Shown: one piece after another, positions 1 to 64,000 of the stretch | Layout of the letters: the number at the start of each line of letters is the position of its first letter | Position numbering within the stretch: position 1 is the stretch's first letter | NCBI GenBank assembly: GCA_002269645.1 | Contig: NIVC01002498.1 | Coordinates: forward strand, 104,244 to 168,243 | DNA length: 64,000 nucleotides | Source: Macrostomum lignano | Taxonomy: Eukaryota | Direction: 5' to 3' | The notes under the pieces: generated by a model | Seen by the model: only the letters and a program-made list of their open reading frames with translations | What the model was told of the DNA's origin: nothing | Database searches by the model: none | Made by a program: the position numbers and the translations under genes

Positions 1-111
1 ACTACAGTTGGCTTAAGCCAAAGTTCTGCATCAACTTAAGAAGCGAGCAGTGTCCGTGGCACAGGGGCAGTGAAGTTGGCAGAAGATTTGGTGAAGAAGT
101 CAAGGATCGAA

Positions 112-695
112 ATGAGTCCACCTGCAGCTACAGCCCTAAGAGTGACCAATCTGGTTGGCGGAGTGGATCTGAGACTGGATGGTGGCAGGGGCGCCCAGTG
201 CCTCTACGGGAACTGGCTCTCAGCATGGCTCATGTGATCTACCGGCCCGTCTGGCCCCGGGTGCTCATCAAGCGGATGCGGAGTCCCAGAGTGACTCTGC
301 TACTCTACCCTACTGGACAACTGAGCATCTGTGGCGCCAAGACCCACGCAGACGCCAAAAGGGCTGCCCGTCGCTTCGTGGCTATGCTGCATCGGAGAGT
401 GCCGGCTCAACTGCTGCCTCCTCAAGACATTTGTGTTCGAATTAAAACTATTGCTGCTCATGGACGTTTTAAGCTCCAAAATGCGCTACCGCTTACTGAA
501 CTTGTTAAAGTTTTGCCCAAAGCCCAGTATGAACCAGAAACATTTTCAGCTTTAGTTTGTCAACTTAAGTATTGTAAATGCTTGCTTTTTCATAATGCTT
601 CTTATATTCTAAGTGGGGCGAAATCTCTGCGTATGCTAAAATCCGACAGTTCTTCCCTGTTTCGCTCTGTTAACACACTTATGCAACTAAAATAA
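112..695 (+). CDS. Divergent TATA-binding protein (TBP)-fold protein in the Polinton-like element; one frameshift near 188-191
   Basis: Frame 1 from ATG112 reads MSPPAATALRVTNLVGGVDLRLDGGRG. Adding one G to the G4 run (188-191) joins it to ORF 198-695. Both TBP repeats are recognisable: repeat 1 TNLVGGVDL..YRPVWPRVLIKRMRSPRVTLLLYPTGQLSICGAKT..AKRAARRF, repeat 2 YEPETFSAL..LLFHNASYILSGAKS. AATAAA overlaps the stop codon. Confidence 0.85.
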
Positions 696-1037
696 AGCAC
701 AAGAATAATCCGTCTTTAATCTTCCGACAAAATCTAACAGTAAAATTTTAATCTGTCTTGTTTACTATTTTTATTTTTTGGTTAGAAAAGATGCTAAAAA
801 ATTGTCAGCAAACTGCAACACAGCGAAAATTGATACTAATATTAAAAGAACATAGGAAAAGAAAGAAAATGAAAATGCTAACACTCATAAAAGTTAAGCA
901 AGTTTTGAAAAAGCAGTTGCACATTAAAGAAAAGTACTATAGCATTTATGCGGACAACATGTACATTGCGTTCCAAAAACCAAAATGCAAAGCTGAGCAA
1001 ATGCTCAATTCAAAAGTACGCACTAGTCAAATGTATG

Positions 1038-4000
1038 TTATTGCATCCTCATTTGCTTGGGAGCCTGATCAGCAGCTAGTTGAGGTGCTTCTCGATTGTA
1101 ACGGCGGCAGCTGTGGCGGCAGGGGTCTCTTAGAGCAAAGTGCCCATACGGAAGACTTTGGTTTGGGGAAGTCCACGCACGCTTGTCCTCCCATACAGTC
1201 AGGGCACGCTTCTGTTGCTCTAAAGTGACTACTCTGTGTCGTCGGCTAGCGATTCTGCGTGTCAAGACGCGAAGCTCCTTCAAACTGGCAAACGCCTGCA
1301 TGTAGTCATCGTGTGTGATTTCTGCCCGCAGCACACTCTTCTGAACACCTTTGGCTGCCTTCTTCCCTCCAGACTCGGCCTTCATCGAGTATAGTTTTGG
1401 TCTCAAAAGGATCCATTCACGATGGGGTTGCCTGCAGATTCGTCCTTTATGCAGCCTAACTTGGCTTTTAGATCATCGGATCGGAATTGATGGTCGGCCG
1501 GGAAGTTTGAGGTATCTAGCAATCGCTGGCGAATGAGTTCTGGTAGAACAGCACTCTGAACATCGATGTTTTTAAAGCACAGAAAGAAGGAATCGGTGTC
1601 CCCACCGCATAGGGAAACTCCTTGTTGGAGAGCAGGATTCTCAAATGTTGGCTTTAGCTTTCCATAGTACAATCGGTACATCGCCAGCTTAGAGTCATCT
1701 AAAACACATTGACCAACGTAGATTGGGCGGTCAAGAGTGACTGAAGTCTTGAAAAATTGAAAAACTACTAAGTCTTGAGTCACAATCGTAAAGTCCTTAA
1801 GATTCGGACGCGATGAATAGATTTCGGACTGCTCCTCGTTGTTAGAAATTCGAACACTGAGCCTCTTCCGTACGTTTTCCATCGTTTTGCCGAACAGGGA
1901 GTTATTCTTCAGTTTGTAATAGTCTTTTTCGAATTCCGTTGTAGCCACTGAGCGCTTTTTGCTGTTTCTGTCAATGTAGGCTTGGAAAATTGCAGCTTGA
2001 CAAAATCGAATAGCTCTTCGGACCTTTTTTAGTCGCATACCGTGACGCAAGTAGAACTTCAAAATTCGGAAATGCACGCGCACGACGTAGGATTCCTTGT
2101 CATGACATGTGAGTAAAAGTTTCACACAGCCTTTGTACGGCTCGTTGCGAGTGTTCAATTCGCCCCAAAGACGTTTCATGAATGGCGGAAACTCTTCGAG
2201 CTTAGGCGCGGCCTTCTCGGGGGCAAATGGCAAATCTTGTGTCTGCGTGTGGATTACATCTGGATATTCCAAATCAACCTCAAATAGGTAGCCAACTGGA
2301 CCATCGTCATCCAATTTAAGTAGCTTCTCTTCTGTCCATTCACACAGTTCTTCTTCACTAAGCCACTCAAAGTCACTGACGGGTCGTTTTTCGGACAGCG
2401 CTTGCCCGTAGAGATTATTCATGTCTACGGGGAGCAAAGAATTTGTCTCGGCATTAGAAGCTGCGCTTGATGAATCTGCACCATCTGACGACTGGTGACT
2501 GGTCCGGCAGTAACATGATGAACGTTCGTGAAGGTCATTCCTCCACGAATGCCAAGCTCAAAGAGTCTGTACTTCTCAGCATCGTCGAGCAACTGGAGCG
2601 GTGTTGGCGCGGATTTCAGCGCGGAATCAAATGATAGACCTGGTGTAGTAAAGTAGTGGGCTGGGTCAAGACCGTCATCATGGAGACTCAAACGGCGAAA
2701 GTTCTGAAAAACATCGGCAAGTTGACGGATGTCAAGCTGCAGGTAGGCAAGCATGTAGTCGTGCAAATTTTTTGCTTCGATCTGCTTCCAGGCTTTGCGC
2801 GCATGAGCATAGCTCTCCTCACTGCAAGCTGTCTTTGTCAGAGAGTTGAAAAACTCTTCTCTGCTCGGAAGTTCGGTCACTGCCAAATTCGCGGGGATTT
2901 GACGAAATCATAGGGAAAGACTCCCTTGATAGACAAAGTTTCATTAGTTAACTTTGGAAAGCAGCTTTTCATTTGCTGAGTGAATTTTCTGTCCTGGAGA
3001 GGTAAGTTGCGAATCAGTTTGTCTAGACCGCGTTTAAAAACTGGAATGAATCGAGGAACTGCAGAGTGAAGAAAATTGTTTTCTTTTTGCCTTTCGGTAG
3101 AGTGATTTCGGCGATTGGGAAATCTACTCGAAGAGACATATAGCGTTCAGAAGTCTGAGGAATGACACTCAGCTTCCAGTTTTTCATATTTCCTAACGCT
3201 GTTGAAAACAGGAGGTGCATGTCATAATTTCGGAGATTATGGAAGAAAATCGGCAGAAATCTTCGGCGAAGTTGCGCTAATTTGTTACACCGTGAACATG
3301 CGGCGCCTTTGAATTTTCCAGTCAGATGATCATGGTCATAGTGCTTGTCATTAGTGTCAGTAAACTGTCGATCACAGTAATGACAGTTGGAGGATTCACT
3401 GAAGATTTGACTAGCAATAGTGTCTGCTTCAGCCGTTTGGTAGCTGTGCCTTCTGTTCCATTCATAGACTTCTCGAGCCACGCGTTCCAGCTCATGAAGA
3501 AACGTTTCCATACACTCCAATGGATTCGAACTGGAGACCAACTTCACCTGACCTTGATCCTTGAGTGGTGGTCCCTTCATGCCTTCACGAGCAACGAGTA
3601 GAAATCCACCCGCTGCAGGCAGATGCTCGGTAATAAAGACGGTTTTGCCAGTTACCATGCCCTCATCTGGTCTTGCTTGTACATGACTGCTGCTGCTGCT
3701 GCTGCTGCGTGTGCTGCAGACTTGCTCATTGTCGCTGACCTCCATTTCCTCAACCTTCTGATGCATGACCTCTCGAGTGTGGGGGCCTAGCGGAGAATTA
3801 AATGCTTCAATATCAGCATAGATGGCGAACGGTGCTTCAATAGTTTTGAAGTAGTTTTGAAAAGACAGCACGCTGCGCTTCTCAGTAGGAACTCGTTCCT
3901 TGACAGCAAACTCATTAGAGCGATAGCACTGCTCTCTGTGCTCACTTAGCTTCTGATCAGTTACGAAAGAGCTCAAGCAGCGTTCACACCACTTTCTGTG

Positions 4001-4869
4001 GTAAAGACCGCTTTTACTGTTTAGTAGCCTATCAAGGCTCACAATTCCGCACCAGTGTTTATCCTCTTCATCCTTGTTAGCTGATTTGTTCAATAGTAGG
4101 AGAAGAACTACTTTGCGACTGCATGCGACTTCAACTCGTGGCTGCCTCAGCACACTGACACCGTTACTGCTTGACCAAGAAAAAACTACAAAACATAACC
4201 TTGGGTTCAGTAATTCGATTCGATTTAGCTGGTTGAGTCCAACGGGTAAGGAAATTCCTGAAAGATTGATATCGTTCAACCAGTCCTTGTAAGTAGAAAA
4301 CCTTTGAGGGTTTTTCCTCAAATTCTCATCACCGTGATGCAGCACTGCAAGGCAGGCATACAAAAAACAATCAGAGCCAGTACTAGGAGGATTGATGACG
4401 GCTTTTTTTGCCTTCAGCAGAGGAGGTAATTCAAAATTGCTTGCGTGACCAGAGTAGAAGCGCAGTCTTTGACCAACCGCAATATTCAAGTCGATGCAGT
4501 TGACGCGCACAATCACCCAACCACTGCCATTTGTGTTCATCTTCTCAATGATGCCTTCGCAACCATCAATCTGCTGCTTCCACCAATCATCAAAGCAAGC
4601 GGCGTCATTGACAGGTTGCAAACGAGTGCTTACCCATCTTTCTTCCTGGTTCACCACTTCACCAGCTTGGATTCTGTTCATTCGGATGCTCATTTTTAGC
4701 TGCGCTCTAACTAAAAGATTTGGATTCACCATCTTCTCGAATACAATTCGCTGTATTGCTTCCCTGCTCCGTCGGGCGAGTTCAAATGGGTCACATGGTG
4801 CATCGCTTGGCACGGAAATTCGATACACCACCAGGGTTTCGTTGTGCGCACTTGCTACTTGCTGAATGT
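1038..4869 (-). CDS. Protein-primed family B DNA polymerase (Polinton/Maverick/adintovirus type), main exon, broken by several frameshifts
   Basis: Collinear ORFs 3023-4831, 2425-2886, 1403-2437, 1038-1406. Motifs: C2H2-like CERC..HREQC; ExoI FAIYADIEA; endonuclease VII-like CHYC..DHDHLTGKFKGAACSRCN; ExoII FHNLRNYD; KGVFPYDF in the gap frame (~2910-3020); Pol-A DMNNLYG; Pol-B KLKNNSLFGK; Pol-C GDTDSF; C-terminal KRALTVWEDKR..SLPYGHF. Confidence 0.93.
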
Positions 4870-5050
4870 CTAAAAAAAAATTAACAGCTTTGCTTATTTT
4901 CTGTTACTCAAAGGATGGTATTCCATGGTAATGAAATTTAGACTCAATAAGCACACTTAAATTGAATTTCTCGATTTTTAAATACAAAACTTCGAATGCA
5001 CCCAGGAATTAAATAACTTAAGGCTGAAATTAAAAATGTTGTTGACTCAC

Positions 5051-6023
5051 GATAAGGATTAATATTGCTGGCACCGTTGTTTTCGATCAAGCTGAGTTCC
5101 CTTCCTGCACTACCGCCGCCAGTGTCGCTTCCTGCACTACCACCACCGGTATCGCTTCCTGCACTGCCGCCGCCGGTGTCGCTTCCTGCACTGCCGCCGC
5201 CGGTGTCGCTTCCTGCACTGCCGCCGCCGGTATCGCTTCCTGCACTGCCGCCGCCGGTGTCGCTTCCTGCACTGCCACCGCCGGTGTCGCTTCCTGCACT
5301 GCCGCCGCCGGTGTCGCTTCCTGCACTGCCGCCGCCGGTGTCGCTTCCTGCACTGCCGCCGCCGGTGTCGCTTCCTGCACTGCCGCCGCCGGTATCGCTT
5401 CCTGCACTGCCGCCGCCGGTGTCGCTTCCTGAACTGCCACCGCCGGTATCGCTTCCTGCACTGCCACCGCCGGTATCGCTTCCTGCACTACCACCACCGG
5501 TATCGCTTCCTGCACTGCCGCCGCCGGTGTCGCTTCCTGCACTGCCGCCGCCGGTATCGCTTCCTGCACTGCCACCGCCGGTGTCGCTTCCTGCACTGCC
5601 ACCACCGGTGTCGCTTCCTGCACTGCCGCCGCCGGTATCGCTTCCTGCACTGCCACCACCGGTGTCGCTTCCTGCACTGCCGCCGCCGGTGTCGCTTCCT
5701 GCACTGCCGCCGCCGGTGTCGCTTCCTGCACTGCCGCCGCCGGTGTCGCTTCCTGCACTGCCACCGCCGGTGTCGCTTCCTGCACTGCCGCCGCCGGTGT
5801 CGCTTCCTGCACTACCACCGCCGGTGTCGATCAGACTGGAACCGCTACTAGCACAATCTTGCTTAGTGTTGTTGGTGTCGTTTCAGAGAGCCTATCGAAA
5901 TCACTCTCCGAGTAGTCTGCCCCGGAACTTGATTCAGACCAATTATCTTCGCTCTCTGATTCTGACCAGCAGTCACAATCGGACTCTGAAAACTCGCTTG
6001 AGTCCTGCTCTGCTCTCTGTCCC
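5051..6023 (-). CDS. Upstream exon of the PolB gene: acidic Ser-rich segment + (DTGGGSAGS)x27, spliced through intron 5050-4870
   Basis: The minus frame runs ..GGGSAGRELSLIENNGASNINPY-c|GTGAGT (donor 5050). The acceptor is T9AG|ac at 4870. Phase 1+2 gives CAC and continues in frame (HIQQVASAHNETLVVYRIS) into ORF 3023-4831. One extra A near 5882 joins the acidic ORF 5831-6028. Candidate upstream acceptor tttcactgtgcag| near 6023. Confidence 0.65.
5098..5826. repeat. 27-bp coding tandem repeat, 27 copies
   Basis: Unit ctgccgccgccggtgtcgcttcctgca; no indels across the array. Confidence 0.95.
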
Positions 6024-6034
6024 TGCACAGTGAA

Positions 6035-6577
6035 AGTGCGGCAGAGTTGAACAACTGTTTTTAGAGCTTATCAACCTCGCCTCCATTTCAAAACCCCACC
6101 CTTTCCACTCAAGCCCCGCACCCGTTACAAAGTTTATTGCCCATTTATTATCAATCCCAGTGCGCCAGAGGCAGACACTCAAGAACAAAGACAAGAACCT
6201 CTCTCTTATCTATTTCACTCCGCACTGACAAATAGTGCGGCAGAGTTGCATAGGCATGCTATAGGATAAGCATAGTGGGGACGCCGAGGAGTTGCAATGG
6301 CCAGGCACAAATTGAGGTGGACGTTTCCACGCTATGCCTACCTTGTTTTTAATTTGTTTACTCTGCTATTCCAAAAACCTTCCAATTCTTTGCTTTGCTA
6401 CCTGCCTCCCCCAGTGCGGCAGAGTTGCATTAAGCGTTTCACCACCCGCGCCGCCCAGCCAATCGCACCCACCCCACGCCCCCTTATTTCCATTGGCTAT
6501 CTCAGCTGGCTCTTTTTACGCCCTCCTATCCTTTTTACATTACCGCCTATCTCCGCAGTGCAAGTGCGGCAGAGTTG
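6035..6577. promoter_or_regulatory. Putative PolB promoter region with four copies of AGTGCGGCAGAGTTG and two opposed CCAAT-like boxes
   Basis: Exact 15-mer at 6035, 6234, 6413 and 6563; agccaatcg (~6457) and ccattggct (~6490). Confidence 0.45.
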
Positions 6578-6844
6578 CATAAACTCATACTACTTATCGC
6601 CATAGACAATTCGGTGGGAAAGTTCCGCGCTTAGTACGAAAGTACGAGATTGTACGATATTGCACCATGACTTACGTGGCTCTGATATTCGATTATTGCC
6701 ATAGACGATTTCATCTTGGCAAGTTCATCCAGGTCTTGGTCAGTCAAAAGCCGTATATGTGGACACTGAGCCAGAAAAGTATCAAAATCACTTCCACCTC
6801 CAGCACTGGCAGTTCCGTGAACTGAGAGCCATCTAATTCTTCCT

Positions 6845-8080
6845 CGGGGGTGCGGGGACGGAGTCTTACCATAGACAAATTCTCATCAACCGGGGGTGCG
6901 GGAACGGAGTCTAACAATAGACAAATTCTCATCAACCGGGGGTGCGGAAACGGAGTCTAACCATAGACAAATTCTCATCAACCGGGGGTGCGGGAACGGA
7001 GTCTAACAATAGACAAATTCTCATCAACCGGGGGTGCGGGAACGGAGTCTAACAATAGACAAATTCTCATCAACCGGGGGTGCGGGAACGGAGTCTAACA
7101 ATAGACAAATTCTCATCAACCGGGGGTGCGGGGACGGAGTCTAACCATAGACAAATTCTCATCAACCGGGGATGCGGGGACGGAGTCTAACCTTAGACAA
7201 ATTCTCATCAACCGGGGATGCGGGGACGGAGTCTAACCATAGACAAATTCTCATCAACCGGGGGTGCGGGGACGGAGTCTAACCTTAGACAAATTCTCAT
7301 CAACCGGGGGTGCGGGGACGGAGTCTAACCATAGACAAATTCTCATCAACCGGGGTGCGGGGACGGAGTCTAACCATAGACAAATTCTCATCAACCGGGG
7401 ATGCGGGGACGGAGTCTAACCTTAGACAAATTCTCATCAACCGGGGATGCGGGGACGGAGTCTAACCATAGACAAATTCTCATCAACCGGGGGTGCGGGG
7501 ACGGAGTCTAACCTTAGACAAATTCTCATCAACCGGGGATACGGGGACGGAGTCTAACCATAGACAAATTCTCATCAACCGGGGGTGCGGGGACGGAGTC
7601 TAACCTTAGACAAATTCTCATCAACCGGGGGTGCGGGGACGGAGTCTAACCATAGACAAATTCTCATCAACCGGGGGTGCGGGGACGGAGTCTAACCATA
7701 GACAAATTCTCATCAACCGGGGGTGCGGGGACGGAGTCTAACCTTAGACAAATTCTCATCAACCGGGGATGCGGGGACGGAGTCTAACCATAGACAAATT
7801 CTCATCAACCGGGGATGCGGGGACGGAGTCTAACCTTAGACAAATTCTCATCAACCGGGGATGCGGGGACGGAGTCTAACCATAGACAAATTCTCATCAA
7901 CCGGGGGTGCGGGGACGGAGTCTAACCATAGACAAATTCTCATCAACCGGGGGTGCGGGGACGGAGTCTAACCATAGACAAATTCTCATCAACCGGGGGT
8001 TCGGGGACGGAGTCTAACCATAGACAAATTCTCATCAACCGGGGGTGCGGGGACGGAGTCTAACCATAGACAAATTTTCA
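6845..8080. repeat. 46-bp tandem array (~27 copies)
   Basis: Unit catagacaaattctcatcaaccgggggtgcggggacggagtctaac; period measured 6871 to 6917. Confidence 0.95.
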
Positions 8081-8585
8081 TCGATAATAGACAAAAATCG
8101 ATCTGTTTTTGCTCTTTTCGTTGCTATAGATCCTAATTTTACTATATTTTCTTTGCGTGCGTTACGAGTCGTAAATCGTAAATACGTTTCTCTGTTTACT
8201 AATAAAGTCTATGGTTAAATTTAGCGGGCAAAAATTTCCGGGCACAATGCGGTTAGAAATAGCCTATCTCCGTCAGCTATTTTTGCGGGCAAATAAAGCC
8301 AATAGACACACTATCGGGCATGCCTAAAGGCTCGCTGAATTAAAAAGCCTACTAACAATACACTATTGGAGCAGCTGAAGTTTTACCGAAACTTTGCTGG
8401 CTTGCCGGAATTTCGATCAAGACAAGTAAACGTTTTAGTGCAGCTCGACCGAAACACACGCTTGCTTTGTTGGAATTCAGAATTGGGATATGGGAATATG
8501 GGAACTGCAGATTAGCAATATGCGACCCTTCATTAAGTGACATCACTTATTAATGTATACCATACTTTGTTGAAATTTCCTAGAA

Positions 8586-8770
8586 GTGACGTCATTCGCG
8601 AAATCGCAGCCGCAAGCGACGCCATTGGAAATATCCTATAAATGACGTGATTTTCTATATACTCAATGCATGTGTTATAAGTGACGACGCCATTTCAATC
8701 ATTTTGCAAGTGACGTCATTTGCAACTTTCTACGAGTGACGTCATTTGCGATAACCGGAAATGACGTAAT
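8586..8770. promoter_or_regulatory. Cluster of CRE/ATF-like TGACGTCA palindromes
   Basis: Three exact gtgacgtca plus near matches atgacgtga, gtgacgacg and atgacgtaa within ~190 bp. Confidence 0.5.
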
Positions 8771-10947
8771 TAGTAATAGTTTACAGTTGATTATGTTTTT
8801 ATTGGCACTTTCCGATACAAGTGCGTCACTGACTATATTTCACTGCCATACTCAATACAGGTTCAAAATAAAATTTCGAGTGTCCATATGGAAGTCGCCA
8901 AACTTCGCAAGAGCTCGCTGAAAAGTGCAAAGCAGAGGGCTTTGCTTATAGTGAATTCGTTATCGCGGAGGCGAGAGCAAATCAATTCCAAAGGGTTTAT
9001 CAATCAGTACAGCAGTGGTTGAGAGGGAGTTTGCCCTGCTTGACAAACAACTGCCCTGCAGTCTGCAGATGCAGCTTTTGACTATGCAATGCAGCTCAAA
9101 GCATGTTCCCTATAATGATATATATTTTTGTGTTAGCATAACGTAAACCTAATAAGACGCATGTTTCAGGACTTTTGTATAAGCGTTTAGCATTATATAG
9201 ATAAATGGCGCTGGACAGCATCTGACGAGGGCTGGCCAAATTTAATTAGCATTAGTCGGAAGCATTTCAGAAGCGGTAAACCCTCCTGAGAGTTGAGATA
9301 TTCCTTAGAAATTATTTCAAAGGGGTTGAACGGATATACTGTAAGTAGCGCGCCATCTCTACCATGCTCCCATGCACCTGGTGTTCAACGAGCACAAAAT
9401 ACGCTGTCAATACTTCTTAGAAAAAATTGTGTTCAAAGGAGCGCCCTAAGGCTTGGGTGCCAACGTATTAAGTATGTCGCGCGCAGTACGATTCGGCATT
9501 GACGCAATTTGCTTGCCAAGGGGATCAGCTGAAGGTGAATTGAACAAGTGTTCAAGAATCCATTTGTATAGTTTTCACTCGTCATGTACTATCGTATATG
9601 TACTTCTTTCTACCCAAGCAATAAAAAGAAAAGAAGCAAATTAAAGCAATCTAAACAGTTGGGTAGGTGACTGCATGGAGATGCGTAGATGTATTTTAAT
9701 ATTTATAGATCTGTAAATATTCTATCGTTATTCCTTATTTATTTCATACTAAAGGTATCGAGCAGTATCTTTAGATTGTATCCTACCAAAGTAGGTAGAC
9801 ACGGGATAAGTATAAATAAATAAATTTAACACACGTTTAGATTTTTGATTATTTAGAATTCTTAGGCAGTCCAAAGCTTCAGTAGCACTAATTCAGGGAC
9901 TGCTCAATGACTACTCAAGTAACATATAAATATATATAGGACGCTACACTCGAAATCTATGGTAAATGTTTTGAAGGCAACTTTTCGCCGAAAAATGCAT
10001 TACAGAGATAGGGGGTTTTAATTTTTTCAGCACAAAAATTGTTTTTGCTTTTGATAAGAGGCAGATCCAGTGTTCATCTTTTGATATGTTGTGCCTTTCT
10101 TATTGCTCTATCGATATTCATAGAGCTTTCTGTTCAGAAATAGTTTTAAAGGCAGGTTTAACCGGAAAAATACACTACGGAGATGGGAAATTTCACGATT
10201 GTCAACACTAAAACAGTGATTGGGTCTCTTAACAGTGTCAGAGAAAGTTTTAATCACACTATTTTGTGCCTCAGATGCTGCTCTAACGACGCATTAATCG
10301 ATTTTTCATGTTAAATTGGTCTTGTCATTATTTTAAACGTTTTTTCAAGTGACAGACCAATTTAACGTCCAATTCTACATAAGTTGTTCTTGGGACTACT
10401 AAATAAATACTCCTTAGTAGACCCTGAGCTAATATTATGTATTTCTAACTACTTGTGCGAAGAAATATCGATATGGTGCAAATTTGGTAATTTTGGTATG
10501 GTACAAATTGTGCCCCTACATCTGAGTCAAGACCTTACATGCCGCATTTTTCTTTTAATCATTATAACAAAAAGGTTTAAATAGCTAGAAGTTAAAGTTT
10601 ATATTTCAGGCTTGTAACAAAATTTGGGCACAGAAAGTTTACTAACATTAAGGACAAAAATGTTTTTCTTTAAGAAGCCCTCGCGCTAATGACATCATTC
10701 ATTTCGTCCATTCAGACACATGGACTTTCGTTGGTATTTCCAAGCTTTCATTTTTGCAAACTTTGGCGTGCAATTCTTAAGAATATTTCTTTGGTTCGAA
10801 GCTTCGTCATGGCTGTCAAACCATTTCACTGTGGTGCTTTAAAAAGGCTTCTTAACTATCTAACAAGAGATTTGTCTACCGTTAGAGCTTTTGATACTGT
10901 AAAAGCTAGTAATAACAATTATGACTATTCAAGTTCAGGATTCTGTC

Positions 10948-11325
10948 ATGAATATTTTAAAGAGCATGATTGAGTCTGACCAGCAATTTGTTAGCACAGA
11001 ACTGCCCATGTTTACTACCGAATCCGAACCAACATCAACAACGGTACTGCCCCGATTTGGGCCTAACGCCACGTCGACATCAGCTATCTTCTTGGTGACA
11101 TCGGAATTCAACACTGCGAGCGACATCGCTTTTGCTGTTTCAGCTGCTCTAATCGTCCTGGTGATTGTAGCAGCGGTTCTAATCCTATTTTGGCGTCGCA
11201 GTACTCAACGGACGAACTCTGCTGAGAGGACAAATCGTGCTCCTTCCAATCTGATTGTCCGTCAGAATCCCAACAGCCCAGACTGCACTGAAGCAGAGGA
11301 CTGCCAGCTTGAAAGTTTTGTGTGA
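10948..11325 (+). CDS. Orphan single-pass membrane protein (Thr/Ser-rich stalk, TM helix, short tail); possibly the last exon of a longer gene
   Basis: STELPMFTTESEPTSTT stalk; TM IAFAVSAALIVLVIVAAVLILFW followed by RR; long AT-rich 3'UTR-like sequence downstream. Confidence 0.6.
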   Translation: MNILKSMIESDQQFVSTELPMFTTESEPTSTTVLPRFGPNATSTSAIFLVTSEFNTASDIAFAVSAALIVLVIVAAVLILFWRRSTQRTNSAERTNRAPSNLIVRQNPNSPDCTEAEDCQLESFV

Positions 11326-12428
11326 CAACTCAGCAATGATTTTGCATTTACTATTGCTGACTTAGTTTCATGTTGCCATATTCTATCTAGATAAGCTATA
11401 GGCATGGTTATTTTATATACTAGCATGTGGTACACCTATGTCTTTGCTTACATTTTTATCAACTGCTTTTGTCTTCTACTCACCCTTTTGATCAAAGAAA
11501 TTCATTTTTATTAATCAAATACAGATTTAACTATGCACTGGGGTAGTGGATTATATAAGGCCTCTCATATTTCAATTTCAAGGCCTTAGTTTAGGTTTCA
11601 GCAATGTCATTATATTCAGATTTTTTTAATCATTGTTATTCAGATAGGTGTTATTATATTTTTATTTATTTTCTGTATGATTATAATTCAATTTATCTTT
11701 TTATCCAATGCTGTAGTGCAGGCGCTACATATTTGAGTTTTTTTGTTTTGTGGCAATCTTTTTTAAAGTAACATTGTTTTACATTTTTCCTAATTCAATT
11801 AATAATTCTATTATAAATTATAATTTATAGGGTTCAAAAAATGTGTATGCAAATTCTACTGATGCTCTGTATGTTTTAGTTGTTGTTTTATCTGCTATTT
11901 AAAGTTGATTAAACAATTAACATCTGTATTATCCTGATTATTTGCTTTTAAATAAACATGAATGTTTGATTGTTATTATTAACTATTAAGCATTGGTATT
12001 CAAGCCCATGATTTTCTGATGCTGTGTTTGAAATTTTTATGCACAGATACTTAAAAGTTTTTGTTTGTTTCATTTTATTTAAACTGACCTGGCAAATCAT
12101 TGTTGAATGAGTTTTAAGCTGAATTTCTCAAAAACAACTTACCAGATTGCTTAAGCTTATCATTTTTATTTTTCTATATCTGAAAACCATAAGACTACTG
12201 GCTATTCACATACAGTAGTATAACTGTGCTCATTAAAAACTTTTGTTGTTTTAATCTATACAGCGTTAGGCTATTCACGTGAAGTGTATCTTCTCCTGTT
12301 TAATACTCATGATGGCATTTAAACATCATTTATTTTCATTCTGGGTTTGTATAGGAATTTTTCTTTTTGCATGGGCAGGTGCTGGTGTACATGGAAATCT
12401 CTCTCTTTGGGCAAGCGCCGCCATGTTG

Positions 12429-13320
12429 TGTACATAGAATCTCTCTCATTGGACAGGCGTTGATGTACATAGAATCTCTCTCATTGGACAGGCGTTGATG
12501 TACATAGAATCTCTCTCATTGGACAGGCGTTGATGTACATAGAATCTCTCTCATTGGACAGGCGTTGATGTACATAGAATCTCTCTCATTGGACAGGCGT
12601 TGATGTACATAGAATCTCTCTCATTGGACAGGCGTTGATGTACATTGAAATCTCTCTCTTAGGACAGGCGTTGATGTACATTGAAATCTCTCTCTTAGGA
12701 CAGGCGTTGATGTACATTGAAATCTCTCTCTTAGGACAGGCGTTGATGTACATTGAAATCTCTCTCTTAGGACAGGCGTTGTGTACATACAAATCACTCT
12801 CATTGGACAGGCGTTGATGTACATTGAAATCTCTCTCTTAGGGCAGGCGTTGTGTACATACAAATCACTCTCATTGGACAGGCGTTGATGTGCATAGAAA
12901 TCTCTCTCTTAGGACAGGCGTTGATGTACATAGAATCTCTCTCATTGGACAGGCGTTGATGTACATTGAAATCTCTCTCTTAGGACAGGCGTTGATGTAC
13001 ATTGAAATCTCTCTCTTAGGACAGGCGTTGTGTACATACAAATCACTCTCATTGGACAGGCGTTGATGTACATTGAAATCTCTCTCTTAGGGCAGGCGTT
13101 GTGTACATACAAATCACTCTCATTGGACAGGCGTTGATGTACATTGAAATCTCTCTCTTAGGGCAGGCGTTGTGTACATACAAATCACTCTCATTGGACA
13201 GGCGTTGATGTACATTGAAATCTCTCTCTTAGGGCAGGCGTTGTGTACATACAAATCACTCTCATTGGACAGGCGTTGATGTACATTGAAATCTCTCTCT
13301 TAAGGCAGGCGTTGTGTACA
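12429..13320. repeat. ~35-37-bp minisatellite with interleaved variants
   Basis: Unit tgtacatagaatctctctcattggacaggcgttga. Confidence 0.95.
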
Positions 13321-13671
13321 TGTACTTCAGTATATCTCTTTGTCGTATTGTGTGACTTCGTAATTGTGCACAGTATAATCAATTGTTCTTATTGACTTGA
13401 CTGACAATTTCTTCATTTGAGCAGTGTGAGCCGTCTTCTTGCACCTGAATGGCATTCAGAATAAAAAAGAATCTCGCTGTGCTGCATCTGCAGGCGCCCT
13501 TCTGAGTTATCCATATAATAGATTATTCTCATTCATACAGATTCCCCTCTCTAGATCCCTAAGGATGTCATTCCGTTTGCATTAGCTGCTGGTGTCAGGG
13601 ACACAAGTTACTTTTGTGAGGCTCGTAAATGGATCGACGATTTGAATCGACGATAGCCTCCAGCCTAGTGA

Positions 13672-13975
13672 AGGGGATGAAAGGACAATAAAGGGGATGG
13701 GAGGATAATGAAGGGGACGGGAGGACAATGAAGGGGATGGGAGGATAATGAAGGGGACGGGAGGACAATGAAGGGGATGGGAGGACAATAAAGCGGATGG
13801 GAGGACAATGAAAGGGATGGGAGGACAATAAAGCGGATGGGAGGACAATGAAGGGGATGGGAGGACAATGAAGGGGATGGGAGGACAATGAAGGGGATGG
13901 GAGGACAATGAAGCGGATGGGAGGACAATGAAGAGGATGGGAGGACAATGAAGAGGATGGGAGGACAATGAAGAT
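13672..13975. repeat. 20-bp purine-rich minisatellite
   Basis: Unit gaggacaatgaaggggatgg. Confidence 0.9.
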
Positions 13976-14315
13976 TCTCAGAAAAAGGAACGTTTGAGAA
14001 GATAATGAACGAAATACGAGGTCAAACTACGGGGCTGGGGGGTCAGAGTCGGGTTGTATGGAAACACGTGAAATGAGCACTTTCTGGTGAGTGAGGGAGA
14101 GGCGAGATAAAAAAACTGAAAATCAGGAATCTTACATAAAAATGAAATTGAATTGCTCATACTAATTGAAGCGGAGAGGGCAGAGGCCGTAAAGTGGCGG
14201 AGAGACAGACAGGTAATTGGAGTGAAGAAGGCGGCCCAGCTGCTCTGTGATTGGCGGAGCACCTGAGCAATGGCTGAGTAGCTCTCTGAGCAGTCAGTTT
14301 AATTACTTAAGCTGC

Positions 14316-17300
14316 ATGGCCTTGGCCCAGCCAGCAGCTCCATCAACTCATCAAGCTAGCAGTTCTCAAACAGAGGCAGCATCCAATCGAAGCTTCATCA
14401 TGTCTGAACGCGCCGCAGCCAGCAACAGCCTGCAGTTGTGCGAACGCAACGAGAGCGTCATTAGCAACGGGTCGTTTAATTCGTACGAGTTGAGCGTCGG
14501 CCCGGTCGGCACGGAGGGCTCGGGCTCGCCACTGATGCCAAGTCCCGGTGAGAGAACTTTGCAACCGTGACTGGCGGCTGAGTTGGCGTGGGAATGGACT
14601 TTGAGTCAAATTTTGCCACTTTCAGATGACACTCTTCCCTGTCTGATCATATCGCGGATGGAGGTGAAGTTGCTCTTTTATGACCTACGAGTCTGTATCT
14701 ACTGGTGCTGGGTGGGAGCGCTGTTGGGGGGCACTGCTAGGGGCACTGTTTTGGGGGCACTGTTCAGGGGCACTGTTCGAGGGCACTGTTTTGGGGGCAT
14801 TGTTTGGGGGCACTGTTCGGGGGCACTGTTCGGGGGCATTGTTCGAGGGCACTGTTCGAGGGCACTGTTCGGGGAAACTGTTCAGGGGCACTGTTAGGGT
14901 GGAGCACTGTTCGGGGGCACTGTTAGGGGGGAGCACTGTTCGGGGCACTGTTAGGGGGGAGCACTGTTCGGGGGCACTGTTAAGGGGGAGCACTGTTCGG
15001 GGCACTGTTAGGGGGGAGCACTGTTCGGGGGCACTGTTAGGGGGGAGCACTGTTCGGGGGCACTGTTAGGGGGGAGCACTGTTCGGGGCACTGTTAGGGG
15101 GCACTGTTCGGGGGAAACTGTTGGGAAGTACTATTAAGTGATTCACTCAGGCTCATGCTTAATTCTGCATAATGCATAATTCTCATCCCTGACTATGCCA
15201 TCTGCGAATTGGCAGAAAATTCCATTGAAGGATTTCAGCAGCGAGGTTCGCGCCAACCTGGACATCGAGCGCTTCTTGAAGGAGGCGACGCTGCTGCTGG
15301 ATGTGGAGGCGGACAACGCCGAGGCCATCGTTTGTCGAATGCTGCAGGCTGTGTTCCGTGCTGAGCGACAGGCCGCATCTTCGGGCACGTCAGCTGCGGC
15401 TTCTTGCGACCCGGCCGAGGACCCGGCCGAGTCCTGGGTGGACAGCCGCGTCCAGGAGGCCATGCGGGCGCTGTTTCTGCGGGTGGGATGGATGGAGTTG
15501 AGCTGTGAGTGAGGCTGGGCTAGATGAAGCTGTGAGTGAGGCTGGGCTGGATGGAGCTGTGAGTGAGGCTGGGCTAGATGGAGCTGTGAGTGAGGCTGGG
15601 CTAGATGGAGCTGTGAGTGAGGCTGGGCTAGATGAAGCTGTGGGTGAGTCTGGGCTAGATGGAGCTGAGCTGTGAGTGAGGCTGGGCAGGATGGAGCCGT
15701 GAGTGAGGCTGGGCTAGATGGAGCTGTGAGTGAGGCTGGGCTAGATGGAGCTGTGAGTGAGTCTGGGCTAGATGGAGCTGTGAGTGAGGCTGGGCTAGAT
15801 GGAGCTGAGTGAGTCTGGGCTAGATGTAGCTGTGAGTGAGTCTGAGCTGGATGGAGCTGAGCTGTGAGTGAGGCTGGGCAGGATGGAGCCGTGAGTGAGG
15901 CTGAGCTGGATGAAGCTGAGCTGTGAGTGAGGCTGGGCAGGATGGAGCCGTGAGTGAGGCTGAGCTGTGAGTGAGGCTGGGCTGGATGGAGCAAACTAGT
16001 TTGCCAGCTGTACAAAGAACATTACTGTACTACAAAATATTTGCATCTTGCCCGAAAGCCTGGTGAGACCTCGGGCACCTGTTGTGAATAAAAAGGCCAG
16101 GTGTTTTTCTAGCATAGTTGTTTTTTTATTTCGTCAACAATCGCGGTTTTAGAGTAAGAGAGTAAATCACCATTTTTTAGTCAAGCCTTTGATCAGAGCC
16201 AGTATAAAGCTTTTGTGTCGCTCAGTGGCAGTATGCCGGATGTTCAAACAGATTTTTAAACAAGGGCGTTTCCAGCTACTCAATCCATCTGACTGTTTCG
16301 TGGTTTTTTGTTTTATTTTAGTGCTCAAAGTTTTTGTAATTTCTATTCTAGTACATAATTAGAATATGAATTACTAGTTATGTTAAGATCGGTTTGGGAT
16401 CAGATGGTGCCGGGGCTGGGAGTGAGGTGGGTGTCGGGACTGGTAGTGAGGTGGGTGTCGGGGCTGGGAGTGAGGTGGGTGTCGGGACTGGTAGTGAGGT
16501 GGGTGTCGGGGCTGGGAGTGAGGTGGGTGTTGGGGCTGGGAGTGAGGTGGGTGTCGGGGCTGGGAGTGAGGTGGGTGTCGGGGCTGGGAGTGAGGTGGGT
16601 GTCTGGGCTGGGAGTGAGGTGAGTGTCTGGGCTGGGAGTGAGGTGGGTGTTGGGGCTGGGAATGAGGTGGGTGTCTGGGCTGGGAGTGAGGTGGGTGTCG
16701 GGGCTGGGATTGAGGTGGGTGTCGTGTCTGGGAGTGAGGTGGGTGTCGGAGCTGGGAGTGAGGTGAGTGTCGGGACTGATACTGAGGTGGGTGTCGTAGA
16801 ACTTGGTGAGTTGGGCCTCGAAGTCCGAAAGGCGTCAAATTATAATAATCCATCCTTATCTCTCTACTGATTTATCATTGCAGACCAGCGCTTGGCCAAG
16901 ACGATCAGAAGTGTATCAATTCTTGATAACGACGGCTTAAAGACTGATAACAGCTGGCTGTGCACCATGTGAGCTCGTGGAAGAGTCTTTTAGAGCATTT
17001 AAAAAGACTCAACAAGATAGAAAAATACTCGATTTCCAAAATCTCTAGTAGAAGAAATTCGATAGTCTTCTTTATCTAAGGAAAATAATGAATCTGAAAA
17101 GAAGTCAAAGGTTTGCGTGACATTAAGCAGAATAAAATTAGTCACGGATTCAACCGATCTGGGCAATAATTTGAGCAGGATATTACATTTCATCCAGTGA
17201 GGCACCGGTCCCACCGCAGTCTGTGCTCGATAGGAAAATAGCAACAGTGCCATTTGATATCTGAAGTCCCACCGGCAGTGGATTAGGAATCTTGCTTTTA

Positions 17301-20300
17301 ATCTTCAGTGTGGTATTAAAGATTCACTGGAAGCCTTGCATCTAGAATTTCAATTGCTAAATTGTAAATGGATGAATGGATTTCATCTGCCTAGGCTAGT
17401 GTATTCTAAGGATGTCTAGCTCTAGCCAAGCCCTGTCTAACACTAGCCAATCCCTGTCTAACACTAGCCAAGCCCTGTCTAACACCGCAGGTGCTCACTG
17501 AGAGATCTGAACAAGCGCCACGTGGCCATCGCTCGGCTCCGCAGTCCGGTGAACTTGGGCCGCGACTCCGAAGGCGTCAACTTCGTCCTGCTCGTCCTGA
17601 CGCCCACAAAGGAGGTGCGGAAAGACCCCAGTTAGAAAATAATGAACACTTCAGAAAAGTTTCAGAAACAATCTTTCCAAGTTTTCTCTTTGTAGAAAGG
17701 TACAAAGAATGACATCGAGCTTGGCCGAACGTTCGCCAGCATCCTAGTCGACGCCGAGCTCCGCCGCCGGCTGCTGCACGCCCAGTCGGAGCGCGAGTTC
17801 ACCCAGCTGCTGCAGGTTCAGGCGCGCGACCTGCGCGAAGAACAGCGCGCTTGTAAGCGCAGAAGTCTGCGCGCCCAGGATTTTATGACTGAGACGTTTA
17901 ACTATGTGAGCGATGGGGGTGTGGGCCGTCCAGAATGTACATAGGAGAACCATTGACTCCACCCAGAATGTACATAGGAGAACCATTGGCTCCACCCAGA
18001 ATGTACATAGGAGAACCATTGACTCTGCCCAGGATGTACATAGGAGAACCATTGACTCTGCCCAAAATGTACATAGGAGAACCATTGACTCTGCCCAGGA
18101 TGTACATAGGAGATCCATTGACTCTGCCCAGGATGTACATAGGAGAACCATTGACTCCACCCAGAATGTACATAGGAGAACCATTGACTCTGCCCAGGAT
18201 GTACATAGGAGAATCATTGACTCTGCCCACAATGTACATAGGAGAACCATTGACTCTGCCCAGGATGTACATAGGAGAACCATTGACTCTGCCCACAATG
18301 TACATAGGAGAACCATTGACTCTGCCCAGGATGTACATAGGAGAATCATTGACTCTGCCCACAATGTACATAGGAGAACCATTGACTCTGCCCAGGATGT
18401 ACATAGGAGAACCATTGACTCCACCCAGAATGTACATAGGAGAACCATTGACTCTGCCCACAATGTACATAGGAGAACCATTGACTCTGCCCACAATGTA
18501 CATAGGAGAACCATTGACTCTGCCCACAATGTACATAGGAGAACCATTGACTCTGCCCAGGATGTACATAGGAGAACCATTGACTCTGCCCACAATGTAC
18601 ATAGGAGAACCATTGACTCTGCCCAGGATGTACATAGGAGAACCATTGACTCCGCCCACAATGTAACATTGGAGAATCATTGACTCCACCCAGAATGTGC
18701 ATAGGAGAATCACTGACTCCGCACAGAATGTACATTGGAAAATATCTGACTCTCACAGTGTGTACAATCGAGAATGATCTGATCATTAAGTTTGAATTGA
18801 ATGTACATTCATCAAACCAAGAAGAGAGCATCCTGCACCGAGTAACCGGGTGAAGTGCACTTTCAGGACAGCACTTGGCTCCTGTGCAACGGCATCAGGG
18901 CTGATCTCAAACGGCGATTTCCCCACTATCTGTCCGACTTCGCCGATGGTAAAGAATGAATAAATTTTACGATATTTTAAATCAATCTTGTCTATGTTGA
19001 GTCTGAACCGCACTTTTTAAATTGCAGGTTTCCGAGGCCCCAAAACGCTAAATAAAGTGGCGAGCACGATCGTGTTTTTGTACTTTGCATGCCTGATGCC
19101 CTGCATCGCTTTCGGAGTGCTGAACAGCCGGCAGACTGGGGGAGCGCTGAGTGAGAGCCGTTTAGCATCGGCTGTAATTTATACTTTATTCCTGCCTGCC
19201 GCGCTCAGCCAATCAGAGAGAACCTGAGACCCCTCTCTACTTCCCTCCCCGCGATCAGCCAATCAGAGATAACATTAGACCCCTCTCTACTTCCCTCCCT
19301 ACGCTCAGCCAATCAGAAAGAACCTGAGGCCTCATAATTGAATTTATTACTCATTCCTAAATTTCTTTTAATTTAACCCGATCTCGTAGCGGTGGAGCAC
19401 GTGATTTTGTCCCAGTGCATCGGCGGCGTCGCCTTCGCCCTGATTGGCGGTCAACCTTTGATCGTGCCGCTGACGACGGCACCGATTGCCCTCTACACGC
19501 GCAGTGAGTCTGAAGGATTGGGTATGGGGTGCAGGACAGGGTGTGGGATGGAGGGCTTGGTTTTGGATGGCGGACTGGGTGTGGGGTGCAGGACAGGGTG
19601 TGGGGTGCAGGACAGGGTGTGGGGTGCAGGTCAGGGTGTGGGGTGAAGGACTGGGTGTGGGGTGCAGGTCAGGGTGTGGGGTGCAGGACTGGGTGTGGGA
19701 TGGAGGACTGGGTGTGGGGTGCAGGACTGGGTGTGGGGTGCAGGACTGGGTGTGGGGTGCAGGACTGGGTGTGGGGTGCAGGACTGGGTGTGGGGTGCAG
19801 AACTGGATGTGGGGTGCAGGACAGGGTGTGGGGTGCAGAACTGGATGTGGGATGGAGGACTGGGTGTGGGATGGAGGACTAGGTGTGGGGTGCAGGACTG
19901 GGTGTGGGGTGCAGGACTGGGTGTGGGGTGCAGGACTGGGTGTGGAGTGCAAGACTGAGTGGGGGATTGTGGATTGGTGTGGGGTGCGGGACTGGGTGTG
20001 GGATGGAGGACTGGGTGTGGGGTGCAGGACTGGGTGTGGGATGGAGGACTGGGTGTGAGGTGAGGACTGTGTGTGAGGTGAGGACTGGGTGTGAGGTGAG
20101 GACTGGGTGTGAGCTGCAGGACTGGGTGTGGGGTGCAGGACAGGGTGTGGGGTGCAGGACTGGGTGTGGGGCGCAAGACTGAGTGGGGGATTGTGGATTG
20201 GTGTGGGTGCAGGACTGGGTGTGGGATGGAGGACTGGATGTGGGTGCAGGACTGGGTGTGGGGTGAGGACTGGGTGTGGGGTGAGGACTGGGTGTGGGGC

Positions 20301-22210
20301 GAGAACTGGGTGTGGGGTGAGGACTGTATGTGGCAAAGGTGGCAAGGCCAGCCCACCCCAATTCCCCACACAGTAATATTCGAGCTGAGCCAGTCCTTTG
20401 AGGTGGACTTCCTGGCGCTGTACGGCTGGGTCGGTCTGTTCAACTCCCTGCTGCTGGTGGCCTTCGCGATGTGCGACCTGAGCAAGTTGATGCGGTGGTC
20501 CACTCGCAGCACCGAGGAGATCTTCGCCATTTTTGTGGCCATCACCTTCACGGTGGAGGCGGTGAAGAGCATCTGGTACAGTGAGTTCGGGTGGTCTTTT
20601 GTGTGTTCTTTGCCATGGCTTCACCTTGTCTAATGTGCAATTGGCCTTATTGCATGTGTACTGAACTGTACATGATCCGGTGTCTAATGTGCAATCATGT
20701 ATTCTATTGAATGTGTACTGAACTGCACATGATCCGGTGTCTAATGTGCAATCATGTATTCTATTGAATGTGTACTGAACTGTACATGATCCGGTGTCTA
20801 ATGTGCAATCATGTATTCTATTGAATGTGTACTGAACTGTACATGATCCGGTGTCTAATGTGCAATCATGTATTCTATTGAATGTGTACTGAACTGTACA
20901 TGATCCGGTGTCTAATGTGCAATCATGTATTCTATTGAATGTGTACTGAACTGTACATGATCCGGTGTCTAATGTGCAATCATGTATTCTATTGAATGTG
21001 TACTGAACTGTACATGATCCGGTGTCTAATGTGCAATCATGTATTCTATTGAATGTGTACTGAACTGTACATGATCCGGTGTCTAATGTGCAATCATGTA
21101 TTCTATTGAATGTGTACTGAACTGTACATGATCCGGTGTCTAATGTGCAATCATGTATTCTATTGAATGTGTACTGAACTGTACATGATCCGGTGTCTAA
21201 TGTGCAATCATGTATTCTATTGAATGTGTACTGAACTGCACATGATCCGGTGTCTAATGTGCAATCATGTATTCTATTGAATGTGTACTGAACTGTACAT
21301 GATCCGGTGTCTAATGTGCAATCATGTATTCTATTGAATGTGTACTGAACTGTACATGATCCGGTGTCTAATGTGCAATCATGTATTGTATTGAATGTGT
21401 ACTGAATTGTACATGATCCGGTGTCTAATGTGCAATCATGTATTGTATTGAATGTGTACTGAATTGTACATGATCCGGTGTCTAATGTGCAATCATGTAT
21501 TGTATTGAATGTGTACTGAATTGTACATGATCCGGTGTCTAATGTGCAATCATGTATTCTATTGAATGTGTACTGAACTGCACATGATCCGGTGTCTAAT
21601 GTGCAATCATGTATTGTATTGAATGTGTACTGAACTGTACATGATCCGGTGTCTAATGTGCAATCATGTATTCTATTGAATGTGTACTGAATTGTACATG
21701 ATCCGGTGTCTAATGTGCAATCATGTATTGTATTGAATGTGTACTGAATTGTACATGATTCGGTGTCTAATGTGCAATCATGTATTCTATTGAATGTGTA
21801 CTGAATTGTACATTATCCTGTCTAATAGGCACTAATGTGTCTAAAAATTACTTTTGAGAATTTTTGCAGAAAATATCTGTTTTACACATTTTTAGCATAT
21901 TAGATCTACGAAAGCGAGATATTTGCCAGCGGGAGAAAAACAGAAATAGCAATTTCAACCAATCGTAAAGGAATTAATTAAGCTGCGTTAATCTGCGAGC
22001 GCATCTGTCGGTCAGATCCCGACTGAATCTTAGATTGGGCGGCCAGCAACAGATTCTGGGCACATCTGGGCTTCCATCTGTCTCAGAAAGGCAAATAATT
22101 ATGAGCACTCACGGGCCCGCCTTGCCGTGCGGGATGGGGTGGCGCTGTGGCTGCGCGGGAATTCTTCATCTCTAAGAAATTCATTTTCTACGCTGTGACT
22201 CAAAGCGGTC

Positions 22211-22246
<36 letters not shown>

Positions 22247-22270
22247 TGACAGACAGACAGACAGACACTA

Positions 22271-22319
<49 letters not shown>

Positions 22320-22458
22320 CTAAGACACTAAGACACTAAGACACTAAGACACTAAGACAGACAGACAGACAGACAGACACACTAAGACACTAAGACAGAC
22401 AGACAGACAGACAGACACACTAAGACAGAAAGACACACTAAGACAGACAGACACACTA

Positions 22459-22519
<61 letters not shown>

Positions 22520-22522
22520 CTA

Positions 22523-22559
<37 letters not shown>

Positions 22560-22582
22560 CTAAGACAGACAGACAGACACTA

Positions 22583-22619
<37 letters not shown>

Positions 22620-22622
22620 CTA

Positions 22623-22706
<84 letters not shown>

Positions 22707-22708
22707 TA

Positions 22709-22742
<34 letters not shown>

Positions 22743-25700
22743 TAATCAAATAGGCTACCCTATTGCCTATTTACAATCAGCATTTCAGACTTACTACTGC
22801 GACCCCTCGGTAGTTCCGACGGCCTCGAGGCCAACTTCATGGGGCAGCAATGCGTCTTCCGACGAGCAACCGTCAGCAACCGTCTGCCAGCGGGACAGCA
22901 GCATCCTGTACCTGCTGCTCTGCCTGGGCACCGTGTTTCTGGCCATGTACCTGCTCAATTTTACCGAGACGTGAGTTATCTTCGGCCATTATCTAAGACT
23001 GTACATTTAGGGATCACGTGACCATGTCTAAGACTGTACATTTAGGGATCACGTGACCATGTTTAAGACTGTACATTTAAGGATCACGTGACCATGTCTA
23101 AGACTGTACATTTAGGGATCACGTGACCATGTCTAAGACTGTAAATTTAGGGTTCACGTGACCATGTCTAAGACTGTAAATTTAGGGATCACGTGACCAT
23201 GTCTAAGACTTACACTGTAAGACATGATGTACAGGTAAGAGTAATATTTCTCGAAAAGCAGAATATTAGGAGCCACGTGAAAGCCTATTAATTAACCTGA
23301 CTAATTATTCAGGCCTTACCTGAACCGGGCGAAACGCGAAGCGATGGCGGACTTCTCAATACCCGTGGCAGTCTTGGCGATGTCTGTTCTGGGCACCTGG
23401 CTTTTTGAAGATGTAGCTTGTAAGATGTTCGATTGTATGACATAATTTTGCTGCAGTACCAACGCTTTGCTCTCTAGGATGTGTAGTGAAACACCAAGTA
23501 CTCACTATCAACGCCAGGAAACTGAATTTATACCCCGGAAAAGCTTCGTCACTCTTTGGGTTCTTATTATCCGCCCTCACACTGAGAGATTCCACCGGTC
23601 ACTCCTAAAATTCCATATCTGTCACTCCTTAGATTCAATTGTCACTCCTTAGATCCAAATTGTCACTCCTTAGGTTCAAACTAGCACTCTTAGATTCAAA
23701 TTGTCACTCATCTGATTTCAATTGTCACTCCTTTGGTTCAATTTGTCATCCTTAGAATTTTAATTGTCACTCCTTTGGTTCAATTTGTCATCCTTAGAAT
23801 TTTAATTGTCACTCCTTGTAATTTTAATTTTCCCTCGTTCGACTCAAAATTGTCGCTCCATCGACTCAAAATTGTCACTCCATCGACTCAAAAATGTCAC
23901 TCCATCGACTCAAAATTGTCACTCCATCGACTCAAAATTGTCACTCCATCGACTCAAAATTATCACTCCATCGACTCAAAATTGTCACTCCATCGACTCA
24001 AAATTGTCACTCCATCGACTCAAAATTGTCACTCCATCGACTCAAAATTGTCACTCCATCGACTCAAAATTGTCACCACTTCGACGTGCTCACAGTGGAA
24101 GGCTTCACCTGTCAGCCGAGCGTACGTCTCGAGCTCACGGTTGCTAGGCAGTTGTCAGGGCCCGGCATTGCGGCGGCCCTGGGCCTGGCGGTGCCGCTGG
24201 CTGTGCTGTGCTTCATGGACCAGAGCATCAGCTCGGCCACCGTCAACTGCCCTGCCAACAGGTGAGCCGGATGGAGTGGGACATGCTGTCTCCACTGCTC
24301 GTAACCCAATACTCTTCTGCTGTTGCTGTCGATGGCGGGTCCATTGATTTGGCTCCACTGAGGTATAACTTTGACTTTTTTTATCGAACCTCTGCCCACT
24401 TTGCCTTCTTTTGTCTGCAAATTCTCTTTGACTTTTTACATCCCCCCCCCTATCTTTCACTCTGTAAGAAGCCTCTTGCCATCGATCTCTGTTCGCTCTC
24501 TCATGTCTGCCTCTCTCATCTGCCTTCTCCTGTCTCTCCTTTCTGTTCTCTCTCCCCTCTCCTCTCACCCTACTTCCTTCTCCATTCTCCCTTCTCGCCT
24601 CTCGCCTCTCTACTCTCCTCTCCCCTCTTCCCTCTCCCCTCTCTTCTCTCCTCTCCCATCTCCTCTCTCCTCTCTCCTCTCCTCTCACCCTACCTACTTC
24701 CTTCTCCATTCTCCCCTCTCGCCTCTCGTCTCTCTCCTCTCCTCTCACCCTACTTCCTTCTCCATTCTCCCTTCTCGCCTCTCGCCTCTCTACTCTCCTC
24801 TCCCCTCTCCCCTCTCCCCTCTAACCCTTCTCCCCTCTCTTCTCTCCTTCTCTATTCTCTTCCCTCTCCTCTCTTTTCTCTGCCATCTCTCCTTAGCTCC
24901 TATTCTTCTCCATTTTCATCTCTCTTTCCCTCACCTTCCTCATTATTAGATAAATGTCATTGGGTGATGCAATTACCCTGGTATTTCAATCATTACATGA
25001 AACCCATTACAAAATTCCCCAACGCTGGCCAGGCTGCAGAAGGGCTCGGCCTACCACTGGGACCTGCTGGTGATGGGCCTCATCAACGGCTGCCTGTCAC
25101 TGTGCGGCCTGCCGTGGCTGCTCGGCTCGCTGCCCCACTCGCCGCTGCACGTGACGGCGCTGGCCGATATTGAGGAGCGAATCGACCCCGGCCAGCAGCT
25201 CGTGCGGCAGACGTGAGTTGCCCCACATACCGATATGTATCGAAAATTGAGTTTTTTGATGACTGGAAAGGTAGTTAGATTCGAATTTCAACAAAAATAT
25301 CGACCTTAAGGTAATCATGCTTATCAATCTCACCTTTAACTAAAGAATCCCACCCTAAAGAGTCCCACCCTAAAGAATTCCACCCTAAAGAATTCCACCC
25401 TAAAGAATTCCACCCTAAAGGATCTCACCCCAAAGAGTCTCACCCCAAAGAGTCTCACCCCAAAGAGTCTCACCCCAAAGAGTCTCACCCCAAAGAGTCT
25501 CACCCCAAAGAGTCTCACCCCAAAGAGTCTCACTCCTTGTCTATCCCCAAAGAGTCTCACCCCAAAGAGTCTCACCCCAAAGAATCCCACCCTGAAGAAT
25601 CTCACTGTCGCGAACCCCTTGAACTGTCCGCCGTTTGCCCCTGCAGGGTTGTGCGAGTTCGAGAGACCCGCGTCACAGGCGCGGTGGCCAACGCCCTGAT

Positions 25701-27308
25701 CGGCCTGTCGCTGCTGCTCTGCCCGACCCCGCTGGACCTGATCCCCGTCCCGGTGCTGTACGGCCTCTTCATCTGTATGGCCATCCGCGGACTGGTGGGC
25801 AACCAGATGTTCGAGAGGATCCTGCTGCTGGTCACCGAGCAGGTGACATGGCTCATGAGTCATTGGGGATCAGAGTGATTGGGGATCAGAGAGTGATTAG
25901 GGATCAGAGAGGGATTGGGGATCAGAGAGTGATTGGGGATCAGAGAGTGATTGGGGATCAGAGAGAGTGATTGGGGATCAGAGAGAGTGATTGGGGATCG
26001 GGGAGTGATTGGGAATCAGAGAGTGATTGGGGATCAGAGTGATTGGGGATCAGAGTGATTGGGGATCAGAGTGATTGGGGATCAGAGTGATTGGGGATCA
26101 GAGTGATTGGGGATCAGAGTGATTGGGGATCAGAGGGTGATTGGGGATCAGAGTGATTGGGGATCAGAGGGTGATTGGGGATCAGAGTGATTGGGGATCA
26201 GAGGGTGATTGGGATCAGAGTGATTGGGGATCAGAGGGTGATTGGGGATCAGAGTGATTGGGGATCAGAGTGATTGGGGATCAGAGTGATTGGAGATCAG
26301 AGTGATTGGGGATCAGAGTGATTGGGGATCAGAGGGTGATTGGGGATCAGAGAGTGATTGGGGATCAGAGTGATTGGGGATCAGAGTGATTGGGGATCAG
26401 AGTGATTGAGGATCAGAGAGTGATTGGGGATCAGAGTGATTGTGGATCAGAGTGATTGGGGATCAGAGTGATTGAGGATCAGAGAGTGATTTGGGATCAG
26501 AGTGATTGGGGATCAGAGTGATTGGGGATCAGAGTGATTGGGGATCAGAGTGATTGGGGATCAGAGTGATTGGGGATCAGAGTGATTGGGGATCAGAGTG
26601 ATTGGGGATCAGAGTGATTGGGTTAAATGAATCGTGGACTATTCTTAGATGAGGGAAGGCTATTCAATAAGAGTTGGTGAAAATGGGATTTATGAAACCC
26701 AAGTCCGCCACCTCTCTCAGCAGCTCCGCGACTCTGTCCCGCAGGCCGCCTACCCGCCATCGCACTATCTCCGCCGGGTGCCGCAGCGCAAAGTGCACGC
26801 CTTCACCCTGCTGCAGCTGCTGCAGCTCGCCCTGCTGTGCACCCTCGGCTTCAGCTGGGTCTCTCTGGCCAAGCTGGCCTTCCCGGCCGTGCTGCTGCTG
26901 CAGCTGCCCGTCAGGTGAGTGGGGAAGTCGGGATGGGGAAGTCAGGGTGGGGAAGTCAGGGTGGGGAAGTCAGGGTGGGGAAGTCAGGGTGGGGAAGTCA
27001 GGGTGGGGAAGTCAGGGTGGGGAAGTCAGGGTGGGGAAGTCAGGGTGGGGAAGCCAGGGTGGGAAAGTCAGGGTGGGGAAGCCAGGGTGGGGAAGTCAGG
27101 GTGGGGAAGTCTGGGGAAGTCAGGGTGGCCAAGTCAGGGTGGGGAAGTCAGGGTGGGGAAGTCAGGTGGGGAAGTCTGGGGAAGTCAGGGTGGCCAAGTC
27201 ATGGTGGGGAAGTCGCCCCAATCCAGCTGCCGCATGCACTGCAGGCACATACTCCTGCCAAAGCTGATTGACGAGTCATTTCTGGATGCGCTGGACAAGC
27301 CGATGTGA
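14316..27308 (+). CDS. SLC4A11: SLC4A11-like (BTR1/NaBC1) SLC4-family transporter, ~17 exons
   Basis: Exons by eye: 14316-14547, 14626-14663, 15216-~15504, 16884-16968, 17491-17614, 17696-17905, 18867-18948, 19028-19150, 19390-19503, 20374-20580, 22781-22970, 23313-23419, 24096-24261, 25033-25212, 25647-25842, 26745-26914, 27245-27308. All GT-AG and phase-compatible; the exon 3 donor is ambiguous. Motifs: [137 protein letters not shown]. Confidence 0.93.
14715..15115. repeat. Intronic minisatellite (gggcactgttc core)
   Basis: Repeated ggggcactgttcg / ggggcactgttagggggagcactgttc. Confidence 0.9.
15500..15990. repeat. Intronic ~27-bp minisatellite containing GTGAGT
   Basis: Unit gctgtgagtgaggctgggctagatgga. 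Confidence 0.9.
16410..16800. repeat. Intronic 24-bp G-rich minisatellite
   Basis: Unit gggagtgaggtgggtgtcggggct. Confidence 0.9.
17930..18720. repeat. Intronic 33-bp minisatellite
   Basis: Unit atgtacataggagaaccattgactctgcccagg. Confidence 0.95.
19520..20330. repeat. Intronic ~19-bp G-rich minisatellite
   Basis: Unit ggactgggtgtggggtgca. Confidence 0.93.
20630..21826. repeat. Intronic 57-bp tandem repeat (~20 copies)
   Basis: Period measured 20673 to 20730; unit tgatccggtgtctaatgtgcaatcatgtattctattgaatgtgtactgaactgtaca. Confidence 0.95.
22213..22740. repeat. (AGAC)n microsatellite with ACTAAGAC interruptions
   Basis: Direct inspection. Confidence 0.95.
22992..23210. repeat. Intronic 35-bp minisatellite (~6 copies)
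   Basis: Unit tctaagactgtacatttagggatcacgtgaccatg. Confidence 0.9.
23630..24075. repeat. Intronic 22-bp minisatellite, degenerate at its left end
   Basis: Unit aaaattgtcactccatcgactc. Confidence 0.9.
25345..25600. repeat. Intronic 15-bp minisatellite
   Basis: Unit gagtctcaccccaaa. Confidence 0.9.
25865..26620. repeat. Intronic 16-bp minisatellite
   Basis: Unit gattggggatcagagt. Confidence 0.93.
26920..27215. repeat. Intronic 14-bp G-rich minisatellite filling nearly the whole last intron
   Basis: Unit gtcagggtggggaa. Confidence 0.93.
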
Positions 27309-27666
27309 CCGCCGCCTGGAGGTGAACAGGTCGAATGTGATTATCGACGCTAAAAGCTAGAGACTTGTCTTAGAAAATATTTGTAGAAAAAATACTTTGA
27401 TGTATAAAAAATGTTTTCAGTGTTTTTGTTTGTCCGTCTAGTCCACTCCGATAATTGTTTTGTACTTGTTGTCTAGGAAATTTCTCACAAAGCTAAGAAA
27501 ATACGCTGCGCGAATATACTACTAACAGTATGCATAATGAATCTATTTGTGTACAATTATAGCTTCACGATATTTCTGTTTAAACAAAATTTAATCAAGT
27601 TTTTGTGCTTGAGATCGTCGAGTTTTATTTATATGTCGAGTTTTATATATCGTCGCGTTTCGAACA

Positions 27667-28075
27667 CAGTTGCTACCCAAATCAGTTGCTACCCAAATCA
27701 GTTGCTACCCAAATCAGTTGCTACCCAAATCAGTTGCTACCCAAATCAGTTGCTACCCAAATCAGTTGCTACCCAAATCAGTTGCTACCCAAATCAGTTG
27801 CTACCCAAATCAGTTGCTACCCAAATCAGTTGCTACCCAAATCAGTTGCTACCCAAATCAGTTGCTACCCAAATCAGTTGCTACCCAAATCAGTTGCTAC
27901 CCAAATCAGTTGCTACCCAAATCAGTTGCTACCCAAATCAGTTGCTACCCAAATCAGTTGCTACCCAAATCAGTTGCTACCCAAATCAGTTGCTACCCAA
28001 ATCAGTTGCTACCCAAATCAGTTGCTACCCAAATCAGTTGCTACCCAAATCAGTTGCTACCCAAATCAGTTGCTT
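27667..28075. repeat. Perfect 16-bp tandem repeat (~25 copies)
   Basis: Unit cagttgctacccaaat. Confidence 0.95.
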
Positions 28076-28824
28076 TGATCATTCCATTCAAAAGTTATGC
28101 TTGAAACCTCGTTAGTCTGATAGAAACATCTTGCTTGTAGTGATCATCAGCACCCTTCAAAGCGGACTTCTCAGCACAGTCTCCACCTGTAGCAACGCAC
28201 TTCTTCCATTGTTTAAGCATCCCGTCAATTGCATCAGCACAGCTTTTGGCGAATTCAAATAAATGAGGCGTGAAGGCGGTGGTTTTTGGTTCTGATCGGT
28301 ATTACCATAAACTATAAATAAAATATGGCCGATATAATAAAATCATTGTGCGAGTAGACGGGATAAATATAGCTTTTTACCAACCCTTTGGGCCTATATG
28401 CAATGCATGTAATCCAATGGTAGCAAGGGTGACAACAGCAGCATTAAACTCGATCCAACAACAGGCATTTTATTTACACTTCATTTATGTACAGCAGAAA
28501 CTCAAACACAGGACATCAGGGCGGTAACCATGGCCCGCTACCTAAGGGCTACCGGGCGAGTGACCATCCAACCCTCTTGGACTCCCCCGGAGGCGGACTG
28601 CGCTGCGGACACCGGCACCACCGGATCTCCCTGCGCGATACCGCTGCACTATCGTCAACACCTCCCGCTGTAGCCGAAGTCCCATGCAGCTGAGCGGCTT
28701 TCAGGCCTCAAATAGCGACACGGAAGTCCTGAATGGCACCGCGTGCGCTCAGACTGTCAGGATCAGCACATGTGGCTTCTCAGCAGACTCTGTTCGGCTT
28801 ATCTCAACTGACGGCAGCGGCGAG

Positions 28825-29987
28825 CTATCGATATTCACCAGCGCTCAGAGTGGGTACCGCCGGGGCCAATCTGTCGTAAGTCTCGCTGTACACTGTTGAG
28901 CCGTCGGCATACGTGGGCGACTGTGCAGCACCAACCTCATCGTAGATCACCTGATCGGCAACTGGTCCAGCTGGTCCTCCTGGTTGGCTCTGCAATGCAC
29001 AAATTAGATACACGAAATGACAAAAATATCATAAACTGTTTCACATAAGTAAAGGAAGTATTCGACATTGGCTTGTATGGGACTCTCTACACTGAGCTAC
29101 GAACTAAAATCGAAGCTTCTCTTTTCTGTCTGCACGTTTGGCTTTTCTGCTTCAAAATGATAAAATAGCAAACGAGCCAAGGCGTCACATTCAGTCGAGT
29201 AGAGAGCAGTACGCATTACGTCTGTAGCAACTACCTAAGAACTATAGGCTGAATTCAGACGGCTCTTTGCGCATACTTTAAAAAAAATCATTTAACTTTA
29301 TCACTGATTATCATTGATTACCATATAGCACAAATTACCAACCTGACTCGCCATTGAACCCTCCCTGTGAGGCACGTGAGGCACATTGTTCTGGAAATTG
29401 TCCACGCCACTGGTGTTAGCGTCCGGAGGAAGTAGTGAAGCTCTCTGACTAGCTCTTCCGGTCTCAACATCGCTAGCTGGTCCTTGGAGATTTCTGCGCC
29501 GATGGCGATACACAAAGACAACGATGAGCACCAATGAAACAGCCAACACAACAGCCAATGAAGCGGCCAGCACAATGATAATTGTTTTATTCGATGGCTG
29601 CACTGGCGAATCTGTAGCCGTTTGGTCGGGTCCTCCCGGCGACTCTCCGGGTGACGCCTTGCTGGTTGCCAACGGAGGCGGTGGGATTACCGACCCGACG
29701 GGATCGAGCACGAGCTGGTGTTGCTTTGATCCGCCATGTTGTTCACCGGTGCAGCACACTGGGTGATCCCGGCAGATCGCCGAGTAATGCTCGGTGGCCT
29801 GATAGTTGTCCTGGTCGGGCGGCTGCGGGCAGGCAACGCAACGGTCCTGGATCGCATCGTAGAACTGCTTGAGACCAGGCGGACAGGCGGCTGTTTGAGC
29901 ATCAACTGATGCGGTCTGCAGAGGCGCCGCGATGGCAAGCAGAATGCTGATGATGATGATGATGATGCCGTTTAGTCTGAGAGACAT
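28825..29987 (-). CDS. Type I membrane receptor with one small Cys-rich (TNFR-like) ectodomain and a Tyr-rich tail; 2 exons
   Basis: ATG29987; signal peptide LNGIIIIIISILLAIAAPLQTA; CPPGLKQFYDAIQDRCVAC..C..CC; Pro/Ser/Thr stalk; TM IIIVLAASLAVVLAVSLVLIVVFVY + RHRRR. Exon 1 29987-29343 (cag|gttggt); exon 2 28989-28825 (ttgcag|agc), phase 0. Confidence 0.75.
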
Positions 29988-30751
29988 ATTTGAGCAAGAA
30001 TGCAAGCGAGATTTTCTGGTTTTCGCATATATGCGAAGGTGTGTCTTTTCTATTTATGTGACTATATACGAGCAAGAGCTTTTACGACGTAATTACATTC
30101 GTACTATTTTTATCTGCTTAATGATGTCAAACTATCTTTTTTACGTTTGAGTACACTTTTGTACGGAGCTGCCCGTTGTTAATGCAGGGTAAACGCTCGT
30201 ATGTGCTTTCATTGACGTCATTAATACTGTACAGATTGACGAAATGGAAAAAACTAAGTTTTTTAAAGAGAATGCTCACAGCAGATTACCATATTAAGAG
30301 CTATGTGCTGCCGCCGATTCAAACCGGTTGCATTTTAGCAGAAATGTGAGTCTAAAGATTACGCAGACGCAAATATCTTAAAACGCGCATTTCAAAGATA
30401 CGTCTGAGATACTTAAAATAGAAATTACGTACAGTATGTTTTAATGTGAATCCAGTGCTAAACTGTAAAGCCTAATTTACAATTTTCAACGGGAAATCAC
30501 ACTTTTTTAGCATTAGCACTTAAATATTAAATTTCATATAAGCAAAATGGACTGCAAGCCTTCCCATAGCTTCTAGAACAGCATTGCTAAATTCAAGCTA
30601 ATCGCGGTCCTATCAGTCACAGGGTCAAGCTCGTAACGTACCAGGATTTTTATCGGGGACATGGGGGTTGCATCGCCATCGCGGGGCGACAGCGAATGGC
30701 ATCATTGTAGAGGAGCTATTGTGAGGCGCCAAGCTGCGCAAGCACTAAGAA

Positions 30752-30995
30752 GCTGTGAAGGGGGCGCCAAACCTGCTGTGAAGGGGGCGCCAAACCTGCT
30801 GTGAAGGGGGCGCCAAACCTGCTGTGAAGGGGGCGCCAAACCTGCTGTGAAGGGGGCGCCAAACCTGCTGTGAAGGGGGCGCCAAACCTGCTGTGAAGGG
30901 GGCGCCAAACCTGCTGTGAAGGGGGCGCCAAACCTGCTGTGAAGGGGGCGCCAAACCTGCTGTGAAGGAGCGCCAAACCTGCTGTGAAGGGGGCG
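30752..30995. repeat. 23-bp minisatellite (~10 copies)
   Basis: Unit cctgctgtgaagggggcgccaaa. Confidence 0.93.
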
Positions 30996-31436
30996 CTCAA
31001 ACTCATGTGCAACTTACTCTTTCCAGATGGAATAGCTACGTGTATACGTTCGTAAATGTAAATGTATGCCATTTTCAAATTTGCTATTTGCTAAAATGGA
31101 GCAAAAGTACTTTTGATCTAGTAGCAAAAAATGGGATAACAATTTAATTGGAACACGGGAGTAGAGTCCGAAGTACATGTAAACTAGAATATCGCAGCAA
31201 ACATCCCCAAGCAATCCCCAGCCGTTACATGAATCTCTGTGGGGTCAAAATAGGGATTTCATGTCAAATCAATTCAAGGCTCAAAAGCGCGCTACGTGGT
31301 TTCAGGGAAGAAGCCTGATTTTATTATTCAGTTTGCATCTTGCCCTTGCGATCAGCGTGTTCTATGCACTGTAAACAAATGCGTACTCTATGCAATTCAG
31401 TGTGCCTTGCCTCACCCCTTAAAGGCCCATTCACAC

Positions 31437-32055
31437 CGCCATCAAATGAGGCCGATGTTCGAGTGATCACACAAAATTTCAGTTGATGATTAACGAATCT
31501 TTGACAACCACCTCAGTTTTTCACGCCATCAAATGAGGCCGATGTTCGAGTGACCACACAAAATTTCAGTTGATGATTAACGAATCTTTGACAACCACCT
31601 CAGTTTTTCACGCCATCAAATGAGGCCGATGTTCGAGTGATCACACAAAATTTCAGTTGATGATTAACGAATCTTTGACAACCACCTCAGTTTTTCACGC
31701 CATCAAATGAGGCCGATGTTCGAGTGATCACACAAAATTTCAGTTGATGATTAACGAATCTTTGACAACCACCTCAGTTTTTCACGCCATCAAATGAGGC
31801 CGATGTTCGAGTGACCACACAAAATTTCAGTTGATGATTAACGAATCTTTGACAACCACCTCAGTTTTTCACGCCATCAAATGAGGCCGATGTTCGAGTG
31901 ATCACACAAAATTTCAGTTGATGATTAACGAATCTTTGACAACCACCTCAGTTTTTCACGCCATCAAATGAGGCCGATGTTCGAGTGATCACACAAAATT
32001 TCAGTTGATGATTAACGAATCTTTGACAACCACCTCAGTTTTTTACGCCATCAAC
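31437..32055. repeat. 87-bp tandem repeat (7 copies)
   Basis: Period measured 31441 to 31528; near-identical copies. Confidence 0.95.
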
Positions 32056-32495
32056 TGACTTTTACGAGTGATCGCAAGCGTTCACACCGCAATCAACTGA
32101 CATATACTGAGAAGAATGACTGGGCTGGGGTTTAGAGGAGGGTGACGCAAGTTTTCTAATTTGTTGCGCGAGCAATACTGTGCGCACGTATCTCCAGCTG
32201 TGCTCAAAATCGTACATATTTTCAGCAGGTTTGAGAAAACTATTTTGTGCTTTGAATTCAATACCAGTGTACAGTCTGTATCAGATACAAAGGCCAGTGC
32301 TCTTATTGATACAACTGGCGCGAGCTAACGAAAAGCCTAGCACCTACACTTTTCCGATCGTCCTTTTTCCTGGTATTTCGATTGTCAGGGTGCCGAAGGT
32401 CGTATAGAGCAGGATTTTCTTGCACTTTGTTTACCAGGGGTTTCAGCGGCAACCAACAGGCGCTGTTTTTTCACGCTTGCTCGTTTCGCTTATGT

Positions 32496-32940
32496 CAGGG
32501 GTCGGCAAACTTTTTACCCCCCCCCCCCAAGGGCCAGATAAAGAACCTAGAGCAGGGGTCGGCAAACTTTTTACCCCCCCCCCCCAAGGGCCAGATAAAG
32601 AACCTAGAGCAGGGGTCGGCAAACTTTTTACCCCCCCCCCAAGGGCCAGATAAAGAACCTAGAGCAGGGGTCGGCAAACTTTTTACCCCCCCCCCAAGGG
32701 CCAGATAAAGAACCTAGAGCAGGGGTCGGCAAACTTTTTTACCCCCCCCCCAAGGGCCAAATAAAGAACCTAGAGCATGGGTCGGCAAACTTTTTTACCC
32801 CAAGGGCCAGATAAAGAACCTTGAGCAGGGGTCGGCAAACTTTTTACCCCCCCCCCCCAAGGGCCAGATAAAGAACCTAGAGCAGGGGTCGGCAAACTTT
32901 TTTACCCCCCCCCCCCAAGGGCCAGATAAAGAACCTAGAG
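32496..32940 (+). repeat. Tandem array (8 x ~57 bp) of a hAT-Charlie-type transposon terminus
   Basis: Units start at 32496, 32553, 32610, 32665, 32720, 32776, 32826, 32883 with CAGGGGTCGGCAAACTTTTT..AAGGGCCAGATA and end with aacctagag. Confidence 0.75.
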
Positions 32941-35900
32941 CCTAGAGTAGATTCGAATACATTTTATATACTGCTAGGTATTTCTATGAATTACTGGTAT
33001 ACGGTATAAACAAAAAATACGTTAATGCTAAATAAGAAAGTAAAATTAAAGCATAATGTAGAAATTATGAATATTATTCTGTACGATACAAAATAAGAAA
33101 GAAATAAAGGAAGTAACATCGTCACACTCGCCTCCCTTCCAAAAAGGGGCTAGCTAAACTATTTACAAGTAGAAGGGTGCGCGCATACTAATTATCGAAA
33201 GAATATCAAACGTCCTAGAGCGAAAATGTAGTTTTCTTTGAAAAGCATATTGTTGAGTGTACGTCTCGTAAATAGAAAAAAATTCAGAGCAAAAGGACGA
33301 ATCGAAGATTGTTGGAGTTAAGGTAACGGCAAAAAAACGATCTAAGCGAATCAATAATTGTTGAACACGTTATCGAATAAAAGTGAAAAATGCAGCAATA
33401 TTGGAAGTGTAGTAAATAATAACAAACAAATGCATGAATATCAAAGAATTTCAACCTTACTGTTACTGTTACTGTTCATCTGAAATACTCAGATGGGTTA
33501 ATGAAAATAACAAAAGAATTAAGCACACGGGAAGACGCCGCCGGTGCGACGCAATTGAGCGAGGAGGCGAAACCGATGCAGAATGCATCCGCTGCAGAGT
33601 GCAGCCAGCCGACAGACGGCTCACCAGCTGGGCCGGTCCCGGTGGACCGCACGGGCGCGCCCCCGATGGGACGCAGAAGCCGCCCAGACACGCGCACAGA
33701 GGCGCAGAAAACCGGCACAGAGAAAAGAAGAACGCTGAAAAGCGCCTATGGCGTCCGGCTTCCGAGGGCCGGCACCGCAACAGAATGGGATGTTTCACAC
33801 GCTTAAAAAAAGAAGTGAAGAGACTGACGGCGAATGCGAAACAAGGAACAGACTGCTATAAACAGCGAATACAAATACATGAATGATGAAAATAGAAATT
33901 AACGTATTGCAGTACACGAATATTTGTAAACAGTTATTTAATATTATTAAACAACTTATTAGGTGGCGGCAACTACAAACTAACCAAGATAGTACAAATT
34001 CTCAGTCTATGCAAAAAGTAATTGAAGTTGTAGCGTAAAGTATCAATCTTAGAAAGTACATGTACGCTAGATTTATTTTTAGAATTAGAATTTTCGAGAA
34101 ATTACTTTTTTAGTGCAAAGTTAAAGTTTATTCCAGAAATTTCCTTTAGTTTAATTAAATGTTAGTTTTACTGCTTAATATTAGGTATAAAATTTATTGT
34201 TGTCATATTTATTAATGCATTTGTACGGTAGTGTTACGTAATATCATTTTGTTGTAACTAACGAAACTTCTAGAAATTCCCGGTTATACTCAGTTCAGTA
34301 CTATAAATAAACGTAACCTAAGTACTTCAACTCTTTAAGTGATTCTGTTCATACAGAAAACACAGAGCCACCGCCTTTGCTCTTTATCTTCATCAACTAA
34401 CGCTACAAAGTGATAAGAAAAGTGGGTGAAAATCACAGTATTCAGAAAACGATAATTACGAAATAAAATGTACATATGTGTCATGGGTTTCGGCCTTTTC
34501 GGCTCCTTTGTGGAAGCCTTCGGGCCTCAGGTCTCAGAAATGAATCCATTAGAGTCCTGGCCCCCCACTCCTGTCAGATGGTCAGCCCCATGGTAGCTTG
34601 ATCTGTGGCGAGCAGTCTAGGTCCTATAGCTAAGGGAGGGACAGCGAGAGACAAGCAGGGAGAATTTAGGCGCAGGTGGCTGTCAGACCAGCTCAAAAGA
34701 AATGATTTAATGATTTATGACCCCAAAAGCAGCAAAAAAACCGCACCTATGTTATTATAACTACAAGTATGGCAGATTCATATAGCTACAAAAGTCCTAC
34801 TAGCATGAATTCTAGAAAAATTACAAAAAATGAGAAAAACGCTCATAGCCTGCTCTTAGTAGGCTAGTAAGTTTGGAGCCCATGTGCGAGCGTGAAATTT
34901 GGATAAAATTGCGTCCTCATTATGTGCATTCACAATTAAAATAACAACTTTATCTGCACTTGACGGTAAAAAACTTAACAGCTTAAGCTGACTAGGCCTG
35001 CCACACTGGCATAGCAGGTAGCGCGATTCAGTCTGCGATTGGATTGAAATTGGGGTGGTCGCGCAAACACCTAGCGAGACCGAATGGAGTGATGACTCAA
35101 AGGTACACAGCGCACGCTTGCACTCGCGGCCCGCAACCTCTTCCAAAGAATTGCGTAGCCCAGAATCAAAAATTAAAGAATTAAAATTAACATAGAATCC
35201 TACTTCTTTGAACGAAAAACTTTATGAATATCGGTAGAGCAATAAGAAAGGCACAACAATCAAAAGATGAACACTGGATCTGCCACCTACTATCAAAAGC
35301 AATAAAAAATTTTGTGCTGAAAAAATGAAAACTCCTATCTCCGTAGTGTATTTTTTCGGGAAAACCTGCCTTTTAAAATTTTCTAAGAAACGAGGTTTCC
35401 CGTCCTTCTACTTAAGTCGTCCTTGGTCAGTGGTTTTTTTGCATTTTTCGAAACCAACCAATATACGGCTCGTATGGTTGCAGTGCAGATTGTCAAATGC
35501 TCAAAATAACACCGTTTTAATCACTCAGCAGGTTTCCGCGTACACGTGATATGTAAACTCCCAAAGGGAAAGTTAGTTTTACTTTGCTGGCTTTACAGTT
35601 GTATAAAAGCGGATAGATAGCTATTGATTTTCGGTACATGTCTGGGGCTAAGAGTAGGAAATTAATTTAAATTGAAACTTCGTTGAATAAATGAAATTGT
35701 CAGAAATTGTCAATTAAAATTAAAAGTGGCAAGAAATAATGACAATGCACTGAATTACCGTGGAGAAAAATGATTTGCAACAAGATGAAAGTTACTGCAC
35801 TTAAATTTTAAAGTATAATTAGTTTACATTCAATTAAGGCTATTTGAACAAGCAAAGATACGATTCAGCCACTCGTATTTAGCCACTTTAGCTGTAACTC

Positions 35901-36285
35901 AAGAAACTGAGTTAACTATCAAAACTGACAATTCTTGGAAGCATGTAAACAGAAGACAACAAAAGATATACCTTAATAAAAGCTTATACTGGTGTAAGCA
36001 CTAAGGATATAAGCATATTTTGTTTAAGTTCTTAGGCCACCGATTTCAAAGGGCTTCCGATTCTAAGAAGTTTATAAAATTAAAGTCTTGGTGATAATTG
36101 TGATGCTGACGCCTGACTACTCTTCTGTACGACTGTAGGCCTAGTAGCTCAGCTGGTAGGGGTAGGGTAAAGTAAAAGATGTTTTGAATGGCCCACGAGA
36201 TAAATTATTTTCGAAAATAATAAAGAAGAAATATTGACTCTTTTAGGCCTCCTAGTCTTACATACTTAAACTTTGTCTTTGTGGG

Positions 36286-36426
36286 CAGGCGCGGCGGAAG
36301 AAGAAAAATATTGGGGGGGGGCAGCACAACCACAACTTGTCCACAAGGGCAAATTCTGATATTTTGGACGGAAAAGTCTAAACGGAGAATAAACACTAGA
36401 TGCATTACCCAGCTCTGCCGCGCCTG
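36286..36426. mobile_element. 141-bp hAT-like MITE
   Basis: TIRs caggcgcggcgga / tctgccgcgcctg (1 mismatch); 8-bp flanks tttgtggg / ttagtagg (6/8 identical, degenerate TSD). Confidence 0.55.
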
Positions 36427-38585
36427 TTAGTAGGCCTAAAGCCTATAAAATGCAGCAAGGATGCCTGTTTCTAGTCTAACACTACTTGTCCAGTTGTCCT
36501 TAAAGCAAAGTGCTTTTTTAGTCTTTGTTCAGGTGTTAGGTAGGTCTACTGTTAATATTAGCTTGTACTTACTTAGCAATGCTTCTTAGGCCTAATACTA
36601 GGCCTAGTAGGCCCTTAGCCTAGCCCATTCTCTTCTATGTTCTATGTAATAATTTACTTTTTTATTTTGTGTCAGAGGGCCTATGTTAATTTTTAATATA
36701 ATCTCCTATCTGTAAGATAATTTATACTGTGATTTTGTATATGAATCTGCACATTTTTCTTATTTTACAAGGCATGTATAAATGATGTATTAATATTTAT
36801 TCCAAAATGAATATAGCCATAGGCTTACAATTATACAATAATATAGCCATATAGGGCGTAATCCAAATATACTAAATCTCTAAGGTTTGTATGCTTAATA
36901 TACTAAATCTCTATTTTCTAGTATTCTAAAAATGAAAAAAAATTAGTTGCTTGCTTGCTTGCTTGCTTGTATGCAATCAATTATCTCCCAAATAGCTCAA
37001 CCGATTTTTGCTTTTTCTTTGCCAAAATATGTCAAATATGCTTGGGTCTGGGATAGTATTTGCATTTTGCATGAGCTCTAGCTCATTGCTAAGGAGATTG
37101 GATTTTTGAAAAACTGTTTAAAATTGGCTTTCTTAATGCAAATTTTATCAACCTGCACGCAGTGAAATAATTCATAGCAAATTTTAATGGTTGCGCCAGA
37201 GCCAACTAATAAGAAAACTCACTGGGCTCTACTACCCAGATAATTACTCTATTTAACTTGTGTAACCATTAAAGGGGGTTATAATAAAAATTCTAGATGC
37301 TGGCAGACAGCTTATCCTAGCTAGTCTTATATACTAAAAATGAAAAATATATAGTCTATATATTTTTGAAGCCTAGGCTAGTTATGATTATGCTTTATAG
37401 GGTTATAGGCCTAGTCAAACTGTCTTGATTCTTTCTTGAACTTAGCTTACTTTGTCCAATTTTTATTAGGTAATTATGTCCAAATTTAAAAATAAAATAT
37501 TATCTAAAAAATTAGGACAAGCGAAGGCAATTCCTTGTTTTTTTCTAGGTTTTCTTTAATCAAAGAATTTGTTTGTTTATTGTCTATGTATAGGACTTTA
37601 AGTCCCCTTGGTTTATCTATTGGAATCCTCCTTAGTCAATTGGTACATATATAATATATAAATATGATCTAACCTCTTATATATAGAATGCTATACAGAA
37701 ATAGTTATTGTATTCATAGTGTAGGCCTATAATTAGGACTATAGTATTTAGTAGGCCTAATCATAATCTTCTGATCATTAAAATATATATCCTAGGCAAT
37801 AAAATGTAAATAAAAATTAGAAAATAATGAAAAATTAGAATGATATAAAAGTATATCATTAAGAGTATCTAGTGCATATTGGCATAAAATTTTGTATAAA
37901 ACATATTGCTATATGCAAATTTAAAGTTATATACTCACTAGCAATTAGCATTGAAAAGTCACTATTATGCACCAATGAGCAATTTCTCTTAGATTATTCT
38001 AAAATAAAAATACAAGAAAAACAATTGGGATGATAATGTCAATCTGTCTAACCCTCGCATACCACTCCCCTTACTCTTGATGGCAACATTTGATATTGCT
38101 ACATGTAGGTATACATTTGCTTAAAATTACCTAATTTAGTTTTTGTTTTTTATCTAATATTCAGGTTTTGAACCTGAACCTGAACCTGAACATTTGACTA
38201 GGTTGTCTTTGCTCTATAATCTTATGTATCAGTTATTTGACCTTTTATGACATTAACAAAGTTGATTTTTTGCAAAATTCAATAAACCTAGGTTAAATTT
38301 ATATGTTATATTACCCTATTTTATTGCAAAGGTAGTTTGGATGGTATCATTTTTCATTGACTCTGGTATATAAAAGCTTTGTTTTAATTAAATAGATTGA
38401 AACAATTCATCATCTTGAGCTGACATTTGTAGCAACTTTGGTTTAATTTGTTAACACTCTGCAAATGCAGCAATCTGCCAAACAAGTAGGCTTGAATTTC
38501 AAGGCGAAATCTGCGCAGAAAGGCAATATAGTCTTTTGCTACTTGTTCCTTTTGGCGCCAAAGCACCCTGTTCTAGAATGCAAGT

Positions 38586-38589
<4 letters not shown>

Positions 38590-38659
<70 letters not shown>
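38590..38659. repeat. (GA)n microsatellite ~230 bp upstream of the DENND2-like start
   Basis: Direct inspection. Confidence 0.95.
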
Positions 38660-38660
<1 letters not shown>

Positions 38661-38884
38661 AGGAGAGGGCCAGCAAGTGAAACTCGATACCGCAGGCAAT
38701 TCCAGTTTCAACAGGAACTTTCTTTTCTCGCCGGCGCGGCTCTCGCAGCCTCCGCCACCCCAATCTTGTTAATAAAAACACCTTCTAGGCAGCGTGAGGG
38801 CCTGCCTGCGTTCAGTAATTGCGCACCGAGAATTTTAGGCCTAATTAATTCTCGCAGTCGCATCGAAGCCAACAGGTGTCTCGC

Positions 38885-41800
38885 ATGCCGATTTTATCCG
38901 CAGTGGCCGCCCTGCTGCCGCCGACTGCAGCTGAGCAAAGCTCGCAAGCCATGAATGTCGGCAGTCAGCAGCAGCCGCCTCTGAAGCCGGCGAAATGCGA
39001 TCGAGTTGCTGCTTTTGCCCAGAGTCTGCAACAACCGCAACAGAATCAGAAGCAGCAGAGACAGCAGCTTGCGGCGGCCGGTTCAAGCAGCGGGCGAAGC
39101 GTCAGCCGGCAGTGCAGCCGCTGGCGCAGCGAGGAGAACCTCTGTCTGGTCCGCGACAGGCGCGCCCGCCTGTTCGCCCGGCGACCCCGGCCCGCTGCCG
39201 CCAATGATGGGGTGGCGAACTCTGCTGGCGTTGCCGCGCCCGCCGCCCCAGCAGCCTCCGCGGCTGTCCCTGCGCTGCATCATCCCAGGGGCCGATCCGC
39301 GGCTACTGCTGCCTGCGTGTCCAAGCTTGAGTGCACTGGCGACGGAGGCGGGGACGCCGTCTACGAGTCCATGATCTCTGCCACCGATGTGAGCTGGCCT
39401 TGGAACTCTTTTTACATCCGGTGTTTCCATGATCAGCCCCCAGACTGGCCCCATCAGCCCCCAGACTGGCACATCAGCCCCCAGACTGGCCGCATCAGCT
39501 CCCAGACTGGCCCCATCAGCCCCCAGACTGGCCGCATCACCCCCAGACTGGCCGCATCACCCCCCAGACTGGCACATCAGCCCCCACACTGGCCCCATCA
39601 GCCCCCAGACTGGCACATCAGCCCCCAGACTGGCCCCATCACCACCCAGACTGGCACATCAGCCCCCAGACTGGCCCCATCACCACCCAGACTGGCACAT
39701 CAGCCCCCAGACTGGCCCCATCACCACCCAGACTGGCCCCATCACCCCCCAGACTGGCCCCATCAGCCCCCAGACTGGCACATCAGCCCCCAGACTGGCC
39801 CCATCACCCCCCAGACTGGCCCCATCACCCCCAGACTGGCACATCAGCCCCCAGACTGGCCCCATCAGCCCCCAGACTGGCCCCATCACCCCCAGACTGG
39901 CCCCATCAGCCCCCAGACTGGCACATCAGCCCCCAGACTGGCCCCATCACCCCCCAGACTGGCCCCATCAGCCCCCAGACTGGCCCCATCAGCCCCCAGA
40001 CTGGCCCCATCAGCCCCAGACTGGCCCCATCAGCCCCCAGACTGGCCCCATCAGCCCCCAGACTGGCCCCATCAGCCCCCAGACTGGCCCCATCAGCCCC
40101 CAGACTGGCCCCATCACCCCCCCAGACTGGCCCCATCACCCCCAGACTGGCCCCTCAGCCCCCAATTCCTCCGCGAACCCTCAGTGCCGGCCGGCCGAGA
40201 ATGTATACGATGTCGCGGGCTTCGAGCACCGGCGCACGGCCTCCATCCAGGACCTGACCAGCGGTGGCAGCGTCGGGATTGTCTCGGCGGTTTCCGAAGG
40301 CGGCGGCGAGTACGCCACGGTGATGATCGAGCATCCCGGAGCCGCGGCCGGCAGCTCCACCACAGTTGATCGACGAAATCCGCAGCCAGCGGCCGGCGAT
40401 CAGCAACAATGGCGTCGCAACGTCCTTGGCTGCGTCTCCGACGCTTTCTCCGGCTTTCGCCGACTGTCGGCCACAGCTGCAGGCGCCTACGCCGGCGCCT
40501 CGGACTCCGAGGATGACGACGACGAGCGGTCGGCGGGCTCCGGAAGCCTGGGCAGTCTGGGCGGCTCCGAGCTGTCCGATCGAGTCCGCCGGGCCGAGCT
40601 CACCCGGCTGAGGAGCGCCGCCGCCCTGCACTCCGGGCTGCTGGCCCAGCGCTGTCGGCACGACCAGCTGTTCTCCGGCTGCTGCCTCATCCGCCTGCGG
40701 CTGTCGCTGAACTCGACGTCCGAGGCGCAGCCGACGCCCAGCCTGTCGTTCTGCCATCCGGCGAATTTCTCCGACCAGCCCTATTCGGCTTCTCTGCCGA
40801 GCTTCTGCTTTCCCGACGCCGAGTGCCTGGCAACCAGGCGGCAACGGCCGGGCGGAATCCACCAGCTGCGCGGCTACCTGGAGGCCTGCGACCGGTTCAG
40901 CTTCGTCATCACCGAGCAGCGGGGCCTTCGCTTCTACGGCTACTGCATGCGCTGTCTGGCGCCCGATCCGGCCGCCTCCAACTCCGCCCCCGCCGCCGCC
41001 GGCACCCTCGTCGAAGCCGTGTGCATCGTCTCGCCAGTGGAATCCGAGCAGCTGTTCCACCAGATCCTGCTGGAGGCGCTGAGGAAGCGGCTTGGAGCGG
41101 CCACGCCGGAGCAGGGCCGACAGGAGCTCGAGGATTTTCTGGGTTGGTTCTTTTGTGATGTCCGTGTCAGAGAGGCCAGTTATGGAATTATCGTTTTTCA
41201 ATAATTGAATACCGGTTTCTACGAGTCAAACGATGATTTCTAAGAATTAAAGAGCGATTTTAAAGAAACGAACAGCGATTTCTAAGAATTTATGGGTGCT
41301 TTCGAAGATCGGGGGTCGGGATGATTTCTTAAAATCGAAATTTGATTTCCCAGAAACAAACGGCGAATTCTAAGAAACGAAAGTGATTTCTAAGAATCGA
41401 TGATGATGATTTCTAAGAATCGAAAGTTGATTTCCCAAAAACGAATAGCGACTTCTAAGAATCAAAAGTTAATTTCCTAGAATTGAACGGAGATTTCTTA
41501 GAAACGAATGGCGATTTCTAAGAATCGATGGTGATTTCTAAGAATCGAGGGTGATTTCTAAGAATCGATGATAATTTCTAAGAATTGATGATGATTTCTA
41601 AGAATCGATGATGCTTTCTAAGAATTGATGATTTCTAAGAATCGATTATGCTTTCTAAGAATCGATGATGATTTCTAAGAATTGATGATGATTTCTAGGA
41701 ATCGATGATGCTTTCTAAGAATCGAGGGTGATTTCTAAGAATCGATGATGATTTCTAAGAATCGATGATGCTTTCTAAGAATCGATGATGATTTCTAAGA

Positions 41801-43768
41801 ATCGATGGTGATTTCTAGTGTTTAAATAAAGACACCTAAGAATCAAAAGGCTGCTTATAAAAACCTAAAATTTTCTAGATCTGTGTAGTCAGCAATGCTT
41901 TTAGTATTGTTGGACCAGATTGTCCACATTGCTCTTTCCTCGCCAGTCTCGGTGTACAGCCGGCCTCTGCCAGACGCTGGCGGCTGGTTCGACCTGGTGA
42001 CCACGGACCCCGGCCGCAGCGGCCAGGTCGTCAGTCGACGGTTCAGCCGGCCGGCCGGAGCCCGCCTGCAGCACGTGTCCCACTCGCAGCTGCTGACTTT
42101 CCCCGGCGCCCGGCTGGCGCTGCAGCTGTTCTCCGCCGCGCTGCACGAGCGCCAGATCGCGCTGGTCAGCGCCAACCCGCGCCGCCTCAGCCAGTGCGTG
42201 CAGGCCCTGGCCGGCCTGCTGTACCCGCTCCGGTGGCAGCACACCCTGGTGCCCGTCGTGCCCGCCGATATGTTGCGAATTGTCTGTTCGCCAACGCCTT
42301 TCATTTTGGGCGTCCTGGCAGAGCACCTGCCCCAGGTGGGCCTCATTTACACTGGTCTCTTGGTGTCGGAGATCTCAAGGGCTTACTTACGAGTAGATCA
42401 GCCCAGAAATTTTCTGAGAATCTCACGGGAGATTTTCTTAGAATAGAATCTCAGAGAGTCTTAGAATATAATTTCGTAGATTTTCTTAGAATCTCCTCTC
42501 GGAGAGTTTCTTAGAATCTCATCCTGAAGAGTTTCTTAGAATCTTATCTCGGAGAGTTTCTTAGAATCTCATCCTGAAGAGTTTCTTAGAATCTTATCTC
42601 GGAGAGTTTCTTAGAATCTTATCTCGGAGAGTTTCTTAGAATCTCATCTTGAAGAGTTTCTTAGAATCTCCTCTCGGAGAGTTTCTTAGAATCTCATCTC
42701 GGAGAGTTTCTTAGAATCTCATCTCAAATAGTTTCTTAGAGTCTCCTCTCGTATAGTTTCTTAGAATATCATCTCGAATAGTTTCTTAGAATCTCCTCTC
42801 GTATAGTTTCTTAGAATCTCATCTTGGAGAGTTTCTTAGAATCTCCTCTCGTGTAGTTTCTTAGAATCTCATCTCGAATAGTTTCTTAGAATCTCCTCTC
42901 GGATAGTTTCCTAGAATCTCATCTCGGAGAGTTTCTTAGAATCTCGCCCCCGGAAAACTTCTCGGTATCTCACCCGAAGATTTTCAAAGAATATTTCACC
43001 CGCAGGTTTTCCTTGTATGTCAAATTCTCGACATTTACTGATCCCCGACTCTCCGCGGCCCTGCAGGTGCTTCAAGACGACCTGGACCCGGACGTGTTCA
43101 TCGTCAGCCTTGACGACGCGCGCATCGTCCGACAGCGCGGTGACGAGTCGCGCCTCTTGCCGCGCAAGCTGCGCCGCGCCTGCCTGGCCAGCCTGGCCGC
43201 CTCCCGCCGCCTCGAGGCCACCCGGCGCGCCGCTGAGCTCCTGGTTGTCCGCACCTTCCTCCAGCTGTTCGTCGTGGCCGTCGGGCACTACGCCGATCAC
43301 GTGACCATCGGCCGGACCGACGGGAGGCGCCGCTTTGACCGAGAGTCGTTCTGCTCGGCGCCGCGCTCGCGTGGCCTCCGCGCCCTCCTGCGCGTCCTGG
43401 CCGTCACTGGCAATTTCCACGTGTTCATCAGCGACGTCCTGGACGGCAGCGCCTACGCGGCCAGCAAGCTGACGGTGAGCACCGTGCTGCGCGACTTCGA
43501 CCAGGCTGTGCGCGACTTCCGCGCCGACGCTCAGCGCCGAGGCGGCGCCGGCGCCAGCGGACTTTTGAGCAGCCTCAGGCGTCAGGTCCGCCGCCTGCTG
43601 TCTGGCGAAGACGATCGTCGGGGTCGTCGACGGAGCCGCGGTCGGAGCCGCACAGCCGCAGGCTACTCGGCTGCGTCCGCGACAGCGCCGCTGAGCAGCT
43701 CCTACCCGGCCAGGCCGAGCGGCTCGCTGCGCTCCTGGGGCCAGCCAGCGCTGCCGCCGCGGCGCTGA
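38885..43768 (+). CDS. DENN-domain Rab GEF, DENND2/ST5-like; 4 exons
   Basis: Exons 38885-39388, 40185-41142, 41947-42335, 43067-43768 (GT-AG; phases 0, 1, 0). uDENN: LPSFCFPDAE..FSFVITEQRGLRFYGYC. cDENN: LHERQIALVS..LSQCVQALAGLLYPLRWQHTLVPVVP..CSPTPFILGV. dDENN: FLQLF..VGHY..FDRESF..FHVFI. Confidence 0.88.
39431..40160. repeat. Intronic 21-bp C-rich minisatellite
   Basis: Unit atcagcccccagactggcccc; it creates the false long ORFs 38876-40369 and 39429-41204. Confidence 0.93.
41380..41820. repeat. Intronic ~20-bp minisatellite (ttctaagaa core)
   Basis: Unit gatgatttctaagaatcgat. Confidence 0.85.
42475..42950. repeat. Intronic ~25-bp minisatellite (ttcttagaa core)
   Basis: Unit gagtttcttagaatctcatctcgga. 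Confidence 0.9.
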
Positions 43769-43829
43769 GGCACAACTGGGGGAGTCGGCGCTCACTACTC
43801 GCTCATGGATCCACTGTCGTTGACCCATT

Positions 43830-44880
43830 TCAAAGACCTTGATCCAATGGTGTTGACCCACTTATGAGCCCGAAGTCTTGACCAGGCAGTGTTGACCCAC
43901 TTTTGTAGGCCTTGACCCAGCAGTGTTGGCCCATTCATAGGCCTTGACCCAGCGGTTTTGACCCATTCATAGGCCCTGACCCACCGGTGTTGACCCATTC
44001 ATAGACCTTGACCTAGCGGTGTTGACCTATTCATTGGCCTTGACCCAAAATTGTTGACCCATTCATAGGCCTTGACCTAGCGGTTTTGACCCATTCATAG
44101 GCCTTGACCTAGCGGCTTTGACCCATTCAAAGGCCTTGACCCAGTGGTGTTGACCCATTCATAGGCCTTGACCCAGCGGTGTTGACCCATTCATTGGCCT
44201 TGACCCAAAATTGTTGACCCATTCATAGGCCTTGACCTAGCGGTTTTGACCCATTCATAGGCTTTGACCTAGCGGTTTTGACCCATTCATTGGCCTTGAC
44301 CCAGAATTGTTTACCCATTCATAGACCTTGACCCAGCGGTGTTGACCCATTCATAGGCCTTGACCCAGCGGTGTTGACCCATTCATAGGCCTTGACCTAG
44401 CGGTTTTGACCCATTCATAGGCCTTGACCTAGCGGTTTTGACCCATTCATAGGCCTTGACCCAGCGGTGTTGACCCATTCATAGGCCTTGACCTAGCGGT
44501 TTTGACCCATTCATAGGCTTTGACCTAGCGGTTTTGACCCATTCATTGGCCTTGACCCAGAATTGTTTACCCATTCATAGACCTTGACCCAGCGGTGTTG
44601 ACCCATTCATAGGCCTTGACCCAGCGGTGTTGACCCATTCATAGGCCTTGACCTAGCGGTTTTGACCCATTCATAGGCCTTGACCTAGCGGTTTTGACCC
44701 ATTCATAGGCCTTGACCCAGCGGTGTTGACCCATTCATAGGCCTTGACCCAGCGGTGTTGACCCATTCATAGGCCTTGACCTAGCGGTTTTGACCCATTC
44801 ATAGGCCTTGACCTAGCGGTTTTGACCCATTCATAGGCCTTGACCCAGCGGTGTTGACCCATTCATATGCCTTGACCCTC
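43830..44880. repeat. 32-bp minisatellite downstream of the DENND2-like gene
   Basis: Unit tgttgacccattcataggccttgacccagcgg. Confidence 0.95.
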
Positions 44881-45229
44881 TGACCCAGAGGCAGTGACCC
44901 ATTCGTTGGCTCTGAACCATCAGCTTGCTAGCGGCGGGGCCCACAGTGCATGATTGCGCAATCAGTCCCCGCTTGTCATTGATGATAATTGCTAATCTGC
45001 ATTCACCAGTCAGTAATCAGTTATAATCATTTTCTATTCGAAACTCTCATATCCAGCATTCCACCTCCAGTGCGTGTCCGAGTCTTTCCAGCTGCTATTT
45101 TATTGCCTTGATAATCTTATCTAATCCCCAAGATGTACTCTTCTTTTGCTACTCTGTACTTTTGCGTTTCTGTGTTTAGCTCTGCCAGTCCTGTTTGTAC
45201 AGATCTTCGAGTCTAACATTGTCGTTTGA

Positions 45230-46440
45230 CCACAGCGTGCAGGAATGATTTTTTCGATTTATTATCGTGCAGGAATGTCTGTGTCTATGGTAGAAATCAC
45301 TTGACATACGTTAGCTTATCGTGCAGGAATGACTTCATTCCTGCACGATTTAACAGTTTTTTTAGAAGCAACTGAATATGTAATCAATAACAATATGGAA
45401 GAACAAAAAGGATAATAAGTGGAACTAGGGAAACAGTTAATGAGTCTATAGACCTACTCACACCCCTCTCGGCATTTACTCGAAAATAAACTGCACAACA
45501 TTCGTTTCGCCGTTTGCCAAAATCTTCATCCGCTTAGTGGGGGCTGCTACAAGTGTGGTGGTCGATTCTTCAACAACCAGTGACTTCTTGACAGTTGACA
45601 TTGACGCTGATCCGCACGGGTCGGTAGTCGCAACAGCCCTTGTAGGAGCGTCGCTCAGGGCGCACGGGTCGGTAGTTGTAACAGCCCTTGCAGGAGCTTC
45701 GCTCAATGTAGAACTTGGTGCCGGCATAGTTCCAGCTAGAGCGACTGTCAGCTGATCACTCATCCCTGCCATGATCGAGTCCCTCTTCTTGCCTCTCCGG
45801 ATGTATCGTTCTACCGACGCGCTATTCTGTGAATAGAGGTGGTGTTTAATAAATTCCTTGTCCATGTGTCAATAAACTTACTAAGAATAAAGAATTGCTC
45901 GCCTTGTGACCTGTCACCTTCGCAATTTTTTCGACAGAAAAGCCAGCTTCATGCAGCTCCGTAACAACTGTAGGTCGCACACAATGCTGAACACACTTTC
46001 AATAAACATTTCGTCGCCACTTAATCCAGACACCGGAGCTTAGCGAAAATCAATTTATGGAGGATTCAGAGCCGATTCGATTACAGACGCCATAGTCAAT
46101 AAGCTTTATACACTTTTATATAAACTCTCCACTCAATTTTCATCTCTTCTTAACGTTTCTCGAAAACCGTGCAGGAATGACTTTGTCTATGGTCAAAAGA
46201 CAATGATTTTCCTACACGCAAACTCGTGCGTCTATGGCAAAATGCACTCGTGCGCTTCGCGCACTCGTGCTTTTGCCATTGACGCACTCGTTTTCGTGCA
46301 GGAATATTACATTCCTTGCTAATTTTTTGTGCTAATTATAATAATAAATTAATTATTCATGCTCGATTTTACTGGATTTTGTCCGTTGCTATGGCGACGG
46401 AAAGAAAACGGTGCGTTGCTTATGGAAACATTCATAGGGC
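45230..46440 (-). mobile_element. Crypton-like tyrosine-recombinase element, internally deleted
   Basis: C-terminal YR fragment plus terminal repeats of cgtgcaggaatg and hairpins; no TIR/TSD pair found. Confidence 0.7.
45476..45986 (-). pseudogene. C-terminal tyrosine recombinase fragment (HxxR...GH...Y), split by a 76-bp GC-AG intron
   Basis: Exon 45986-45903 reads HCVRPTVVTELHEAGFSVEKIAKVTGHK. Intron 45902-45827 (aag|GCGAGC...cacag|aat). Next exon reads NSASVERYIRRG.. to the stop at 45476. The N-terminal catalytic Arg/Lys region is absent. Confidence 0.75.
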
Positions 46441-46476
46441 TTGGTTCGCCTATTACATGTAAACTGTACGAATGAA

Positions 46477-46749
46477 TAGAATGGATTGCTAAACTAGCCA
46501 ACATGATAAAGGAATAGAATGGATTGCTAATCTAGCCAACATGAATAAAGGAATAGAATGGATTGCTAAACTAGCCAACATGAATAAAGGAATAGAATGG
46601 ATTGCTAATCTAGCCAACATGAATAAAGGAATAGAATGGATTGCTAAACTAGCCAACATGATAAAGGAATAGAATGGATTGCTAATCTAGCCAACATGAT
46701 AAAGGAATAGAATGGATTGCTAATCTAGCCAACATGAATAAAGGAATAC
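46477..46749. repeat. 37-39-bp minisatellite, left of the transposon
   Basis: Unit gaatagaatggattgctaatctagccaacatgataaag. Confidence 0.9.
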
Positions 46750-48655
46750 ACAGCTATCTTGAAGACCAGTTAAGTGACAAAAAAATTGCCCAAAAAACGG
46801 GTTGTGTTTTCAAAAACAATGCACCACTAGAAGTTTTTATATAAATTTTCAAAATGATTTTGCGAGATATTTTTATTTTATTGCATGTTTTTACTTTTAC
46901 AATGATTTCTGTGCTGAAATTATAGTATCTGTGGTCTGGTAGTTGAGGGTTACTTGTATAATGTATTGCATACGTATAATTTTTTATCAAACATATCAAT
47001 ACATAAATTAGTAAACTTCATTAAATGAAGTGTGGTGAATAATATTAGACTTTCAATAGCATTTTGATACAAAATCACCTTTACCTTTAAAAATAGTTAT
47101 CAACTAAAAGCAACTTGTTTACTGGTGCCGTGAGTTGTACACAATTGTGCATTTCAGCAGCTGCTTGCTGTACTGTGCACTCGTTTTCGCCACTTTGGAG
47201 CTGCTGTCCCAGAGGCGACTGAAGTCCGCATGCACAGCCTCACTTGCCTGCTCCGACCAGAATCCAAGGCCATGCAGAGCTGATCCAGGCATTTGCGGCT
47301 GGTTGCGAAGAAATGGAGCAACATGCTCAAAGACAGCATGGACTTTAGGGCTGACAGGAATGCCAACATCCTTGTAGGCCGCAGCAAATGCCTTTATTGC
47401 TGCATCGTAGCCATCTAGAAGCACCAGTCCAAAACAAGTCCTACAGACTTCACGAAAGGTGCGAAGGGCTTGTACAATAGGCATGGCTGCTATGGCACCG
47501 CAGTCTTGCAGCATTTGCTCAAGTGAGTCGACACTGTTTAGCAGCTTGCTGCAGTGGTTGCCAGTAAACTGCCCACCTTGATATGGTGCCTGCCAGATGT
47601 TTAAACGATTAGCAAAGTCCTGTGCTCGTATTGTACAGTTGGAGATTGACTGTAATTGAGAATCAAGCTCCTTGAACAGCCGATTGACAATACCTAGCAT
47701 CAAGTGCAACTCCATTGGAGGCACAACGTTGATCACCAAAGTCTTGTCTGGAAAATCAAGCAGCGGCATTCCAACACAATTCTTGAACCTGGCAGCCGAG
47801 TGCCTTGTGCTACTTGTCTGCTGCACCAGCTCTTGGTAGCTATTAGCATTCTGTCTTATGCTGCCAAATGACCGCAAGGGAACTTCATGATGCATGCTAC
47901 AGAATTCTTTGCAGTTCAACTTGCACCATGGACAGGGGTGACTGCTGCTGGCACACTGGAGGCCAAGTAGTGTGTTAGCCATCTTCATGTCAACAGCAAG
48001 ACTGAAGCGTACCTGTTGCAGTCTCAGAAGGTCCAGGACAGCCTTGATGTTGAAGTAGGACTCTCGAACATCTTCGACAATTGCAAGGATCAGCAGTTTT
48101 TTTCACTCCACTATCACAGAAACGAGAACTGCATGCGGCAACAGAATAGCTTGTTTTTGTTTTAGGTTGTTGCTCTGCTCCAATTTGCACAATAGTGAGA
48201 CAGACCTTCAAGAAGTTGCCTCCTCCATCTATGCCAATTTTAACTTCAAAGTTTCCTTCTTCAATGCAGCAGTGGTACAGAAGGCTATCAATGAGTCCCT
48301 CCGGGTCCTTGCAGTATACAACGTGTCTCATCTCTGTTACTGCATCCTTCCCAGTCTAATATTATTCACCATTTTTCATTTAATGAAGTTTACTAATTTA
48401 TGTATTGATATGTTTGATCAAAAATTATACGTATGCCATACATTATACAAGTAACCCTCAACTACCAGACCACAGATACTATAATTTCAGCACAGAAATC
48501 ATTGTAAAAGTAAAAACATGCAATAAAATAAAAATATCTCGCAAAATCATTTTGAAAATTTATATAAAAACTTCTAGTGGTGCATTGTTTTTGAAAACAC
48601 AACCCGTCTTTTGGGCAATTTTTTTGTCACTTAACTGGTCTTCAAGATAGCTGTG
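46750..48655 (-). mobile_element. Chapaev/Transib-like (RAG1-related) DDE DNA transposon, 1906 bp, ~300-bp TIRs, 4-bp TSD AATA
   Basis: CACAGCTATC...GATAGCTGTG termini; near-identical TIRs 46750-~47051 and ~48353-48655; AATA on both sides; inserted in the 39-bp satellite. CAC termini with a 4-bp TSD match Chapaev. Confidence 0.85.
47119..48350 (-). pseudogene. Transposase catalytic core, N-terminally truncated, +1 frameshift in an A7 run (48097-48103)
   Basis: KIGIDGGGNFLKVC..DSGVKK|LLILAIVE..AVDMK..HPCPWC..PPMELHLMLG..FTGNHC..KVHAVFEH..WSEQASEAVH. Confidence 0.85.
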
Positions 48656-49070
48656 AATAGAATGGATTGCTAAACTAGCCAACATGATAAAGGAATAGAA
48701 TGGATTGCTAGTCTAGCCAACATGATAAAGGAATAGAATGGATTGCTAATCTAGCCAACATGTATGAAGGAATAGAATGGATTGCTAATCTAGCCAACAT
48801 GTATGAAGGAATAGAATGGATTGCTAATCTAGCCAACATGTATGAAGGAATAGAATGGATTGCTAATCTAGCCAACATGTATGAAGGAATAGAATGGATT
48901 GCTAATCTAGCCAACATGTATGAAGGAATAGAATGGATTGCTAATCTAGCCAACATGTATGAAGGAATAGAATGGATTGCTAATCTAGCCAACATGTATG
49001 AAGGAATAGAATGGATTGCTAGTCTAGCCCACATGTATGAAGGAATAGAATGGATTGCTAGTCTAGCTCT
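48656..49070. repeat. 39-bp minisatellite, right of the transposon
   Basis: Same family as 46477-46749 and 51435-52905. Confidence 0.9.
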
Positions 49071-49367
49071 AAATGATTGAAGAAAAATAGTATGAATTGA
49101 AATCTATAACTAATTTTACTTTTATCAGGGTATTAAAAGAGATGAGTGAGGCTGCGAGAGTTACTTATTTTTCTATAGGCAAATAATTTGTTATCAAATT
49201 TACTTGATAAGTTTATCTATATATTTAATTGGTTTACAAAACACGTTTGCGGCAACGAATGCAGCCGAAGCGGCCGTTCCTCCATCAAAGACAGTAACAT
49301 AGCATTCAACAGTAGCTTGAAGCAATTAAAGCAAATCGGCTTTGCTGAGCTCAAGTCTGCAGAAATC

Positions 49368-52300
49368 TCAGGTCTTCCGCCTGGTGATGTGGTCGTAGAT
49401 CACAATCTGCGTGTACTTCGGCGACTCAATGATAGTTCGAGTAGAATTGTCGCCTGGGTTGCTGGCCTGAATTTCAATTGGTTGCGTTTTAATTTAAACA
49501 CTAATCATACTACTGACTACTTAGTGATTGAAAAAAAACTCACGTTCGGATCTACGTTGAGAATTTTTCTGTCTCGCTTGTTTTTAAACAGCAGGCCCGA
49601 GGCGTTGTCCGCAATCACCGAGTAGTTTTGCGTCGGCGTTGAGGACACGTTGTGGGTCTCCCAGTTGTAGAAGCTGCGGGGTTATCCAGTTGTGGCACTT
49701 TGTAAACTTACGAGTGTTTGTGTAAGAAGTAGAGAGCCAGAATGCTATTTAGACGGTGAGGGAGGAGGGGCAGGAAGTGAAGGAGGGCCAGGGAGTGAGG
49801 AGGGGCAGGGAGTCAAGTGTGGCAGGGAGTGAGGAGGGACAGGAAGTGAAGTGGGGCAGGGAGTGAGGTCAAGCAGGGAATGAGGTGGGGCAGAGAGTGA
49901 GGAGGGGCAGGGAGTCAAGTGGGGCAGGGAGTGGGGGCAGGGAGTGCGGAGGGGCAGGGAGTGAGGAGGGGCAGGCAGTGAGGAGGGGCAGGGAGTGAGG
50001 ACGGGCAGGGAGTGGGGGCAGTGAGTGAGGTCGGGCAGGGAGTGCGGAGGGGCAGGGAGTGAGGAGGGGCAGGGAGTGAGGAGGGGCAGGGAGTGAGGAC
50101 GGGCAGGGAGTGGGGCAGTGAGTGAGGTCGGGCAGGGAGTGGGGGCAGGGAGTGCGGAGGGGCAGGGAGTGAGGAGGGGCAGGGAGTGAGGAGGGGCAGG
50201 GAGTGAGGACGGGCAGGGAGTGGGGGCAGTGAGTGAGGTCGGGCAGGGAGTGGGGGCAGGGAGTGCGGAGGGGCAGGGAGTGAGGAGGGGCAGGGAGTGA
50301 GGACGGGGCAGGGAGTGAGGAGGGCAAGGGAGTGAGGAGGGGCAGAAAGTGAAGAGGGGCAGGAAGTGAGGAGTGGCAGGGCAGAGCCAAACGTTCTGCC
50401 GCCTCATCACCTCAGATCTGACGGCCTTGGCAGGAGCCGCCGGCGCTCATTAAAGTAGGGCTCGAAGTCCTCCATTTTGAGCCGGTGAGCATAATCGATA
50501 TAACCGGAGATCTCCTGGCCCTTGTTGTTCTTGTCTCGTAGAAAAATAATTGTCTGTTAAAGACGGAGGGTTGGCAATCGTAAATTCATGTGCAATATGA
50601 AATTACGCAAGCCATCGCTGCACCGGTACTTACCGTCATCTTTCCGCTCCTGTTGGCCTCCTCGCGATTGGCCAGAGCCTTGAGGAAGGGGTCCTTGAAC
50701 TCCTTGCCCGAGCTGGACAGAGCCCTGGAAGAGATGGCAAAAAATAAATAAGTGGCTGTGGTCACGTGATGTAGCAAGTAGAAATTTTTCTCGCCAGAAA
50801 GAAACGAACTAGTTGTACGAGCAGTTTACGAAAAACTGAGAAGTACATTTTCATGTATCCAAGGAATAGCGGGTAACTACGTCGGTACAATTTGAGGAAA
50901 TTGAAACAAAATTGCTACAGAAAAGTAACAGAAAGATTTAACAAGCCATTAATTCTATTTCTACAGGTCTGCTACGAAATGGCTTTATAAATGTTGAATA
51001 AACATTGTGGCTTATCGATTTCTAATTTATGGTTTGGGATGCCGCTACAGCCGCTATTTAATATTACCTGTACATATACAGTTTAGGAAAAACAAAAACT
51101 TTAAGAATTCAAACAAATTTTTGAACAAATAATTTTTTCGACTTCTTCTTTCGCAATCAATGCAACAAATGATTATATAAGAACAGTAAGTGTATTTGTT
51201 GTCAGCTACAGTTGAAGGAATATATGATACGCAAATTAGAAGGCAAAAATGCTGAAAAGAATTTCAGCTGCTTTACTACTGTCAGTAGTGTGCACTTACA
51301 CATGCTCCTCTCTTGAAAGTGAAGGAAAAAGTTATTCGCATTAATTTGGTTTTTAATTATCTCCGTCATAAGGTGGAAAACTTCGCATTGTTCTAACTGG
51401 GTAGCTTCCCGTGTCTAGCGACTGAATAGATTTCTGATCTAGCCCACATGCATGAAGGATTAGAATGGATTACTGATCTAGCCAATGTCGATGAAGGAAT
51501 AGAATGGATTGCTAATCTAGCAAATATGGATGAAGGAATAGAATTGATTGCTAATCTAGCAAATATGGATGAAGGAATAGAATGGATTGCTAATCTAGCC
51601 AACATGGATGAAGGAATAGAATGGATTGCTAATCTAGCCTACATGGATGAATGAATAGAATGGATTGCTAATCTAGCCAACATGGATGAATGAATAGAAT
51701 GGATTGCTAATCTAGCCAGTGTCGATGAAGGAATAGAATGGATTGCTAATCTAGCCAGTGTCGATGAAGGAATAGAATGGATTGCTTATCTAGCCAACAT
51801 GGATGAAGGAATAGAATGGATTGCTAATCTAGCCAACATGGATGAAGGAATAGAATGGATTGCTAATCTAGCCAACATGGATGAAGGAATAGAATGGATT
51901 GCTAATCTAGCCAACATGGATGCAGGAATAGAATGGATTGCTAATCTAGCCAACATGGATGAAGGAATAGAATGGATTGCTAATCTAGCCAACATGGATG
52001 CAGGAATAGAATGGATTGCTAATCTAGCCGACATGGATGCAGGAATAGAATGGATTGCTAATCTAGCCAACATGGATGAAGGAATAGAATGGATTGCTAA
52101 TCGAGCCAACATGGATGAAGGAATAGAATGGATTGCTAATCTAGCCGACATGGATGAAGGAATATAATGGATTGCTAATCTAGCCGACATGGATGAAGGA
52201 ATAGAATGGATTGCTAATCTAGCCGACATGGATGCAGGAATAGAATGGATTGCTAATCTAGCCAACATGGATGAAGGAATAGAATGGATTGCTAATCTAG

Positions 52301-53504
52301 CCAACATGGATGAAGGAATAGAAAGGATTGCTAATCTAGCCGACATGGATGAAGGAATAGAATGGATTGCTAATCTAGCCGACATGGATGAAGGAATAGA
52401 ATGGATTGCTAATCTAGCCGACATGGATGCAGGAATAGAATGGATTGCTAATCTAGCCAACATGGATGAAGGAATAGAATGGATTGCTAATCTAGCCAAC
52501 ATGGATGAAGGAATAGAATGGATTGCTAATCTAGCCGACATGGATGAAGGAATAGAATGGATTGCTAATCTAGCCGACATGGATGAAGGAATAGAATGGA
52601 TTGCTAATCTAGCCGACATGGATGCAGGAATAGAATGGATTGCTAATCTAGCCGACATGGATGCAGGAATAGAATGGATTGCTAATCTAGCCAACATGGA
52701 TGAAGGAATAGAATGGATTGCTAATCTAGCCGACATGGATGAAGGAATAGAATGGATTGCTAATCTAGCCGACATGGATGAAGGAATAAAATGGATTGCT
52801 AATCTAGCCGACATGGATGAAGGAATAGAATGGATTGCTAATCTGGCCGACATGGATGCAGGAATAGAATGGATTGCTAATCTAGCCGATATGGATGAAG
52901 GAATATACTGAACTGCCAGATTGGCGAAATTTGATGGGGTAATGCCTAATGTGTCCGAAGCAATGGTAATGCTATTGTACAAATTATTCCATATTCCAAA
53001 GCAATTAGAAACCCACATACTTTAAACTGATTTCGAAATTCGCAAATAGAAAAATCTCTGCTTAATAAAGAAGAAATGACGGGGCGAAAGTGCTTCACAA
53101 AAATGGCGCCCAAAGACCACTCTAGTACACTACTTTAATACAACGGTGTCCTTGAGGGCACACATGGACTCACTTCTGCTGCGTCTGCTTCGATAGCTTG
53201 GCAGCCTCGGCGGCCTCCTTCCTAGCCGCGAATTCCTCCCGCTTGAGGACCTCGCCGCTGCCGCGGTAGCCGAGTTCCACAAGTTGGCGAGCCAGCTCCT
53301 CATCCTTCGGTTTGAGTAGATATGATTTGCCGTTTGAACTTCTTGAACTTTGCCGAAGATTGAAAGTTTTAAATAAAAGACTGCTATTTAACTAACCTCA
53401 AGGTAGTGCAGGTCCAAAGGAGTGACCTGGCTGTCTAGAAAGTCCTCATAGGTGTTGAACTCTGTCACAATGCTGTCCGCACCACCAACTGCTTCGTCTT
53501 CCAT
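49368..53504 (-). CDS. CFAP299: Cilia- and flagella-associated protein 299 (C4orf22 homologue); 6 exons
   Basis: Exons 53504-53397, 53304-53174, 50724-50634, 50553-50411, 49673-49544, 49466-49368. Translation: [128 protein letters not shown]. Confidence 0.95.
49760..50380. repeat. Intronic G-rich minisatellite (CFAP299 intron 4)
   Basis: Unit ~gggagtgaggaggggca. Confidence 0.9.
51435..52905. repeat. 39-bp minisatellite (~37 copies) in CFAP299 intron 2
   Basis: Unit atggatgaaggaatagaatggattgctaatctagccaac. Confidence 0.95.
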
Positions 53505-54984
53505 TGCTTACTGAAAAGATCACGTTTTTCTGTTTTGATTTTTTTAAATTCAGCAAGAAACATTGAAATCTCATTTTGGCTGCATGGCTTATTGAAAAAA
53601 GTATCCATTGTGTGAATTTTTTAAGAAAAAACTTTCTATTGTCTTTTTATGTGCTGTATGGCATTAAATTTGCTTTCTTCCAAACTAAAAGTCAACCAGA
53701 TAAAGTCAGAGTTTGATGCTTTTTAAGATTAATGAGAAAAACTATAATAGTAGCTGAATTGCTTCTTTTTTATGAATTATTTTTAAGAGCTATTATCTAT
53801 AAATTAAAGTAAGAACTATCTTACAAATTTTACTAAAGTGCAACATGCTTATATATTATGTTATAATATAACCTTATGTGATTAAATATTCGCTATGTAT
53901 TTTCATTGATATCCTCCATATTGCGAGAGAGTACTAATTCTGCCTATTCAGGATAAAATGTATATCTCGTTTTCTTATTTCGAAAAATTCGTTGTCTTTT
54001 TACAAATAACTCGTAATCTCACAGTGTGAGTGAAAACTTGAAAGGCTGCGATAAAATTGATTGAAGTAGTAAAAAATAAGACCGTGCCTAATAATAATAT
54101 AGCTAACACATTTCTCGAGGTTGGTAATCGACGAAATTATTAAGTACGCTTGTAAAAACATTTTAGGTTTAAAAACATTTATTTTCCTAACAATTAAAAA
54201 CGAACATATTGCAAAAATACGCATGTCATTGCTTTTTAAATAGTGAGGCGTACTTGGAAACGAATTTGCTACTTAGTATAATAAAGTTTTATGTAGCTTT
54301 TATTATTAGACCTAAACTCTGAGAGTAATACATAGTTTAGAAGTAATATTAACCCATGAAAACGTGTTTTTTAGTTTTTCTTTTTTACGAAACTTAGATA
54401 CAGATCCACGTTGGCCTTTAAAGCTAAATTTTTTTCGAAATAGTCACTTTTCTGTTCTGAAACCATAAAATAATAAGGGTTTGAGCAGTTCAATAATGAC
54501 AACTAACATTATGATGATTGATATTTTGTACACAAATAATGAAATACATTATTGCATTCTTTTAAATGCAAATCACAAAGCAACTTGAAGTTTGCGTATA
54601 AAAAAGGGTCTATAAAATTGCAAAATTAAAAACTATTATCTCTATTTTTATTGTTTATGTAAATCAAGGGTAAAATAGCTGATAAATCATAAGCTTAACT
54701 GGCATAATTTTATTTGTATTTTAAGTATTAAATACTTTTAATACCTCTATAAAGCATTTCTGCCAATAAGTTTGTTTTAGTTTGCACTTGGAATTACGTT
54801 TAAACGTCATCTGCTGACGATTGTTCAAGGAATATTCAAAAGCCTTCCAGCGACTTATACTAATGATACTAAGTATATAAACGTATATAGGTTGGGTGAG
54901 TTTAGAAAGAATATGAGAGAATAATACTGATAATACAGAAAGAGTATAGCATACGTGCTCGTACGTGCATGTGCAAGAATAAAC

Positions 54985-55726
54985 ATGAGTAGCGTGTGGA
55001 ACTGGGTTGGATCAAGAATTTCAACATCCTTTAGCTACTTTCTTGAGTTATTCGGATTAAAAAATAAAAACGGTACGTTTCTAGTCATCGGCCTGGATAA
55101 TGCCGGAAAAACGACTCTTTTGCGAAGGCTGAAAGAAGGCACTATGGGCACGCCGGTACCGACCTGGTATTCGTCGAAGTATGAATTCTCCTTTGGTGGC
55201 ATCTACTTCACAGCTTTTGATGTCGGGGGACATGAACAAGTGAGAAAGGTTTGGCGAACCTATTTTCCAGCAGTGGATGCGATCATTTTTATTGTTGACG
55301 CCTCTGACCATCAAAGGTGCGTACATGTTTACATGGACAACCGTGTGTACAACGGTTAAAGCTAATTAAATCGCGAATGTAAAGTAATAATTTTCTTTTG
55401 AAAAACCCCCGAATCGCACCAATTCCAAAAGGTTCTCCGAGGCGCGCGCCGAGCTCGACTCGCTATTGTCCGACATCTCGATCCCAGCTGACGCGCCGCT
55501 GCTGCTGCTGGGCAATAAGATCGACCGGCCGACAGCAGCGTCAGAGGAGGATCTGCGTCGCTGGCTTGGCGTGCAGCACCGGACAACTGGGAAGCAGCTG
55601 GCTCAGGCTGGCGCCGCTGCGGGCATCGAGTTCCAGTCTAGGCCAATGGAACTGTTCATGTGCTCCGTTCTGCAGCAACAGGGCTACGGGGAAGCGTTTC
55701 GATGGCTGACCAGTCACATGCGCTAA
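54985..55726 (+). CDS. SAR1: SAR1-family small GTPase (COPII), divergent; 2 exons
   Basis: Exon 1 54985-55316 (ag|gtgcgt); exon 2 55432-55726. Motifs: GLDNAGKTT, FDVGGHEQVRKVW, YFPAVDAIIFIVD, EARAELDSLL, LLLLGNKID, RPMELFMCSVL..GYGEAFRWL. Head-to-head with CFAP299. Confidence 0.92.
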
Positions 55727-56089
55727 TCCAGAGACGAAGGCGACTAATCCATAGTGACCTACATGTAATATGCTCCATGCGTATGCACGTTTTATTTGAG
55801 ATCCTTTAGTTGCTAACGTAGCTGTTGTATTGCCCCAAAATGCACATACATGTAATTTGTAATTTGCTAGCTTGTAAACGAGAGGCGTCTATAAATTATT
55901 AATGGTACTTCAGTAGCAATCAGTAGCATTTAGACTCAATTGTAATTTAGAATCTGCAAATTTTGTAGTACACCTAAGCAAGAACCTAAGAAAAACAAAT
56001 TACAGGCCTAAAATTTGCATTGCGGGCGTTTGGATGATGTAGAACGTAGAAATGACACAATCGGATATATCGTCTAAAAATTGCTATCT

Positions 56090-57140
56090 GGGGGGATGCT
56101 TGCTATCTGGGGGGATGCTTGCTATGTGGGGGGATGCTTGCTATCTGGGGGGATGCTTGCTATCTGGGAGGATGCTTGCTATCTGGGAGGATGCTTGCTA
56201 TCTGGGGGATGCTTGCTATCTGGGAGGATGCTTGCTATCTGGGAGGATGCTTGCTATCTGGGAGGATGCTTGCTATCTGGGAGGATGCTTACTATCTGGG
56301 AGGATGCTTACTATCTGGGTGGATGCTTGCTATCTGGGAGGATGCTTGCTATCTGGGGGGATGCTTGCTATCTGGGGGGATGCTTGCTATCTGGGAGGAT
56401 GCTTGCTATCTGGGTGGATGCTTACTATCTGGGGGGATGCTTGCTATCTGGGAGGATGCTTGCTATCTGGGTGGATGCTTGCTATCTGAGAGGATGCTTG
56501 CTATCTGGGGGATGCTTGCTATCTGGGGGATGCTTGCTATCTGGGGGGATGCTTGCTATCTGGGGGATGCTTGCTATCTGGGGGGATGCTTGCTATCTGG
56601 GGGGATGCTTACTATCTGGGAGGATGCTTGCTATCTGGGGGATGCTTACTTTCTGGGGGATGCTTGCTATCTGGGAGGATGCTTGCTATCTGGGGGGATG
56701 CTTACTATCTGGGAGGATGCTTGCTATCTGGGGGATGCTTGCTATCTGGGGGGATGCTTACTTTCTGGGGGATGCTTGCTATCTGGGAGGATGCTTGCTA
56801 TCTGGCGGGATGCTTGCCATCTGGGGGGATGCTTACTATCTGGGAGGATGCTTGCTATCTGGGTGGATGCTTACTATCTGGGGGGATGCTTGCTATCTGG
56901 GAGGATGCTTGCTATCTGGGGGGATGCTTGCTATCTGGGGGGATGCTTGCTATCTGGGAGGATGCTTGCTATCTGGGTGGATGCTTACTATCTGGGGGGA
57001 TGCTTGCTATCTGGGAGGATGCTTGCTATCTGGGTGGATGCTTGCTATCTGAGAGGATGCTTGCTATCTGGGGGATGCTTGCTATCTGGGGGGATGCTTG
57101 CTATCTGGGGGGATGCTTGCTATCTGGGTGGATGCTTGCT
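56090..57140. repeat. ~19-20-bp minisatellite
   Basis: Unit gcttgctatctggggggat with a variable G-run. Confidence 0.95.
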
Positions 57141-58275
57141 CTCTTGGGGATGTTTTCTATTTAGGGGGAATGTCTGTTATCTTCGTGAAACATTATGTTA
57201 TTGTCTTTCTGTTGTTTAGAAAAAAAGAAAGAGCAGGGACTACTCAAACATGTTTGAGTAGTCCCTGAGAAAGAGATTCATAGTAAACATCTGTGTCCGT
57301 GACAATTGTACTCGAACAAGGTGATTTATAAAACTGAAGAAGGAATTGGTTCTTAAGAAAATGAGCTTTTTTAATTGTTTTCCATAAATAAGTTTTGCTC
57401 CTTGCTTATTGGGCGCCCCGAAGGGGGGCTCTAGATTGCTAGTCAAGTACAAAAAACTAATGACACGAAAACTCCCCTCAAAAATATGATCTATTCTACG
57501 AGCTAGATATGTACCACACTAAAATCTGACCAAACGTTAATCAATAAAACACCACAATATTTTATCCATCCCAACAATTCGAAAATAATTGGCTCAAATC
57601 AGATCTACTACTTAAAAGGCTAAAAAACTACACATAATTGAGCTTGAAAGAAAATACACCTACATCCTTTAAGCAACTAATTTTAAATAAACAATTCGAA
57701 AACATTTCTAAGCTCTCCGTTTGATTCAGTATATTGACAGCGCTGCCTCGATGAAGTCAGAAAGTTCTGAGAGTAGCGCGCGGGCTTTTGCGGCATGCGT
57801 TGTCAGGTAAATTGCGTCATACAAGTGATACATGCGGCTTGCAAAATAAGCATTGGATATAAGCTGTGACTCAAAGGTAATCGAGCGGCTCGAGAAAGAA
57901 GTGCGCGAGGACGAGCAGAATGTGCAAAATCTGCTAATAATCTCTTAGTAGCGAAATCTCTAGAGACGGCGAACCAGACGGCTCGAAATCTCCATAGGCA
58001 GAGGGTGCTGCTGTATTGTTTAATCAAAACTTCAGACTCGATTTTTAGCATCAATAATAAACATAATGATTAATAAAAAACCGTTTTCAATAGCATTGTG
58101 CGTAACCTTTTCACTAACCTCAGAAACGCATTATGCAACTGCTGATAAGGGTGCTGATAAGGGTAACAAAAGTGACTACTTTTCACACCTCTTACATGCT
58201 ACTTGTCAGATGCTTTGAATCTGATAAACTTGCATCAAAGGAAACCATACCCCACTCACAGTTGCGGTTGACCTG

Positions 58276-59188
58276 GGGCCCGTGCTATAGAATACTCTTA
58301 ACTCCTAAATCCTTAAGAGTGTCCTAACTCCTAGCTCCTAGCTGGCTTTTCTGTGCTATAGAATCAAGAGTAAATTTAAGAGCTAGGAGGCTCCTTAAGG
58401 ACGTTAGGAGACTCCTGGGTGAATTTAGGAGACCTCTTTAGGGTTTGTCGCGTGCTATAGAATAAGGAGCGGAGCGTAGGAGCTAGGAGCTAGGAATTGC
58501 CGTTTAGGAGTGAGTTTTAGGAGTGCGTGTCCTATAGAAGGAGCGAAACTCATTTCTAGCTCCTAACTCCTAGTTAAGACTTCAAGGGCCAAATTTCACT
58601 CTTAGGTTATAGTAGGATCGTGTGATTCGTTTCTTTTTTCATGTTTTCGGACAGTGAGCTAGGCTCCGACGATGAGGGAGCTAATGATCGGCGACCCAGA
58701 CAATTTAAGCAGAGGATTAACTTTTTTGAAGAATATAATACTGTGTCACGATTTCGGCTCAATGAGAATCAACTCTTGGCGACATTCAAGGATGACCTCT
58801 CTCCACATTTCAATCTTGAGTGCTTTTGTTATTGTTGGCGAAAAGGCACCGAAAAGGTACACGTCCTTTCGAGCCGCAATCGCTTTAAGAAACGCAACTT
58901 TTTGGTTTGCTTGCATTGTTTGAATTCACGAATTGCTCCTATAATTACTCCTTAAGGTGCGTACATTTAGGAGTTTAATTAGCACGTAGATTGGCAGACT
59001 CCTTAGCCAATCGCCTTACACTCCTTAGAACTCCTCCTCACTCCTATGCTGCACTCCTTAAAACAACTCCTAGCTCCTAACTCTTGATTCTTGAACTCTA
59101 TAGCCCACAAAATCGATTCGCTCCTTGCTAGGAGCACTCCTGACTCCTAACTCCTTACTCTTTGCTCTTAAATCTATAGCATGGGCCC
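58276..59188 (+). mobile_element. PIF/Harbinger deletion derivative (913 bp) with a 3-bp CTG TSD
   Basis: TIR gggcccgtgctataga / tctatagcatgggccc; CTG on both sides; many taggag/ctccta subterminal motifs. Internal ORF 58641 (RRPRQFKQRINFFEEYN..SRFRL) resembles a Harbinger transposase N-terminus. Confidence 0.75.
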
Positions 59189-59640
59189 CTGGTCGTCAAA
59201 ACTGCATATGAGCGTGTTTATGCTCCAATTAGTCGTGTCGTGTAAAACGAAGGGAAGTGACAGGCTATTTTTATATGCTATGCAATACAGTCGAGTATAT
59301 TTGCAGTTGCTTTAAAAAAACAAATTAACGCACGCACAGCAGAGATTTTGAGTGACTAAAACAAAAAATCATAATATTGCTTTTAGTTTAGTAACAAGAC
59401 CAAATACAGGCAGCGTAAAGAACCGAGTCCTTAAAGGGTGATGAGAACTGACCACGACCAGTTAAGATTCCGGGAGAAGATTCTGAGGGAGGGAGCGGAG
59501 GGGAAGATCAGATCGCACATTGATAAGAGATTCTCAAGTTTACATGTTCCATGAATGTTTGTTATTGTGTTCACAAGAAGTAATCAAGTCAAGCATTTAC
59601 TTGAAGCAATTAGTACTTCAGTTAGATATAGAAACTCGCA

Positions 59641-59962
59641 CAATGTCTTCAACAGTGATCGCCTTTGGCTGACTTCCAAATCGACTCAGTAGTTTAGCGG
59701 AAGCCGCCAGCGTTGCCAGAGTTGGTCTCGGCGGAGGCTGAGGATGGGGCTGAGACTCATGGTGCACCCCTGCGCACTCTCTGGCATTACTAGCCGGTTT
59801 TTCCGAGATGAAGCTGACTTCGGTTACGCGGCTATCATTGTGATCAAAGTTCTGCTGGTTGCTCTCATAGTCCACGTCGTCATCGATGGCGGCGCTCTCC
59901 AAGTCTGTGTTCGGCTTGGCCATGCTTGGTTGTGGCTTGGTGCTGGTGGACTTGGTTGTTCT
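59641..59962 (-). CDS. Probable low-complexity 3' exon of the TTLL10-like gene (or of an unidentified gene)
   Basis: GC-rich open frame bounded by gaaccag| and att|gtgcga; could splice to cag|AATCTTCTCCCGGAATCTTAA near 59480. Confidence 0.4.
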
Positions 59963-61374
59963 GGTTCAAATTCCGATAAAATGCTGGATAAATTACCCCG
60001 CTCGATATCAGACTAGCCTATAGAGGATTCTTTCCTTCAAGGCCAATCGATATTAACAGGGGTGGGTGAACTGAAACGTGTACATTCTTGCAATGTACAT
60101 CAAACGCACTAACCTTGGCCGTGAAAAGCGGCCTGTCCAACCGCCAAATTAGTTCAGTAGCTTGCTTAACCCGACTGACACGACGCCACCCCCTACCCCA
60201 CCGAGAATGTACATGCAGAACTTTGTGTACATAGTCTGCGGTAAGGATTAATTTCCCTCAGAGCTATAAATAGAATCATTCACTTCAGTTGAACAACCCT
60301 TGACCTTGGCCTTGAGCCTTTGAGTAAAGACCATTTGCAAGCCATTTAACTTTCTTTAGAAGTGCAATAGCCCCAGTAATATTACATTAGATTCAGCAAC
60401 ATTGAAAACCGCCGCCCTAGACCCAGTGCACCTGAGTGAGAGTTGAAAACCTTCTGCCATATGCAGTTTAGTGAGCTGAAGTCGATCGCTCTGCCAATGC
60501 TCTAGGGTGTTGGTTTTCAATGTTGCTGAGTACGCTCGCATGTATGCCAAAATCTTTTAAAAGCTTTGAATAATAAATTTACTACTGCTTGTTTATTTTT
60601 TTGAGAAAACAAGGAACTATTCTCTTCAAAAACCATAAAGACAAGATAAAGGAAAATCGCAGAGGAGCAACAAAAAAAAACGCGCACCCAAAATGGCTTG
60701 AATTCTCTTTCAATCGCAGCATTATTACCATTTGTACTTCGAGTAAAAAAGTAAAAATGCTAATTACAAAAGCTGCAGTTTGACATGTCACGCTTGCTAC
60801 TTGTTGTAAGTAGTGCAATATGGAAGGACAATTGAAGCGCTAGCTTATTACAGATACACAGAAAAATTTTACGGGGCACAATACTAAACAGACTACTAAA
60901 AGTATCAGTATATTCTGCGTGCATAATTTGATTTTTAAAGCAGATTTTAATCCAATTAAAAATACCAGTCACGGGTCTCAAATTCGACTAAACTCCTTCA
61001 TTGAATTGATATAGGGATGGCGATTTTTCGAAAATAATTATTATAGCTCCTATCGAGGACCGACAATTTCCTAGGGGATCGAACCAGGCATGCCAAAGTC
61101 GAGAAGCTCACTGTCTCATAGAAGTTTTTGCATGATTAAAAATGCTAATTTCTGCTCCAGCAGAAAGAATTAAAATGAGTTGGTTGACTTTGCGGCAAAA
61201 TAATTTTTTTCTCAAGCCGATATCATTTCTTCTTGCAGAAAATTTTTCAGAGAGAAAAAGCTTGAATTTGCTTTCAACACCGTGAGTATAACATCTTTTA
61301 TTGTTTCTCCTGTCGGCTGCTCTTGCCCTGCCTCCCTCGCTACTGTCCATGGCTGAATCGGTGGACCTACTCTG

Positions 61375-61998
61375 GCCTCATTTGCCCAGCGTATAGATTG
61401 CAGTTGTCTATGGCCCAATCGATGGTGACCTCCTCTAGCCTCATTTGCCCAGCGTATAGATTGCAGTTGTCTATGGCCCAATCGATGGTGACCTCCTCTA
61501 GCCTCATTTGCCCAGCGTATAGATTGCAGTTGTCTATGGCCCAATCGATGGTGACCTCCTCTAGCCTCATTTGCCCAGCGTATACATTGCAGTTGTCTAT
61601 GGCCTAATCGATGGTGACCTCCTCTAGCCTCATTTGCCCAGCGTATAGATTGCAGTTGTCTATGGCCCAATCGATGGTGACCTCCTCTAGCCTCATTTGC
61701 CCAGCGTATAGATTGCAGTTGTCTATGGCCCAATCGATGGTGACCTCCTCTAGCCTCATTTGCCCAGCGTATACATTGCAGTTGTCTATGGCCTAATCGA
61801 TGGTGACCTCCTCTAGCCTCATTTGCCCAGCGTATAGATTGCAGTTGTCTATGGCCCAATCGATGGTGACCTCCTCTAGCCTCATTTGCCCAGCGTATAG
61901 ATTGCAGTTGTCTATGGCCCAATCGATGGTGACCTCCTCTAGCCTCATTTGCCCAGCGTATACATTGCAGTTGTCTATGGCTCAATCGATGGTGACCT
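61375..61998. repeat. 63-bp tandem repeat (~10 copies)
   Basis: Unit gcctcatttgcccagcgtatagattgcagttgtctatggcccaatcgatggtgacctcctcta. Confidence 0.95.
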
Positions 61999-62062
61999 TC
62001 CCCGTCCTTGGCTTTGCCCCGGCTTGACAGTTCAAGAATGATCTAGCACAGAAAGTGAATAA

Positions 62063-64000
62063 TCAAAATTTGCCAATAGATTTGACAACAGCTGCCTGAC
62101 TGGCACTGCTTGGCTTGGTCTGTGACAGTGACAGACTACTTTTTGCTTTATGCAGCCTGACCGCTACCGCGCCACGCTGCTGGCGCTGTGGCAAGGTCTG
62201 TTGCGTCTGTTGCTTCTGCAGCTGTTGGGGTTGACTGTTCGACGAGCTAGCAGTTGATGGCCGACTCAGATGCAGATTCTCCGAGGATTTCGCGCTGGAG
62301 ATTCCTGAATTTGCGTGCAGATTCAGTGCCGGCATGCTCCTAGTCCGGCTGCCCAGCTGCCCAGCCTTCTGCTGCCGCTCGACCAGGGTCGGCCTCGGCT
62401 GTCTGGGACGCGAGCTGCTGTCGTAGATCAGCTGGAATTCCTTTTGCTGTCCGGACAGTGGCAGAACTGGCTGACGGCGGAACACGCGGTCGAAAGCCTC
62501 GGCGGCGATGGCCAGGGCTTCGTGGACAACGCCAGGTATGATGGCTTCCTGGGTGGAGTTGTACAGGCCAAGGCCGGAGTGGAGTTCAACTCCAGGAGCC
62601 ACACCTGGATGGAGAGAAGCGATTGGAAGGCTTTTCAATGCTGGGTGGGCCGCATTTGTACAGTTGATGAGAATCTGCTACCTTCTATTCTTATATTTGT
62701 GCCCGTTTTGCTGAACCGTGGGCACACATGCGAGCAGGGGGACACGTACGCGGGCACACGCTAACATCATGTGTATGGTACAGTAGGCCCTGAATTTTCC
62801 ATTACCTTCAGGCTACCGGACATTCCCCCTTGTCATTTCCCCTCCGGCATGCGTTTCCCCTTCGGCGTTTCCCCTTCCGCGTTTCCCCTTCCGCGTTTCC
62901 CTTCGAAATGAAAATTGACATGAAAGTGGAAGTGGCCGGGCACCTCCAGCCAGACGTGCTGGTAGGCAGCTGCCAACCGCCGGAACCGCTGGTCGCACGC
63001 CTTCCATATCCTGCGCTGGGCGGTTGGCTCTGCACCAGTTTTCGGACCGTTGATCGGCATGGTGATCAAACTGGAAGCGCCGGAGAGAAAACAGTGGAAG
63101 GGAATGTCGGAGGGGAAACGGCGGAGGGGAAACGGCGGAGGGGAAACGGCGGAGGGGAAACGGCGGAGGGGAAACGCCGGAGGGGAATTGCCGGAGGGGA
63201 AGTGCCGGAGGGGAAGTGCCGGAGTGGCAATCTACTACTGTCCGGAGTGGAAGTGCCGGAGTGGCAATCTACTACTGTCCGGAGGGGAAGTGCCGGAGTG
63301 GAAACACCGGAGGGGAAATGACGGAGGGGACGTGAATGACTCGACAAGCGCGAGGCTAATTTGCGTGCCGGGACTCCAAAAACTATTGTGAATCCGGGTA
63401 CTCTGGCACAAGAGTCATACACGGTACGGTGCGATAACAAGCAATCCAGGGATTAAAGAAGACAAGATCTGAGCAAGAAGTATGCAGCAGGTGGACGCAC
63501 CTTGCCGGATTCCTCCACCAGAAAATCGCAGCCAAACAGCTCAAAGCAGCCGCAGGCGGTGGCCAGCTTTGGTCGAGTCGCCGCGACAAGGTGCGCCAGC
63601 CTGACGGATGCTGACCTGCATCCCGGAGATGGCGAAGTCCTTGTCCAGTCCTAACTGTTCGCAGTGCTCGTTGATGTGGCAATTCAGCCTGTCGATTGAC
63701 CAGATTGTCTCCTCCGGGCCGCATCGTAGGCGGAGTCCTTCTGCTGCACAGGCTTGATTGGTCAGGTGCAAGCAGAGATCGTCGCTTTTCAGGTCGAAGT
63801 CGCGGCAGGTGAGTCGGGCGTAGCCGGGGTGGTAGAAGCCAGGCAGTTGAGGTTTAGCGTGGCCAGCACAGCAGGTAGACGCGCAGGTCGAATTTCTTAC
63901 GGCCAGCAGCAGCGCCGCTCGATGTACTTTTGAATGACCCAGTCGCGTCGCGGCTCGCCGTTCGTGCGCTCGTCGTTGAAACAGATTACGGAAGTCAAGC
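62063..64000 (-). CDS. TTLL10: TTLL10-like tubulin glycylase, 3' part (gene continues past the window); several apparent frameshifts
   Basis: Exon 64000-63616: WVIQKYIER..KKFDLRVYLL..HPGYARLT..DLCLHLTNQ..ETIWSIDRLN (frame changes needed). Exon from 62604: VWLLELNSTPAL, then with one extra C at 62551-62553 ..QEAIIPGVVHEAL..QPVLPL..FQLIYD. The intervening exon near 62920-63015 is garbled. Confidence 0.8.
63110..63320. repeat. Intronic 14-bp G-rich repeat
   Basis: Unit ggaggggaaacggc / ggaggggaagtgcc. Confidence 0.85.

What the first reader, a model, noticed from the sequence alone, without database searches (positions are those of the whole stretch)
4870..6023. Viral-type PolB appears spliced to an acidic + (DTGGGSAGS)x27 N-terminal exon
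Seen: a perfect GTGAGT donor at 5050 and a T9AG acceptor at 4870 fuse in phase and give uninterrupted sequence into the PolB ORF. This picks out a reading frame the ORF track misses. Inference: a ~243-aa flexible Gly/Ser tether and an acidic head sit in front of the terminal-protein/polymerase region, an odd design for a pPolB. The spliceosomal intron implies nuclear, host-spliced expression.
Basis: partly seen in the sequence, partly recalled or inferred. Interest (0 to 1): 0.75.

Follow-up and report, generated by a model that had tools for sequence, protein, structure and literature searches.

The report
Spliced Polinton polymerase with Gly-Ser tether
A virus-like Polinton DNA polymerase gene in a likely flatworm genome has a 181-base intron, found spliced out in one probable RNA dataset, that joins a 243-residue glycine/serine repeat in frame to the predicted DNA-priming domain; this is unusual because such genes were reported intron-free in vertebrates, but this copy is broken and the acidic stretch upstream lies in another reading frame.

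Summary
The intron is real. GTGAGT at 5050 and T9AG ending 4870 bound a 181-nt phase-1 intron. A contig from one probable RNA run skips exactly it, while the DNA run keeps it. The splice is needed: the first in-frame Met below the acceptor is residue 47, inside a predicted terminal-protein (TP) domain that begins at the acceptor. TP is followed by vOTU, EndoVII and PolB. The 27 x DTGGGSAGS array is in phase with the donor, and 27 of its 29 variant letters are silent.

One claim fails: the acidic stretch (6022-5885) is in a different frame from the array and ends at TGA 5833. The acidic + GS exon is therefore not continuous here. The copy has four more frame breaks in PolB, so a fifth is the likeliest reading; alternative splicing is the rival. 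An upstream intron (6675-6023) is predicted only.

Extensions before TP are common in this family (79 of 165 homologs have 50 aa or more; some acidic or repetitive). A Gly/Ser tether was in none of 177 proteins checked. Database labels give Macrostomum lignano. Verdict: new variant of a Polinton/adintovirus pPolB; integrase, capsid and termini untested.

The parts
4870..5050 (-). GT-AG spliceosomal intron, 181 nt, phase 1
   Evidence: Motifs and phase; skipped exactly in one contig of RNA-guess run X14, retained in DNA-guess run X3
5051..5099 (-). 3' end of the tether exon, 16 non-repeat codons
   Evidence: Translation; 49 letters of the X14 spliced contig lie here
5100..5828 (-). 27 x 27-nt array encoding (DTGGGSAGS)27, 243 aa, 67% Gly+Ser, no hydrophobic residues
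   Evidence: 27 of 29 variant letters silent in this frame; loose ends of X3 and X11 contigs run on into repeat units
5829..5882 (-). Polar 18-codon lead-in to the array in the GS frame; the frame switch from the acidic stretch lies near 5885
   Evidence: position of the switch inferred from the change in composition
5885..6022 (-). Acidic Ser-rich stretch, 46 aa, 33% Asp+Glu, in a different frame from the array; that frame stops at 5833
   Evidence: no homolog found
6023..6675 (-). Predicted upstream intron, 653 nt, phase 0 (GTAAGT donor at 6675, CAG acceptor at 6023); holds four copies of a 21-nt motif
6676..6872 (-). Predicted first coding exon with short acidic-hydrophobic motifs; candidate ATGs at 6872 (other frame), 6728 and 6714; probably one more frame switch near 6815
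   Evidence: inference from sequence only
6845..8082 (-). 27 x 46-nt array that repeats the candidate start region; 16 of 28 scored positions carry ATG
8587..8767 (.). Cluster of three TGACGTCA and two TGACGT sites with TATA-like boxes; candidate promoter or terminal region
   Evidence: function not tested
4463..4869 (-). Predicted terminal-protein (TP, D1) domain; its first strand begins at the acceptor; candidate linking Ser at 4525-4523 in GSGW
   Evidence: AlphaFold model, mean pLDDT 85; best match is the little-finger domain of Pol eta, Z 8.9, rmsd 2.9, 108 aligned; Ser and Trp invariant in 20 of 20 aligned sequences
4037..4432 (-). Predicted vOTU protease domain, catalytic Cys (4369) and His (4057) retained
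   Evidence: OTUD1 match Z 7.2, rmsd 3.4, 108 aligned; Cys invariant, His in 90% or more
3278..3400 (-). Endonuclease VII (HNH-type) insertion in the exonuclease domain
   Evidence: Pfam PF02945, E 4e-8
1047..4036 (-). Remainder of pPolB (Zn finger, exonuclease, polymerase motifs), broken into five frames with breaks near 3027, 2900, 2450-2500 and 1425
   Evidence: tblastn with P0001 and P0002, 44-60% identity per piece; P0001 carries PF03175
112..695 (+). Convergent TBP-like gene, frame break near 198; likely part of the element
   Evidence: Pfam PF00352, E 5e-20; homolog models P0178-P0182

Best explanation
This is a broken endogenous copy of a Polinton-type protein-primed DNA polymerase gene whose message is spliced at a 181-nt intron, which likely supplies the start codon and puts a predicted disordered Gly/Ser tether, probably preceded in intact copies by an acidic head, in front of the predicted terminal-protein domain. 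Shown: the intron, its phase, the spliced contig, the array frame and the lack of an ATG before TP residue 47. Predicted: the TP-vOTU folds. Inferred: two introns (6675-6023 and 5050-4870) give a message reading first exon, acidic head, tether, TP, vOTU, exonuclease/EndoVII, polymerase; the acidic/GS frame mismatch is one more break of this copy. Inferred from 10.1101/2024.03.18.585575: vOTU would cut between TP and vOTU, so head and tether would stay on the TP that is covalently bound to the genome's 5' ends. The slot in front of TP holds zinc fingers, basic or acidic tracts in relatives, so it is most likely a swappable accessory module. Here it would act as a protein-contact (activation-domain-like or chromatin-docking) head held at a distance from the priming site, not as part of catalysis.
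For: Joint 4869|5051 with GT-AG ends and no microhomology in X14; intron kept in DNA-guess run X3. Phase match. First Met is residue 47, after two strands and helix 1 of the TP fold, and this stretch is conserved in relatives. Repeat variants are silent at 5 of 6 distinct sites, P 0.006-0.018; all C>T, none G>A at the same CpGs. Composition turns hydrophobic in the acidic frame after 5885 while the GS frame stays polar. The copy has four other breaks, and run contigs differ in length from the window at those places. A sister family in the same species has an acidic and Pro-repeat extension in gene models P0016 and P0162; P0090 has an acidic repeat extension in a single ORF. The three closest other relatives (P0001, P0002, P0177) are called with 29, 0 and 0 residues before TP, as expected if they are spliced too.
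Against: The acidic and GS frames do not join in the window, and no second copy could be read there. The chance of a break in that 190 nt at this copy's break density is only 18%. The joint rests on one contig of one run whose RNA status is a guess; X11 shows only the unspliced form. The spliced contig has 17 gap letters inside TP, matching the 17-nt offset behind gene models P0013, P0174 and P0175, so the spliced message seen may come from a frameshifted copy. The upstream intron has no read support. The silent-variant bias fits the antisense frame equally well (28 of 29), though that ORF has no ATG. Sister gene models disagree with each other about splicing and are not evidence of expression. 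Short calls in relatives could reflect contig ends. Nothing tests the function of head or tether.
Confidence: 0.6

Rival explanations
1. Two products from alternative acceptors, as in adenovirus E2B. The upstream exon spliced to 6023 gives a short separate acidic protein ending at TGA 5833; spliced to a lower acceptor it gives tether-PolB without the acidic stretch. The frame mismatch would then be by design.
For: The frames differ as the window stands. A phase-0 AG in the GS frame ends at 5862 (read). PMC8502044 places small 'Oncoid' genes upstream of PolB (passage). PMC11304566 describes shared 5' exons spliced to different terminal exons for pTP and Pol (passages).
Against: The 5862 AG has no pyrimidine tract. 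The first 60 GT-AG pairs listed that could change frame inside the exon show no consensus-like donor (later rows not printed). No LxCxE motif is visible in the acidic stretch. The copy is demonstrably break-prone.
Confidence: 0.2
2. The array is a host-type minisatellite that grew in a dying copy. The working ancestor had a short spacer, and today's spliced transcripts are non-productive leftovers.
For: The window has 67 tandem-repeat rows. The copy is broken in four places. The spliced contig carries 17 gap letters. Array homogenisation can spread a few events, so the silent-variant test rests on only 6 sites.
Against: Silent bias P 0.006-0.018; period is a multiple of three; no stop in 243 codons. 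Contigs of X3 and X11 also run into the repeat. Repeat-built extensions occur in single-ORF relatives (P0090).
Confidence: 0.15
3. The joined form is a DNA deletion or retrocopy in one sample, not a splice.
For: X14 is RNA only by guess; the table of the joined form in other runs was not given.
Against: The ends are exactly GT and AG with no microhomology, phase is kept, and the DNA-guess run X3 shows no such joint.
Confidence: 0.05

Closest known systems
Polinton/Maverick (adintovirus) pPolB with TP-vOTU N-terminus (10.1101/2024.03.18.585575; PMC8502044)
   Same: Predicted TP domain with little-finger-like fold and a Ser next to Gly between helix 2 and the last strand; vOTU with Cys and His; exonuclease and polymerase motifs. 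Best viral structure matches: Drosophila-associated adintovirus 2 (E 1e-17) and a MELD virus PolB (E 2e-10).
   Different: Spliceosomal intron at the TP boundary; 243-aa Gly/Ser tether; TBP-like neighbour. PMC8097293 saw no introns in 134 intact vertebrate Mavericks (passage).
HNH-bearing pPolB2 of nematode Polintons (PMC10748475) and divergent Beta PolB (PMC8502044)
   Same: HNH-type (EndoVII) insertion in pPolB; only weak PF03175 similarity (E 2e-17 for P0001).
   Different: No tree with reference sequences was built, so the class is not assigned; the passages read mention no spliced N-terminal exon.
Adenovirus E2B transcription unit (pTP and Pol; PMC11304566)
   Same: Related replication module expressed through host splicing, pTP coding sequence assembled from two exons.
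   Different: Adenovirus TP and Pol are separate proteins and vOTU is inactive; here TP is fused, vOTU residues are intact, and the upstream exon adds about 280 residues or more.
Homologs with acidic or repeat N-terminal extensions (P0090, P0117, P0126, P0075; sister-family models P0016, P0162)
   Same: Low-complexity, often acidic extension directly ahead of TP.
   Different: None has a Gly/Ser repeat; the highest Gly+Ser in any 40-aa window of the first 500 aa of 177 proteins was 0.55, a Ser run.

Membership tests
Polinton-type protein-primed PolB | N-terminal PRD1-like TP domain with linking Ser/Tyr | tested here: met
   Model topology; Y-family little-finger matches Z 8.9-7.0; Ser invariant in 20 of 20. 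Prediction only; priming not assayed.
Polinton-type protein-primed PolB | vOTU domain with catalytic Cys and His | tested here: met
   OTU matches Z 7.2-5.0 over residues 147-278; C168 invariant, H272 in 90% or more
Polinton-type protein-primed PolB | Exonuclease and PolA/B/C motifs | tested here: met
   Motifs visible across the five frames; 44-60% identity to full-length P0001 and P0002; P0001 hits PF03175
Polinton-type protein-primed PolB | TPR1 and TPR2 palm insertions | not tested
   The palm was not modelled
Polinton/Maverick or adintovirus element | RVE integrase, packaging ATPase, adenain protease, major and minor capsid genes | tested here: inconclusive
   None among 10 + 15 window ORFs scanned with Pfam, but the element appears to run off the left edge and no genome is held
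Polinton/Maverick or adintovirus element | [quoted passage not shown] | not testable with these tools
   Left end outside the window; no long inverted repeat within 1-14000
Polinton/Maverick or adintovirus element | Multicopy, mobile family | tested here: inconclusive
   Three near-identical gene models on different contigs and variant contigs show several copies; mobility not shown
Vertebrate-type intact Maverick | Intronless core ORFs (PMC8097293) | tested here: not met
   GT-AG intron spliced in X14
pPolB2 / Beta adintovirus PolB class | Clade membership and HNH insertion | tested here: inconclusive
   EndoVII present; no phylogeny with reference sequences
U2-type spliceosomal intron | GT donor, pyrimidine tract, AG acceptor, exact removal in RNA | tested here: met
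   one contig of one RNA-guess run

The most novel reading that the evidence does not exclude
A lineage of flatworm Polintons has become intron-dependent and uses its terminal protein as a genome-anchored regulator. After vOTU cleavage an acidic activation-like head stays fixed to each genome end on a Gly/Ser leash of up to about 87 nm (about 260 bp of DNA), reaches the CRE-rich promoter and works with the element's own TBP-like protein, coupling replication priming to transcription.
Probability: 0.1. Interest if true: 0.8.

Novelty: new variant of a known kind. Interest (0 to 1): 0.5.

Why it matters
Core Maverick genes were reported intronless in vertebrates, and element searches filter on long single ORFs (for example 900 aa or more in PMC10748475). 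Spliced polymerases would be mis-started or missed, as the three database models of this family are (all begin inside TP). A spliced pPolB shows that the element is transcribed and processed in the host nucleus, and parallels adenovirus E2B splicing. It also points at an unstudied variable slot in front of the terminal protein. The host is probably a laboratory flatworm (recalled, not from a call), so expression of the element is testable.

Tried and rejected
- No whole genome is held, so other copies could not be read as DNA.
- Related-locus scans found nothing: viral contigs with the window ORF, no pattern match; alignment A2, 0 of 210 pattern matches confirmed in metagenome contigs and 0 of 29 in viral contigs. 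Alignment A1 was too diverse to search with.
- The acidic stretch found no protein among 57 candidates (weak evidence).
- tblastn of 10 homologs against 4801-8800 gave only low-complexity matches, mostly Pro-rich antisense ones; rejected as compositional.
- No listed holder run is on record as RNA; this is no evidence either way.
- Run X18 does not cover the donor.
- Reads were laid on 1-5127 only, so the array, the acidic stretch and the upstream intron have no read test.
- The TPAAAVQEA frame, which is collinear with the acidic frame, was rejected: 28 of 29 variants change the residue, it has stops at 5833 and 5089, and it is out of phase with the acceptor.
- The antisense (LPALPPPVS)n ORF 5056-6033 was rejected: no ATG, and the splice signals are on the minus strand.
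- Foldseek against PDB gave no match at E <= 0.001; its weak hits were Y-family polymerases.
- Earlier scan findings: none by place, words or sequence.
- Literature: nine searches and term look-ups in ten papers showed no report of a spliceosomal intron in a Polinton pPolB. Macrostomum + Polinton gave 1 unrelated paper. Subscription papers, Repbase and all supplements were not seen, so prior description is not excluded.

Full report
Observation. On the minus strand GTGAGT starts at 5050 and T9AG ends at 4870, giving a 181-nt intron of 29% GC with a branch-like motif 15 nt before the AG. The donor is phase 1 in the frame of ORF 4944-5882, which carries the DTGGGSAGS array, and the acceptor is phase 1 in the PolB ORF 3023-4903. 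It is the only T>=8-AG in the window on either strand; GTGAGT alone is common (10 minus, 41 plus). The array is 27 x 27 nt.

Splicing evidence. Of 24 runs listed, 4 were laid on 1-5127. RNA-guess run X14 has a contig that joins 4869 to 5051, skipping 181 nt with ends CT..AC (GT..AG on the minus strand), depth 8.8, 49 letters on the short side and no microhomology. RNA-guess run X11 shows only an unspliced contig over 4757-5099, and X18 does not cover the donor. DNA-guess run X3 has contigs over both intron ends and no joint. So 1 of 3 RNA-guess runs and 0 of 1 DNA-guess run show the joint. All are contigs, so strand and level are unknown. An independent argument: below the acceptor the first in-frame Met is residue 47, after two strands and the first helix of the predicted domain, and that stretch is conserved in relatives. 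The gene therefore needs an upstream exon.

What fails. The acidic stretch (6022-5885, 33% D+E) lies in ORF 5831-6067 and stops at 5833. The GS frame is closed by six stops between 5975 and 5885. The acidic + GS exon is not one frame in this copy. After 5885 the acidic frame turns hydrophobic (41%) while the GS frame stays polar, which places a likely frame switch there. The PolB itself is split over five frames, and contigs of the runs differ in length from the window at those places, so this is a damaged copy or a damaged assembly. At that density a break in the 190-nt stretch has an 18% chance: plausible, not compelling.

Is the array coding? 27 of 29 variant letters are silent in the GS frame, against 1 of 29 and 0 of 29 in the other sense frames. 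Counting distinct sites, without the boundary unit, 5 of 6 are silent, P 0.006 to 0.018. CpG decay alone would also give G>A changes; none is seen. The antisense frame that shares third positions fits equally well but has no ATG.

Upstream. A GTAAGT donor at 6675 is phase 0 in ORF 6631-6882 and matches the phase-0 CAG at 6023. This predicts a 653-nt intron and a first coding exon with ATG candidates at 6872, 6728 and 6714. Above it lie a 46-nt array that repeats the 6872 start region and a cluster of TGACGTCA sites at 8587-8767. None of this has read support.

The protein. A model of 335 residues below the acceptor (mean pLDDT 85) has two domains. Residues 9-136 match Y-family little-finger domains (best Z 8.9, rmsd 2.9, 108 aligned) and 147-278 match OTU proteases (Z 7.2, rmsd 3.4, 108 aligned) (Z in this range is moderate by the tool's own note). 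This is the TP + vOTU layout described in 10.1101/2024.03.18.585575 (passages and section 4 part 1 of 3 read). The invariant Ser of GSGW sits where that paper places the linking residue, and the vOTU Cys and His are kept. The exon boundary coincides with the first strand of TP. EndoVII follows. Best viral structure matches are adintovirus and MELD virus PolBs. A 99%-identical protein is labelled Macrostomum lignano. Three database models of this family begin inside TP through a 17-nt offset, and the X14 spliced contig has 17 gap letters in that region. The spliced message seen may thus come from a frameshifted copy (inference; the row for that gap was not shown).

How unusual is the extension? 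Among 177 proteins fetched, 165 hit a TP profile. Of these 79 have 50 aa or more ahead of TP, 40 have 100 or more, 32 carry C2H2-like fingers, and 6 are at least 20% acidic over 50 aa or more (starts are rough, and 14 of the 79 are models of one sister family). P0090 has an acidic repeat extension in one ORF; sister-family models P0016 and P0162 have acidic plus Pro-repeat extensions. None has a Gly/Ser repeat.

Mechanism. Shown: intron, phase, one spliced contig, no usable ATG below the acceptor. Predicted: TP and vOTU folds. Inferred: intact copies translate first exon, acidic head, tether, TP, vOTU and polymerase. vOTU would release the TP-bearing N-terminal part, which would stay on the genome ends with its head on a leash of up to about 87 nm. 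Because relatives put zinc fingers, basic or acidic tracts in this slot, I read it as an accessory docking or activation module (0.6 for the whole chain; about 0.9 for the splice alone). Rivals: two products by alternative acceptors (0.2), a minisatellite in a dead copy (0.15), a DNA deletion (0.05).

Comparison with what is known. It works like a Polinton/adintovirus pPolB and meets the protein-level tests. Element-level membership (integrase, capsid, TIR, TSD) could not be tested, because the element appears to run off the window and no genome is held. PMC8097293 reports no introns in 134 intact vertebrate Mavericks (passages). Adenovirus pTP and Pol are spliced (PMC11304566, passages). Also read as passages only: PMC8502044, PMC10748475, PMC12220804 (group I introns only), PMC11296320, 10.64898/2026.10.13.758929 (68), 10.64898/2026.07.28.741278 (74), PMC12721341. 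Nine searches showed no spliceosomal intron in a Polinton pPolB; supplements, Repbase and subscription papers were not seen.

Verdict. A real, spliced variant of a known polymerase family with an unusual tether, in a broken copy; the acidic-head link is unproven. New variant of a known kind, interest 0.5.

Noticed in passing
window 112-695 (+): TBP-like gene (PF00352, E 5e-20) convergent with PolB. Five homologs found, two labelled M. lignano; many variant contigs in the runs suggest a large element-borne family.
   Followed up: partly
window 3-110 (+): Tail of a gene upstream of the TBP-like one. The matching part of model P0178 resembles unnamed RNase T-like folds, one cluster 46% viral (Preplasmiviricota) (a lead only). 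It suggests the element continues left of the window.
   Followed up: partly
window 6845-8082: 27 x 46-nt array that repeats the candidate start region; units carry ATG (16), AAG (7) or ATT (5), and an ATG unit reads as a 10-codon upstream ORF. Could affect translation or hold splice sites.
   Followed up: partly
window 6035-6583: Four dispersed copies of a 21-nt motif at 150-199 nt spacing inside the predicted upstream intron (family D9).
   Followed up: no
window 8587-8767: Three perfect TGACGTCA (CRE/ATF-type) palindromes, two half sites and TATA-like boxes in a CpG-rich stretch.
   Followed up: no
window 10674-11325 (+): Intronless-looking type I membrane protein pieces (Thr/Ser-rich stalk, one transmembrane segment) with a long AT-rich 3' region; host or element cargo unknown.
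   Followed up: no
window 29301-30053 (-): 250-aa ORF with signal-peptide-like start, Cys-rich ectodomain and one transmembrane segment; no Pfam hit above cut-off.
   Followed up: no
window 47119-48355 (-): Two overlapping ORFs that look like a transposase-derived gene (recalled resemblance; no Pfam hit).
   Followed up: no
window 39393-43768 (+) and 54934-55726 (+): Host genes: DENN-domain protein with a 21-nt in-frame array, and an Arf-family (Sar1-like) GTPase.
   Followed up: partly
window 46474-52905: The same 39-nt minisatellite occurs in three separate arrays (46474, 48655, 51424).
   Followed up: no
P0014/P0016/P0162 (sister family): Gene models of a second M. lignano PolB family diverge from one another at the residue just before the TP start, the same place as this intron; may mark a shared splice site.
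   Followed up: partly
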